Positions 1 through 36,839 of a DNA stretch of 36,839 bases are shown one piece after another. The stretch's first letter is position 1, and each line of letters starts with the position of its first letter. The stretch is from the NCBI GenBank assembly GCA_030615145.1, contig JAUWZT010000001.1, forward strand, positions 1-36,839, in the 5' to 3' direction. The notes under the pieces are model-generated. The model saw only the letters and a list, made by a program, of their open reading frames with translations. It ran no database searches and was not told the origin of the DNA. A program made the translations under genes and the position numbers. This stretch comes from Promethearchaeota archaeon. Lineage in GTDB: Archaea; Asgardarchaeota; Lokiarchaeia; Sigyniarchaeales; SOKP01.

Positions 1-947
1 TGGTAATTTATTATATTAAATAAATTATTATAATGAGCTTTAAAGAACGGATTTTGGTTAATATAAGTATTTCTATCAGAGGGTAATTGTGTAAAATTAC
101 TTAAAATTTCTAAATAATGTGATGATGGGTTAGTTACTATAACTGCTGAATTATTAATCATATCATCACTCGGTAAGTCTAAACCAAACATTTCATAAGT
201 CATATCTACATCATCTGTACCCTCAAAAGTTAAATCCAAAGAAGTACAGTTAAAAGAGCCTATATTTAAAACAGGTGATCCTGGTATTAAATTTGGTGCA
301 TTAACACTCCCATCCATAATAAAGGGTGTTGGAAAAAGAGTAGGGATATTTAAAGAATTCATGCCTAAAGCTGGAGATAAAGGCATTTGGATCCTTAGCA
401 TATCCAAATATCCATATTTAGAACCATAATCAGAATAAGAGTAAAAATCTTGAATCTTTCTAGTAGAGGATGATCGCCAACCATCACCAATAAATTCATC
501 ATAACATTCATATTTCCATAATTTATTTGTCATGCTATTGAAATCATAATAATCATAGACTCTGAATACTTCTACATCAGAAAACATCAGAGCTAGGAGC
601 AGAGATGCAAAATCATTCAAATCTAAGTCTTCTATATCAGCATCTAACAAATCCTGTAAATCATCTATAATTTCATCTAATTGGTCTTGGGTTAAATTAA
701 GATCAGAAAATAGATCTAAAAAATCAGACAAATTGTATGGGAAAGGAGGAAGTATTAACATTGCATCTTCATCTTCTGCTTTGTCCAATTCGTTGCTAGG
801 AAGGGGTCTTTGGGTCCCCCAGAGAAGGCTAAACAATAAGATTGAAAATGCAAATGAGGTAACCAATAAAACAGCTATAAGAATTATTTTAACTATTCGT
901 TTTTTATTAATGGTAGAAACTAATAAATCCTCACGAAATTCTGACAT
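1..947 (-). CDS. Membrane-anchored hypothetical protein, N-terminal 315 codons only (3' end runs off the left edge)
   Basis: This ORF is absent from the ORF track because no stop lies in the window. The minus strand from ATG 947..945 is open to position 1. It reads MSEFREDLLVSTINKKRIVKIILIAVLLVTSFAFSILLFSLLWG: a short head and one hydrophobic helix. An acidic linker follows (DQLDEIIDDLQDLLDADIEDLDLNDF), then a Y/D/S/G-rich region. No catalytic motif is visible in the part present. Confidence 0.7.
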   Translation of the reverse strand, partial: MSEFREDLLVSTINKKRIVKIILIAVLLVTSFAFSILLFSLLWGTQRPLPSNELDKAEDEDAMLILPPFPYNLSDFLDLFSDLNLTQDQLDEIIDDLQDLLDADIEDLDLNDFASLLLALMFSDVEVFRVYDYYDFNSMTNKLWKYECYDEFIGDGWRSSSTRKIQDFYSYSDYGSKYGYLDMLRIQMPLSPALGMNSLNIPTLFPTPFIMDGSVNAPNLIPGSPVLNIGSFNCTSLDLTFEGTDDVDMTYEMFGLDLPSDDMINNSAVIVTNPSSHYLEILSNFTQLPSDRNTYINQNPFFKAHYNNLFNIINY

Positions 948-1133
948 ACTTACTCTATTTTACCCTTAACTTTTCCATATTAAGTTTGCAATATTAATTA
1001 AAATAATGATATAAATAATTTTCCTAGTAATTCAAATTTATATGAAATATTGATTAATAAAACCAAATAAACGAAAATATTGAATGTAGATTGTGTTTAA
1101 ATTCACATAAAAAAGTTGAAAAATAAAAATAAT

Positions 1134-2039
1134 TTAAAATTCAAAACCACATTTGGTGCAGACAGATTTCTTTGCAAAAATAGGTTTAGGGATGTAACTT
1201 ATTATTTTTGATTTATCTTCAACCTCCTTAATTGCAAATCCAGTAGCTCCACAATTAGGGCAAATTCTCCTTCCTGATCCAAGTCCTGGGCTTATACTAG
1301 GAGTTGGTGTTGGGTCGGGGGTTGAAATTGGTGTAGAATCGGTTGAAAGTCCAAAAGAAGGGCTGCTACCATATGATGGAGTTTGTGAAGTAATCCCTTG
1401 AGCTAAACTTGATGGCATGACAGCTTTTGGTTCCTTCAATTCTTGAATTCTTCTTTCTTTATAAACGATTTCTTCTTGTAATTTGTTGATTTGGGCTTGT
1501 AATGGGCCAATTTGTTGTTGTAGGGTCATATTTTCTTGTTGAACTTGTTGAAGTTGATTTTGTAATTGGGGAATGTGAGCTTGTAGTTGAGCTTTCTCAT
1601 TATTTAACTGTGTGATTTGACTCTGAAAGCTTTCTATTGTTGTTTGAAGAGATTGAACTTGTCCAGTTAATTGTTTTACTTGACTATCTTTATCCAAAAA
1701 TTGTGCATTTAAATTAGCGTATTGAGCATTAACTTCATTTATCTGATTTTGTAGTTCATTGAGTGTTCTGTCTTTCTCTTGAACCTGAGTCATTATCATG
1801 TTATAATCTGCTTGTGAAGGACCACTAGGCATAGTTGTTTCCGGTTGATAAATGGGAGATTCAAGCGAGGGAGCAGGGGGAGAGGGTGGCGTTAGGGGTG
1901 CTATCGGTGGTGGGGTTATCGTTGGGGGAGGTACTGTTGGGGGAGGCATTGATGGAGGGGGCATAAATGGAGGCTGAACCGGAGGAGGGGCGCGTGGCTT
2001 ATATTCATCTTCGTCATCTCTTTCATTTTCTTCCGACAT
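1134..2039 (-). CDS. Polyproline / Q-rich coiled-coil / C-terminal zinc-ribbon protein (hypothetical)
   Basis: 301-aa ORF. The N-terminus has an acidic patch, then PPPVQPPFMPPPSMPPPTVPPPTITPPPIAPLTPPSPPAP (23 P in 40 residues). The centre is a Q/L/N heptad-like region (QLTGQVQSLQTTIESFQSQITQLNNEKAQLQ...). An S/T/P linker follows. The C-terminus carries CPNCG-x35-CTKCG. Confidence 0.75.
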   Translation of the reverse strand: MSEENERDDEDEYKPRAPPPVQPPFMPPPSMPPPTVPPPTITPPPIAPLTPPSPPAPSLESPIYQPETTMPSGPSQADYNMIMTQVQEKDRTLNELQNQINEVNAQYANLNAQFLDKDSQVKQLTGQVQSLQTTIESFQSQITQLNNEKAQLQAHIPQLQNQLQQVQQENMTLQQQIGPLQAQINKLQEEIVYKERRIQELKEPKAVMPSSLAQGITSQTPSYGSSPSFGLSTDSTPISTPDPTPTPSISPGLGSGRRICPNCGATGFAIKEVEDKSKIISYIPKPIFAKKSVCTKCGFEF

Positions 2040-2169
2040 AATTATCTTCTCTTATTGTTTAAATATAAAAATTACTATAGTTTGTAACTTTAATAGTGGA
2101 TTTAGTTTAAAAATTTTAGTTTAAATTATAGCACAAAGGCGTATTATTTTTTGAAAGGAGCTTTAAAAA

Positions 2170-3258
2170 TTAAAAGCAATTCCAATAGGGATTTAAATGT
2201 TCTTTTAATTCGGGGATTATTTTGTTATTTACATAATTTAAAACTTCTTCACCAGATTTTCTAGGTTTTTCTTCAATTAAATTGTCATCATTATTATTAA
2301 GAACTTGCAAACAATTATATACCCCTTTTGCTTGTTTATCGATCTCGTATCCCCCTTCTAATGTTATTAAAATTCTTCCATTTGCATATTCTTCTGCCAT
2401 AGTCTTTAACCTTTTTAGATAAGTTGCGGGTCCTTGAATTGTCCATCCCATATTGGTTAATCTATCTGTCCAATGAGTGTCGAACCCAGCAGAAATCAAG
2501 ATAAATTCTGGTTTAAATTCTTGACATATAGGGTTTACTATTTCTTCGAAATATAACATTACAATATCTTCGGCAGCTCTTGGAGGCATAGGGTAATTTA
2601 TTATTTTTCCCTCCCCCTTCCCTGAACCTATCTCATCGATAAAACCGCTACCAGGATATAATGTTCTACCGTCTTGGTGAGAGTTAAATATTACGATATC
2701 TCCATTCTCAGATCCTTCATAGAAAATAGACGAAGTCCCATTTCCATGGTGACAATCCCAATCAATTATGGCAACTCTTTTAATATTTTTTTCTCTAAAT
2801 AGATACTCTGTAGCGACAGCGATGTTGTTGAATATACAAAACCCTGAACATTTATAGGCGTTTGAGTGATGTCCTGGAGGTCTAACTGCCGCGAATACAT
2901 TATTGACCTTCCCCTCTAAAATTTCATCAATTCCATTTAAATTACCTCCAACGCTATATAAAGAAGCGTCATAAGTCTTAGCAGATACTGCTGTATCCAT
3001 ATCAAGTTGTTGAATATGTCCAGTAACTTGAGCTATTTCACTAACTTCTTTAACTTCGTTAATTAAGCTCTCTTGATGGACATATTTAATTTGTTCGGTA
3101 GTAGCTTTTCTAGGTTGAATTAATTCGAAATTAGGATTTTCCAACACCTTTTTATCTTTTAAAAAATTCATAATACCAACAAGTCTTTCGTGGCTTTCAA
3201 CATGAACGCCAATTCGATGTTCTAAATAAATAGGATCATATACTATGCCTGTTTTCAT
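2170..3258 (-). CDS. Histone deacetylase-family (arginase/deacetylase fold) Zn-dependent deacetylase, AcuC/HDAH-like
   Basis: The full active-site set is visible: RPPGHH, IIDWDCHHGNGT, SAGFDTH, LEGGYE. The length of 362 aa is typical. Confidence 0.9.
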   Translation of the reverse strand: MKTGIVYDPIYLEHRIGVHVESHERLVGIMNFLKDKKVLENPNFELIQPRKATTEQIKYVHQESLINEVKEVSEIAQVTGHIQQLDMDTAVSAKTYDASLYSVGGNLNGIDEILEGKVNNVFAAVRPPGHHSNAYKCSGFCIFNNIAVATEYLFREKNIKRVAIIDWDCHHGNGTSSIFYEGSENGDIVIFNSHQDGRTLYPGSGFIDEIGSGKGEGKIINYPMPPRAAEDIVMLYFEEIVNPICQEFKPEFILISAGFDTHWTDRLTNMGWTIQGPATYLKRLKTMAEEYANGRILITLEGGYEIDKQAKGVYNCLQVLNNNDDNLIEEKPRKSGEEVLNYVNNKIIPELKEHLNPYWNCF

Positions 3259-3394
3259 TACTATCTCATCTCGAATATTTCAAAGAGTTATAATTACTTT
3301 TTAATTTAGGATTTAATAAATAAAGTATTTACTATTTTTTATTATATTAATTGCTAAAAAAATATAAAGATTTAATAGAAAGTTTTGAAAAAAT

Positions 3395-3907
3395 ATGTTA
3401 TATCGTATTAAAGTAATAATAATTGGAGAAGCCGGAGTCGGCAAGACGAGTTTAGTAAAAAAATTCGTCTCTGGTCACTTTACTAAAGATTATCGAGCAT
3501 CAATAGGTACGAACATGTTTATTAAAAAGTTAGATTTAAACTCAGATAAAAAAGTCTCAATTCAAATTTGGGATATAGCTGGCCAAGAAAAATGGATAAA
3601 TATGAGACATTTATATTATAGAGGGACTCACGGTGCTTTAATTGTTGGAGATCTCATGAGAAGAAATACTTTTGAACAAATAGTACAATTTTGGAGCCCA
3701 GATATGAAAAAATATTGTGCTGAGGTTCCAATAATTTTACTAGCTAATAAATCAGATCTTAATTCAGATATTTCTGAAAACGATGTAGAAATCGTAGGAA
3801 AAAGAATAAATGCTAAATCAATTTTTCATACATCAGCTAAGAATGGGAAAAATGTCGAGAAATCTTTTGAAATGATAGCTAAATATGTTCTAAAAATAAT
3901 AAAATAA
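3395..3907 (+). CDS. Ras-superfamily small GTPase, Rab/Ras-like
   Basis: G1 is GEAGVGKT, switch I is YRASIGTNMF, G3 is WDIAGQE, G4 is NKSD and G5 is TSAK. The protein is 170 aa. It ends ...KYVLKIIK with no Cys-based lipidation motif. Confidence 0.9.
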   Translation: MLYRIKVIIIGEAGVGKTSLVKKFVSGHFTKDYRASIGTNMFIKKLDLNSDKKVSIQIWDIAGQEKWINMRHLYYRGTHGALIVGDLMRRNTFEQIVQFWSPDMKKYCAEVPIILLANKSDLNSDISENDVEIVGKRINAKSIFHTSAKNGKNVEKSFEMIAKYVLKIIK

Positions 3908-3949
3908 CAGTGTTATTCTTAGTTACTTTTTAATTTTAAAATTTTGGTC

Positions 3950-4930
3950 TTATAATTTAATTGCTATTTTGATAAAATTTCTTTCGCCCGGTTCAAGGAA
4001 CTTTTCAAATGCTTGTTGTATATCTTGTATCGGTATTATGTATGATATAAGTTTTTCTGCATTTATCTTATTTTGAGCAAAAAATTTTAAAGACGCAAGT
4101 ATATCGTCTCGATCATGACCAAGAACTCCTTTCAAGCATACCTCTTTAGAGTTAATTAAAAAGATTGGGAAGGAAATACGCCCCTTATGTACACCTTCTA
4201 ATAATACAGTTCCTCCACGCTTTATTAAATCAATTGCCATAAGTAAAGATTGCTCGTTCCCTGCGCAGTCAAATATAAAAGAAGGTTTACCAAATTTTTT
4301 AATAAATTTATTAATTTTGATTATGGTGGGGGGCAACGATTCTGTTGCGCCCATTTCTTTAGCTTTTTCTCTTAAAAATTTTTGAGGTTCAATTACAACT
4401 ATATAATTGGGATCTCTTTCACTAATTAAATAATTTAAAAAGCAAAGACCTATATTTCCTCCGCCAATGATAATTATATTTTGATTTGAAGTGATTTTTG
4501 ATAATTTTGTTCCTCTTATTGCATTGGCAAAGGATTCTATCATTATTGCTTCTTTAATTGAAACAGATTTAGGAATATTGAATAGATATTTTTTAGGTAC
4601 TCGAATGAATTCTGTAAATCCACCGTCCTTAAAGATACCCATCCCATCTAACTGCCCTTGGCTAATATCTAATAAAACATTAATTCCACATACTTTATCA
4701 CCTATTTCAACATTTGTAATGTTACTTCCGATTTCGACAACCTCTCCTGCGAACTCATGGCCCATAATTAATGGCACTTGATACATTTTGATTTTAAAAT
4801 TTGTAACATCGCTTCCACATATTCCACAGTAATGTACTTTCACTATAACATCGTCTGGTCCAGGATTTGGTGTAGGATAATCTTCCTTGTAAGTAATTTT
4901 TTTAATATCTACAAAAACGGCAGCTTTCAT
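3950..4930 (-). CDS. Zinc-type medium-chain alcohol/polyol (threonine/sorbitol-like) dehydrogenase
   Basis: Catalytic-zinc ligand context is present: CGICGSD and GHEFAGEV. The Rossmann motif is IIIGGGNIG. The usual four-Cys structural-zinc lobe is not evident. Confidence 0.85.
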   Translation of the reverse strand: MKAAVFVDIKKITYKEDYPTPNPGPDDVIVKVHYCGICGSDVTNFKIKMYQVPLIMGHEFAGEVVEIGSNITNVEIGDKVCGINVLLDISQGQLDGMGIFKDGGFTEFIRVPKKYLFNIPKSVSIKEAIMIESFANAIRGTKLSKITSNQNIIIIGGGNIGLCFLNYLISERDPNYIVVIEPQKFLREKAKEMGATESLPPTIIKINKFIKKFGKPSFIFDCAGNEQSLLMAIDLIKRGGTVLLEGVHKGRISFPIFLINSKEVCLKGVLGHDRDDILASLKFFAQNKINAEKLISYIIPIQDIQQAFEKFLEPGERNFIKIAIKL

Positions 4931-5088
4931 TTTTCAATCTCTTCTCAAATAATGATTAATTGTTATGAATTCATAAATATAAGTTAGGTCCTTTAATATT
5001 AATATTACATTTTTTATTCTACAAATAATTAAATTTTTTAAATCATCATAAAGTTTTTTGTATGAAAACTTCCAATAATTGATTTATT

Positions 5089-5799
5089 ATGTCAAAAAGA
5101 AAGGAAGAACATATAACAGGCGGCGGTAAGATTCGCAGTGTAATTCTTGGTTTGAACGATGGACTCATTTCAATATTTACATTGTTAGTAGGGGTTGCTG
5201 CAGCAACTTTAATAAAAAGTGGGGATAATACTATTGTACTACTAACTGGAATTGCTGCAATGGTATCCGGAGCAGTAAGTATGGGGCTTGGTGAATATAT
5301 TTCATCAAAATCTGAATATAATTACGTTAAGAATGAAATTAGAAAAGAAAAAGCTGAAATTTTACTTTTTCCTGAAGAGGAGAAGGAAGAAATAAGAGAT
5401 ATCTTTAAAAAAATGGGGATAAAAGAAGAAATTTTAAATCCATGTGTAGAATTTGTTACAGCAAACGAGGAAAAATGGTTGGAGTTTTTAATAAAAAACG
5501 AATTGGGTTTAGAGGAACCTGGAATTCCGATTATAGGAGCGTTATTAACTTTTTTTTCTTTTATTGTTGGAGCCCTTATTCCTCAATTCCCTTATTTTCT
5601 AAATTTAGGGGTAATTTCACTTCTATTTTCTTCAATTTTGTCTCTTAGTTCTCTTTTCATCGTTGGAGGTTTAAAAACTAAAATTACTGGTGAATCAGCC
5701 ATAAAAGGAGGCTTAGAGATGGTTGTTATTGGAGTTGTAGCATTTACAGCATCTTTAGTTATTGGATTATGGTTAGAACAGCTAATTCCGTTATATTAG
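5089..5799 (+). CDS. VIT1/CCC1-family iron/manganese transporter
   Basis: N-terminal signature IRSVILGLNDGLISIFTLLVGVAAA. A central E/K-rich cytoplasmic helix region follows, then C-terminal TM helices. Size (236 aa) and architecture are typical of the VIT family. Confidence 0.8.
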   Translation: MSKRKEEHITGGGKIRSVILGLNDGLISIFTLLVGVAAATLIKSGDNTIVLLTGIAAMVSGAVSMGLGEYISSKSEYNYVKNEIRKEKAEILLFPEEEKEEIRDIFKKMGIKEEILNPCVEFVTANEEKWLEFLIKNELGLEEPGIPIIGALLTFFSFIVGALIPQFPYFLNLGVISLLFSSILSLSSLFIVGGLKTKITGESAIKGGLEMVVIGVVAFTASLVIGLWLEQLIPLY

Positions 5800-5835
5800 T
5801 TTTTAGGTTTCTTTCTAGAAACTTCTATTACAAAA

Positions 5836-6411
5836 TTATGCTTTCATGAAAAACTTTTGATCGTGTTCACAATTAGAGCAAATTTTAGGTATTTTTTTTA
5901 ACTCGACATTTCCACAAATCCGGCAAACATATATGTCTATATCTTCAAAATGTTCTTCTTTATCAAGTTTTTTTAGAAATCTAATGTACAATTTGCTATG
6001 AACAATTTCAGCCATTCTTGCCAAATCAAACGAAAATTCTGCCAAATAAACATCATTTTTTTTAGCATTTTTCATAAATCCTTTATAAATTTTCTTGAAT
6101 TCAAATGTCTCTCCTGCGATTGCTTGGATTAAATTATTTCTGGTATTTCTAACTTGTTTTTTTAAAATTTTTTCTTCAATATTAACGATTGCATTTAAAT
6201 CGACAGATTTTTTCGTAATTTCTTCAATTGCTTTTAAATGGTTTTTTATATGAATCGATTCCGCAATAGAAATGGCTTTAAACAAGTGAGCTATCTCTGG
6301 AAAACCATCATTTAGTGCCTTTTCGGCAAATAGCTCATATTTTCTTTTAGCATTGCTTTCTCCTATTATAGCTTCTTTTAAATTTTCAATAACAACAGAG
6401 ATAAAAAACAC
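5836..6411 (-). CDS. Rubrerythrin (diiron four-helix bundle plus C-terminal rubredoxin-like CxxC...CxxC)
   Basis: The four diiron helices are recognisable: GESNAKRKY, AESIHIKNH, GETFEF, MAEIVHSKL. The C-terminus has CRICGNV...CSNCEH. The only available start is GTG at 6411. Confidence 0.85.
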   Translation of the reverse strand: MFFISVVIENLKEAIIGESNAKRKYELFAEKALNDGFPEIAHLFKAISIAESIHIKNHLKAIEEITKKSVDLNAIVNIEEKILKKQVRNTRNNLIQAIAGETFEFKKIYKGFMKNAKKNDVYLAEFSFDLARMAEIVHSKLYIRFLKKLDKEEHFEDIDIYVCRICGNVELKKIPKICSNCEHDQKFFMKA

Positions 6412-6668
6412 CTATTATTAATTTTTAAAAATTAAGTAAAAAGAAGTCATAACCCGATTATTAACTTATTTATTTTTTAATCTTTCACTAAATTGTCAAT
6501 AGTCGTAAAGAGAGAAACAAGTTTATATTTATTTGTGCCAGGAACCGTGTTTCTTGATCTTTTTGAATTCCTGGATTCATTTGAAGGAAAGAAGTTATCT
6601 GTGAGCATTGGTATAAAAACTATGTCCTATTCAAGAGCTTTAGCATTACATATTCCAATTGTTTTTGT

Positions 6669-6678
6669 AAAAAAAAAA
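6669..6678 (-). terminator. Oligo-T tract (T10 on the minus strand), likely mcm terminator
   Basis: A10 on the plus strand lies about 55 nt downstream of the mcm stop. It is preceded on the minus strand by a small hairpin aattgt-n4-acaatt at about 6705-6720. Archaeal termination typically uses oligo-T. Confidence 0.4.
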
Positions 6679-6731
6679 GTGTTGTTTTAAATTTTTTAAG
6701 ATTTAATTGTCTAAACAATTATAAAATTCTT

Positions 6732-8858
6732 TTAGTCATCTTTATTTGTAAATCTAAGCATATTATTTCTCGGTTCGTATAAAGTTCCTTCCTTTATTAA
6801 CTCCTCAAGAGCGTCTTTGATCCATTTTTCATCTAAATCTTCTTCGAGTTCGAGAATTTGAATAACATTATTCCTCTCTAATGCTTTCCAATTACCATCT
6901 TCAAAAATCTCTTTTAGCCTAGTAAGCATTTTGTCGAGTTTATTTATAGAACTTCTAGATTGTCCAACTAAAATTCGATCCATATCAATTTTTCCCGTCG
7001 TTTCATCATATCCTGTATCTTTTAAAAACCTTTTAAACAATTTAATAACTTCTTCTACATCCTTTTTGATTACCTTGTCCCTTAAAGCCATTTTTGCATA
7101 TGATTCGGATAATCGTACGAGCGCATCTAAGTTTCTCGCTAGAATGGAAACTATTGCGTCTTCACTATCATATTGTCCTCGTAGTTTTAAGTAAAATTCC
7201 TTTATTTCTTCCTTAGCTTCTTCAGTTAAAACTGGATGACAAGTTTTTCTAGCATACTTGATATATTTTTTTAGTAGATCACCTGGAATAGGTGCTATAT
7301 TTCCTATTTTGCTTTCAAAACTGTCATTTGGTCCTTGCATCGAATTCTGTAAAATAAATTCTGCCATTTGTGCATCCTTAGCGGGATCTGGTCTATCTAT
7401 AACAATAAATATCAAATCAAAACGAGATAAAAGAGAAGGAGGTAGATGTATATTTTGTGTAGGTGTTTTATATCTATCGTATCTTCCAGAACGTGGATTT
7501 GCTGCTGCTATAATTGCTGTTTGGGCTTTTAAGGTAGCAACTATCCCTGCTTTAGCAATACTAACAGTTTGTTGCTCCATTGCTTCGTGTAGTGCAGATC
7601 TATCAGAAGTATCCATTTTATCAAACTCGTCTATTGCCGCTACACCTCCGTTTGCTAACACGATAGCTCCTGCTTCAAGATTCATTTGGCCTGTATCTGA
7701 GTCTTTAATAACTGCCGCCGTTAAACCGACAGCTGAAGCTCCTTTGCCAGACGTATATAGCCCGCGAGGTGACACTTCAATAGCACTTTTTAGTATCTCA
7801 GATTTACCTGTACCTGGATCACCAACGAATAGAAGATGAATATCACCTCGTTTATAACCGCCTCCTGGCCTTTTCTTTCTTGTACCTCCAAAAAGGGTTA
7901 AAGCAGTAGCCATTTTAAGTTCTTCTCTTCCATAAATTACGGGTGAAATAGATCTGGCAATTTTCTTTTGTATCATAGGTTCCTTAGATAACTTTTCAAT
8001 CTCTTTTTTATCTTCTTTAGATAATTCGATGAAGCCTTCGCTCTTATCTTCAGGATCGATATAATTTACATCGATAAATGTTTTGAATAGCGTACTATTT
8101 ATGCTTTTTGTAGATTGGGCTAAAACGGATTTATAAGTTCCCATTAATTTTACTCTATCACCTGGCTTTACGATATCAACTAAATCATGGGTTAAAATTG
8201 CTTGGACTGATCTAGGAATTCTGCCAGGTGGCAAATCTTCCGGAATTTCTTGGATCATTACACTTTGCCAATCAATAAATTCTGAGTTTTTTGAAACAAG
8301 CCGAAAATCTGATTGAGATTTAGCTTTACACCTTGGATTAATACAAAAATTAGGCCATTTTATTTTAGAAGTAAGCTGGAGTACTTCAAATTGTGTTTTG
8401 CAGGTCATGCATTCAAATGTCGCTTCTATTAATTTCGGTCGTATCGTTGAGCTCCTAACGAGGATTCCATTAGTCCAGATAAAGTTGTCAATATTTTTTG
8501 CTCTTAACCCTCTCAATGAGATGAATAAAGGGCTCTTATCGTCTTTGGTTATTAATCTTACAAAGTAGTCTTTATCAGTTAATTTACTTCCTTGAAACTT
8601 TAATATGTTTTTAAAAGCTTCTGTTGCGTTTTCTAAAAGAGTTTCGGGATCTTTTCTCAATAGTTCGGCAATTTGAGGGTCGAAGGCTAACAAATCCTCA
8701 TATAATATTATTAAAGTATTACTACCCTTAGAAAAAACATCATTTATTTTATCTTGGTACTTATAAATTCCAGGTTTATCTTCAAATAACCTGTAAAAAT
8801 CTTCAAAACGTGAAATTTTATGAATCGGTACACTAGGACGGGATATTGGCGTTGTCAA
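6732..8858 (-). CDS. mcm: MCM replicative helicase
   Basis: Zn motif CMTCKTQ...CINPRC. Walker A GDPGTGKS, Walker B AAIDEFDKM, sensor/Arg finger PPSLLSRFDLIF, and MEQQTVSIAKAGI. A C-terminal winged-helix-like tail is present. At 708 aa there is no intein. The start is TTG, with no in-frame ATG for more than 140 codons. Confidence 0.97.
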   Translation of the reverse strand: MTTPISRPSVPIHKISRFEDFYRLFEDKPGIYKYQDKINDVFSKGSNTLIILYEDLLAFDPQIAELLRKDPETLLENATEAFKNILKFQGSKLTDKDYFVRLITKDDKSPLFISLRGLRAKNIDNFIWTNGILVRSSTIRPKLIEATFECMTCKTQFEVLQLTSKIKWPNFCINPRCKAKSQSDFRLVSKNSEFIDWQSVMIQEIPEDLPPGRIPRSVQAILTHDLVDIVKPGDRVKLMGTYKSVLAQSTKSINSTLFKTFIDVNYIDPEDKSEGFIELSKEDKKEIEKLSKEPMIQKKIARSISPVIYGREELKMATALTLFGGTRKKRPGGGYKRGDIHLLFVGDPGTGKSEILKSAIEVSPRGLYTSGKGASAVGLTAAVIKDSDTGQMNLEAGAIVLANGGVAAIDEFDKMDTSDRSALHEAMEQQTVSIAKAGIVATLKAQTAIIAAANPRSGRYDRYKTPTQNIHLPPSLLSRFDLIFIVIDRPDPAKDAQMAEFILQNSMQGPNDSFESKIGNIAPIPGDLLKKYIKYARKTCHPVLTEEAKEEIKEFYLKLRGQYDSEDAIVSILARNLDALVRLSESYAKMALRDKVIKKDVEEVIKLFKRFLKDTGYDETTGKIDMDRILVGQSRSSINKLDKMLTRLKEIFEDGNWKALERNNVIQILELEEDLDEKWIKDALEELIKEGTLYEPRNNMLRFTNKDD

Positions 8859-9037
8859 GCAGATTCACCTTTAAAATAATAGTAATATACCAAAGTTATT
8901 TTTGGTGATATTTTAATTTGATATATTAACGATTTAAGCTTATTAAACTGCAAATAAAATTTGTCGGAAAAAAATCATGGGAGAGAAATGATTTAGTGAT
9001 ATACTCCATATGGTTTTTCATAATCCTAAAAGAAATG

Positions 9038-12000
9038 TTAACTTTCTCTCAATTTTGTTAGCATTTCGCATATTATTGGGTCTTGCGACATCTCACATCG
9101 AATTTTTAATAGCGTTATTACTCTTTTTTTTATTTTTTCATCTTTATATCTAATAGTGCGTCCTAGTATTATTGCGATCGATTGTTGTGTTTGAATTGAA
9201 TATTCATCACTTAAACTTTTCAATAGTTTAGAAAGTACTTTAGAAATACCAATTTCTTGTATAATTTTAACCATAACATCTACAGTAGTGTTTCTTACAT
9301 CCCCGCTTTCATCACCTAACAGTGAAATTACGCTACTAAAGATTCTATCAATATTTTCAAAGCTGTATATTTTTAATAAATTAGCTGCTCCCTCTCTAAC
9401 CTTGGAGTCTTTATTTAATAAATTCTCTGAAACTTTTTCAAAGGGGATTTGAGTTTCCGTAATTCCTTCTACTGATGAAAGAATGTTCATGGAAGAACGA
9501 CGAACCCAACTTTTATCGTCGTCTAATAAAGAAACAAGTTTTTCAATAATAGTCTCCTTGTTATCGACAGCTTTAAATATTTTTCCCAAACTTGCTACGG
9601 CTGCATCCCTAACTATCCACTCTTTGTCAACCAACGCTTTATTTATCAAAGCATCAGCAGTAGCGAAAGAGAGTTTCTGACCAATGTATCCTAATATTTT
9701 CACGCTTGTTTCCCTTATAAATGAATCTTCATCTGAAAGAAAATTTATAGTAAGGCGCACCGGAATAAGATCTGGTAATTGTTTTGATATTTCTAACATT
9801 GATTTAGTTAAAATTATTCTTATAGATATATCCTGTTTTGTTATGGTCTGTAATAAATCAGTCATTACCGATTGTAATGCTAAAGGATTAATTTTTGAAA
9901 TTTTTAAAATTAGTTGGGATACTTCTTTCTTAATTTTTTTATCGTTTTCACTTCGAATTAAAGATATTATTGATTTCATATCGATTTTATCCATGTAATC
10001 TTCTATTAATCCATCCAAAGAAGCAATAACATTTAATTTTATATCTTTATCATCGGAACCTAAATGATTAATTAATCTTGGTATTATTTCCTTAGGATGT
10101 TGTTTAGCAACTTTAGTTATCGTTCTAGAAATTACGCCTTTTGAGATATATTTTGATTCGTCCTTAGTTCTTATTAACCTTTCTAAAACTAACGTTGGGT
10201 TTTTTTCATAATTCTCAACGATTATATTTGAGATTCTTTCTTTTAATTCAAAATCATCAAATTTTATAAAAATCAAGAAAGTCATTAATATTTTTTCTGG
10301 ATTTTTGTCCCAAAGTTTACCAAGGAGAGTTAACACGCTGTTCAAAGATTTTAGATTTTCAGAGTCAATTTTACTGATAATCTTATCTATGTCAATGGAG
10401 TCAGGTTCTTCACTATAATACTTTACAAGAGCTGAAACAGATGCGTTCCTAACGCTTATATCTGAATCAACTAATCCTTCAAAAATGGTCGAAATAGGAA
10501 TATTAAATTTTCTGAAGTTCCCCATTTTAGAAATTACTTCAAATATAGATGCTCTAACAGAGCTCGTAGGGTCTCTCATAAAGGGAATTATTTTATTAAT
10601 AATTTCGGAGTCAATCTTTTCAACCTCTATATTCTTTATATTTTTAATGGCTGCGGCTCTAATTTCTTTATTGGTATGATTTAATTTATCTAAAAATGTT
10701 TCAATAGGAATATTAAGTGAAGATTCTGCTAAAAGGTTAAGAAGTTCCACTTGAATAGCGCTGTTTGGATCGTTTAAAAATTTCATCAAATCAAAATTTC
10801 GTACTACTTCTTTTTCTTTTTGAGCAATTCTTATCAAGAATTTTAATCCTAATAACTTTAATCTCCACTCTGAATCATTTACTAAGTTATATATAACAAT
10901 TATAGGAATTAGTTTAATTAAAGCAAAATCAGCATTTATTAAGGATTTTGCAATAGGAATACTTTTGTCGTAATTTGGAGATTCTAAAGATTCTATAATC
11001 CAAGGCAATACCATATTTGGAACTTCCTTCTCTAATTTAGTCAAAATTTCGAACGAGATCTTTCTTGAATTCGAGTTTGAGTCGCATAATCCGTCTAATA
11101 AGGAATTTTTAAATTTCCAATCATTTAAGGAGATTTCTGACTTCAAAGGAATCCTTTCAAACATCATCAAGAGCGTGCTTTCTGCGTGCTCTCTTAGTAC
11201 AGGATCAGAATGTTTGATAAAATTAAACAGTGGGATGGGATCAAAAGTTTGACCATACTCCGTAATTTTTGAGTATTTAAGATTTTTAGTAAACTCATTT
11301 TTTTTTGATAAGAAGTAATAAGATGTAAATGTGATTATACAAATTTCTTCGATTACTGCCGCCCAAGCAAACGTAGTAAAATTTGGAATAATTTCTTGTG
11401 TGATAATCGAATAACTTAAAGTCACCGATAATTTGTCGATATTCACTATTAAAAAATTTACTAAAACATTGAGACCAATTGCGGCCATTAAATACGCTGC
11501 AAAATATATATCAATTCCTCTATATTTAATTTTTCTACCCCAAAATCGAGTAAAGTATCCTATTATGCCAAACAATAGAGTAACAAACACAAAATACGAG
11601 GTCATCGTAGATATTGCTAGTGATCCAGAAAAAAAGAATATTATCGTTTGAACCATAGAAATCCAAGCCCACACAAAAACGAACAACATTAAACCGAATA
11701 GTATATACGGTTTAGGATTTGATATAAATTGTTTCATACCTCTTTTGCTATCTTCAAAATTTAAAAACGAAGATCTTTTAATTTCAGGGATATGAACGAA
11801 CTCGTTTGTTATTCCAGCTACATAGCCTTTCGAGCCATAAAATGATAAAATCATAAGGGGGTAGGCAAGTAACCAAGAAACCCAGATTACTAAAAAAGGT
11901 AATCCCGCAAGAGAAAGAATCATTGGAGGGATAATAAAGAGTAAATAAAGAAGAATTGCCATAATTACAGAAATAATCTTGCTTTTAGATAAATGAATAA

Positions 12001-12385
12001 TTTTATTCCCAATAAATTTATGAAATGGAGTAAGCCCCTCGTCAGATTCTGAACTTAAAGCAATAAATAAGAAATCTATAAGAGGGTATAAAGAAATATA
12101 CATCAAACAAAACACAAATGGGATAAGTAAAGAAAGAGGACTAATATCTGGGGGCGTTAATACGCTTCCTTGCCAAAACGCAGGAGTTTCTATGGCAAAT
12201 ATAAAAGCCATCGCGATTACAACCATAACTCCCATGCTAAAGACAAATCCGTAAATTAAGCATTGAAGGCGATCCTTGCTGTTAAACTCCCCTTTTTTAA
12301 CTAAACTAACTTGTTTGTAAATTATTATGAACCCAATAATGAAAAAAATTATAAAAAGGAGAAAAAGGATAAGTTCTGTAAGCAT
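9038..12385 (-). CDS. Polytopic membrane domain (about 380 aa) fused to a long HEAT/PBS-lyase-type repeat solenoid (about 730 aa)
   Basis: The N-terminal third is a run of hydrophobic helices. The remainder holds at least 10 repeats with the D-x-x-x-x-V/I-R-x-x-A/S signature: DPNSAIQVE, NKEIRAAAIKN, DPTSSVRASI, DSDISVRNASV, DEDSFIRETSV, DKEWIVRDAAV, DDKSWVRRSSM, NKDSKVREGAA, DESGDVRNTTV. Confidence 0.8.
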   Translation of the reverse strand: MLTELILFLLFIIFFIIGFIIIYKQVSLVKKGEFNSKDRLQCLIYGFVFSMGVMVVIAMAFIFAIETPAFWQGSVLTPPDISPLSLLIPFVFCLMYISLYPLIDFLFIALSSESDEGLTPFHKFIGNKIIHLSKSKIISVIMAILLYLLFIIPPMILSLAGLPFLVIWVSWLLAYPLMILSFYGSKGYVAGITNEFVHIPEIKRSSFLNFEDSKRGMKQFISNPKPYILFGLMLFVFVWAWISMVQTIIFFFSGSLAISTMTSYFVFVTLLFGIIGYFTRFWGRKIKYRGIDIYFAAYLMAAIGLNVLVNFLIVNIDKLSVTLSYSIITQEIIPNFTTFAWAAVIEEICIITFTSYYFLSKKNEFTKNLKYSKITEYGQTFDPIPLFNFIKHSDPVLREHAESTLLMMFERIPLKSEISLNDWKFKNSLLDGLCDSNSNSRKISFEILTKLEKEVPNMVLPWIIESLESPNYDKSIPIAKSLINADFALIKLIPIIVIYNLVNDSEWRLKLLGLKFLIRIAQKEKEVVRNFDLMKFLNDPNSAIQVELLNLLAESSLNIPIETFLDKLNHTNKEIRAAAIKNIKNIEVEKIDSEIINKIIPFMRDPTSSVRASIFEVISKMGNFRKFNIPISTIFEGLVDSDISVRNASVSALVKYYSEEPDSIDIDKIISKIDSENLKSLNSVLTLLGKLWDKNPEKILMTFLIFIKFDDFELKERISNIIVENYEKNPTLVLERLIRTKDESKYISKGVISRTITKVAKQHPKEIIPRLINHLGSDDKDIKLNVIASLDGLIEDYMDKIDMKSIISLIRSENDKKIKKEVSQLILKISKINPLALQSVMTDLLQTITKQDISIRIILTKSMLEISKQLPDLIPVRLTINFLSDEDSFIRETSVKILGYIGQKLSFATADALINKALVDKEWIVRDAAVASLGKIFKAVDNKETIIEKLVSLLDDDKSWVRRSSMNILSSVEGITETQIPFEKVSENLLNKDSKVREGAANLLKIYSFENIDRIFSSVISLLGDESGDVRNTTVDVMVKIIQEIGISKVLSKLLKSLSDEYSIQTQQSIAIILGRTIRYKDEKIKKRVITLLKIRCEMSQDPIICEMLTKLRES

Positions 12386-12484
12386 TATTAATGATTTAAT
12401 ACATTTATATTTCTGTTGTTTACATATATTTAATATATAAAGGAATTGAATGTTATTAAATTAGCTTTATGGTGTAGGTAAAAA

Positions 12485-13045
12485 TTGGAAAAAATTGAAG
12501 ATCAATTAAAGGATTCGTTAAATCGGGTAAATTTTATTTTTAAAAATAAGGAAATAACTACCGAATGCATAAATGCTTACGACGGTTTTTCAATATTAGG
12601 AGAAGCGTTCGGACCGTTCGAAAAAAGTAAAAAATACAAACTAAAGTATTTTGTAGCGCTTCCTTTTATAAAAAATAATATTATGAAGATTTCATCAAAC
12701 GAAAAGTGTGATAATGTTGACGTTCAAAGATACGCTATTAGTGAACGCGACGATCAGAGATTAATCCAACAAGACAATCCTTATTTTCTAAATAAAATAA
12801 AAGAATTTAAAACGTTCATTGAAAAAGATGTATATGATAAAAATAAACCGAAGGTAGGTTTAGACCGATTTAAATCTTTTTCCATAAATATTATTGATAG
12901 TAGGTTGTTAAAAATGCTAAGATTAGCGAGATCAGAATTATCTGTAGATGATGAGCGTAAGTTAACTAACTCTGAAAAATTACTCTATAGAAAGCTAAGT
13001 GAGCTTATTAAAGTATGGAGAGCGTTCTTTTTAAGTTTTAATTAA
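12485..13045 (+). CDS. GINS23-like (Psf2/Psf3-type) replisome subunit, candidate
   Basis: The domain order is B then A. The N-terminal segment FSILGEAFGPFEKSKKYKLKYFVALPFIKNNIMKI resembles the Psf2 core ([33 protein letters not shown]). The C-terminal helical part has NPYF..., IIDSRLLKMLRLA (D-x-R-x-x-K) and LTNSEKLLYRKLSELIKVWRAFF. The gene lies 3.6 kb from mcm. The start is TTG. Confidence 0.55.
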   Translation: MEKIEDQLKDSLNRVNFIFKNKEITTECINAYDGFSILGEAFGPFEKSKKYKLKYFVALPFIKNNIMKISSNEKCDNVDVQRYAISERDDQRLIQQDNPYFLNKIKEFKTFIEKDVYDKNKPKVGLDRFKSFSINIIDSRLLKMLRLARSELSVDDERKLTNSEKLLYRKLSELIKVWRAFFLSFN

Positions 13046-13084
13046 ATTAGATAATAATTAACTTTTATTTGTTTGAATTTTACG

Positions 13085-13759
13085 CTAAAATTTGATTTCT
13101 TTTGAACCGTATTTCTTAAAATAATTTTTAATATGACTTTTTATAGTTTCATTTGGGTTTAGATTTGGCAATAAATCTAAAGCATCGCTCATTGCAAAAT
13201 ATTGAATATTTTTTTGCTTGATAGCTTCTTCGACAGTTCTTCCATCGTCTCTTAATTCATTTCTGTTAGTTAATCCGATAGCGGCTATTATATTTACATT
13301 AAAATCAAGCAAATTGTCAATCGTTTTAAGTAAAGATCCTCCAGTAGTTGTAGTATCTTCCACGATTATCACCCTCCCTTTAGGAATTCCTAAAAAGAAT
13401 TTATCTTTAGGGTCCCCGTGTTCTTTTGGTTTTGCTCTTCCCATGGAAAGAATATATTTACCGGGTGTTAGTTTATTATCCCTAATTGCCCATTTAAATT
13501 GAGTTAATACTCCTAGCTTTGTAGCACCTTCTGGAACGCCATAAAAACAATCTGGTTTAAGGTTTCGATGCTTAACATATGAAATAAGAAAATCAGTTAA
13601 TATATCAAATAGAAACACATCTTCAGCTATATTTCTCCAATTTACATACCAGTATGATTTTCTTCCAGACTTTAAAGTTATTGGCTCGTCAAAAAATCCT
13701 ATTACATTGTTTTGTATGATAAATTTGTAAAACTCTTTTTTTTCTAATTCCCAACTCAT
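13085..13759 (-). CDS. pyrE: Orotate phosphoribosyltransferase (type I PRTase)
   Basis: PRPP loop VIIVEDTTTTGGS. The N-terminal ITLKSGRKSYWYVN is equivalent to E. coli PyrE FTLKSGRKSPYFFN. KPKEHGD is equivalent to KDHGEGG. The length of 224 aa fits. Confidence 0.75.
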   Translation of the reverse strand: MSWELEKKEFYKFIIQNNVIGFFDEPITLKSGRKSYWYVNWRNIAEDVFLFDILTDFLISYVKHRNLKPDCFYGVPEGATKLGVLTQFKWAIRDNKLTPGKYILSMGRAKPKEHGDPKDKFFLGIPKGRVIIVEDTTTTGGSLLKTIDNLLDFNVNIIAAIGLTNRNELRDDGRTVEEAIKQKNIQYFAMSDALDLLPNLNPNETIKSHIKNYFKKYGSKEIKF

Positions 13760-13770
13760 AAAAAATCAAA

Positions 13771-14289
13771 CTATTCTTTTAAAATCAAATACTCTTTTCG
13801 AGCGTTAGCATACTCTTCTCCACTTATCTTTCCATCTAAGAATTCTTTTTCTCTTTCTTGCATAACTTTTCTTTTCTCAGCTAATCTCTTTCTTCTTTCT
13901 GCTTTAGCAAAACTTTCCAAAATTGAGTTACTAAGTTTTCTTATTTCCTTGTTATCCTTTTTTACTAATTTCTCTACATATGGCTTTATTGGTTTAACCA
14001 AATCAATTTTCTTTTTAGCTAATTCATCAATTCTAACGAGTGCTTTATTTGTTTCTTCAAAATTATCACCATCAAGAACTTTAATTAGCCCTGGAAGAGC
14101 AACATCTTTAAGAACTTCGTCAAGATATTGCTCAATTTCTTTCTTTAATTTTGAACCTTCGTAAGTCTTTAATTGATTATTACGTATGTACTCGATAAAA
14201 ATAAGAGGTAATTCTATTGGCCACTCCTTCATTTTTTCTTTGTCTATTAGTTGTACTATCCCACCATCTTTTTTGTTAAAAATCTTCAT
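13771..14289 (-). CDS. Hypothetical 172-aa protein, HEAT-like repeat plus K/R/E helix plus SHOCT-like C-terminus; translationally coupled to top6A
   Basis: Its ATG overlaps the top6A TAA by 1 nt (TAATG). LPGLIKVLDGDNFEETNKALVRIDELAKKK resembles a HEAT/PBS-type repeat. The C-terminal EFLDGKISGEEYANARKEYL resembles a SHOCT motif. Confidence 0.7.
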   Translation of the reverse strand: MKIFNKKDGGIVQLIDKEKMKEWPIELPLIFIEYIRNNQLKTYEGSKLKKEIEQYLDEVLKDVALPGLIKVLDGDNFEETNKALVRIDELAKKKIDLVKPIKPYVEKLVKKDNKEIRKLSNSILESFAKAERRKRLAEKRKVMQEREKEFLDGKISGEEYANARKEYLILKE

Positions 14290-15482
14290 TATATCCAGTC
14301 TCCTGTAGATAATTTTTCAGGTATGTATTGATCGGTCAAGAATTCAAATCCAAATGCTGAAAGTGCTTGAATTTCTGCTTTTACCTTCAATTTCAAAGCT
14401 AATTTGAGATCTGTTTCCCACTCTTTATTTTTTTTAACAAAACCTTCATTTAATAACTCTTTAGTCCTTTTAATATCTGTTTGATTCATTGGAATTCTAC
14501 AATCATTTGGAATTTTATATTTTTCCAAATCTCTGGTGAGTACACCTAGGAGTTTTATATCTGGAGTGGCTAAAAATGGCGACTCGTAACTTAATCGTTT
14601 AGACCCTCGTAAATAAACCGAATGAATATAATGCCCATACGGATCACTGTCAACTAACGAAAAGACGGGTAATTTGAGTTCCTTACTAATTCTCCTTAAG
14701 AACATTCGAGTAGCGATGTCAGCAGCTCCCTTCGCTGTTAAAATTATACACGGGTATTTTCTCCAAAATCTTGCCTCTGCTAATCTTATCATCGCGGCAT
14801 CTTTTTCTAAAACCAAAATAAATTCCGCATCGGATTCAATTATTTCAATATTATCAAGCATGGGACTAATCGTCCAACCTCCGCTCCCTAATCCTTCTAA
14901 ATCAATAATATCATTTTTATCCCTAATTCGAAGACGTCCTATACATGACCCTTTGGCTGAAGCAACTATATGTGTTGAATTTCTCGTTGTATATAGCATT
15001 GTCGCGACATCTTCAATACATTTATCACTATTTTTTTGATCCCCAAACAATTGAACTGCTGAATAAAAAATTTCTCTTTTTGTAGCGTGAAGGTCTTTAA
15101 GTAGTAATTCGTTAATTTTTTCAAGCACTTTCATTAATCTAGTAATATCAGCAACGCTAGCAAGCGAATGAAATTGTTTTTCCATTATTTGTCGTCCTAA
15201 CAGCAATAAATCATTTTTTTCGTCCCAAATAATATTTGCACTCGTTCTTGAAGGTAAGCGAATGGCGGGTCTTCCTGTTTCATAAATCATTTCAATAAGG
15301 GAATCTGTTAAATTATTTATCCGATCTAAAGTTAATTCCCTATCTAATTCATCAATTTTAACTGTATGTTCGGGTAACTTGATTTGTTTTTTTTCATCTT
15401 CAAGACCCTTTTTTAAAGATTCTTGAAATAGTTTTTTTGTTGCCCTTATATCCCATTTTTCCTGTTTTATCTTACTTGACAC
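14289..15482 (-). CDS. top6A: DNA topoisomerase VI subunit A (Spo11 homolog)
   Basis: The 5Y-CAP region TKREIFYSAVQLFGDQ holds the catalytic Tyr context. The Toprim acidic cluster is FSLVDSDPYGHYI and LVLEKDA. Size is 397 aa. A GTG start is preceded by an SD-like AGTGAT, 10 nt after the top6B stop. Confidence 0.95.
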   Translation of the reverse strand: MSSKIKQEKWDIRATKKLFQESLKKGLEDEKKQIKLPEHTVKIDELDRELTLDRINNLTDSLIEMIYETGRPAIRLPSRTSANIIWDEKNDLLLLGRQIMEKQFHSLASVADITRLMKVLEKINELLLKDLHATKREIFYSAVQLFGDQKNSDKCIEDVATMLYTTRNSTHIVASAKGSCIGRLRIRDKNDIIDLEGLGSGGWTISPMLDNIEIIESDAEFILVLEKDAAMIRLAEARFWRKYPCIILTAKGAADIATRMFLRRISKELKLPVFSLVDSDPYGHYIHSVYLRGSKRLSYESPFLATPDIKLLGVLTRDLEKYKIPNDCRIPMNQTDIKRTKELLNEGFVKKNKEWETDLKLALKLKVKAEIQALSAFGFEFLTDQYIPEKLSTGDWI

Positions 15483-15492
15483 TTAAATCACT

Positions 15493-18400
15493 TCATTTTA
15501 ACTTCCAATTTTTTTTATTTTTTATAATAGAGACAACAATACTATTTTTACGCTCTAACTCCTTTAATTTTATTTGTAAGAAGCGTGCATCCATCATTTC
15601 TTTTATTTTCATTTTAAAAATTAAAGAAGTAATCGGTTGCCATTCATCAGATAGAGCGTCCAGTATTTTCTCTGTTGTAATTATCGGCAATTCGATTTGA
15701 GTAGGTTCAGGTTTAGGCGCTGGAGCACGAACTATGGGTTTCTTTATAGCGATAGGTTGAGTCGTCTCTTCACCCCCGACTAACCGCAATTGTTTTCTTT
15801 TTTCTGGTACGACTCTTGTAATGACGGGTTTGAGTTTTATAAACTCTTCTCTTTCCTTTACTAAAGGCGTTATTACTTCTGGCTTTTCTTTTGTATAAAA
15901 ATCTTGAATTATTTTAATAATTTCTGATTTTCGCACCGTTGAAGATTTAGCTATTAAGATATCCTTTTCTATGCAATATTCTTTGAGTTCATTAACGGTC
16001 CAGTTCCTTAGAGTTCTTTCTGAAAGAAATTCTTTTCTTGGTTCTGCCTTCTTGGAGATATATTCTTTCTTATCAATTGTTTTCTCCCATTCAACGACTA
16101 TTTTCTTCTGTTTTTCTTTTTCGATTTCTTCCTTTTTAATTGTTGGCTCTATCTCTTTAGAAATGCTAGGTATTTTTTTAACACCTATAGCATCTTTCAT
16201 TAAAGTTTCTAATTCCGTTTCTGAAATTTTTTCTTTATATTTTCCATCACTCTGCATAGCGATGTTATAGAGGCTTTGGACGAATATTGGAATGTATCTT
16301 TCAATTAAACCAGCTCTTTTTTCGATTTTTCGAATATTCGCTCTTCTATTAAGATATATTCTCAACCTTCTTCCAATAGCTTCGAGACAATATTTAATTT
16401 CTTTTAGAAGTTCTTCGTCGTCAGCCAAAGCATTTTTACTCTGACTCTTAAACATCAAATGAACATAAGGACCAGAAATATTTATTAATAACTTTATTGG
16501 GCCTTTAGGTAAATTATTATCATATGTTTCTAATTTATAATTCTTCCAATTAACTGATTGAACGGCTTTCGTAATTGCACAATCCGCAGAATCTCTTAAT
16601 TTTGGCGTTCTATTAATAAATCTTGATAGAACATCTCTAGAACGCTTAGGTGTATCAAGTTTTTTAGGATCATTACAATAAGCCAAAACAGCTTCCACAG
16701 CATATGCTAAGCCCTTACCGCTTGTTGGAGCTCTTGTTTCTGCAGAAATAAAATCGTCGTCCTTAGTGTAACTTTCCATAAAATATTCAAATATTTCTTG
16801 ATATGAATCTTTTTCGACTTCTTCAGATGATATAAAATTTTTTTGGATTGTTTGTCTAAATTTTTCCGGTTCGACAGAGCGATCTTTAATATCAATACTA
16901 GCTAATATCTTTGAGTTAAAAATTTTAACCTCTTCGGAATTTACAACAATTTTTTCTAAAGATTCGTCCTTTCCGGAGGATAAATTTTTGGCATTCTTTT
17001 TTATTATTTCATCCCGCATTCCCTCAATTGAATCTTTTATGTCATCTATGGGATCATCAAAATCGTCAATATTTGTAGATATTTTTAACCCAATTTCTTT
17101 TATTAATGTATTTTCTAATACAACATCACCTACAGGGATTGCTGTGTCTGTTGGGGGCGCCATATATTTGACTGATTTGAATGCATGAAATAGAGAATTG
17201 AATTGCACATTAGTTAACTCAGAGGGTTTAATTTTTGAAATTTGAACTTCTTTTACTAAATCTTCAAATTCACTTCTATTTTTTAATTTTTTAACTTCTA
17301 CCAACCCTATAGAAGTATTGAAAATAGTATTTAAACCATTTTTTATTTTTTCTTTATTTTGTGAATTGTTCTCTATTTGTTTTAATAAGTTATTAATCTC
17401 TTTTTCGATTTTTTTTATATCTTTTTTCGTTTCAGATTTATCAATACGATGTCTATGTTTTTTTATTTCTCTATATATTTTTTCTAAATCTTTTTCATAT
17501 TGGTTATATTTTTTCATAAGTTCCCAATATTTAGCCTTCAACTCTTCAGAATCAACTTGATAAATGATTAATTTATCTCTTGGTTTCGTAGATCGCCCAA
17601 ATATTCTCTTTTCAAATTTAAGGAAATTAATAGTATCAGTATTTTTCTTTAATTTGTTTACAAATCCATTATTAAGAATTAATAAAGATAAAATATCTTG
17701 TAAATTCCTTTCTGCGATCTTCAGAATTTCTTTAGCTAATTTGGAACTAATTCTTACAAAACTATCTTGTAAAAAAGCTGATATCGTGAGTTTTTCTGAT
17801 TTTATTAAAAGATCTTGTAAATCACCAATATTAGTAGATAAAGGGTGTGGTTTTGCATATTTTGGCTGTTTAGGAAAACTTGAAACTACCCTTCTATAAA
17901 TCCATTCTTCACCATAAGGATCAATAAAAATAATAGTTACATGCGGATTCATTAAAGCAGTTTCTCTAATAAATGTATCCACATAACCTCTAACATATTT
18001 CACGTTTAAATAATTCAACTTAATATATGTCCCGTGTAAGAATGGGCTGTCAACCTCCGTTGGGCGCACTAAATATCGTTTTTCATTTTTTGAAGTTGTA
18101 AAAAATTCTGACGCGGTAGCATAAATAGTATCTTTAGACTTTGAAACTGCAACAACTGGTTTGCCAGTCGTGTTTTGGGCGTCACTAAACGCACTTGGAG
18201 CGCCAAATCCTTGGCTTCCACGAGTTTGCTTTAATTCTAGACTTTTTGAAGAAGCTAGATATTTTCCAAACTTACCTAGATCTCTTCTGGTCATTCCAAT
18301 ACCATTATCAAACATTTCAAAAGTGTAACTCATGATATTTTTTTGCGATAATTCAGAAGTTAAAAAGGCGGCGGCTTCAGATTCGCGGAGTCGGATTATT

Positions 18401-18909
18401 ACAATTGGTTCGATATCAATGATTGGTTCTACAGGTTTGATGATTTCATTCATGTCATCAATAATCCTTTTTACTTCTTCCTCAACCTCTAATTCCTCTT
18501 TGTCGATAATTTCTCCGGATTCTTCTTCTTTATCTCTATCAACATCTACAAAATCTTCAGCATCAGAAGCTATTGTAGGAATTATACCAACTTCTTGCAT
18601 CAATGCAAATTTAGCTGCGTTATTTAATGGCCGTTCCACCTCATCCTTTTTTGCTTCTTGAAGGATAGATAAATTTTCTAAAGATAATTCTTGATCAAGA
18701 GAGAATTGGATTTTTGAATCTTTATCTATTATTTCATTCCATTGGAAATCTTCAATAGCATCTAAACTGTTGTCTAAAAATTCTGAAATGTATTGCATAT
18801 GTTTATAATAACCCATTGAGAAGCCTACAAGTTGTCCTCTCTTTCTCATAAACCCTGCAATTGTGCCTTGCTTTATTCTACCTTCATCCTCAGAGGAAAT
18901 TTGAATCAC
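15493..18909 (-). CDS. top6B: DNA topoisomerase VI subunit B, atypically long (1138 aa)
   Basis: GHKL N-box SEFLDNSLDA (aa 42-51), G1 FDNGIGM (199-205), G2 KQTRGSQGFG. KPHP and the H2TH are at TISAFLQDSFVRISSKLAKEIL. The transducer has LSRFINRTPKL, WKNYKL and FKSQSKNALA (switch Lys). Large extra segments lie between these blocks, and about 250 aa follow them. The start is GTG. Confidence 0.93.
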   Translation of the reverse strand: MIQISSEDEGRIKQGTIAGFMRKRGQLVGFSMGYYKHMQYISEFLDNSLDAIEDFQWNEIIDKDSKIQFSLDQELSLENLSILQEAKKDEVERPLNNAAKFALMQEVGIIPTIASDAEDFVDVDRDKEEESGEIIDKEELEVEEEVKRIIDDMNEIIKPVEPIIDIEPIVIIRLRESEAAAFLTSELSQKNIMSYTFEMFDNGIGMTRRDLGKFGKYLASSKSLELKQTRGSQGFGAPSAFSDAQNTTGKPVVAVSKSKDTIYATASEFFTTSKNEKRYLVRPTEVDSPFLHGTYIKLNYLNVKYVRGYVDTFIRETALMNPHVTIIFIDPYGEEWIYRRVVSSFPKQPKYAKPHPLSTNIGDLQDLLIKSEKLTISAFLQDSFVRISSKLAKEILKIAERNLQDILSLLILNNGFVNKLKKNTDTINFLKFEKRIFGRSTKPRDKLIIYQVDSEELKAKYWELMKKYNQYEKDLEKIYREIKKHRHRIDKSETKKDIKKIEKEINNLLKQIENNSQNKEKIKNGLNTIFNTSIGLVEVKKLKNRSEFEDLVKEVQISKIKPSELTNVQFNSLFHAFKSVKYMAPPTDTAIPVGDVVLENTLIKEIGLKISTNIDDFDDPIDDIKDSIEGMRDEIIKKNAKNLSSGKDESLEKIVVNSEEVKIFNSKILASIDIKDRSVEPEKFRQTIQKNFISSEEVEKDSYQEIFEYFMESYTKDDDFISAETRAPTSGKGLAYAVEAVLAYCNDPKKLDTPKRSRDVLSRFINRTPKLRDSADCAITKAVQSVNWKNYKLETYDNNLPKGPIKLLINISGPYVHLMFKSQSKNALADDEELLKEIKYCLEAIGRRLRIYLNRRANIRKIEKRAGLIERYIPIFVQSLYNIAMQSDGKYKEKISETELETLMKDAIGVKKIPSISKEIEPTIKKEEIEKEKQKKIVVEWEKTIDKKEYISKKAEPRKEFLSERTLRNWTVNELKEYCIEKDILIAKSSTVRKSEIIKIIQDFYTKEKPEVITPLVKEREEFIKLKPVITRVVPEKRKQLRLVGGEETTQPIAIKKPIVRAPAPKPEPTQIELPIITTEKILDALSDEWQPITSLIFKMKIKEMMDARFLQIKLKELERKNSIVVSIIKNKKNWKLK

Positions 18910-18943
18910 ATCTTTTCTTATTTTTATTATTTTTATTTTAAAT

Positions 18944-18965
18944 ATCTACATATTTATATGTAGAT
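18944..18965. promoter_or_regulatory. Perfect 10-bp inverted repeat (ATCTACATAT-tt-ATATGTAGAT) in the top6B promoter region
   Basis: Read directly from the sequence: arms 18944-18953 and 18956-18965. The repeat lies 35-56 nt upstream of the top6B GTG. It overlaps TATA-like TTTATAT/ATATAAAT sequence. Confidence 0.4.
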
Positions 18966-19119
18966 TTATGAATACATTGACTAATATTAAACGAATATCC
19001 TAATTCTTTACTATTCAATCAATTTTTCTTAATGTATTCGGTCAATCATTTTGAACAGAAATTGAATTAGTATTTAAATCTTTTCTTTAGGTGAAAAAAT
19101 TTAAAAAGAAGGAGTAAGT

Positions 19120-20403
19120 TTATTTTGAAATTTCTCTGATTCGGTAATTCTCTAAGGCTACATCAATTATTTTAGAAGCTACATATCTTTTTGTATGTTT
19201 TTCAATATGAGTTATGTGTTTTTCTTTATTTATTATGTATACTTCATTATCTTTACTGTTGAACCCTATATCTTCTCGACCCACATCATTAGCAACTATT
19301 AAATCTGACTCAGATTTTAAAAGTCTATCGTAAGCGCGATCAATTAGCTCACTTCGAGAAACATTTGTCTCCGCTTTAAATGCGATAATAAAAAGATTGT
19401 AATCTTTCCTTCTTGCTATATCTAATATCTTAGGCGTTAATTTCATATTTACATTTAATTTATTTACTTTATCTGACGATATTTTTCCTTCAATAAGTTC
19501 CACTGGCTTATAGTCGCTAATTGCGGCAGCAGAAATAAAGAAGTCGTAATTATTATATGAAATTTCATCCTTTATGACTTTAGTAAAATCGTCTGCCGAT
19601 TCGACATGTTTTGTTTTAAGGTACTCTGGAATCTTCACCATACATTCACCAGCAACTAATAATACATCCGCACCTCTAGCAGAGGCTTCTTTTGCTATTT
19701 CGATACCCATTCGACCTGAGGACTTATTTGATAAATACCGAACATTGTCTATTGCCTCGCGACTTGGTCCAGCGGTGATTAATATTCTCTTTCCTTCAAG
19801 ATCCTTTTTCGTAATCAATAAATCAATAACTCTATCTATTATATCACCCACTTTTGCAATTTTAGCCTTTCCTTCAGATATTCGCGGACCTAATACGTCA
19901 ATACCATACTTTTTCAAAACTGAGATATTTTTTTCGATTATAGGATGATACATGCTTTCATGCATGGCAGGAACTACGACTATAGGGATAGATGAACCAA
20001 AAGCGGTTGAAATAATTGTTGTTACCGGGGTGTCGTCGATACCATTAGCGACTTTGGAAATAGAATTTGCTGTTGCTGGACAAACCAAAATTAAATCAGC
20101 TTTTCCAGCGGCATTAGGTCTATCACCCGCTAGAAAAACATGTTCAACTGATCCAGTCAAATGAGTAATTACAGGGTTTCCTGTAGCCCAATGCATTAAA
20201 GTTGGTTTTATTAACTCTGTAGCTGCTTTTGACATTACGGAAATTACATCCGCTCCTAAACGCATTAATTCTCTAGCAATTATTGGAGCGTTAATAACCG
20301 CAACCGAGCCAGTTAAACACATACATATAGTTTTTCCTCTTAAGATTGTTCCCTTGCTTTCTATAATGTCCTTGGATGGGTGCTGTAATCTGTCTTTTAC
20401 CAT
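19120..20403 (-). CDS. coaBC: Bifunctional phosphopantothenoylcysteine decarboxylase / phosphopantothenate-cysteine ligase (CoaBC/Dfp)
   Basis: The N-terminal flavoprotein half has ICMCLTGSVAVINAP...PAMHESMY. The C-terminal DFP half has ILITAGPSREAIDNVRYLSNKSSGRMG and AAAISDY. Size is 427 aa. Confidence 0.92.
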   Translation of the reverse strand: MVKDRLQHPSKDIIESKGTILRGKTICMCLTGSVAVINAPIIARELMRLGADVISVMSKAATELIKPTLMHWATGNPVITHLTGSVEHVFLAGDRPNAAGKADLILVCPATANSISKVANGIDDTPVTTIISTAFGSSIPIVVVPAMHESMYHPIIEKNISVLKKYGIDVLGPRISEGKAKIAKVGDIIDRVIDLLITKKDLEGKRILITAGPSREAIDNVRYLSNKSSGRMGIEIAKEASARGADVLLVAGECMVKIPEYLKTKHVESADDFTKVIKDEISYNNYDFFISAAAISDYKPVELIEGKISSDKVNKLNVNMKLTPKILDIARRKDYNLFIIAFKAETNVSRSELIDRAYDRLLKSESDLIVANDVGREDIGFNSKDNEVYIINKEKHITHIEKHTKRYVASKIIDVALENYRIREISK

Positions 20404-20879
20404 TTTTCAACGATTATTTTAATTAATATACTTAATAAAGTTATATTTTCAATTTAAAAATATTGCAATCCTTTAACTCTTTTTGTAAATTGGAAGATAA
20501 ATTTTTGATTTAAGTCGTTAAGTTGGAAAGCTTTAACTAACGGCTGAAACGACATATAATGAAAGATATATTTATTTTGCCAAAAATATATTTTTAAACT
20601 ACTTATTTTAAAAAAGAATAGAAAATATGTGATGCTGTTACAAAAAGCATCTTTTTATGGTATTGCGTCCATTTCCCCAGGCATTTTTTCTCACTTTGTT
20701 TGTTATGTGAATTGTTTTTAACTAATTCTTTTTTTAAATTTGAAACCGAATTGAAATGTTTATGTTAAGTTCTTTTGCAACAATTTATTAATTGATTTAT
20801 TTATTTAAACCCCTAAAAAAAGAGATTACTCTTTTATTTTTTAAAGCTAATGTTAATGAAAAATTTTTTTGAAGTAGTT

Positions 20880-22088
20880 TTATGCTGAATCGGAGGGGAG
20901 AATTGGATTGATAAGCAGGTTTCGAAAATCCTTAACCGAAGGATAGTCCCCATATTTGTTTATTATGAGTTTGCTTCCTATATTATACGAGAAAGCAGTA
21001 ATTGAATGTACTGGATTAAAAAATGATTTTATTCGATTTTTTATATTTTCTTGGCTAAAGATTTCAAAACTGGTTGCGTATCGAATTAATTTCTCTTCGG
21101 TCCACCCGTCAATAAGAGCATGATAAGTGAAATTATACCAGAAAAGCGATAGTTTTCCTTTTACTTTGCCTTGCGCTAATAATGCTTCAATAGAAGATTC
21201 TTTTGACGAGTCTTGACAAAATTCTCGTAAGCTAATTTCTGCTTGGTCTAAATAAGAGAAGAGCATATTAGCAGCGACTTCTGCTATACCTTCGCTAATT
21301 ATTAACTTGGGCGAGTTTAGTAGCAGGATTGAGTGTTCAAATTGACTTAAATCGCGATATAGCCTCTGTTCTTTGACAATAAATTCTGTATGATGGCCAG
21401 GGTACCCTTCGTGAGCGGCAGCAGACAAAAATAAGGTCCAATACATGTTATAATTCGGGTTAACTTCTATTCGGGAGCGAAAATTACCCAGGTACCAATT
21501 GTAATAAGTCCATTTAATTTTATTATTGTTGTTATTTTTTACTAGCTCTATATTAATGTGCTCACTTTCAGGTAAGAGATCGACAAATACTTCTTTAGTT
21601 CGCTCTCTCGTGATGTTGAGAGCTTTCTTAAATAGTCCAAAAACCTTACCTTTAGGAATCGTTCGCTGCACTCTTAAATCCTTCATGCGTTCTTCTAGAC
21701 TTCCAGAACCTTTATATGCTGCGTTAAACTCTTCTTTTAAGTTATCCAATTCAGATTCGTTAGCTGGCTGTAAGGCCACATCATATAACCTTAAAAATTG
21801 TTCCTTAAAAGGTATTTCGACTCCGTTTAATATCTCGATCGAAGTCCTCATCGCCGTTAACATTTTTTCTAAGTATCGCTCGCGTTTTTTATCGTAACCT
21901 TGTTTAAACAAATCTTTTTGTAGAGCTTTGCAATCTGCTAATAATTTGTTTGGTGAAGTTATAACCTCATTGTCAACGATTTTGCGTAATTTTTTAGGAC
22001 CAATATAAAAATCTACATATCCCTTATTGTGTTTGTGTATGTGAAGTGCTAAATGCAGAAATCTTATTCCATATTCAGATAATTTCAT
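20880..22088 (-). CDS. DUF885-like putative metallohydrolase, paralog 1
   Basis: Motif SAAAHEGYPGHHTEF, recalled as the HE-x-x-PGHH signature of DUF885. The family assignment is from memory, not from a search. It is a clear paralog of 34658..35845 along its whole length, and both end in LPSD. Confidence 0.6.
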   Translation of the reverse strand: MKLSEYGIRFLHLALHIHKHNKGYVDFYIGPKKLRKIVDNEVITSPNKLLADCKALQKDLFKQGYDKKRERYLEKMLTAMRTSIEILNGVEIPFKEQFLRLYDVALQPANESELDNLKEEFNAAYKGSGSLEERMKDLRVQRTIPKGKVFGLFKKALNITRERTKEVFVDLLPESEHINIELVKNNNNNKIKWTYYNWYLGNFRSRIEVNPNYNMYWTLFLSAAAHEGYPGHHTEFIVKEQRLYRDLSQFEHSILLLNSPKLIISEGIAEVAANMLFSYLDQAEISLREFCQDSSKESSIEALLAQGKVKGKLSLFWYNFTYHALIDGWTEEKLIRYATSFEIFSQENIKNRIKSFFNPVHSITAFSYNIGSKLIINKYGDYPSVKDFRNLLINPILPSDSA

Positions 22089-22319
22089 AGTTGCACCCGG
22101 TAATTTCGTCTTTGAATATGTAAATTTAAAATTTTATTCTAATAATCAAATACTAAAGATAATCGTCTACTAATAATATTATTCGGAATAAAGATTTAAA
22201 TAATTGTATTTGAGAATTGAGTTAATAATTATAATTGATTATATTAAATTATTGGTTTATTCAAGTCACGATGGGGTTTATTGTGAATTACAATTTAAAG
22301 CGTAACAGAAATAATTAAT

Positions 22320-24680
22320 TTACTCCTCAATTATATTTAAATTTAGTTTTAATTTTGAGGTATAAAACATTATCTTATTAAAAATATCTTGATCTATTTC
22401 TAGCTTTGCGCCTAAATTCAATATATTCGAAAACTGGTTACCGTAATAGGTTTTAAACAACTCGGATACATTATATAAGGCGTTTTTTTCAGAAGATTTA
22501 GATATTTTAGATTTTTCAAATTCATCTTTTCTTATTTTTAAGATTTCACTAGAATATTTGACAAATTGTGTATGTCGCATTTTTTTTAGGTCGAAAATCT
22601 TTGTACTTCCAATCTCTCTTACTACGAGTACATTTTTTGCGACTGAATGAATTTTATTGAGTAGTTTCGTTCTGAATTCATCCAAATTACTTATTTCGCT
22701 TAATAACTTCTGAATTATTTTGGAAAATGGTAAATCTAATCCAGCTAATTCAGTCGTTAAATTTAATAATATTAAAATTTGATCCGTTTTCTCTTCAGAA
22801 TTAGATTTTAATTCTTGGTAAATATATTCTCTTTCTTTATTTATAAAATCGAATAAAAATTTTCTAAAAGCTTTTACAAATTGACGATAGTTTGGGACAA
22901 ACAGTCTATTTGGGTTATTTGATATAATTTCATAAGCTTTAAAAGGGCTAATCTTTTTATCGAGAACTGATTTGATAAGAGATAAAGGGTAATATCCTTC
23001 AATAAATACCATCCCCTTCGAAATACTATTAATTGCGTCTTTAAACGAACATTTTGCGATTATATTGATTCTTTTAACGATATTTCCTTCGATTTTTACT
23101 GGTGTTTTTTGACAATAAACTAAATCGAAAGGTTTCAAGTCGTGAAAAAGAGAGTTGTTTTGATCTGGGATAACAATTTGAGCACCATATGCATTTACTA
23201 AACTACCTTGTCTTGGCTTACTAGCTAAATCCCATTCGATTATCATAAGATCGTTAATATTAGAATAATCTTGATCAATGTCGTAATTGTATTCTATAGG
23301 TTTACTTATTAATGAAAAAACATCTATAGAATTAATTTCATAACTATTTTCTTCTCCCCAGAATTGTTTTTTATAATAAAAAATATCTGGGAAGTTGTTT
23401 AAATCGTCTAAAAATAATTCTTTAATTATTAAATAGTTAACTCCAATTTCCGAAGATTTAATGGTAGATTCGTTTATTCCATAAAAACCGATGTGTCTTA
23501 TAACGTAATTGTAAGCTGGGTTTTTGAGATTCTCTTTATCGTGATTAACTATATAGGTGTTTCTCTTTTTTCTAAAGTCAACTTTAGATTTTTTAATTTT
23601 ATATTTTTCCTTAAGCAGATTGAGAAAGGCAAATTTCTTTAAATATACTTTCTTTTCTAATTCTTTTATTTCGCTTTTATAAGCCTTGTATTCGTCATAG
23701 TACGCATCTTTTTGAATCTTAAAAACTTCAAAATGCCTCTTCATTAGCTTTAGTTTATCTATTACGCAGAAATTCTCTATTTCGCTTTTAAAATACTTTA
23801 CAATTTCGCTTTTAAACGATTCAAAAGCCTTCAAAGGTATTAAATCTTTGAAAAGCGGATTAATTTTAACAAGCGTTTCGTAATTTTTTTTTATAAAAAA
23901 AGTTGACAAGTACATTTCATTAAAATCGTTTGAATTAGCCATTTTTTCCAATTTCTTAAGTATAGATGAAACAAAAGATTCGTTTTGAAATCTATAAACA
24001 TCTAATAATTTATCAAACGATTCTATAATTCTAAGTATGTCAAAAAATGTATATTTTGAGACCGAATTTAGAAATAATTTAATTCCTTTTTCTATGTAGT
24101 TATTATATTTGAGAAGATAGGGACCTAATTCGTTATCGTAGGCAGATTGCAGAAATTCAAAAAATTCAATATACAAATTGTTTTCAATTGCTGTTTTCAA
24201 ATACCTTTCAATAACCGTTTCGCACTCGTGTTGATTAATAATCGCTTTGTTTAAATAATTTAGTCCCTCAACACAATTTTCACTTTCAAAACAAGCATTA
24301 GCCAATTCCAAATAGTTTTTGCTCTTCTTTTTGGAACCAAAGTCTTCAGAAGTTAAATAAAAATCGTTAATATTATTGATAATTTTTAAAGAAATCGACG
24401 GTTTTATTATCGTTAAAAGTCTTATCAGATGAATACATATCTTATCATCTCTTTCGCTGTGTATTAAAAAAGTAGGACAATCGTGAAATATTTCATTTTT
24501 TTTCTCGTTAATAACTAGGTGGAATTCCCGGTCATTATCTAAAATGATTGATCTTATCTTTATTGGATCTTCTTTCAGTGAAATTATGTTAATTTTATTT
24601 TTCTGGAACTCAACTGATTTCTTATATATTTCAATTCCATATTTCTCAATTATTAATTCTGATAATTTAGTTTTTGTCAT
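22320..24680 (-). CDS. SWIM-type zinc-finger protein with TPR-like helical region and large uncharacterised C-terminal part (786 aa)
   Basis: aa 66-84 read H-D-C-P-T-F-LIHSERDDKI-C-I-H-LIRLL. This is a SWIM-like (C/H)xC...CxH pattern with the usual hydrophobic helix after CxH. YLELANACFESENCVEGLNYLNKAI looks TPR-like. I recognise no motif in the rest. The start lies 4 nt after the VWA gene stop. Confidence 0.75.
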   Translation of the reverse strand: MTKTKLSELIIEKYGIEIYKKSVEFQKNKINIISLKEDPIKIRSIILDNDREFHLVINEKKNEIFHDCPTFLIHSERDDKICIHLIRLLTIIKPSISLKIINNINDFYLTSEDFGSKKKSKNYLELANACFESENCVEGLNYLNKAIINQHECETVIERYLKTAIENNLYIEFFEFLQSAYDNELGPYLLKYNNYIEKGIKLFLNSVSKYTFFDILRIIESFDKLLDVYRFQNESFVSSILKKLEKMANSNDFNEMYLSTFFIKKNYETLVKINPLFKDLIPLKAFESFKSEIVKYFKSEIENFCVIDKLKLMKRHFEVFKIQKDAYYDEYKAYKSEIKELEKKVYLKKFAFLNLLKEKYKIKKSKVDFRKKRNTYIVNHDKENLKNPAYNYVIRHIGFYGINESTIKSSEIGVNYLIIKELFLDDLNNFPDIFYYKKQFWGEENSYEINSIDVFSLISKPIEYNYDIDQDYSNINDLMIIEWDLASKPRQGSLVNAYGAQIVIPDQNNSLFHDLKPFDLVYCQKTPVKIEGNIVKRINIIAKCSFKDAINSISKGMVFIEGYYPLSLIKSVLDKKISPFKAYEIISNNPNRLFVPNYRQFVKAFRKFLFDFINKEREYIYQELKSNSEEKTDQILILLNLTTELAGLDLPFSKIIQKLLSEISNLDEFRTKLLNKIHSVAKNVLVVREIGSTKIFDLKKMRHTQFVKYSSEILKIRKDEFEKSKISKSSEKNALYNVSELFKTYYGNQFSNILNLGAKLEIDQDIFNKIMFYTSKLKLNLNIIEE

Positions 24681-24684
24681 TCTC

Positions 24685-27198
24685 TTAAAATCTCGATTTT
24701 ATAATATCAGAAATTAATTTTGGAAAATCATTCCAATCTTTTATAGTTAATAATTGCCCTCCTGCGATTTTAACCATTTTTTTTGCTTCTTTTAAGTTAA
24801 AGGAGGATTCTGGGCAGACTAAGATAAAATCAATCCCTAAAGAGCGGAAAATTCTTAATGTTTCAATAGATTGCTGAAGGTCGTATATTTCAGCATCAGT
24901 AAATAATACATTCAGCTTTTCACGGGAGCTTGACTTTTCTTTAAATTGTTTTTTTGCCCATTCTAAGGCGCTTTGAAGCCTCGTACCGCCCTTAGCTGAA
25001 ACAGAGAGCAACTCATCGGCTAATTTTTCTAAATCTACTTTTTTAGATAATTCCTTTAAAACATGTGTATCTGACTCGAAAAAAGCAATAGCAATCTCAT
25101 CCTTTCTCATCCCATATACTAACATCGTCACACATATTGCCATATATGCTAATTTTTCTCCTGTCATCGAACCGCTTATATCTAGTTCAAAGCATAACGA
25201 CCGTAATCCTTTTGCGGTTTCATAGACAAAAAAATCGTCGTAATTAATATGATCTAATTTTTTACCCTTTTCTAGAAGATGAAAAATTGTTTCCTCCAAG
25301 TCTATATTTTCAAAGTCGTCTCCTATTGTGTAGGGTCTTACTATGTTAATAGGTGTAGGTCCGGTTGTTGCACTGCCTAAACGAGCCCTTGAGTAATAAA
25401 TTCCTAACTCAATTAGCATTTTTTTTGCTAATTCCTTAACCTTTAATTTAACTTGCTCTGGTAGACTATTTCTATGAATAAACCATTGTTTAAGGAGACT
25501 CTCACCAGTACCCGCAGATAAACACGCAATTACTTTATCTTGCGCTTCTTTGCCACCAATTTGCTGAGCACCTTTTAAAGCCTCAGTCAAATTAAAATGA
25601 CCAATTGCACCTAAAGCATCTCTATTATCGGAAGCTAACGCACTGCTTAAAAGCTCTCTAATTCTCTCTTTATTTAGTTGGTCTTTAATTTGATTCATTA
25701 AATTGTTAATTCGCTGAAAATCTGCTACCTTCTTTTCAATCGTTTTTTTAAGTAATTGATAGTTAGGTTCAATTAATTCGTATATTTCCTCTTCGGGCAT
25801 TTCAAGTTTTTTTCCAATTCTTTTAATATCTTCTGCTTCAGGATTTAATCCGATCTTTCTTAAGAATTCTGTTGCGTTTCTTAATTGCTCAGGTGTTTCA
25901 CAAGCCTCTAGTGTTCGAGAAATTAATTCAGGTAATTTTTGAGATATTTTTTGTCCACAGTGCATGTTTGGGCAACTATTCATTAATTGTTGCATTTGAT
26001 GAGAAAGCGATTTAAATGCTTCAAACTTAATATTTTGACTATTTGCCTCGTCGATCGCATTTTTCATAGCTTGGCTAAATAGCGAATTCCAAGATTTATT
26101 AGCAAATGCATTTTTTGTCAATATATCTAACGATAAATTCAATTGTTTATTTTGTTTTTGCAGATTTTGCATTTGCCCATTTAATTTATTTAGCAATTCT
26201 TCTCTTAAATTAGTACCAAAATATTGATCTAGCGAGTCTGCAAGGTTAAAATTATGCTCAAATGAAGATTGGTTTAGCGAATTATTCAAAACTTTGTCTT
26301 GATCAAACTTAGGAGTTTCGCCTAAAGTTTTTGCGGCATTAAATAATTGATCTAAATTATTTAGTTGGTTCTGAAGTTGATTTTTAATATTTTGGATTTG
26401 ATCTTTTATGCTTTGATTGTCCGAAGTCTCATTAATAAACTTTATAGACTTTAAAAGATCATCTAATTTGTTTGAATTAATTAGTTTTGATAAATCCTCT
26501 GAAATATCTTGATTATTGAGAGCTTTACTTGCGAGTTTTTCCCATTCCCTTAAGGAATTTTGCTGGATTAAGTCGTTTAAACCTAAATTCGAACCAGCCC
26601 TTAAATCGTCAGGACTCAACGAATTTATTTTTTGTTCTAGCCTTTTTTGGGCTTCTTGAATTAGTTTTTCTAAGGAAGATATCTCTTCTTTGTACAATTC
26701 CGAATCGTCGTTAAAAAAATTTAATGCGGATTTATATGGCTCTTTCTCCCTATTCGAATTTAATTCTTTAAGAAATTCCTCTAATTTTTGAATCTCATCT
26801 GTATCTATTGATTTTGTCGCCTCGATTTCGTCTATGATCTCTTGAAGTTGATCTAATTCAGACTTCATCTCGGATTCTACAAGGTCTTCAATAGATTTAT
26901 CAAATGTATCTTCGCTCTGAAAAAACGAGTCAATAATATCTTTTTTGTAATTTGGAAAGAGAATTTTAAAAGCAATATCTTTTGCTAATTCCTGATTGTC
27001 CGGAAATGAAGTTACGGTACTTATTTCTATGTAATCGTTAGGTGTCACAAAGCCCTTTCGATAATACCTTGATAAAATTAATTTTGGAATTGATAAAACT
27101 TGACGTGATGACGGAATTTGGATAATGTCGGCATGAGACCTCATTTTTCTAATGAAATCTACAGCAAATTCGCAAGGATTTTCAGGAAAAACTGCCAT
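24685..27198 (-). CDS. VWA (MIDAS) domain protein with long Q/N/E/K-rich coiled-coil linker (837 aa)
   Basis: The C-terminal VWA has a complete MIDAS: LDISGSM (about 25165-25182), AKGGT, FTDAE. The central roughly 450 aa are low-complexity helical (QIQNIKNQLQNQLNNLDQL...). The N-terminal roughly 90 aa are unassigned. An SD-like GGGGT lies 13 nt upstream of the ATG, in the 18-nt gap after the MoxR gene. Confidence 0.85.
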   Translation of the reverse strand: MAVFPENPCEFAVDFIRKMRSHADIIQIPSSRQVLSIPKLILSRYYRKGFVTPNDYIEISTVTSFPDNQELAKDIAFKILFPNYKKDIIDSFFQSEDTFDKSIEDLVESEMKSELDQLQEIIDEIEATKSIDTDEIQKLEEFLKELNSNREKEPYKSALNFFNDDSELYKEEISSLEKLIQEAQKRLEQKINSLSPDDLRAGSNLGLNDLIQQNSLREWEKLASKALNNQDISEDLSKLINSNKLDDLLKSIKFINETSDNQSIKDQIQNIKNQLQNQLNNLDQLFNAAKTLGETPKFDQDKVLNNSLNQSSFEHNFNLADSLDQYFGTNLREELLNKLNGQMQNLQKQNKQLNLSLDILTKNAFANKSWNSLFSQAMKNAIDEANSQNIKFEAFKSLSHQMQQLMNSCPNMHCGQKISQKLPELISRTLEACETPEQLRNATEFLRKIGLNPEAEDIKRIGKKLEMPEEEIYELIEPNYQLLKKTIEKKVADFQRINNLMNQIKDQLNKERIRELLSSALASDNRDALGAIGHFNLTEALKGAQQIGGKEAQDKVIACLSAGTGESLLKQWFIHRNSLPEQVKLKVKELAKKMLIELGIYYSRARLGSATTGPTPINIVRPYTIGDDFENIDLEETIFHLLEKGKKLDHINYDDFFVYETAKGLRSLCFELDISGSMTGEKLAYMAICVTMLVYGMRKDEIAIAFFESDTHVLKELSKKVDLEKLADELLSVSAKGGTRLQSALEWAKKQFKEKSSSREKLNVLFTDAEIYDLQQSIETLRIFRSLGIDFILVCPESSFNLKEAKKMVKIAGGQLLTIKDWNDFPKLISDIIKSRF

Positions 27199-27216
27199 AA
27201 AATAACTTTTTACCCC

Positions 27217-28158
27217 CTACACACCTAAAGTTTTATGAATAATACTTTCAATAATATTTTCAACTTTTGTACCAGGCTTTGGTTTCATACTTCCTAGTAA
27301 AACGTTACGAGTGATCTCTGAAAGATATTCGTTAGTTGATGTTTTTTCTTTAATTTTTCCTTCTTTTTCTAAAGATCGTCTTCGAGCCAAGAGTTTTGCT
27401 ATCGCAATTCCGGCCCGAATTGACGCTGGTACTTCAATATCTATTTTATTCTTTCTCGTTTCGTTTATTATTGAATAAATTAATTCTAAATCAGACTCTT
27501 CGATAATAAAATGTTCTGGCAAATTTATTCTTATAATCTCGAGCTCAGTCGCTTTATCGGGATATGTTAATTTAATCCAGACCTTAATTCTATCCTTTAA
27601 AGCCTCAGATAATCGATGAGTGCCCGAAAGCTCTTCCGGGTTCATAGCAGAAATAAAGAAGAAATCCTTGCTAGCTTTTATTCGACCCAAGTGCGGAATG
27701 TTAATCGATTCTTCCTCTAAAGGTTCTAATAAAGTGTTTTGTGAGTATTCAGTAGCTCGATTTATTTCATTAGCTAAAAAAGTTCCACCTTCTAACATTG
27801 CGCTCAAAAGTGGGCCGGGATTAAATGCTTCTAATACAAATCCCTTTTTTAGAGTAATAGCAGGATCGAAACTTCCAATAAAATGCGAAGGTTTTATGCT
27901 TTCGTCCATGGTGAGCCAGAAAAAGCTCTTATTTTTTTTTTCTTTAGCTCTTAAACTAGCAAAATATCTACATAAAATAGTTTTCCCCACTCCGGGCGGT
28001 CCAACAAGAGCTGGAAATAATCCTGTTGCCTCGGCATCTCTAAGTAATTCCAGTGCTTTACCATATTGCCCTGATAAAACAATTTCAATTGGTTCTTGAG
28101 ATATATCTTTTATAAGTTGTTGCTGAAATAACTCCTCGAATCTTTCTTTATTAATCAT
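27217..28158 (-). CDS. MoxR-like (AAA_5 / dynein-related) AAA+ ATPase
   Basis: Walker A LVGPPGVGKT. The Walker B region is TFLANEINRA, where the MoxR consensus is hhhhDEINRA. Sensor-1 is FISAMNP, followed by LKDRI. Size is 313 aa. Confidence 0.88.
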   Translation of the reverse strand: MINKERFEELFQQQLIKDISQEPIEIVLSGQYGKALELLRDAEATGLFPALVGPPGVGKTILCRYFASLRAKEKKNKSFFWLTMDESIKPSHFIGSFDPAITLKKGFVLEAFNPGPLLSAMLEGGTFLANEINRATEYSQNTLLEPLEEESINIPHLGRIKASKDFFFISAMNPEELSGTHRLSEALKDRIKVWIKLTYPDKATELEIIRINLPEHFIIEESDLELIYSIINETRKNKIDIEVPASIRAGIAIAKLLARRRSLEKEGKIKEKTSTNEYLSEITRNVLLGSMKPKPGTKVENIIESIIHKTLGV

Positions 28159-28458
28159 TTTATTTTCTCTGATTAAAGACGACTATTCAAAGTCTTTCTT
28201 TTTGTAAATAATAAGTATTTGGTAATTTTTAACTTTGAATGTAATAAGAAAAAAGGATTATAAATAAGTAATAAAATTAAAATAGAAGTCTATTTGTTTT
28301 TAAAAATGAAAGGCAAATATATGATAATCTTAGAAATCCTAAAAGATTTTATAATAACTCATAACAACTTTTATTTAGTTTTAAAATTATAATAAAAATT
28401 AAAGTAATGATATTTTAATTAAAAATTAATCAAAAATTACAATTTTTTGGGAATAACA

Positions 28459-30837
28459 ATGCAAATAGAACATATCTCTCCTCCGGGTTATGAAGATCGA
28501 ATTTTACGATTGAAAAATAGAGTAGTTTTACAGCCACACGAACTCTGCATAGAAAGAGCTAAATTTTTCACGGAATCTTATAAAAGTACAAAGGGCGAGG
28601 TTCCAAACATAAGATTTGCGAAAGCTATGCGCCATCTTTTTACAAATATGACAATAAAAATATGGGACGACGAATTTATTGTTGGAAATCGATGCACTAA
28701 ATTTGTTGGAACACCCTTATATCCTGAAGTACGCGTTGATACAATTGAGCAAGATATTAACCTCTATAACAATCGAGAAACTCAACGGCTATTACTTTCA
28801 GATGACGATAAGCAAATCATAATCGAAGAAATTATACCTTATTGGAAAAACGAAGAAGAGACTACCAAATCAAGATTTGACACTTATTTAAGTCCCGAAT
28901 TAACCGATCTCATGCTAAATCTACTATATATCGTGGATACAAACATAACTAACGGGACGGGGCATTTCTTCCCAGGACATCAAAATGTCATAAAAGTGGG
29001 ATTTAACGGCTTAATTCAAAAAGCAAGAGAAAAGATGAAAGAATTTTCAAAAGATCAAAAGAAAATGAATTTTTTGGAGTCAGTTATTATTGTTTTAGAT
29101 GGTTCTAAAGAATTTATTCAAAGATTCTCAATATTGGCAACTGAATTAGCAGAAAAAGAAAGCAATAGTAATAGAAAAAAAGAACTTTATGAAATTGCTG
29201 AAATTTGTTCTAATATCTCTGGTAACCCACCATCCTCATTTAAAGAAGCCTTTCAATTATTGTATTTCACTCACGTTATTGCTGGTCTCGAAGATGGAGG
29301 CTTTGCTATTAGTATAGGACGCATTGATCAAGTTCTCTATCCTTTTTATTTTGAGGATAAAAAAAAAGGGACTATAACTGATGAAGAAGTACAATTCTTA
29401 ATTGAATGTTTTTACTTGAAGCTTACAACTCTATGGAATTATGTCCTCCATAAAGGAATTATAGCTGCAGAAGGACCGCCACTCACGGCAAATATGACGA
29501 TAGGAGGCGTTGATGAGGATGGAAACGACGCTACTAATCAATTGTCGTATCTATTCTTAGATTCTTATAAAAAGCTAAAAACAGTTCAACCTACTTTTTC
29601 CGTCCGCATTCATAATAAATCTCCAGATGATTTACTTGTAAAAACAGGAGAAGCTATTAAATCTGGAGCGAGTATTGCATTGTTCAACGATGTTGTTATG
29701 ATTCCAGGTCTTAACAAACTTGGTTATACTCTAGAAGATGCGCGTGGATATGCGCCAATAGGGTGTGTAGAACCAACACATACCTACAAGTCATTTGGAT
29801 GTACAAATGCTACTCAATTAAATATTGTGAAGTGTTTAGAGTTAACCTTGAACAATGGGACAGATATGTTTACAAGAAAGCCATATGGCATTGAAAACAC
29901 AAAAAAGATCTCTTCATACCAAGATTTATTGGACGAGTTTTCGAACCAACTTAGCTTTTTTACTAAAAATTTGGTAGAAACAATGTCTTTCCTTGAAAAA
30001 GCTATTGCTGAGCTCAATCCGCAACCCTTTTTATCCGCAACTATAGACGATTGCATTGAGCGGGGGTGTGATATCACAAGTGGAGGCGCTAAATATGATT
30101 TTACTACGACCCAACTGATTGGTTTATCTACGGTTGCCGATTCTCTTGCTGTAATTAAAAAAATGGTCTACGAGGAAAAATTATTCTCATTAGAAGAATT
30201 AATCAAGATATTATCAAAGAATTACCGAGGTACTTACAATGGGAAAAAGGGAGAAGAAATAAGACAAATCTTTATTAATAAAGTCCCTAAATTTGGAAAC
30301 GATAACGATTATGTCGACAATATAGCTCGCGATGTAGCAGATTTGTTCTGTAAGGAAATTCTTAAATATAAGAATTATAGAGGTGGAAAGTATCATCCAG
30401 GGATTTATTCTACAGCTTTTCACTTGGCATTTGGAGTTTTTACAGCAGCCTCCGCTGATGGAAGAAAAGCAAGAGAACCACTCTCAAATGGAGTTGGTCC
30501 AACCAACGGAAGGGATAAAAACGGCCCAACCGCGATACTTAATTCGATAATGAAGCTGGATAATGAGTTAATAACGAATGGAAACTCAGTAATATTAGCT
30601 TTTCATCCAAACACACTAAAGATAGAATTGTTCCTTCCACTCATTAGAACCTATTTTGAAGAAAATGGAGGCTATCACATCCAATTTAACGTGGTTGGAA
30701 AAGAAACTCTATGTGATGCTCAAATAAATCCAAAGGAATATCAAGGTTTAGTTGTACGGATCGCTGGTTATTCCGTATTGTTTACAGAATTATCTAAATC
30801 CGCACAAGACGAGATTATTGGTCGAACGGAGTTTTAA
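28459..30837 (+). CDS. Glycyl radical enzyme, PFL2/glycerol-dehydratase-like (GCxE eliminase class)
   Basis: The glycyl radical motif VVRIAGYSVLF lies near the C-terminus. The thiyl loop is APIGCVEP (Cys-x-Glu). The N-terminus follows the PFL2 pattern CIERAKFFTESYKSTKG...IRFAKA. I prefer ATG 28459 over the track's TTG 28447, which adds only 4 codons. Confidence 0.9.
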   Translation: MQIEHISPPGYEDRILRLKNRVVLQPHELCIERAKFFTESYKSTKGEVPNIRFAKAMRHLFTNMTIKIWDDEFIVGNRCTKFVGTPLYPEVRVDTIEQDINLYNNRETQRLLLSDDDKQIIIEEIIPYWKNEEETTKSRFDTYLSPELTDLMLNLLYIVDTNITNGTGHFFPGHQNVIKVGFNGLIQKAREKMKEFSKDQKKMNFLESVIIVLDGSKEFIQRFSILATELAEKESNSNRKKELYEIAEICSNISGNPPSSFKEAFQLLYFTHVIAGLEDGGFAISIGRIDQVLYPFYFEDKKKGTITDEEVQFLIECFYLKLTTLWNYVLHKGIIAAEGPPLTANMTIGGVDEDGNDATNQLSYLFLDSYKKLKTVQPTFSVRIHNKSPDDLLVKTGEAIKSGASIALFNDVVMIPGLNKLGYTLEDARGYAPIGCVEPTHTYKSFGCTNATQLNIVKCLELTLNNGTDMFTRKPYGIENTKKISSYQDLLDEFSNQLSFFTKNLVETMSFLEKAIAELNPQPFLSATIDDCIERGCDITSGGAKYDFTTTQLIGLSTVADSLAVIKKMVYEEKLFSLEELIKILSKNYRGTYNGKKGEEIRQIFINKVPKFGNDNDYVDNIARDVADLFCKEILKYKNYRGGKYHPGIYSTAFHLAFGVFTAASADGRKAREPLSNGVGPTNGRDKNGPTAILNSIMKLDNELITNGNSVILAFHPNTLKIELFLPLIRTYFEENGGYHIQFNVVGKETLCDAQINPKEYQGLVVRIAGYSVLFTELSKSAQDEIIGRTEF

Positions 30838-30938
30838 TTGCATTCAAATGTAATTTATATGATTTTTTGAAGAAAAATCAAAAAAATTTTTAGTTATTAT
30901 TGTTTTTTTATTGTATCTAAATATATAAAAGTAAAAAT

Positions 30939-31010
30939 GGGCCTGTAGATCAGTCGCAGATCGCTTGCTTCGCATGTAAGAGGGCACGGGTTCAATTCCC
31001 GTCAGGTCCA
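30939..31010 (+). tRNA. tRNA-Ala (anticodon CGC), no intron, no encoded CCA
   Basis: Hand-folded cloverleaf: acceptor GGGCCTG/CAGGTCC with G3:U70 (the Ala identity pair). D stem GATC/GATC. Anticodon stem CTTGC/GTAAG with loop TTCGCAT. Variable region AGGGC. T arm ACGGG-TTCAATT-CCCGT. Discriminator A. Confidence 0.88.
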
Positions 31011-31040
31011 CTATTACATTCAATAACTATCTAAAAAGGT

Positions 31041-33647
31041 ATGTACATGGCGCAAGAGACTGAGTACCCAAAAAGATTTAAATTCAACGATATTCAAAAA
31101 AAGTGGATACAATATTGGCGCGAAGAAAAAATTTACGATTTTGACATCGATCAAAAAGGCACTCTTTTTTCTATTGACACTCCTCCTCCTTTCGTAAGTG
31201 GTTCGTTACATATGGGACACATTTTGAATCATTCGTGGATCGATTTTGTCGCGCGATATCATAAAATGAAGGGAGAAAATGTTTATTTTCCTCAAGGTTT
31301 TGATTGTCATGGCCTTCCAGTAGAATTAGCGGTGGCAAAAAATTATGGCGTTTCTAAGGATGACCGAGAGGAATTCTTAAAAAAATGCGTTGAATGGGTC
31401 GATAACAACATAAAAAATATGACGAAACAGTTGGATGAATTAGGATATTCCACAGATTGGAGATATACTTATCGCACTATGGACGAAGAATATAAACGAA
31501 AAGTCCAAATTTCACTTTTAAATTTTTACGAAAAGGGATTACTTTACAGAGCGAAGTTTCCGACGCATTTCTGCGTTAACTGTGAGACTTCAGTAGCGAA
31601 AGCAGAAGTGGGTTATAAGGAAGAAACAGGAAAGTTATGGTATATAAAATTATCCGTCGTGGGAAGAGAAAACGAGTATGTTACCATAGCTACAACACGA
31701 CCAGAGTATATGGAGGCTTGTGTTGCCGTTCTTATTAATCCAAACGATGATAGATACTACGATCTTTCTGCAGCAGAAGTAAGACTTCCTATTGCTAACC
31801 GAGATGTTCGTATTTATATGAACGAAAATGTTGATATGAATTTTGGAACAGGAGTGGTTTATGTTTGTACTTACGGAGATGAAATGGACATCAAATGGAA
31901 ATTAGAATATAACCTTAACGAAATTCAAATATTTACTGAAAATGGTCGTATGAACGAAAATTCCAAATACGAAGGACTTTCAATTATGGAAGCTCGAAAA
32001 CAAATAGTAAAGGATCTTGAAGAGCTAGGATTAATAGAAAAAATTGATGACTATGAACACAGCATAATAATCCATTCAGAACGCTCGTCATGTCGAACTC
32101 CAATAGAATATCTACCAGTTTATCAGTGGTTTATCAATGTTAAGGACTTTACTCAAGAAATTATAGAATCTGCTGATTTAATGAACTGGTATCCTAAAAA
32201 ACATAAACTCCGGTTATTGGATTGGGCAAATGGCTTAGATTGGAATTGGGTAATCTCCCGGCAACGCGTCTTCGGAACACCGATTCCTTTTTGGTATTGT
32301 GATGAATGCAACGAGATTTTTCCTCCAAAAAAAGAAGATTTACCAATAGATCCAATTAAAATCCCGCCACCATTTGAAAAATGCCCTAAATGTAGTAGCA
32401 CTAATATCATTGGCGAAAAAGATGTTTGCGATTGCTGGATTGATTCTAGCATATCTCCCCTTGCCATGTCCAAATGGTTAGACGATGATGATTTCTTTAA
32501 AAAAGCTTATTTAGAAGCTAAAGTTCATCGACCTCAGGGTTACGAAATAATACGGACATGGTTGTTTTATACGCTATTTCGGTGCAAGATATTAACAGGA
32601 AAAGCCCCTTTTTACGAAACAATGATTAATGGTATGGTTTCAGGTCCAGATGGAAGGCATATGTCAAAAAGCCTTGGAAATTCTATTTCACCGGATGAAG
32701 TTATGCCCCAATTTGGAGCCGACGCAATTAGACAATGGGCAGCGATGGGATCACTAGGAGACGATTATCCTTTTGAATTTACTTGGATAAACATTCATAC
32801 AAAACAGCCAATTTCAACCGAAAACATCGAAAAAGAAAGAAAAAATCTCCCAGAAGACAAATTTAACAAAAAATATCGCAGAAATTTCGAGCAACTAATT
32901 GGAGCATCGCGATTTATCACTAAGATGTGGAACGCATACAGATTTTTGTTCCTTAATTTAAGAAACATCGAGGTTCTAAACTTACAGATCAAAGATAGCG
33001 AATTATCTGAAATTGAAAGTTATTATTTTTTTGAATTTAATAAAGCTTTAAAAGAAGCTACAAAACATTTCGACGGATATAATTGGCACGAAGCTTTTAT
33101 GGTATTACGAGTTTTTTTCTGGAACGAACTGTGTGATAACTACATAGAAGCAATAAAGCATAAATTCTATTCTGAAGATAAAAGTATCGCACAAAACGCA
33201 TTAAAAAATGCATTGAATTTATTTTACAAAATTTTAACCACATTTGCCTTTACATTACCTTTCATTACAGAAGAAATCTACTCAATTCTCTATCAAAATT
33301 ATAAAGAGTTGAAATCGATCCATTTAGAAGCATGGACGCGGCCGTACGATAATGTTTCTGAGGAGTTAGCGAATCGCGGAAAATTAGCAATTGAAATTAT
33401 CAAAATTCTTAGAAATTGCAAATCTAAGCTTCAAATACCTTTAAATCAAGAAGTAGAAAGAATTATTATTTTTACTAATAAAAATGCGATAAACGAGATT
33501 GAAAATGTAAAAGCTGATATTATTAACACAATTAGAATAAAAAACTTTGAAATTATTGAAAGCAAAAAAGAAAAGGATATTAAAGAAAGTCCTGAACTTA
33601 AAGAAGATTACGAGGATTTAAATTTATCCTTATTCTTTTTTAAATAA
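31041..33647 (+). CDS. valS: Valyl-tRNA synthetase (class Ia)
   Basis: FSIDTPPPFVSGSLHMGH (HIGH region) and GRHMSKSLGN (KMSKS). The editing-domain signature is ATTRPEYMEACVAVLINPNDDRY. Zn knuckles are CVNCETS and CDECNE...CPKCSS. The 868-aa length fits archaeal ValRS better than IleRS or LeuRS. Confidence 0.8.
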   Translation: MYMAQETEYPKRFKFNDIQKKWIQYWREEKIYDFDIDQKGTLFSIDTPPPFVSGSLHMGHILNHSWIDFVARYHKMKGENVYFPQGFDCHGLPVELAVAKNYGVSKDDREEFLKKCVEWVDNNIKNMTKQLDELGYSTDWRYTYRTMDEEYKRKVQISLLNFYEKGLLYRAKFPTHFCVNCETSVAKAEVGYKEETGKLWYIKLSVVGRENEYVTIATTRPEYMEACVAVLINPNDDRYYDLSAAEVRLPIANRDVRIYMNENVDMNFGTGVVYVCTYGDEMDIKWKLEYNLNEIQIFTENGRMNENSKYEGLSIMEARKQIVKDLEELGLIEKIDDYEHSIIIHSERSSCRTPIEYLPVYQWFINVKDFTQEIIESADLMNWYPKKHKLRLLDWANGLDWNWVISRQRVFGTPIPFWYCDECNEIFPPKKEDLPIDPIKIPPPFEKCPKCSSTNIIGEKDVCDCWIDSSISPLAMSKWLDDDDFFKKAYLEAKVHRPQGYEIIRTWLFYTLFRCKILTGKAPFYETMINGMVSGPDGRHMSKSLGNSISPDEVMPQFGADAIRQWAAMGSLGDDYPFEFTWINIHTKQPISTENIEKERKNLPEDKFNKKYRRNFEQLIGASRFITKMWNAYRFLFLNLRNIEVLNLQIKDSELSEIESYYFFEFNKALKEATKHFDGYNWHEAFMVLRVFFWNELCDNYIEAIKHKFYSEDKSIAQNALKNALNLFYKILTTFAFTLPFITEEIYSILYQNYKELKSIHLEAWTRPYDNVSEELANRGKLAIEIIKILRNCKSKLQIPLNQEVERIIIFTNKNAINEIENVKADIINTIRIKNFEIIESKKEKDIKESPELKEDYEDLNLSLFFFK

Positions 33648-33673
33648 TTCTTTTACCTACAATCTTTTTAAAA

Positions 33674-34396
33674 ATGACGAAGAAAAATTTAATTATTTTC
33701 GTCCCCGCTTATAACGAAGAAAAAAGCATTTTTAATTTGATTAAGGAAATACCCTCGTTCCCAAATATTAACCAGAAAGTCATTGTTATTAACGATGGCA
33801 GTACAGATAACACTTCAGCTACCGCTAAAAAAGCAGGTGCAATAGTAATATCAAATAAAAAGAACTTAGGTTTGGGTTATTCCTTTAAAATTGGATTAGT
33901 AGAAGCGTTAAAAGAAGACGCAGATATTGTGGTGGTGTTAGACGGCGACGGTCAATATAACCCTAAACACATAAATAAATTGATTTCTCCAATATTACGA
34001 GACGAAGCCGATTTAGTGCAAGGAAACCGATTTTTAACTGGCGATAGATACGAATCATCGTCAATAAGGATATTAGGAAACAAGTTTATTTCGATCTTTT
34101 TGTCAAAGATATTATTAAGACTAGCAGAAGTTTACGACATACAATCCTCTTTTAGGGCGTTTAATGGATCGTTAGCTACTGTTCTTGTGAAAGAAATTGT
34201 TGGTAAGTACAATTACGCTCAAGAAATGTTTATAATAGCAAGCCTACATGGGTACAAAATAAAACAAATTCCGGTCCAATGTTCGAAAAGAAGATATGGT
34301 CAATCAAGGTTAATCAGGAATCCTTTCATCCATTTAATTAAAATTCTCTGGGTTAGCTTCAGAACTTATTTGTTATTAAAATGTTGGAAAAAATAA
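33674..34396 (+). CDS. Family 2 glycosyltransferase (dolichyl-phosphate sugar synthase-like)
   Basis: IIFVPAYNEE, VINDGSTDNT and the DxD motif VVLDGDGQ. Size is 240 aa. Confidence 0.8.
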   Translation: MTKKNLIIFVPAYNEEKSIFNLIKEIPSFPNINQKVIVINDGSTDNTSATAKKAGAIVISNKKNLGLGYSFKIGLVEALKEDADIVVVLDGDGQYNPKHINKLISPILRDEADLVQGNRFLTGDRYESSSIRILGNKFISIFLSKILLRLAEVYDIQSSFRAFNGSLATVLVKEIVGKYNYAQEMFIIASLHGYKIKQIPVQCSKRRYGQSRLIRNPFIHLIKILWVSFRTYLLLKCWKK

Positions 34397-34602
34397 ATCA
34401 TAAGCTATGAAAATTTAGTTCTATTCTAAAGGTATTTTCTTCTTTCAATAAAAAATAGTGATCCTTTTATAAATCCATTATAAATTCATCATGCTAAGTA
34501 ATGTATATTATTATAAAAATTTCTAAAAATATTATTAAGGTGAAAAAAAATATGCCACATGCTGGAGACGCAGTTCCATAAGTTTATTTTAGCAAGAAAA
34601 TA

Positions 34603-34620
34603 TTTTTTCCTTTTTTTTTT
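34603..34620 (+). terminator. T6-CC-T10 tract in convergent intergenic region
   Basis: Read directly from the sequence. It is the strongest oligo-T signal on the plus strand downstream of the GT2 gene, about 200 nt after its stop. An A8 run at 34543-34550 gives T8 on the minus strand, downstream of the DUF885 paralog. Confidence 0.35.
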
Positions 34621-34657
34621 GTTGGTTTAATATCTCAATTTTCGATTTTTCGAAGAT

Positions 34658-35845
34658 TTATAAGTCTGAAGGCAAGGTTTGTTCAGTAATTAATCTACGA
34701 AAATGCTTCGGAGATGGTCGATTGCCAAATTTTTCAGTTATAAGCCGTTCTCCTTGGTAAACTAATATATAGTGGGCCCACAATTCATCCGATATAAATT
34801 TTAGTATTGCTCTAATTCCTTTATCAGGAATCACTTTAAAACTCTTAGCATATCTTATTAACTCATCCTCCGTCCATTTATGAACATACTTATGGTAAGC
34901 TAAATTACTTTGAAATTTCGCAAATCCGCATCTAATTTCGCTCTGTTCAGCTAAAGTCTCTAAATTATCTTCGATTTTAGGATTGGGGTGAAGCTCTTCT
35001 AATAAGATTTTTGCACTTTCAGTAGGATCAAATAAGACATTTTCAGCTGTTACTCCAATTCCTTCTGAAATAACTATCTCGGGACTATAAATTAATAGAA
35101 TAGAGCTTTCAAAATAACCTTTAGAGCGATACAAAAGCTTCTCTCGTGCTGTCCGTTCCGTGTGGTGTCCGGGATATCCCTCATGGCAAGCACTAGATAA
35201 TAAATGAGTCCAGTAATGATATGTACTAATATTGATCTCTATTCTGGAGGCATAATTTCCTCTATACCAACAATACTTTGGCCAGCTTTGATCTTCTACT
35301 TCTAAAATGTCAATCTCTTCGTTATCTGGAAGCAGATTAGGAAAAACTTCTTGCGTTCGTTTTTGTGCAATACGAATTGCTTTCATATACAGCTCTTTTA
35401 AACGACCTGATGGAATAGTCCTTTGTTTAGCATACCTAGCTATCCGGTCAGATAAAGTTCCTTTTCCCTTATACAATTTCTCTGCTTTTGATGATAAATT
35501 ATAAAAAAAGTTATCGTCATAAAATATTGGTTTAAAATCAAATAATTTCTCAACTTGCTCTAAATATGGAATTTTCTCGCCATTTAATGTTCTTAAAGTG
35601 GTTTCAATAGCAGTAAGAGTTTTATCAAGGAAATTATGGCGCTTCTTTTCGAATCCTTGCTTTGGTAATTGAGCAATGAGATCTCTACAATCTTTTAGGA
35701 GTATTATAGGAGAAGATTTTGCATCCATATCCACCATTTTTTTTAATTTAGGGGGACCATAATAATGCTCAACATAGCCATCTATATGCTTGTTAGTCCT
35801 TAATCCTAAGCATAGATATTTTATGGCAAAATCATTTAACTCCAT
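34658..35845 (-). CDS. DUF885-like putative metallohydrolase, paralog 2
   Basis: Motif SSACHEGYPGHHTER. It is collinear with 20880..22088. The start is set at internal Met30 of the track ORF (MELNDFAIKYLCLGL), which aligns with paralog 1's MKLSEYGIRFLHLAL. The track's TTG at 35932 would overlap scpB by 20 nt and add a K/R-rich tail that paralog 1 lacks. Confidence 0.6.
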   Translation of the reverse strand: MELNDFAIKYLCLGLRTNKHIDGYVEHYYGPPKLKKMVDMDAKSSPIILLKDCRDLIAQLPKQGFEKKRHNFLDKTLTAIETTLRTLNGEKIPYLEQVEKLFDFKPIFYDDNFFYNLSSKAEKLYKGKGTLSDRIARYAKQRTIPSGRLKELYMKAIRIAQKRTQEVFPNLLPDNEEIDILEVEDQSWPKYCWYRGNYASRIEINISTYHYWTHLLSSACHEGYPGHHTERTAREKLLYRSKGYFESSILLIYSPEIVISEGIGVTAENVLFDPTESAKILLEELHPNPKIEDNLETLAEQSEIRCGFAKFQSNLAYHKYVHKWTEDELIRYAKSFKVIPDKGIRAILKFISDELWAHYILVYQGERLITEKFGNRPSPKHFRRLITEQTLPSDL

Positions 35846-35912
35846 ATTGAACAAGCCAGTTTTGCTTTTTTCTTTCTGTCTCTCTCTTTTTCTCTTGATT
35901 AGTAGTAAATAG

Positions 35913-36764
35913 TTAATTAGTATTTTCTCCAAGACCTAGTTGCGATACCATCATTCTTTTCAGCTCTTCTTTATTTTTAGGCAAACCAAACATATCTGCA
36001 TACTTATCTGTTGTAGCCAATTCAGCTGACCTTCCTTTTTTTACTGCCGATATTAGATCGTTTTCTAAAAGGTATTTGACATGCTCGTAAGCCCCACTTC
36101 CTCTTAATTTAATAACAGTTGATTTTAAAATTGGTTGTTTCAACGCTATAATTGTTAGCGTTCTTAAGTAACGCTCAGCAATAGCGCCTCCTTTGGCGAA
36201 TTTAGATACAGTTTCGGTAAGTTCAGGTCTAAGCTGCATCTGGTATTTCTCTCCAATTTGAGCGACAATTAACGCGCCAGAACGTTCTAAATAATCAAAA
36301 GCAACAACTCTTACTAATTCTTCAACTTCTTTTTTGGGAATTTCTAATTTAGTCGATAATTCTTCGACATCAAGGGGTCTACCTGCTGCGTAAAGGGCGC
36401 CTTCTATTAGATTTCTCCGTAGTTCTTTTAATTGTATTTCTAAATCTTCTTTCGTGATTTCTTGGGGTATTTGGGGTTCTTCTCGGTCATTTCCTATAAT
36501 TTCTATTTCCAGTTCACTTAATCTTTCTTCTGAGTTTTCGGAACTTAATGTGTCTTCTTCAAATTCTTCTTTGGATTCTTTTTCAAGTTCTTCTTCGATA
36601 TTCTCATCGGTATCAATAGTATCCTCTAATTCTTCCGGAATCTTTTCTACTTGAGATATTTTTTCTTCTTCTTTTTCACTTATATGTATTTCTTCCTTCT
36701 CTTCTTCTATTTCAGTTTCAATTTCAGGTTGTTTTTCTAGTTCTTTTTCACTATTTTCGTTCAT
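35913..36764 (-). CDS. scpB: ScpB (SMC-ScpAB condensin subunit) with about 110-aa acidic N-terminal extension
   Basis: The C-terminal roughly 170 aa match the tandem winged-helix ScpB pattern: IEGALYAAGRPLDVEELS..., YLRTLTIIALKQPILKSTVIKLRGSGAYEHVKYLLENDLI, GRSAELATTDKYADMFGL. The N-terminus is E/I/K-rich low complexity. Confidence 0.65.
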   Translation of the reverse strand: MNENSEKELEKQPEIETEIEEEKEEIHISEKEEEKISQVEKIPEELEDTIDTDENIEEELEKESKEEFEEDTLSSENSEERLSELEIEIIGNDREEPQIPQEITKEDLEIQLKELRRNLIEGALYAAGRPLDVEELSTKLEIPKKEVEELVRVVAFDYLERSGALIVAQIGEKYQMQLRPELTETVSKFAKGGAIAERYLRTLTIIALKQPILKSTVIKLRGSGAYEHVKYLLENDLISAVKKGRSAELATTDKYADMFGLPKNKEELKRMMVSQLGLGENTN

Positions 36765-36839
36765 AATTTATCGTCAAAATAATTTTGTCAAAATTATTTT
36801 TTTAAGTTAATTGAAAAATTTTTAAAATCTTCTTCTTGT

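Follow-up and report, generated by a model that had tools for sequence, protein, structure and literature searches.

The B subunit of topoisomerase VI (Topo VI) from a Lokiarchaeial archaeon combines an intact catalytic core with lineage-specific modules that are predicted, and in our judgment probably serve, to add DNA tethering or crossing capture. Its gene lies in a window of 36,839 nucleotides, the whole stretch of DNA analyzed here (Promethearchaeota archaeon, order Sigyniarchaeales; assembly GCA_030615145.1, contig JAUWZT010000001.1). This large Top6B is an under-described lineage variant of the Lokiarchaeia.

A catalytically complete Top6B with three inserts and a tail

The gene and the parts of its product, all on the reverse strand, are as follows.

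15493..18909 (-): top6B, 1138 aa, GTG start, stop codon included
18748..18909 (-): N-terminal strap and N-box helix (residues 1-54; E43, N47), aligned to M. mazei 12-55
18403..18747 (-): insert 1 (residues 55-169), acidic, helical, at the junction of the N-box helix and the first GHKL strand; from the M. mazei alignment and motif spacing
17848..18402 (-): GHKL core with G1 (D201xGxG) and G2 (GSQGFG, 231-236); conservation 0.88
17695..17847 (-): H2TH part one (residues 355-405), with R386 equivalent to M. mazei K268; from the H2TH unit HMM and phmmer mapping
17254..17694 (-): insert 2 (residues 406-552), basic, within the H2TH domain; from the alignment and AF2 model
17089..17253 (-): H2TH part two (residues 553-607), with K581 equivalent to M. 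mazei K308; from the HMM and phmmer mapping
16756..17088 (-): insert 3 (residues 608-718), acidic, helical, at the H2TH/transducer junction; from motif spacing and alignment
16270..16755 (-): transducer (residues 719-880), with WKxY at 788-791 and switch lysine K825; from PF09239 and alignments
15892..16029 (-): HeH (SAP/Rho_N-like) motif, residues about 961-1006; from AF2 helices 972-981 and 994-1006 and orthologue Pfam scores
15703..15891 (-): P/K-rich linker (residues 1007-1069), poorly conserved (0.37), pLDDT below 40
15496..15702 (-): C-terminal winged-helix domain (residues 1070-1138); from AF2 and Foldseek

A genome search identified this ORF as the sole Top6B of the genome. The whole protein scores 307 bits against the NCBIfam equivalog NF003218 (PRK04184; cut-off, 274) and 294 bits against TIGR01052, which is under that model's own cut-off of 380.7 because of the inserts. 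Residues 717-864 match the Pfam family Topo-VIb_trans (PF09239) with 93 bits (cut-off, 24).

We located the catalytic blocks by phmmer against the Top6B chains of M. mazei (2q2e_B, 621 aa) and S. shibatae (2zbk_B, 530 aa) and measured conservation in 116 near-full-length orthologue clusters, drawn from NCBI, ENA, JGI, and Logan assemblies and spanning identities down to 56%. The Bergerat/GHKL motifs (E43/N47, D201-G203-G205, and GSQGFG at 231-236) align to both references and are invariant in the orthologues, as are the N-box residues E43, D46, N47, and D50, the transducer motif W788-K789-N790-Y791 (WKxY), and the switch lysine K825; every catalytic and DNA-sensing residue is invariant in this set, and core conservation is 0.85-0.89. 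Residues 11-54, 197-399, 560-605, and 718-879 correspond to M. mazei residues 12-55, 76-281, 287-332, and 335-489, respectively. The GHKL, H2TH, and transducer domains, WKxY, and the switch lysine are thus collinear with canonical Top6B, and the gene likewise adjoins top6A; the differences are about 600 more residues, three internal inserts, and an HeH-plus-winged-helix tail in place of the Ig-like C-terminal domain of M. mazei Top6B.

The initial annotation had described a catalytically complete Top6B with three inserts and a tail, and its positions agree with the phmmer-derived coordinates within a few residues; the N-box motif that it recognized is present, but its residue numbers (E42/N46) were off by one, the correct residues being E43/N47. 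We conclude that ORF 15493-18909 is a genuine, single Topo VI ATPase subunit that, from its sequence, is predicted to be functional.

The enlarged Top6B is a lineage trait

The initial annotation allowed that relatives might share the double length, which would count against its reading, and relatives are indeed commonly equal in size, which partly bears this out. Over 100 protein clusters show the same architecture, at 1039-1214 aa; they come from independent assemblies of Lokiarchaeia, closed or long contigs among them. Two further families of this class have a Top6B of 1141-1285 aa. The length thus characterizes the lineage and is no peculiarity of this one gene.

The sole grounds for suspecting that the extra length is an artifact or a mobile insertion (a chimeric assembly, fused ORFs, or inteins) are the GTG start and the moderate quality of the MAG, which is 85% complete with 6.4% contamination. 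We regard such an origin as extremely improbable: the architecture shared by the 116 orthologue clusters excludes local misassembly, the inserts are not excisable units, and insert 2 is confined to Top6B. A whole-protein Pfam scan at E values up to 1 returned no Hint, intein, or endonuclease family, and the inserts are conserved across the orthologues as part of the host protein, in line with the earlier view that they are not inteins.

In our tree, the window's Top6B belongs to a divergent Asgard "type 1" clade that includes sister lineages with five H2TH units (support, 99/99), and a long branch parts this clade from canonical-type Top6B. Canonical archaeal Top6B lacks the type 1 core signatures found here, for example FMRKRTQLVGF, TRGSQGFG, and NRTPKLRD. 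Public MAGs list many of the genes for large Top6B proteins as "hypothetical protein."

Acidic inserts 1 and 3

Insert 1 has a net charge of -22, a length of 112-123 aa among the 116 orthologues, and a conservation of 0.72. The spacing from N-box to G1 is 157 aa in the window's protein, compared with 97-110 aa in short type 1 Asgard Top6B and about 21-36 aa in the canonical enzyme, and it ranges from 97 to 313 aa across families. Insert 1 is thus an enlargement of an insert common to the type 1 clade.

Insert 3 (net charge, -11) is restricted by motif spacing to the window's own order, where it measures 76-110 aa; the distance from the APP motif to TRxPTS is 141 aa here versus a baseline of 31. 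In the 116 orthologues, its length is 89-111 aa and its conservation 0.53. As acidic segments, inserts 1 and 3 are a poor fit to direct DNA binding.

AF2 confidence is low over both of these inserts. The full-length model, built with the 116 orthologues, has a mean pLDDT of 53, with even the GHKL core below 50, so it does not show where the inserts lie with respect to the ATP gate or DNA; the alignment is probably too shallow, all sequences being at 56% identity or more. Foldseek searches with this model gave only weak Top6B matches and non-significant coiled coils.

Insert 2 is a lineage-unique module embedded in the H2TH domain

Contacts to the arms of the bent G-segment are made, in the Topo VI of M. 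mazei, by this domain; its residues R263, K268, and K308 touch the DNA arms and are needed for activity (PMC13040014). By phmmer mapping, K268 corresponds to the invariant R386 and K308 to K581, with insert 2 between the two. The window's protein has a single H2TH unit, halved by the insert: HMM matches cover residues 355-414 (E=1e-13) and 553-599 (E=2.6e-12), and positions 1-50 of the unit HMM match residues 356-405 (E=1.3e-11).

Insert 2 is K/E-rich, with a net charge of +13, a fixed length (148-149 aa), and a conservation of 0.69 in the 116 orthologues. It is the best-modelled part of the full-length AF2 model (pLDDT, 76-87), which predicts four short strands (409-452) and an antiparallel helical hairpin (helices 455-491 and 495-531); these long paired helices bear out the coiled coil proposed initially. 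Among 1.84 billion representative proteins, we found no homologues of insert 2 outside the Top6B of this lineage, and its profile returned just compositional matches to K/E-rich helices (myosin VI, GCN4) from PDB sequences.

Sister lineages carry a different expansion at the same site. Their Top6B (families f29, f30, and f18; loci L002-L005 and L010), which belongs to the same type 1 clade and measures 955-1279 aa, has five tandem H2TH units, four of them recognizable extra repeats, and no insert 3, whereas the window's protein has one H2TH interrupted by a module without detectable H2TH similarity. Because the 146 extra residues approximate two H2TH units, we examined insert 2 as a degenerate repeat pair and rejected the idea: a unit HMM trained on other lineages only gave no significant match inside residues 406-552 (E=3.5 and 5.2). 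A derivation of insert 2 from the sister repeat array is possible, given the shared site and a polytomy in the tree.

Other Asgard families have a Top6B fused to HhH-rich tails of 1700-3700 aa, so the addition of DNA-binding modules to Top6B recurs in the phylum. The H2TH site and the C terminus of Asgard Top6B may be hot spots for the repeated gain of DNA-handling modules, among them the five-fold H2TH array, the hairpin of insert 2, and the HhH-rich tails.

The tail carries predicted HeH and winged-helix folds

The tail (residues 881-1138; 15496-16269) comprises about 260 aa and varies from 172 to 340 aa among orthologues; its two linkers are weakly conserved (0.52 and 0.37). AF2 models the HeH region as helix-extended-helix. 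In the window's own protein, this motif falls under every Pfam threshold (best score, Ish1 at 14.4 bits; cut-off, 26.6), while the aligned motif of orthologues scores 33.1 and 29.6 bits for Rho_N (PF07498; cut-off, 24.9) and 30.6 bits for SAP (PF02037; cut-off, 23.9), in agreement with the putative HeH/SAP-like motif of the initial annotation. Relatives have 0, 1, or 2 copies.

A terminal winged-helix-like domain had also been proposed, and the evidence agrees. Its AF2 model (pLDDT, 84.6) has the topology H-b-H-H-bb, with helices at 14-20, 28-34, and 40-55 and strands at 59-64 and 67-72 of the domain. The best Foldseek matches are all wHTH DNA binders (TM, 0.59-0.70; probability about 1; E=0.03 or weaker), and the best 50 are mostly wHTH domains. 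The domain is kept in both families of the order (E=1e-13 to 1e-20) and has a conservation of 0.81 in the 116 orthologues. It matches no Pfam family, so that its fold but not its family can be assigned, and its profile found nothing useful among PDB sequences. Its HMM matches the N-terminal winged-helix-like domains of f30 Top6B weakly (E=0.09 and 0.36), and in that family the same domain may conceivably occupy the opposite end of the protein. We discarded a candidate paralogue elsewhere in the genome (G000:C229; E=2.9e-7), which has an internal stop and no clear ORF.

Together, profile scores and structural models indicate a tail with two putative small folds of DNA-binding type, a SAP/Rho_N-type HeH and a winged helix, on long tethers of low complexity. 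Winged helices, like helical hairpins, frequently mediate protein-protein contacts rather than DNA binding.

The inserts might instead be largely neutral expansions of surface loops, arising by low-complexity growth in an AT-rich genome and having no specific function. Such a reading would suit the low conservation of insert 3 and the two tail linkers, the variable lengths of insert 3 and the tail, the widely differing size of insert 1 between families, and the low AF2 confidence for inserts 1 and 3. We nevertheless consider it unlikely, since inserts 1 and 2 and the winged helix nearly match the core in conservation, are almost invariant in length, and contain many invariant residues across orthologues as distant as 56% identity.

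A conserved neighbor is a candidate accessory subunit

Two genes follow top6B on the same strand.

14289..15482 (-): top6A, 397 aa; Pfam TOP6A-Spo11_Toprim, 197 bits, and TP6A_N, 64 bits
13771..14289 (-): ORF172, 172 aa, candidate accessory subunit; overlaps the top6A stop codon

Only 10 nt separate top6A from top6B upstream, and the two are probably co-transcribed. In each of the 24 same-contig cases compared across families f1 and f2, ORF172 is the next gene after top6A; families f28 to f30 lack it, a single weak match (E=3.7e-7) lying at an unrelated locus. Across the families compared, its distribution tracks the hairpin of insert 2, insert 3, and the winged helix at the C terminus. Its Pfam matches are weak and HEAT-like. 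A pyrE-like gene comes next in the same operon.

It is conceivable, and we put this forward tentatively, that the modules particular to the order, namely the hairpin of insert 2, insert 3, and perhaps the winged helix, mainly dock a third subunit, ORF172, or SMC or chromatin proteins. The constant position of ORF172 in f1 and f2 and its absence from the other families of the class point that way, as do its overlap with the top6A stop codon, its HEAT-like matches, and the likeness of the insert 2 hairpin to inserted coiled-coil towers such as that of LSD1, for which Foldseek scores are non-significant. The co-distribution, however, represents one evolutionary origin and is statistically weak, and membership in an operon shared with a pyrE-like gene may be incidental. 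Docking and DNA tethering are compatible readings.

Somewhat more doubtfully, Topo VI of the window's order may be a three-component enzyme in which the hairpin and insert 3 dock ORF172 and the HeH/winged-helix tail anchors the complex on chromatin. Plant Topo VI works with the accessory subunits RHL1 and BIN4 (PMC9665070); the likeness lies in a possible need for extra subunits, for which the candidate here is ORF172 with its conserved synteny. If this holds, the three-component Lokiarchaeial enzyme would parallel, in archaea, the plant Topo VI that depends on accessory subunits.

Enlarged Top6B and gyrase

GyrA is present in the window's genome and in 20 of 21 relatives and in none of the 12 short-Top6B genomes tested; both f30 genomes and G041 encode an enlarged Top6B without GyrA. 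The association of gyrase with enlarged Top6B is imperfect and involves few independent evolutionary events. This distribution agrees with a published proposal (Villain et al. 2022, PMC9348778) in which archaea with gyrase acquired C-terminal extensions on Top6B. In that study, the Top6B of gyrase-bearing Asgard lineages has a globular C-terminal domain, which is matched here, where GyrA is encoded too. The study covers the C-terminal region only, on trimmed alignments. What had been reported is the C-terminal extension alone; the internal inserts, the HeH motif, the winged-helix assignment, the H2TH-site expansions, and ORF172 are absent from that study and new here.

Discussion

The GyrA/ParC C-terminal domain, the C-terminal domain of eukaryotic Topo II, and the HhH array of Topo V are accessory DNA-binding or targeting modules on a conserved core. 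Top6B may be analogous in having added modules, although the folds (HeH and winged helix here) are unrelated.

The initial annotation likened the enlargement to that of the divergent eukaryotic TOPOVIBL proteins. Asgard and eukaryotic TopoVIB do share a third transducer helix and a C-terminal domain, and TOPOVIBL, the partner of SPO11, has a linker instead of the H2TH and degenerate or absent ATP-binding motifs (PMC9665070). The resemblance does not hold for the window's protein, in which the H2TH and all Bergerat motifs are intact. A PDB sequence search returned archaeal Top6B only and no TOPOVIBL chain, the inserts have no homologues outside Lokiarchaeial Top6B (for insert 2, among the 1.84 billion representatives), and the window's clade is set apart by a long branch from canonical-type Top6B. 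Kinship with TOPOVIBL is thus highly improbable as the source of the enlargement.

The suggestion that the additions serve DNA tethering or partner binding stands as a reasonable reading, based on the HeH/SAP scores, the winged-helix fold, and the insert 2 helices. We favor DNA tethering around an intact core: insert 2 and the tail modules would give the enzyme a larger surface for DNA contact and hold it on DNA or chromatin, which would favor the capture of DNA crossings (decatenation or unknotting) in a cell equipped with gyrase as well. The two acidic inserts, 1 and 3, may modulate this, for example through intramolecular masking of the basic modules or through partner contact, and the co-distributed ORF172 may be a third subunit docking on the order-specific inserts.

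In archaea, Topo VI serves as the main decatenase, and the meiotic SPO11/TOPOVIBL machinery descends from it; no closer relatives of eukaryotes are known than the Asgard archaea. Natural variants at the H2TH, which senses the DNA arms, offer a test of how type IIB enzymes recognize crossings, and the enlarged Top6B bears on how these enzymes share work with gyrase. As a candidate accessory subunit of an archaeal Topo VI, ORF172 can be put to the test, and the Top6B genes that stand as hypothetical proteins in public MAGs can now be annotated.

The top6 locus and its conserved core

The open reading frame at 15493-18909 encodes topoisomerase VI subunit B (Top6B): its product exceeds the cut-off of the NCBIfam equivalog PRK04184 (307 bits against 274) and residues 717 to 864 match the Pfam Topo VI-B transducer domain. 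The genes of the locus are as follows.

Upstream of top6B, with a 210-nt spacer between: bifunctional CoaBC-type gene
15493-18909, minus strand: top6B, 1138 aa, GTG start
Starting 10 nt downstream of top6B: top6A, 397 aa, Toprim match of 197 bits
13771-14289, minus strand: ORF172, 172 aa, overlapping the top6A stop codon
After ORF172: phosphoribosyltransferase-like gene

Inspection of the start codon showed that an ATG overlapping the GTG lies in a different frame and runs straight into a TGA. The promoter region is very AT-rich and carries a perfect palindrome (ctacatat-aa-atatgtag, 18944-18965) 35 to 56 nt upstream of the GTG. No second Top6B was found in this genome (2.9 Mb in 236 contigs, 85% complete).

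Core blocks were mapped by phmmer against the solved Top6B subunits of M. mazei and S. shibatae. Four blocks align (residues 11 to 54, 197 to 399, 560 to 605, and 718 to 879), leaving a surplus of ~115 residues after the N-box helix (insert 1, net charge −22), ~147 residues within the H2TH domain (insert 2, +13), ~111 residues between the H2TH domain and the transducer (insert 3, −11), and a C-terminal tail of 260 aa. These gaps fall at the positions where the initial annotation had placed three inserts and a tail, and its overall description of a full-length but enlarged Top6B is correct. A Pfam scan detected no intein or endonuclease family in the protein. Every catalytic and DNA-sensing residue is there, and across 116 orthologues these positions vary little or not at all.

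Table. Catalytic and DNA-sensing motifs of Top6B
N-box: E43 and N47
G1: D201xGxG
G2: residues 231-236
WKxY: residues 788-791
Switch Lys: K825

Large Top6B proteins across the lineage

A homology search returned 549 proteins. The best 120 of these include 116 near-full-length orthologues (1039 to 1214 aa, 56 to 94% identical) from NCBI, ENA, JGI, and Logan assemblies; the named ones are Lokiarchaeota or Promethearchaeota MAGs, and many among the best 120 of 549 are annotated as "hypothetical protein." Six-frame searching of 81 genomes from the class gave Top6B open frames of 978 to 1208 aa in the window's own family (f1), 1146 to 1220 aa in f2, its sister within the order, and 1141 to 1285 aa in two other families of Lokiarchaeia (f29 and f30), while Top6B of this type was absent from family f28. 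Relatives thus share the length of this protein, and enlargement is a trait of the lineage. The same architecture recurs across many independent assemblies, and an assembly chimera is therefore ruled out.

One f1 genome (G168, genus g54) carries two full top6B genes (C91:4636-8043 and C29:16496-20044), each followed by a copy of ORF172 (C91:9234-9737 and C29:21253-21756), which suggests either duplication of the entire operon or a mixed bin.

When 151 genomes across the phylum were scanned for the transducer domain and 20 loci were then inspected, two kinds of Asgard Top6B emerged, separated by a very long branch in the tree. Type 2 is canonical-like (N-terminal SPAxFF..IAGFDN, RxANxxPL); type 1 is divergent (IKQGTIAxFMRKRTQLVGF, TRGSQGFG, NRTPKLRD) and includes the window's protein. 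Among the genomes with short type-1 proteins (600 to 706 aa) are MAGs labelled as Baldrarchaeia and as Thorarchaeota and a putatively Odinarchaeia-like 1.4-Mb genome. Because these short proteins already carry a surplus of ~60 residues from N-box to G1, insert 1 is a lengthened form of a clade-wide insert; the spacing between the two motifs is 97 to 110 aa at baseline, 157 aa in the window's protein, and up to 313 aa in part of f2.

The H2TH site as an apparent hot spot of innovation

The H2TH segment spans 80 to 84 aa in short type-1 proteins and 387 to 392 aa in f29, f30, and f18, the last a MAG of another class. There it consists of five tandem units of ~75 aa each, between the GHKL domain and the transducer (loci L002 to L005 in genomes G152, G156, G155, and G154 of the two Lokiarchaeia families, and L010 in G025, a MAG labelled Heimdallarchaeota). 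Units 1, 3, and 5 were significant with an HMM built from single-copy proteins only, and after iteration all five scored between 1e-13 and 1e-25. In the window's order, a single unit is split in two, with HMM positions 1 to 50 at residues 356 to 405 and positions 49 to 74 at residues 553 to 577; the unit HMM found no significant similarity in the 147 residues between them. The window's order, f29 plus f30, f18, and the Odin-like lineage form one well-supported clade (99/99) that is internally unresolved, and the insert 2 hairpin may stand in place of an ancestral array of repeats.

The full-length AF2 model is poor overall (mean pLDDT, 53) and best at residues 370 to 580 (pLDDT 76 to 87), where H2TH helices are followed by four short strands (409 to 452), two long antiparallel helices (455 to 491 and 495 to 531), and the last H2TH helices. 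Insert 2 has a constant length of 148 to 149 aa in 116/116 orthologues drawn from the best 120 of 549, and it contains invariant residues. A profile search of 1.84 billion representative proteins gave 20 matches: 14 carry Top6B motifs at corresponding positions, 5 are fragments of 163 to 247 aa, below checkable size, and 1 is an unrelated repetitive protein (E about 1e-3). Since 19 of the 20 are consistent with Top6B and the other is unrelated, the module is, among these proteins, unique to this Top6B lineage.

In the cryo-EM structures of the M. mazei enzyme on a DNA minicircle, the WKxY region and H2TH residues R263, K268, and K308 grip the arms of the bent G-segment and are required for activity (PMC13040014). 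The phmmer alignment equates K268 with R386, which is invariant, and K308 with K581; insert 2 lies between the two. On the simplest view, we infer from sequence and models that the basic hairpin would lengthen the surface that binds a DNA arm or crossing, and that the extra H2TH copies of sister lineages would do the same.

A DNA-binding-like tail and a candidate third subunit

After the transducer, the tail runs through a helical stretch, a K/E-rich linker, a SAP/Rho_N-like helix-extended-helix (HeH) motif, and an unconserved P/K-rich linker to a winged helix. The HeH motif is the one that the initial annotation had pointed out; the window's copy scores only 14 bits against Ish1, itself an HeH family, and its aligned counterparts in orthologues exceed the Rho_N and SAP thresholds. 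Relatives have zero, one, or two copies; HeH is confined to f1, while f1 and f2 both conserve the winged helix. The last 69 residues are predicted to form a winged helix of classic topology (separate AF2 model; pLDDT 84.6). Its top Foldseek matches are winged helix-turn-helix DNA-binding domains (Sso10a-2, YodB, NolR, MepR, Z-alpha, the histone H1 globular domain, and KAT6A WH; TM 0.59 to 0.70, with weak E-values for a domain this small). On flexible tethers, the two modules may provide nonspecific DNA or chromatin anchoring.

The f30 proteins (L004:1230-4976(-) and L005) have an N-terminal winged-helix-like domain and a long K/P/E-rich linker. Similarity of these domains to the window's C-terminal winged helix is weak (E = 0.09 and 0.36); relocation between protein ends is possible but unproven.

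ORF172 directly follows top6A in 24/24 same-contig cases compared in f1 and f2. The class's other families (f28 to f30) lack it, bar one f30 genome with a weak match (E = 3.7e-7) at an unrelated locus. Its own Pfam matches are weak and HEAT-like (INTS1_R4 and PDS5), and we regard it as a candidate accessory subunit of Topo VI. ORF172 has the same distribution as the insert 2 hairpin, insert 3, and the C-terminal winged helix, so that docking of a partner by these order-specific modules is a serious alternative, although the co-distribution goes back to a single evolutionary origin. Partner docking is compatible with an extended DNA-binding surface, and the two are not mutually exclusive.

Relation to gyrase and to other enlarged Top6B proteins

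GyrA is present in the window's own genome, as a fragment at a contig end (G000:C66:13579-14277), and in 20/21 relatives; it is absent from 12/12 tested genomes with short Top6B. This distribution fits a published proposal in which Top6B gained C-terminal domains where gyrase arrived (PMC9348778). The rule is imperfect: GyrA is missing from both f30 genomes and from one genome whose Top6B measures 2293 aa.

Six other Asgard families (f5, f14, f16, f22, f24, and f25) contain giant Top6B open frames of 2258 to 4305 aa (e.g., L020:1691-12109(-) in G054:C7, L018 in G026:C1, and L019 in G041:C6). The first ~560 aa are of canonical type, followed by tails of 1700 to 3700 aa with 9 to 16 helix-hairpin-helix (HhH) motifs, versus ~1 in shuffles, and Pfam HhH-family matches (RAD51D_N, HHH_5, and RNA_pol_A_CTD). 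No inteins were found in them. The tails recall the HhH array of topoisomerase V, and our literature search found no paper describing such proteins.

Earlier studies reported a third transducer helix and a C-terminal domain in Asgard TopoVIB (Brinkmeier et al., PMC9665070), a globular C-terminal extension on Top6B in gyrase-bearing Asgard lineages (Villain et al., PMC9348778), and both divergent and conserved Asgard Top6A/B copies (2025 replisome study, PMC12680538). Full-text searches turned up no account of the internal inserts, of the repeated H2TH units, or of the HeH and winged-helix assignment. The suggested likeness to enlarged eukaryotic TOPOVIBL is not supported, since TOPOVIBL lacks the H2TH domain and has degenerate ATP motifs, whereas in the window's Top6B both are intact.

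The top6B product is an ordinary, essential enzyme whose form is unusual, shared across the lineage, and in part already described. Its main interest lies in the innovations at the H2TH site, the candidate accessory subunit, and the wider accretion of modules on Asgard Top6B.

Follow-up and report, generated by a model that had tools for sequence, protein, structure and literature searches.

A conserved MoxR-VWA-SWIM gene triad of Lokiarchaeia and related Asgard archaea, a probable housekeeping remodelling machine

Among the described pairs of a MoxR-type AAA+ ATPase and a VWA protein, CbbQ-CbbO includes a VWA protein, CbbO, built of an N-domain, a helical region and a C-terminal VWA domain. 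NorD of the NorQ-NorD pair is organized in the same way, and cryo-EM of NorQD has revealed not only a finger-in-pore contact but also that the C-terminal tail touches the post-sensor-1 loop and that a linker is stretched (PMC13036017). The combination of MoxR, vWA and a large third protein is the defining logic of NTP-dependent conflict systems, whose hallmarks are mobility, a variable architecture and the displacement of effectors (PMC7159879), and homologues of midasin, which also bears a MIDAS domain, have been invoked in eukaryogenesis scenarios (PMC10732040). Here, we discuss a locus in a 36,839-nt stretch of DNA (the window) from the chromosome of a Promethearchaeota archaeon of the Lokiarchaeia, in which three co-directional minus-strand genes (28158..22320) encode a MoxR-type AAA+ ATPase, a VWA protein and a SWIM-finger protein; all features given below lie on that strand. 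The closest precedent is the bacterial yehLMPQ cluster, itself uncharacterized: E. coli yehL-yehM-yehP-yehQ also has MoxR, VWA and a protein with an N-terminal SWIM finger. A literature search found no description of an Asgard MoxR-VWA-SWIM triad. The original prediction of an undescribed system is supported for the Asgard triad and its third protein family, but not for the MoxR, VWA and SWIM combination, which has its precedent in yehLMPQ.

The three predicted open reading frames, their coordinates and strand, and the gaps of 18 and 4 nt all match the sequence. The MoxR and VWA genes are joined by TAG-GGGGTAAAAAGTTATTTT-ATG (18 nt) and the VWA and SWIM-protein genes by TAA-GAGA-ATG (4 nt). 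The first junction (27199..27219, MoxR stop codon plus spacer) contains a putative internal ribosome-binding site (TAGGGGGT in the window; TAGGAGG in most species), and an SD-like motif precedes the VWA start in 70 of 71 species. The second (24681..24687, VWA stop codon plus spacer) brings no SD motif to the SWIM-protein start, and its 4-nt length is typical of termination-reinitiation coupling. In the window, the MoxR start also has no Shine-Dalgarno motif, and only 5 of 60 orthologous MoxR starts show an SD-like one, as expected of a first cistron that has little or no leader. The promoter of this putative operon presumably lies in the AT-rich region between the divergent glycyl radical enzyme (GRE) gene and the MoxR gene (28159..28446), where no Rfam family was matched. 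Among 63 MoxR-VWA pairs the gap is 3-24 nt, with a single exception of 429 nt; the VWA-SWIM gap is 3-8 nt in 64 of 70 pairs, and the other six carry insertions of 99-2377 nt. Chance falls far short of explaining an order and spacing that more than 60 species share. The genes behave as a unit, with both the spacing and the SD motif before gene 2 conserved, in line with the single transcript that had been proposed.

The first gene (28158..27217) encodes, as anticipated, a 313-aa MoxR-type ATPase (Pfam AAA_5, 5.5e-18; AAA_3, 4.1e-13). Its best single-domain PDB relative is 2r44, a bacterial MoxR (4.5e-12, 49 bits); the PDB sequence search did not match NorQ, CbbQ or RavA. The protein retains Walker A (GPPGVGKT, residues 53-60; 27979..28002), which is conserved in every diverged triad (see below), together with the catalytic Glu, the sensor 1 Asn, and candidate Arg-finger and sensor 2 residues. 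Walker B (FLANEINRA, residues 127-135; 27754..27780) is atypical: Glu131 is kept, whereas Asn130 replaces the Asp of MoxR and midasin; in the alignment with midasin AAA domains, it falls on the D of LDE. Over alignment positions 121-140, 60 orthologues show 100% conservation, and in each of the six diverged loci examined, the MoxR gene retains ANE(I/L/F)NR. This invariant Asn points to an ATP turnover that is slow and switch-like, and not to processive unfolding, although it could alternatively mean weak or no hydrolysis.

The second gene (27198..24685) encodes an 837-aa protein (Pfam VWA_2, 9e-11, residues 672-769; VWA_CoxE, 1.3e-05) in which, as in NorD, a conserved N-domain is followed by an all-alpha domain and then, at the C-terminus, by the VWA domain. 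The N-domain (residues 1-95; 26914..27198) has a majority-residue conservation of 0.87-0.90 and FPxNP...PSxRQ...VTS motifs that are retained in diverged triads; it matched no family, and its AlphaFold2 pLDDT is below 50. Residues 96-600 are 38% Q/N/E/K and predicted to be helical, in agreement with the composition noted originally. However, the expected coiled-coil spacer of about 450 aa is modelled differently. In the two AlphaFold2 models, which are mediocre (pLDDT 69.5 and 63.1) and whose coverage excludes the VWA domain, the VWA-protein N-domain and SWIM-protein residues 443-545, residues 175-595 of the VWA protein reach pLDDT 80-90 and form about 30 short helices of 5-26 residues. The Q/N/E/K-rich region (residues ~115-597; 25408..26856) is therefore modelled as a conserved, helical-repeat-like domain rather than a long coiled coil. 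Its conservation is 0.55-0.85, and its length is almost fixed across Lokiarchaeia; one diverged member has an insertion of ~170 aa. Foldseek returned only weak TPR or designed-repeat matches for this domain (best E 1.6e-3) and no structural match of the VWA-protein model to NorD or CbbO. Since NorQ, CbbQ and RavA were likewise not matched by sequence, the analogy with these systems is one of domain class, not of close kinship. The pre-VWA motif (V-R-P-Y-x2-G-D-D-x3-I-D-x2-E-T), the VWA domain and a conserved C-terminal tail (W..FP..IS), together 24688..25341, are kept in six diverged triads, and the best PDB profile match of the VWA domain is that of CLCA1 (2.9e-05). The complete MIDAS that had been predicted is present: D673-x-S675-x-S677 (25168-25182), T739 and D768 are invariant in 22 orthologues.

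The third gene (24680..22320) encodes a 786-aa protein of a previously undescribed family, with only 81 representatives among 1.84 billion proteins. The predicted HxC...CxH finger maps exactly to 24429..24485 (H66-D-C68-P-x-F...C82-x-H84) and differs from the canonical SWIM pattern, CxC...CxH, in having His for the first Cys. Each of the four ligands is conserved at 90% or more in members that share 14-51% identity, including those at only 14-23%. Remote profile matches at the finger carry Pfam SWIM (P0191, 4.8e-05; P0201, 5.3e-04), weak PF04434 matches occur in 5 of 15 diverged members, and AlphaFold2 places four beta strands ahead of the finger. The following TPR-like all-alpha region (residues ~117-360, pLDDT 70-90; 23601..24332) is the least conserved part (0.52-0.77); Foldseek gave only weak TPR or 14-3-3-like matches for the protein (E >0.02), and one diverged member has a TPR_2 match at 6e-4. 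The C-terminal half (residues ~467-786; 22323..23282) is the part that co-occurs with MoxR-VWA. It contains the most conserved core (IIEWDL...IPD...KPFDLxxC, residues 480-525; conservation 0.83-0.93 over residues 481-580), with W483, P517 and C523 invariant throughout the family, and a terminal module of ~140 aa (residues 643-786, ...TYYG...) that recurs in LRR proteins. The protein matched nothing in Pfam, NCBIfam or PADLOC, nor in the PDB by sequence or profile, and with Foldseek added, no characterized family emerged for the large C-terminal part, just as the first reading had found it unrecognizable. By sequence, the only link of this protein to a known family is the zinc finger, and it represents a new family with an N-terminal SWIM-type finger.

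We investigated the distribution of the triad, and the proposed neighbourhood survey showed a unit conserved in other genomes. The full triad was found in 63 of 65 Lokiarchaeial species-level loci whose upstream DNA spans 3.6 kb or more, and no isolate appeared twice among 80 loci, indicating one locus per genome. In the chromosome-level MAG L057, the locus is missing MoxR as well as the N-terminal portion of the VWA gene, reflecting either rearrangement or system loss. Five or six strongly diverged lineages carry the triad among other neighbours: the AAA-VWA-third gene order with unrelated flanks surrounds P0142, P0143, P0144, P0175 and P0195, and at P0139 the VWA gene lies directly upstream, cut by the contig end. 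Walker A, ANE(I/L/F)NR, MIDAS, the pre-VWA motif and the C-terminal tail are kept in these triads, whose MoxRs bear lysine-rich N-terminal tails and in one case a Rho_N (SAP-like) domain. Next to P0189 is a short-form variant with its genes ordered differently: a 356-aa protein that corresponds to just the C-terminal half of the SWIM protein (hhalign probability 97%, E 4e-11) adjoins a VWA protein of 855 aa and a MoxR that is 40% identical and shares the Asn-Glu Walker B. The family seems limited to part of the Asgard group and a few other archaeal MAGs. Between Lokiarchaeial species, identity is 80-98% (median 87.5%) for MoxR, 63-98% (72%) for the VWA protein and 51-96% (59%) for the SWIM protein, against medians of 77% for CoaBC, 71% for ValRS, 66% for the GRE and 62% for TopoVI-B. 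Additionally, dN/dS values of 0.04-0.06, 0.05-0.07 and ~0.13, respectively (0.04-0.14 overall), show strong purifying selection. The locus lies amid MCM, topo VI, coaBC and valS, and all three proteins are free of membrane segments. Taken together, the three genes form a tight, conserved operon-like unit that is kept regardless of its neighbours.

This bears directly on whether the triad serves an adjacent gene or is a unit at all. Glycyl radical enzymes depend on a radical-SAM activase and are not known to need metal insertion, which counts against the divergent upstream GRE (PFL-like, 4e-192; Gly_radical, 5e-25) as a client. It and the downstream gene, whose DUF885 match is weak (7.5e-4, under the Pfam cut-off), were the clients originally suggested. 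A GRE does lie within ~7 kb upstream in 40 of the 45 Lokiarchaeial loci with enough DNA, and MoxR-VWA pairs often adjoin the gene of their client, as in CbbQO-rubisco and NorQD-NOR (PMC13036017, PMC4660213). However, coaBC neighbours the triad at least as consistently (64 of 65 loci), the position of the GRE is part of a class-wide synteny with coaBC, topoVI-B and valS, the DUF885 gene occurs in only 4 of 65 loci, none of these five genes stands beside diverged triads, and the GRE evolves faster than the ATPase. It is thus very improbable that the triad is a dedicated maturation or repair chaperone for either neighbour. We regard it as equally far-fetched that the MoxR-VWA pair and the SWIM protein share no more than a transcript and have no functional connection. 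The six insertions between the VWA and SWIM genes would suit such independence, as would P0172 and P0152, SWIM-family members away from MoxR-VWA, which indicate that the third protein may also work alone; yet adjacency outlasts divergence to 14-23% identity and full turnover of the flanking genes, and even the C-terminal half alone still stands beside a MoxR-VWA pair of the Asn-Glu Walker B clade.

Two further readings take the triad as a unit and differ in its role. The original prediction had pointed to NTP-dependent conflict systems; in the MoxR-vWA 'ternary' kind (Kaur, Burroughs, Iyer and Aravind 2020), the SWIM protein would be a VMAP-like sensor or scaffold. The three-component logic fits (PMC7159879), the third protein is tripartite like VMAP (N-terminal domain, variable all-alpha middle, conserved alpha+beta C-terminal part), and two diverged MoxRs have faint or weak bpMoxR Pfam matches. 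Nevertheless, the vWA protein has no effector domain and carries its VWA domain C-terminally, not N-terminally; no VMAP-C, VMAP-M or iSTAND Pfam match was found up to E 1, and PADLOC had none for the VWA or SWIM protein. Lengths and architecture are fixed, the single locus per genome holds a syntenic core-chromosome position in 60+ species, and the dN/dS values and a divergence like that of housekeeping genes also speak against conflict, which leaves this reading improbable. That the triad remodels a ribonucleoprotein or chromatin complex, e.g., a ribosome-assembly intermediate, in the manner of midasin is unlikely, if less so; if true, the archaea closest to eukaryotes would possess a functional equivalent of eukaryotic Rea1/Mdn1, in prokaryotic form and split into separate genes. 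Housekeeping conservation and a core-genome location suit an essential assembly factor, the SWIM finger and the basic or Rho_N tails of diverged ATPases point to nucleic-acid-associated targets, and the place of midasin homologues in eukaryogenesis scenarios is in keeping with it (PMC10732040). The shared parts on which the parallel was first drawn (AAA_5-type ring, long helical arm, MIDAS site) are, however, common to every MoxR-VWA pair. Specific kinship is not apparent: the top-ranked midasin PDB match of the ATPase is a sum of six weak domain matches, the best at 19 bits versus 49 bits for 2r44, and the VWA profile search of the PDB did not retrieve the midasin MIDAS domain. In addition, no eukaryotic homologue of the third protein was recognized among the 81 representatives, which have no taxon labels (such source names as are given are all archaeal), and the restricted range of the family argues the same way.

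On balance, the locus probably encodes a MoxR-type AAA+ remodelling machine of three subunits, cytoplasmic and vertically inherited, with a housekeeping role and specific to Lokiarchaeia and related Asgard archaea. For its mechanism, NorQ-NorD, CbbQ-CbbO and midasin serve as analogues. The ATPase would form a hexameric ring, on which one VWA protein would dock through its VWA domain and conserved C-terminal tail, and the MIDAS metal would capture an acidic residue of the target. ATP binding and hydrolysis may then shift the VWA domain relative to the helical arm and N-domain, remodelling the held target. The SWIM/TPR protein would be a dedicated specificity subunit or an obligate client, with its C-terminal half binding the MoxR-VWA core and its N-terminal half the actual target, plausibly a complex associated with nucleic acids; the SWIM finger and the lysine-rich tails and Rho_N domain of diverged MoxRs hint at such a link. 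That the triad has stayed almost unchanged over Lokiarchaeia suggests that it is probably a housekeeping remodelling machine of these archaea, rather than a defence system or a helper of its neighbours.

We investigated a unit of three consecutive ORFs on the minus strand of the window (28158-22320), which encode a MoxR-type ATPase of 313 aa, a VWA/MIDAS protein of 837 aa, and a SWIM-finger protein of 786 aa (hereafter, protein 3). The ORFs, the MIDAS, and the finger position given in the original prediction were all confirmed, and its description of the triad was accurate save for the label "coiled-coil". The MoxR/VWA junction is TAG-GGGGTAAAAAGTTATTTT-ATG (18 nt) and the VWA/SWIM junction is TAA-GAGA-ATG (4 nt); membrane-like segments were found in none of the three proteins. 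Gaps were similarly short among species: the VWA gene lay 3-24 nt downstream of the MoxR gene in 62 of 63 species pairs (one exception), and VWA–SWIM gaps were 3-8 nt in 64 of 70 pairs. In six species (L027, L042, L029, L046, L052, and L064), insertions of 99-2377 nt separate the VWA gene from the SWIM gene, and the one in L027 (7624-10000) is a 493-aa B12-binding radical-SAM gene. The SD-like GGGGT noticed earlier before the second gene proved to be the local form of TAGGAGG, a motif found after the MoxR stop codon and kept in 70 of 71 species; such a motif precedes only 5 of 60 first-gene starts and 6 of 76 third-gene starts, counted by species. This pattern is as expected of a polycistronic archaeal mRNA, in which the first cistron would have a short leader or none, the second an internal ribosome-binding site, and the third stop–start coupling. 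We infer from the sequence that the three genes are probably co-transcribed. Additionally, four antisense ORFs of 109-159 aa (27620-28099, 21526-21897, 19574-19948, and 18332-18661 (+)) overlap the MoxR, DUF885-like, coaBC, and topoisomerase VI-B genes, respectively, and were regarded as spurious because of their low-complexity, Ser/Ile-rich composition.

The triad was conserved as a unit across Lokiarchaeia. Scanning GTDB representatives, one genome for each species, with the most conserved peptides of the SWIM family gave 106 loci, 80 of which, each from a separate isolate, were retained. Among the 65 loci that offered 3.6 kb or more of upstream sequence, 63 had the ATPase and VWA genes immediately before the SWIM gene and in unchanged order. 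The two exceptions were L066, with a split MoxR, and L057 (CP070805.1, the 'bin132' chromosome, 8956-9996), where the C-terminal 346 aa of the VWA gene alone precede the SWIM gene, no MoxR is found upstream, and the upstream genes are on the other strand. The truncation in L057 reflects either rearrangement at this site, loss, or a fault of assembly. Among the Lokiarchaeial loci, the median identity to the window protein was 87.5% for MoxR, 77% for CoaBC, 72% for the VWA protein, 71% for the putative ValRS, 66% for the glycyl radical enzyme (GRE), 62% for TopoVI-B, and 59% for the SWIM protein. Against three close relatives, MoxR had a dN/dS of 0.04-0.06, the VWA protein one of 0.05-0.07, and the SWIM protein one of 0.13-0.14; the lengths of the triad proteins were almost invariant. 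As for the labels of these loci, L010 (DATKTW010000114.1), assigned to 'Candidatus Nanopelagicaceae bacterium' (an actinobacterium), carries a Lokiarchaeial triad, GRE, and DUF885-like gene at 65-93% identity and is therefore almost certainly mis-binned. Loki-like loci (56-90% identity) were likewise present in several DZ*/H3B/QM1B MAGs whose labels read Hod-, Hermod-, Odin-, or Thorarchaeota, phylum assignments that may not be reliable.

When 1.84 billion cluster representatives were searched exhaustively by profile, 81 relatives of protein 3 and no more were returned, and genomic context was examined for eleven of them. Five full-length relatives, only 14-23% identical to the window protein (P0142, P0143, P0144, P0175, and P0195), occupy loci with the AAA–VWA–third gene order in wholly different flanks (hereafter, diverged triads). 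Together with the Lokiarchaeial loci, they bear out the proposal that the three genes form a unit. Of the other relatives, P0139 has a VWA gene directly upstream, followed by the contig end; P0172 and P0152 do not adjoin MoxR/VWA genes; P0183 starts at a contig end; P0185, a leucine-rich-repeat (LRR) protein with the terminal module alone in common, has no MoxR or VWA gene nearby; and the half-length P0189 stands beside a MoxR–VWA pair in a different gene order. The source labels among the diverged relatives were Helarchaeota, Promethearchaeota/Lokiarchaeota, and, once, 'Methanosarcinales'.

The window, with a G+C content of about 31%, shares about 96% protein identity with a contig from the MAG 'Promethearchaeota archaeon Loki_b31'. 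The genes around the triad are chromosomal housekeeping genes, including those for MCM, a HEAT-repeat protein, and topoisomerase VI A and B. Further neighbours are CoaBC, a putative valyl-tRNA synthetase ORF, a histone-deacetylase-family protein, and tRNA-Ala, which lies outside the operon and was the only RNA element detected by Rfam and tRNA scans of the window. Two neighbours had been suggested as clients of the triad, namely the divergently transcribed GRE upstream and the DUF885-like gene downstream (20880-22088 (-); weak Pfam match, 7.5e-4), but the comparison of loci argues against both. The DUF885-like gene was present in only 4 of 65 related loci, a distribution more like that of a patchy insertion, placed between the SWIM gene and coaBC, than that of a member of the conserved neighbourhood. 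GRE was found upstream in 40 of 45 loci, as coaBC was downstream in 64 of 65, in a region that is syntenic across the class; none of GRE, DUF885, coaBC, or topoVI adjoins the diverged triads. On the basis of patchiness, class-wide synteny, and the diverged loci, GRE and DUF885 were rejected as triad clients, neither being supported as a partner. Among the neighbours themselves, the topoisomerase VI B-subunit ORF (15493-18909 (-)) is 1138 aa long, roughly twice the usual size, with a transducer domain at residues 717-864 only and a weak GHKL-ATPase match, and this long form is kept across Lokiarchaeial loci (58-95% identity). The HEAT-repeat protein (1115 aa; 9038-12385 (-)) gave weak condensin Cnd1-like and GCN1-like matches, and a coiled-coil protein of 301 aa (1134-2039 (-)) gave sub-threshold ATG16-like and crescentin-like matches.

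The ATPase matched Pfam AAA_5 (5.5e-18, 65.8 bits; cut-off 22) and AAA_3 (4.1e-13, 49.8 bits; cut-off 27). Its Walker A is GPPGVGKT, and candidates for the sensor 1 Asn (SAMNP), the Arg-finger (ALKDR), and the sensor 2 Arg (SIRAG) were assigned by eye. The Walker B, FLANEINRA, has an invariant Asn in place of the canonical Asp (hhhhDE) and retains the Glu; this residue, Asn130, aligned with the Asp of the LDE motif in midasin AAA domains. The stretch was 100% conserved among 60 orthologues, and each of the six diverged loci examined has ANE(I/L/F)NR in its ATPase. Judging from these alignments, the Asn–Glu Walker B is a signature of this MoxR clade. By analogy with Walker-B Asp-to-Asn mutants of other P-loop ATPases, it may confer slow, switch-like hydrolysis. 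The best single-domain PDB relative of the ATPase was the bacterial MoxR 2r44 (49 bits), presumably a Cytophaga protein of the MoxR-proper group. The PDB search, taken to E 1, did not return NorQ, CbbQ, or RavA chains; the NCBIfam GvpN equivalog was not reached (66.8 bits vs a cut-off of 266.8), and no NorQ/CbbQ model was among the listed matches. The ATPases of three diverged triads (L082, L084, and L086) carry lysine-rich N-terminal extensions of 55-100 aa, that of L084 including a Rho_N/SAP-like domain; the Lokiarchaeial ATPase is without any such extension.

The second protein matched Pfam VWA_2 (9e-11, 42.8 bits; cut-off 27) and also VWA_CoxE (residues 667-799). Its complete MIDAS set, D673-x-S675-x-S677, T739, and D768, did not vary among 22 orthologues and recurs in six diverged triads. 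Further conserved parts are the N-domain (residues 1-95, conservation 0.87-0.90), the motif VRPYxxGDDxxxIDxxET directly before the VWA domain, and a C-terminal W..FP..IS tail. The protein is fixed at 826-837 aa and has no extra Pfam domain. Residues 96-600 are 38% Q/N/E/K, and this region had been read as a coiled-coil tether of a mechanical device. In the AlphaFold2 model (overall pLDDT 63; the N-domain and VWA domain lie outside the modelled part), however, residues 175-595 form about 30 helices of 5-26 residues with pLDDT 80-90, and the conservation of the helical region is 0.55-0.85, its length being conserved as well. Confident short helices, together with conserved sequence and length, indicate that the Q/N/E/K-rich region is a folded helical domain, and neither a flexible coiled-coil nor a "tethered device" fits the model. 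Foldseek gave weak helical-repeat/TPR-like matches alone. A candidate Cys/His metal site in the helical domain (C409, H413, C414, and C433) is invariant in Lokiarchaeia; it was dropped because the diverged triads do not keep it.

Protein 3 matched no characterised family, in agreement with the original prediction. There was no match in Pfam, NCBIfam, or PADLOC, and none in the PDB by phmmer and profile searches even at E 10. An AlphaFold2 model from a 15-sequence alignment reached pLDDT 69.5, with residues 443-545 outside the modelled part, and its Foldseek search against the PDB gave no match below E 0.02, with TPR-like matches alone. The finger at 24429-24485 (-) corresponds to H66-D-C68...C82-I-H84, exactly where it had been placed, and its four ligands are at least 90% conserved family-wide. 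The signature is HxC-x13-CxH, in which the first ligand is His, not the Cys of the canonical CxCxnCxH. Diverged members read HDCPDF...CKH, that is, the classical SWIM sub-motifs CPxF and CKH with His for the first Cys, and the N-terminal ~110 residues were modelled as four strands, the zinc-ligand motif, and a helix. The window protein itself did not match PF04434, 5 of 15 family members matched it sub-threshold (best E 0.019), and remote profile matches to residues 46-110 (E 1e-4 to 9e-4, 1.84 billion proteins) carry it, with 23.2 bits in P0191 and 19.9 bits in P0201 (cut-off 19.6). The link to the Pfam family is thus indirect; we accept the predicted N-terminal finger as SWIM-type, but as a putative member of PF04434 at most.

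The finger is followed by TPR-like helices (residues ~117-360), which are the least conserved part of protein 3, and by its most conserved core (residues ~467-600; IIEWDL...IPD...KPFDLxxC), in which W483, P517, and C523 are invariant family-wide. The last ~140 residues (22323-22754 (-)) bear the motif ...F-D-L...R..E-F-E...Y-D...T-Y-Y-G... and recur in small proteins and at the C-terminus of LRR proteins (P0185, P0186, and P0200); the one LRR example examined (L093) has no adjoining MoxR–VWA. From this recurrence, the terminal part is regarded as a mobile module. Furthermore, P0189 (356 aa) represents the C-terminal half of protein 3 alone (hhalign probability 97%, E 4e-11) and lies immediately upstream of a MoxR that is 40% identical with the same Asn–Glu Walker B and of an 855-aa VWA protein (L094, 6001-10612). 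This indicates that the C-terminal half of protein 3 travels with the MoxR–VWA clade, and that the SWIM/TPR half is an add-on. Near this variant in L094 are genes of corrinoid-methyltransferase type (B12-binding, URO-D), which suggests a non-Asgard archaeal host.

We compared the triad with known systems that combine a MoxR ATPase and a VWA protein. A parallel with bacterial conflict systems had been drawn, and the layouts are in fact similar: the MoxR–vWA ternary systems (VMAP, iSTAND, FtsH, and beta-propeller types) also consist of MoxR, vWA, and a large third protein, and in both cases the third protein runs from an N-terminal module through an alpha-helical middle to a conserved C-terminal part. 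However, what defines the ternary systems is that their architecture varies, their effectors are displaced, and they are mobile (Kaur et al. 2020; PMC7159879); the triad shows none of these traits, having a fixed architecture, core-genome synteny, and dN/dS of 0.04-0.14. Pfam found no effector domain on the triad proteins and, at E up to 1, no VMAP-C or inactive-STAND domain in 15 protein-3 family members. PADLOC-DB v2 returned nothing for the VWA and SWIM proteins and marginal, AAA-generic matches alone for the ATPase (IetA 0.0016, TRIP13 0.003). The triad thus differs from the ternary systems in being archaeal, in the core genome, and under strong purifying selection, without their effectors, variability, mobility, or domain signatures, and on these grounds we rejected it as a defence/conflict system. 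The nearest precedent for the gene combination is instead Escherichia coli yehL-yehM-yehP-yehQ, which encodes an AAA_5 ATPase of the YehL subfamily of MoxR ATPases, DUF5682 (YehM), a CoxE-type VWA protein (YehP), and an N-terminal-SWIM protein (YehQ). The two clusters, both uncharacterised, share the gene logic and order ATPase, VWA, and large N-terminal-SWIM protein; the SWIM finger is at residues 56-88 in YehQ and 66-84 in the window protein, and both ATPases deviate from the canonical Walker B Asp (FEEITR in YehL vs ANEINR in the triad). Nevertheless, YehQ did not match the protein 3 family profile by hhalign, YehL was 27% identical to the triad ATPase over 170 residues (generic AAA_5-level similarity), and YehP matched the triad VWA protein in the VWA core alone (3e-4). 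No similarity to YehM/DUF5682 or to DUF4132, the product of a yeh-associated gene, was detected in the triad, and its 837-aa VWA protein with a large helical N-terminal part contrasts with the 378-aa YehP. Orthology with yehLMPQ was therefore rejected, domain composition and gene order alone being in common.

Other MoxR–VWA systems offer mechanistic analogies. In Bacteroides Bat or MoxR(MRP)-DUF58-VWA-TPR operons, MoxR is co-encoded with VWA and TPR proteins; the Bat proteins are membrane-anchored and the operon includes DUF58, whereas the triad has a SWIM finger, no membrane segments, and no DUF58. Midasin (Rea1/Mdn1), to which the original prediction had likened the triad, also joins AAA_5-type modules to a long helical region and a MIDAS domain, which docks on the ring in midasin, and it ranked first among the PDB matches to the ATPase. 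That rank is an artefact of six weak domain matches being summed: all six midasin AAA domains aligned weakly with the triad ATPase, the best at 19.3 bits against 49 bits for 2r44. The midasin MIDAS domain was not retrieved by the VWA profile search; and midasin, unlike the triad, has its six AAA domains fused in one polypeptide of 4,900 aa and has no SWIM partner. The similarity is generic to AAA_5 and VWA, and special kinship was rejected. NorQ–NorD and CbbQ–CbbO, which are MoxR-class remodelling and metal-insertion chaperones, resemble the triad in pairing an ATPase, there a ring, with a single large adaptor that leads from an N-domain through a helical linker to a C-terminal VWA/MIDAS; the adaptor tail is functionally important in these systems and conserved in the triad. 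By analogy they would be the best available mechanistic template. This layout is described for NorD, and in NorQD a 'finger' of the VWA domain enters the pore of the ring, the C-terminus makes contact with the post-sensor-1 loop, and a twist of the ring stretches the linker (PMC13036017). Both NorQD and CbbQO are two-component systems encoded beside their clients (NOR and rubisco), whereas the triad has a third conserved subunit and no adjacent client. In addition, the Asn–Glu Walker B is unlike that of NorQ/CbbQ, and Foldseek of the VWA adaptor model gave no match to NorD/CbbO.

The comparisons show a conserved, tightly spaced unit with operon-like signals, with predicted nucleotide-binding and MIDAS residues retained and the C-terminal half of protein 3 apparently coupled to the MoxR–VWA pair. 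Drawing on NorQD, CbbQO, and midasin, we suppose that the ATPase would form a hexameric ring on which one VWA adaptor docks through its VWA domain and its tail and holds an acidic side chain at the MIDAS metal. Driven by nucleotide, the VWA domain would then shift relative to the helical arm and the N-domain and so remodel a bound partner, and protein 3 may be a specificity subunit or an obligate substrate. We lean slightly towards this general mechanism, and regard the triad as a lineage-specific variant of the well-known MoxR–VWA remodelling module. The SWIM finger in protein 3 and the lysine-rich or Rho_N (SAP-like) extensions on the diverged-triad ATPases hint at a nucleic acid-associated target. 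A midasin-like nucleoprotein role appears improbable. Similarly, we give little credence to the bolder idea of an essential, largely Asgard-restricted machine that remodels a nucleoprotein assembly (ribosome precursor or chromatin), with SWIM/TPR for target recognition and the slow Asn–Glu ring as a switch. If true, midasin-type assembly factors would have in such a triad a functional analogue or forerunner within the lineage leading to eukaryotes.

Our literature search found no description of a MoxR–VWA–SWIM system in Asgard archaea, and the triad is a real, strongly conserved, undescribed three-gene system. As found, it overturns no current view; it is a well-defined 'conserved unknown' that would not surprise AAA+ specialists, MoxR–VWA pairs being among the most widespread AAA+ modules without known clients. 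Protein 3 constitutes a new family without a Pfam or PDB relative, and its C-terminal half marks a recognisable MoxR–VWA clade with an unusual Asn–Glu Walker B. Because the triad is kept in nearly every Lokiarchaeial genome examined, and is conserved as well as, or better than, tRNA synthetases and topoisomerase VI, it very likely serves a core cellular task in members of the archaeal group closest to eukaryotes. Identification of its client would disclose a new cellular process in Asgard biology and provide a tractable three-protein model for how MoxR rings use VWA adaptors.
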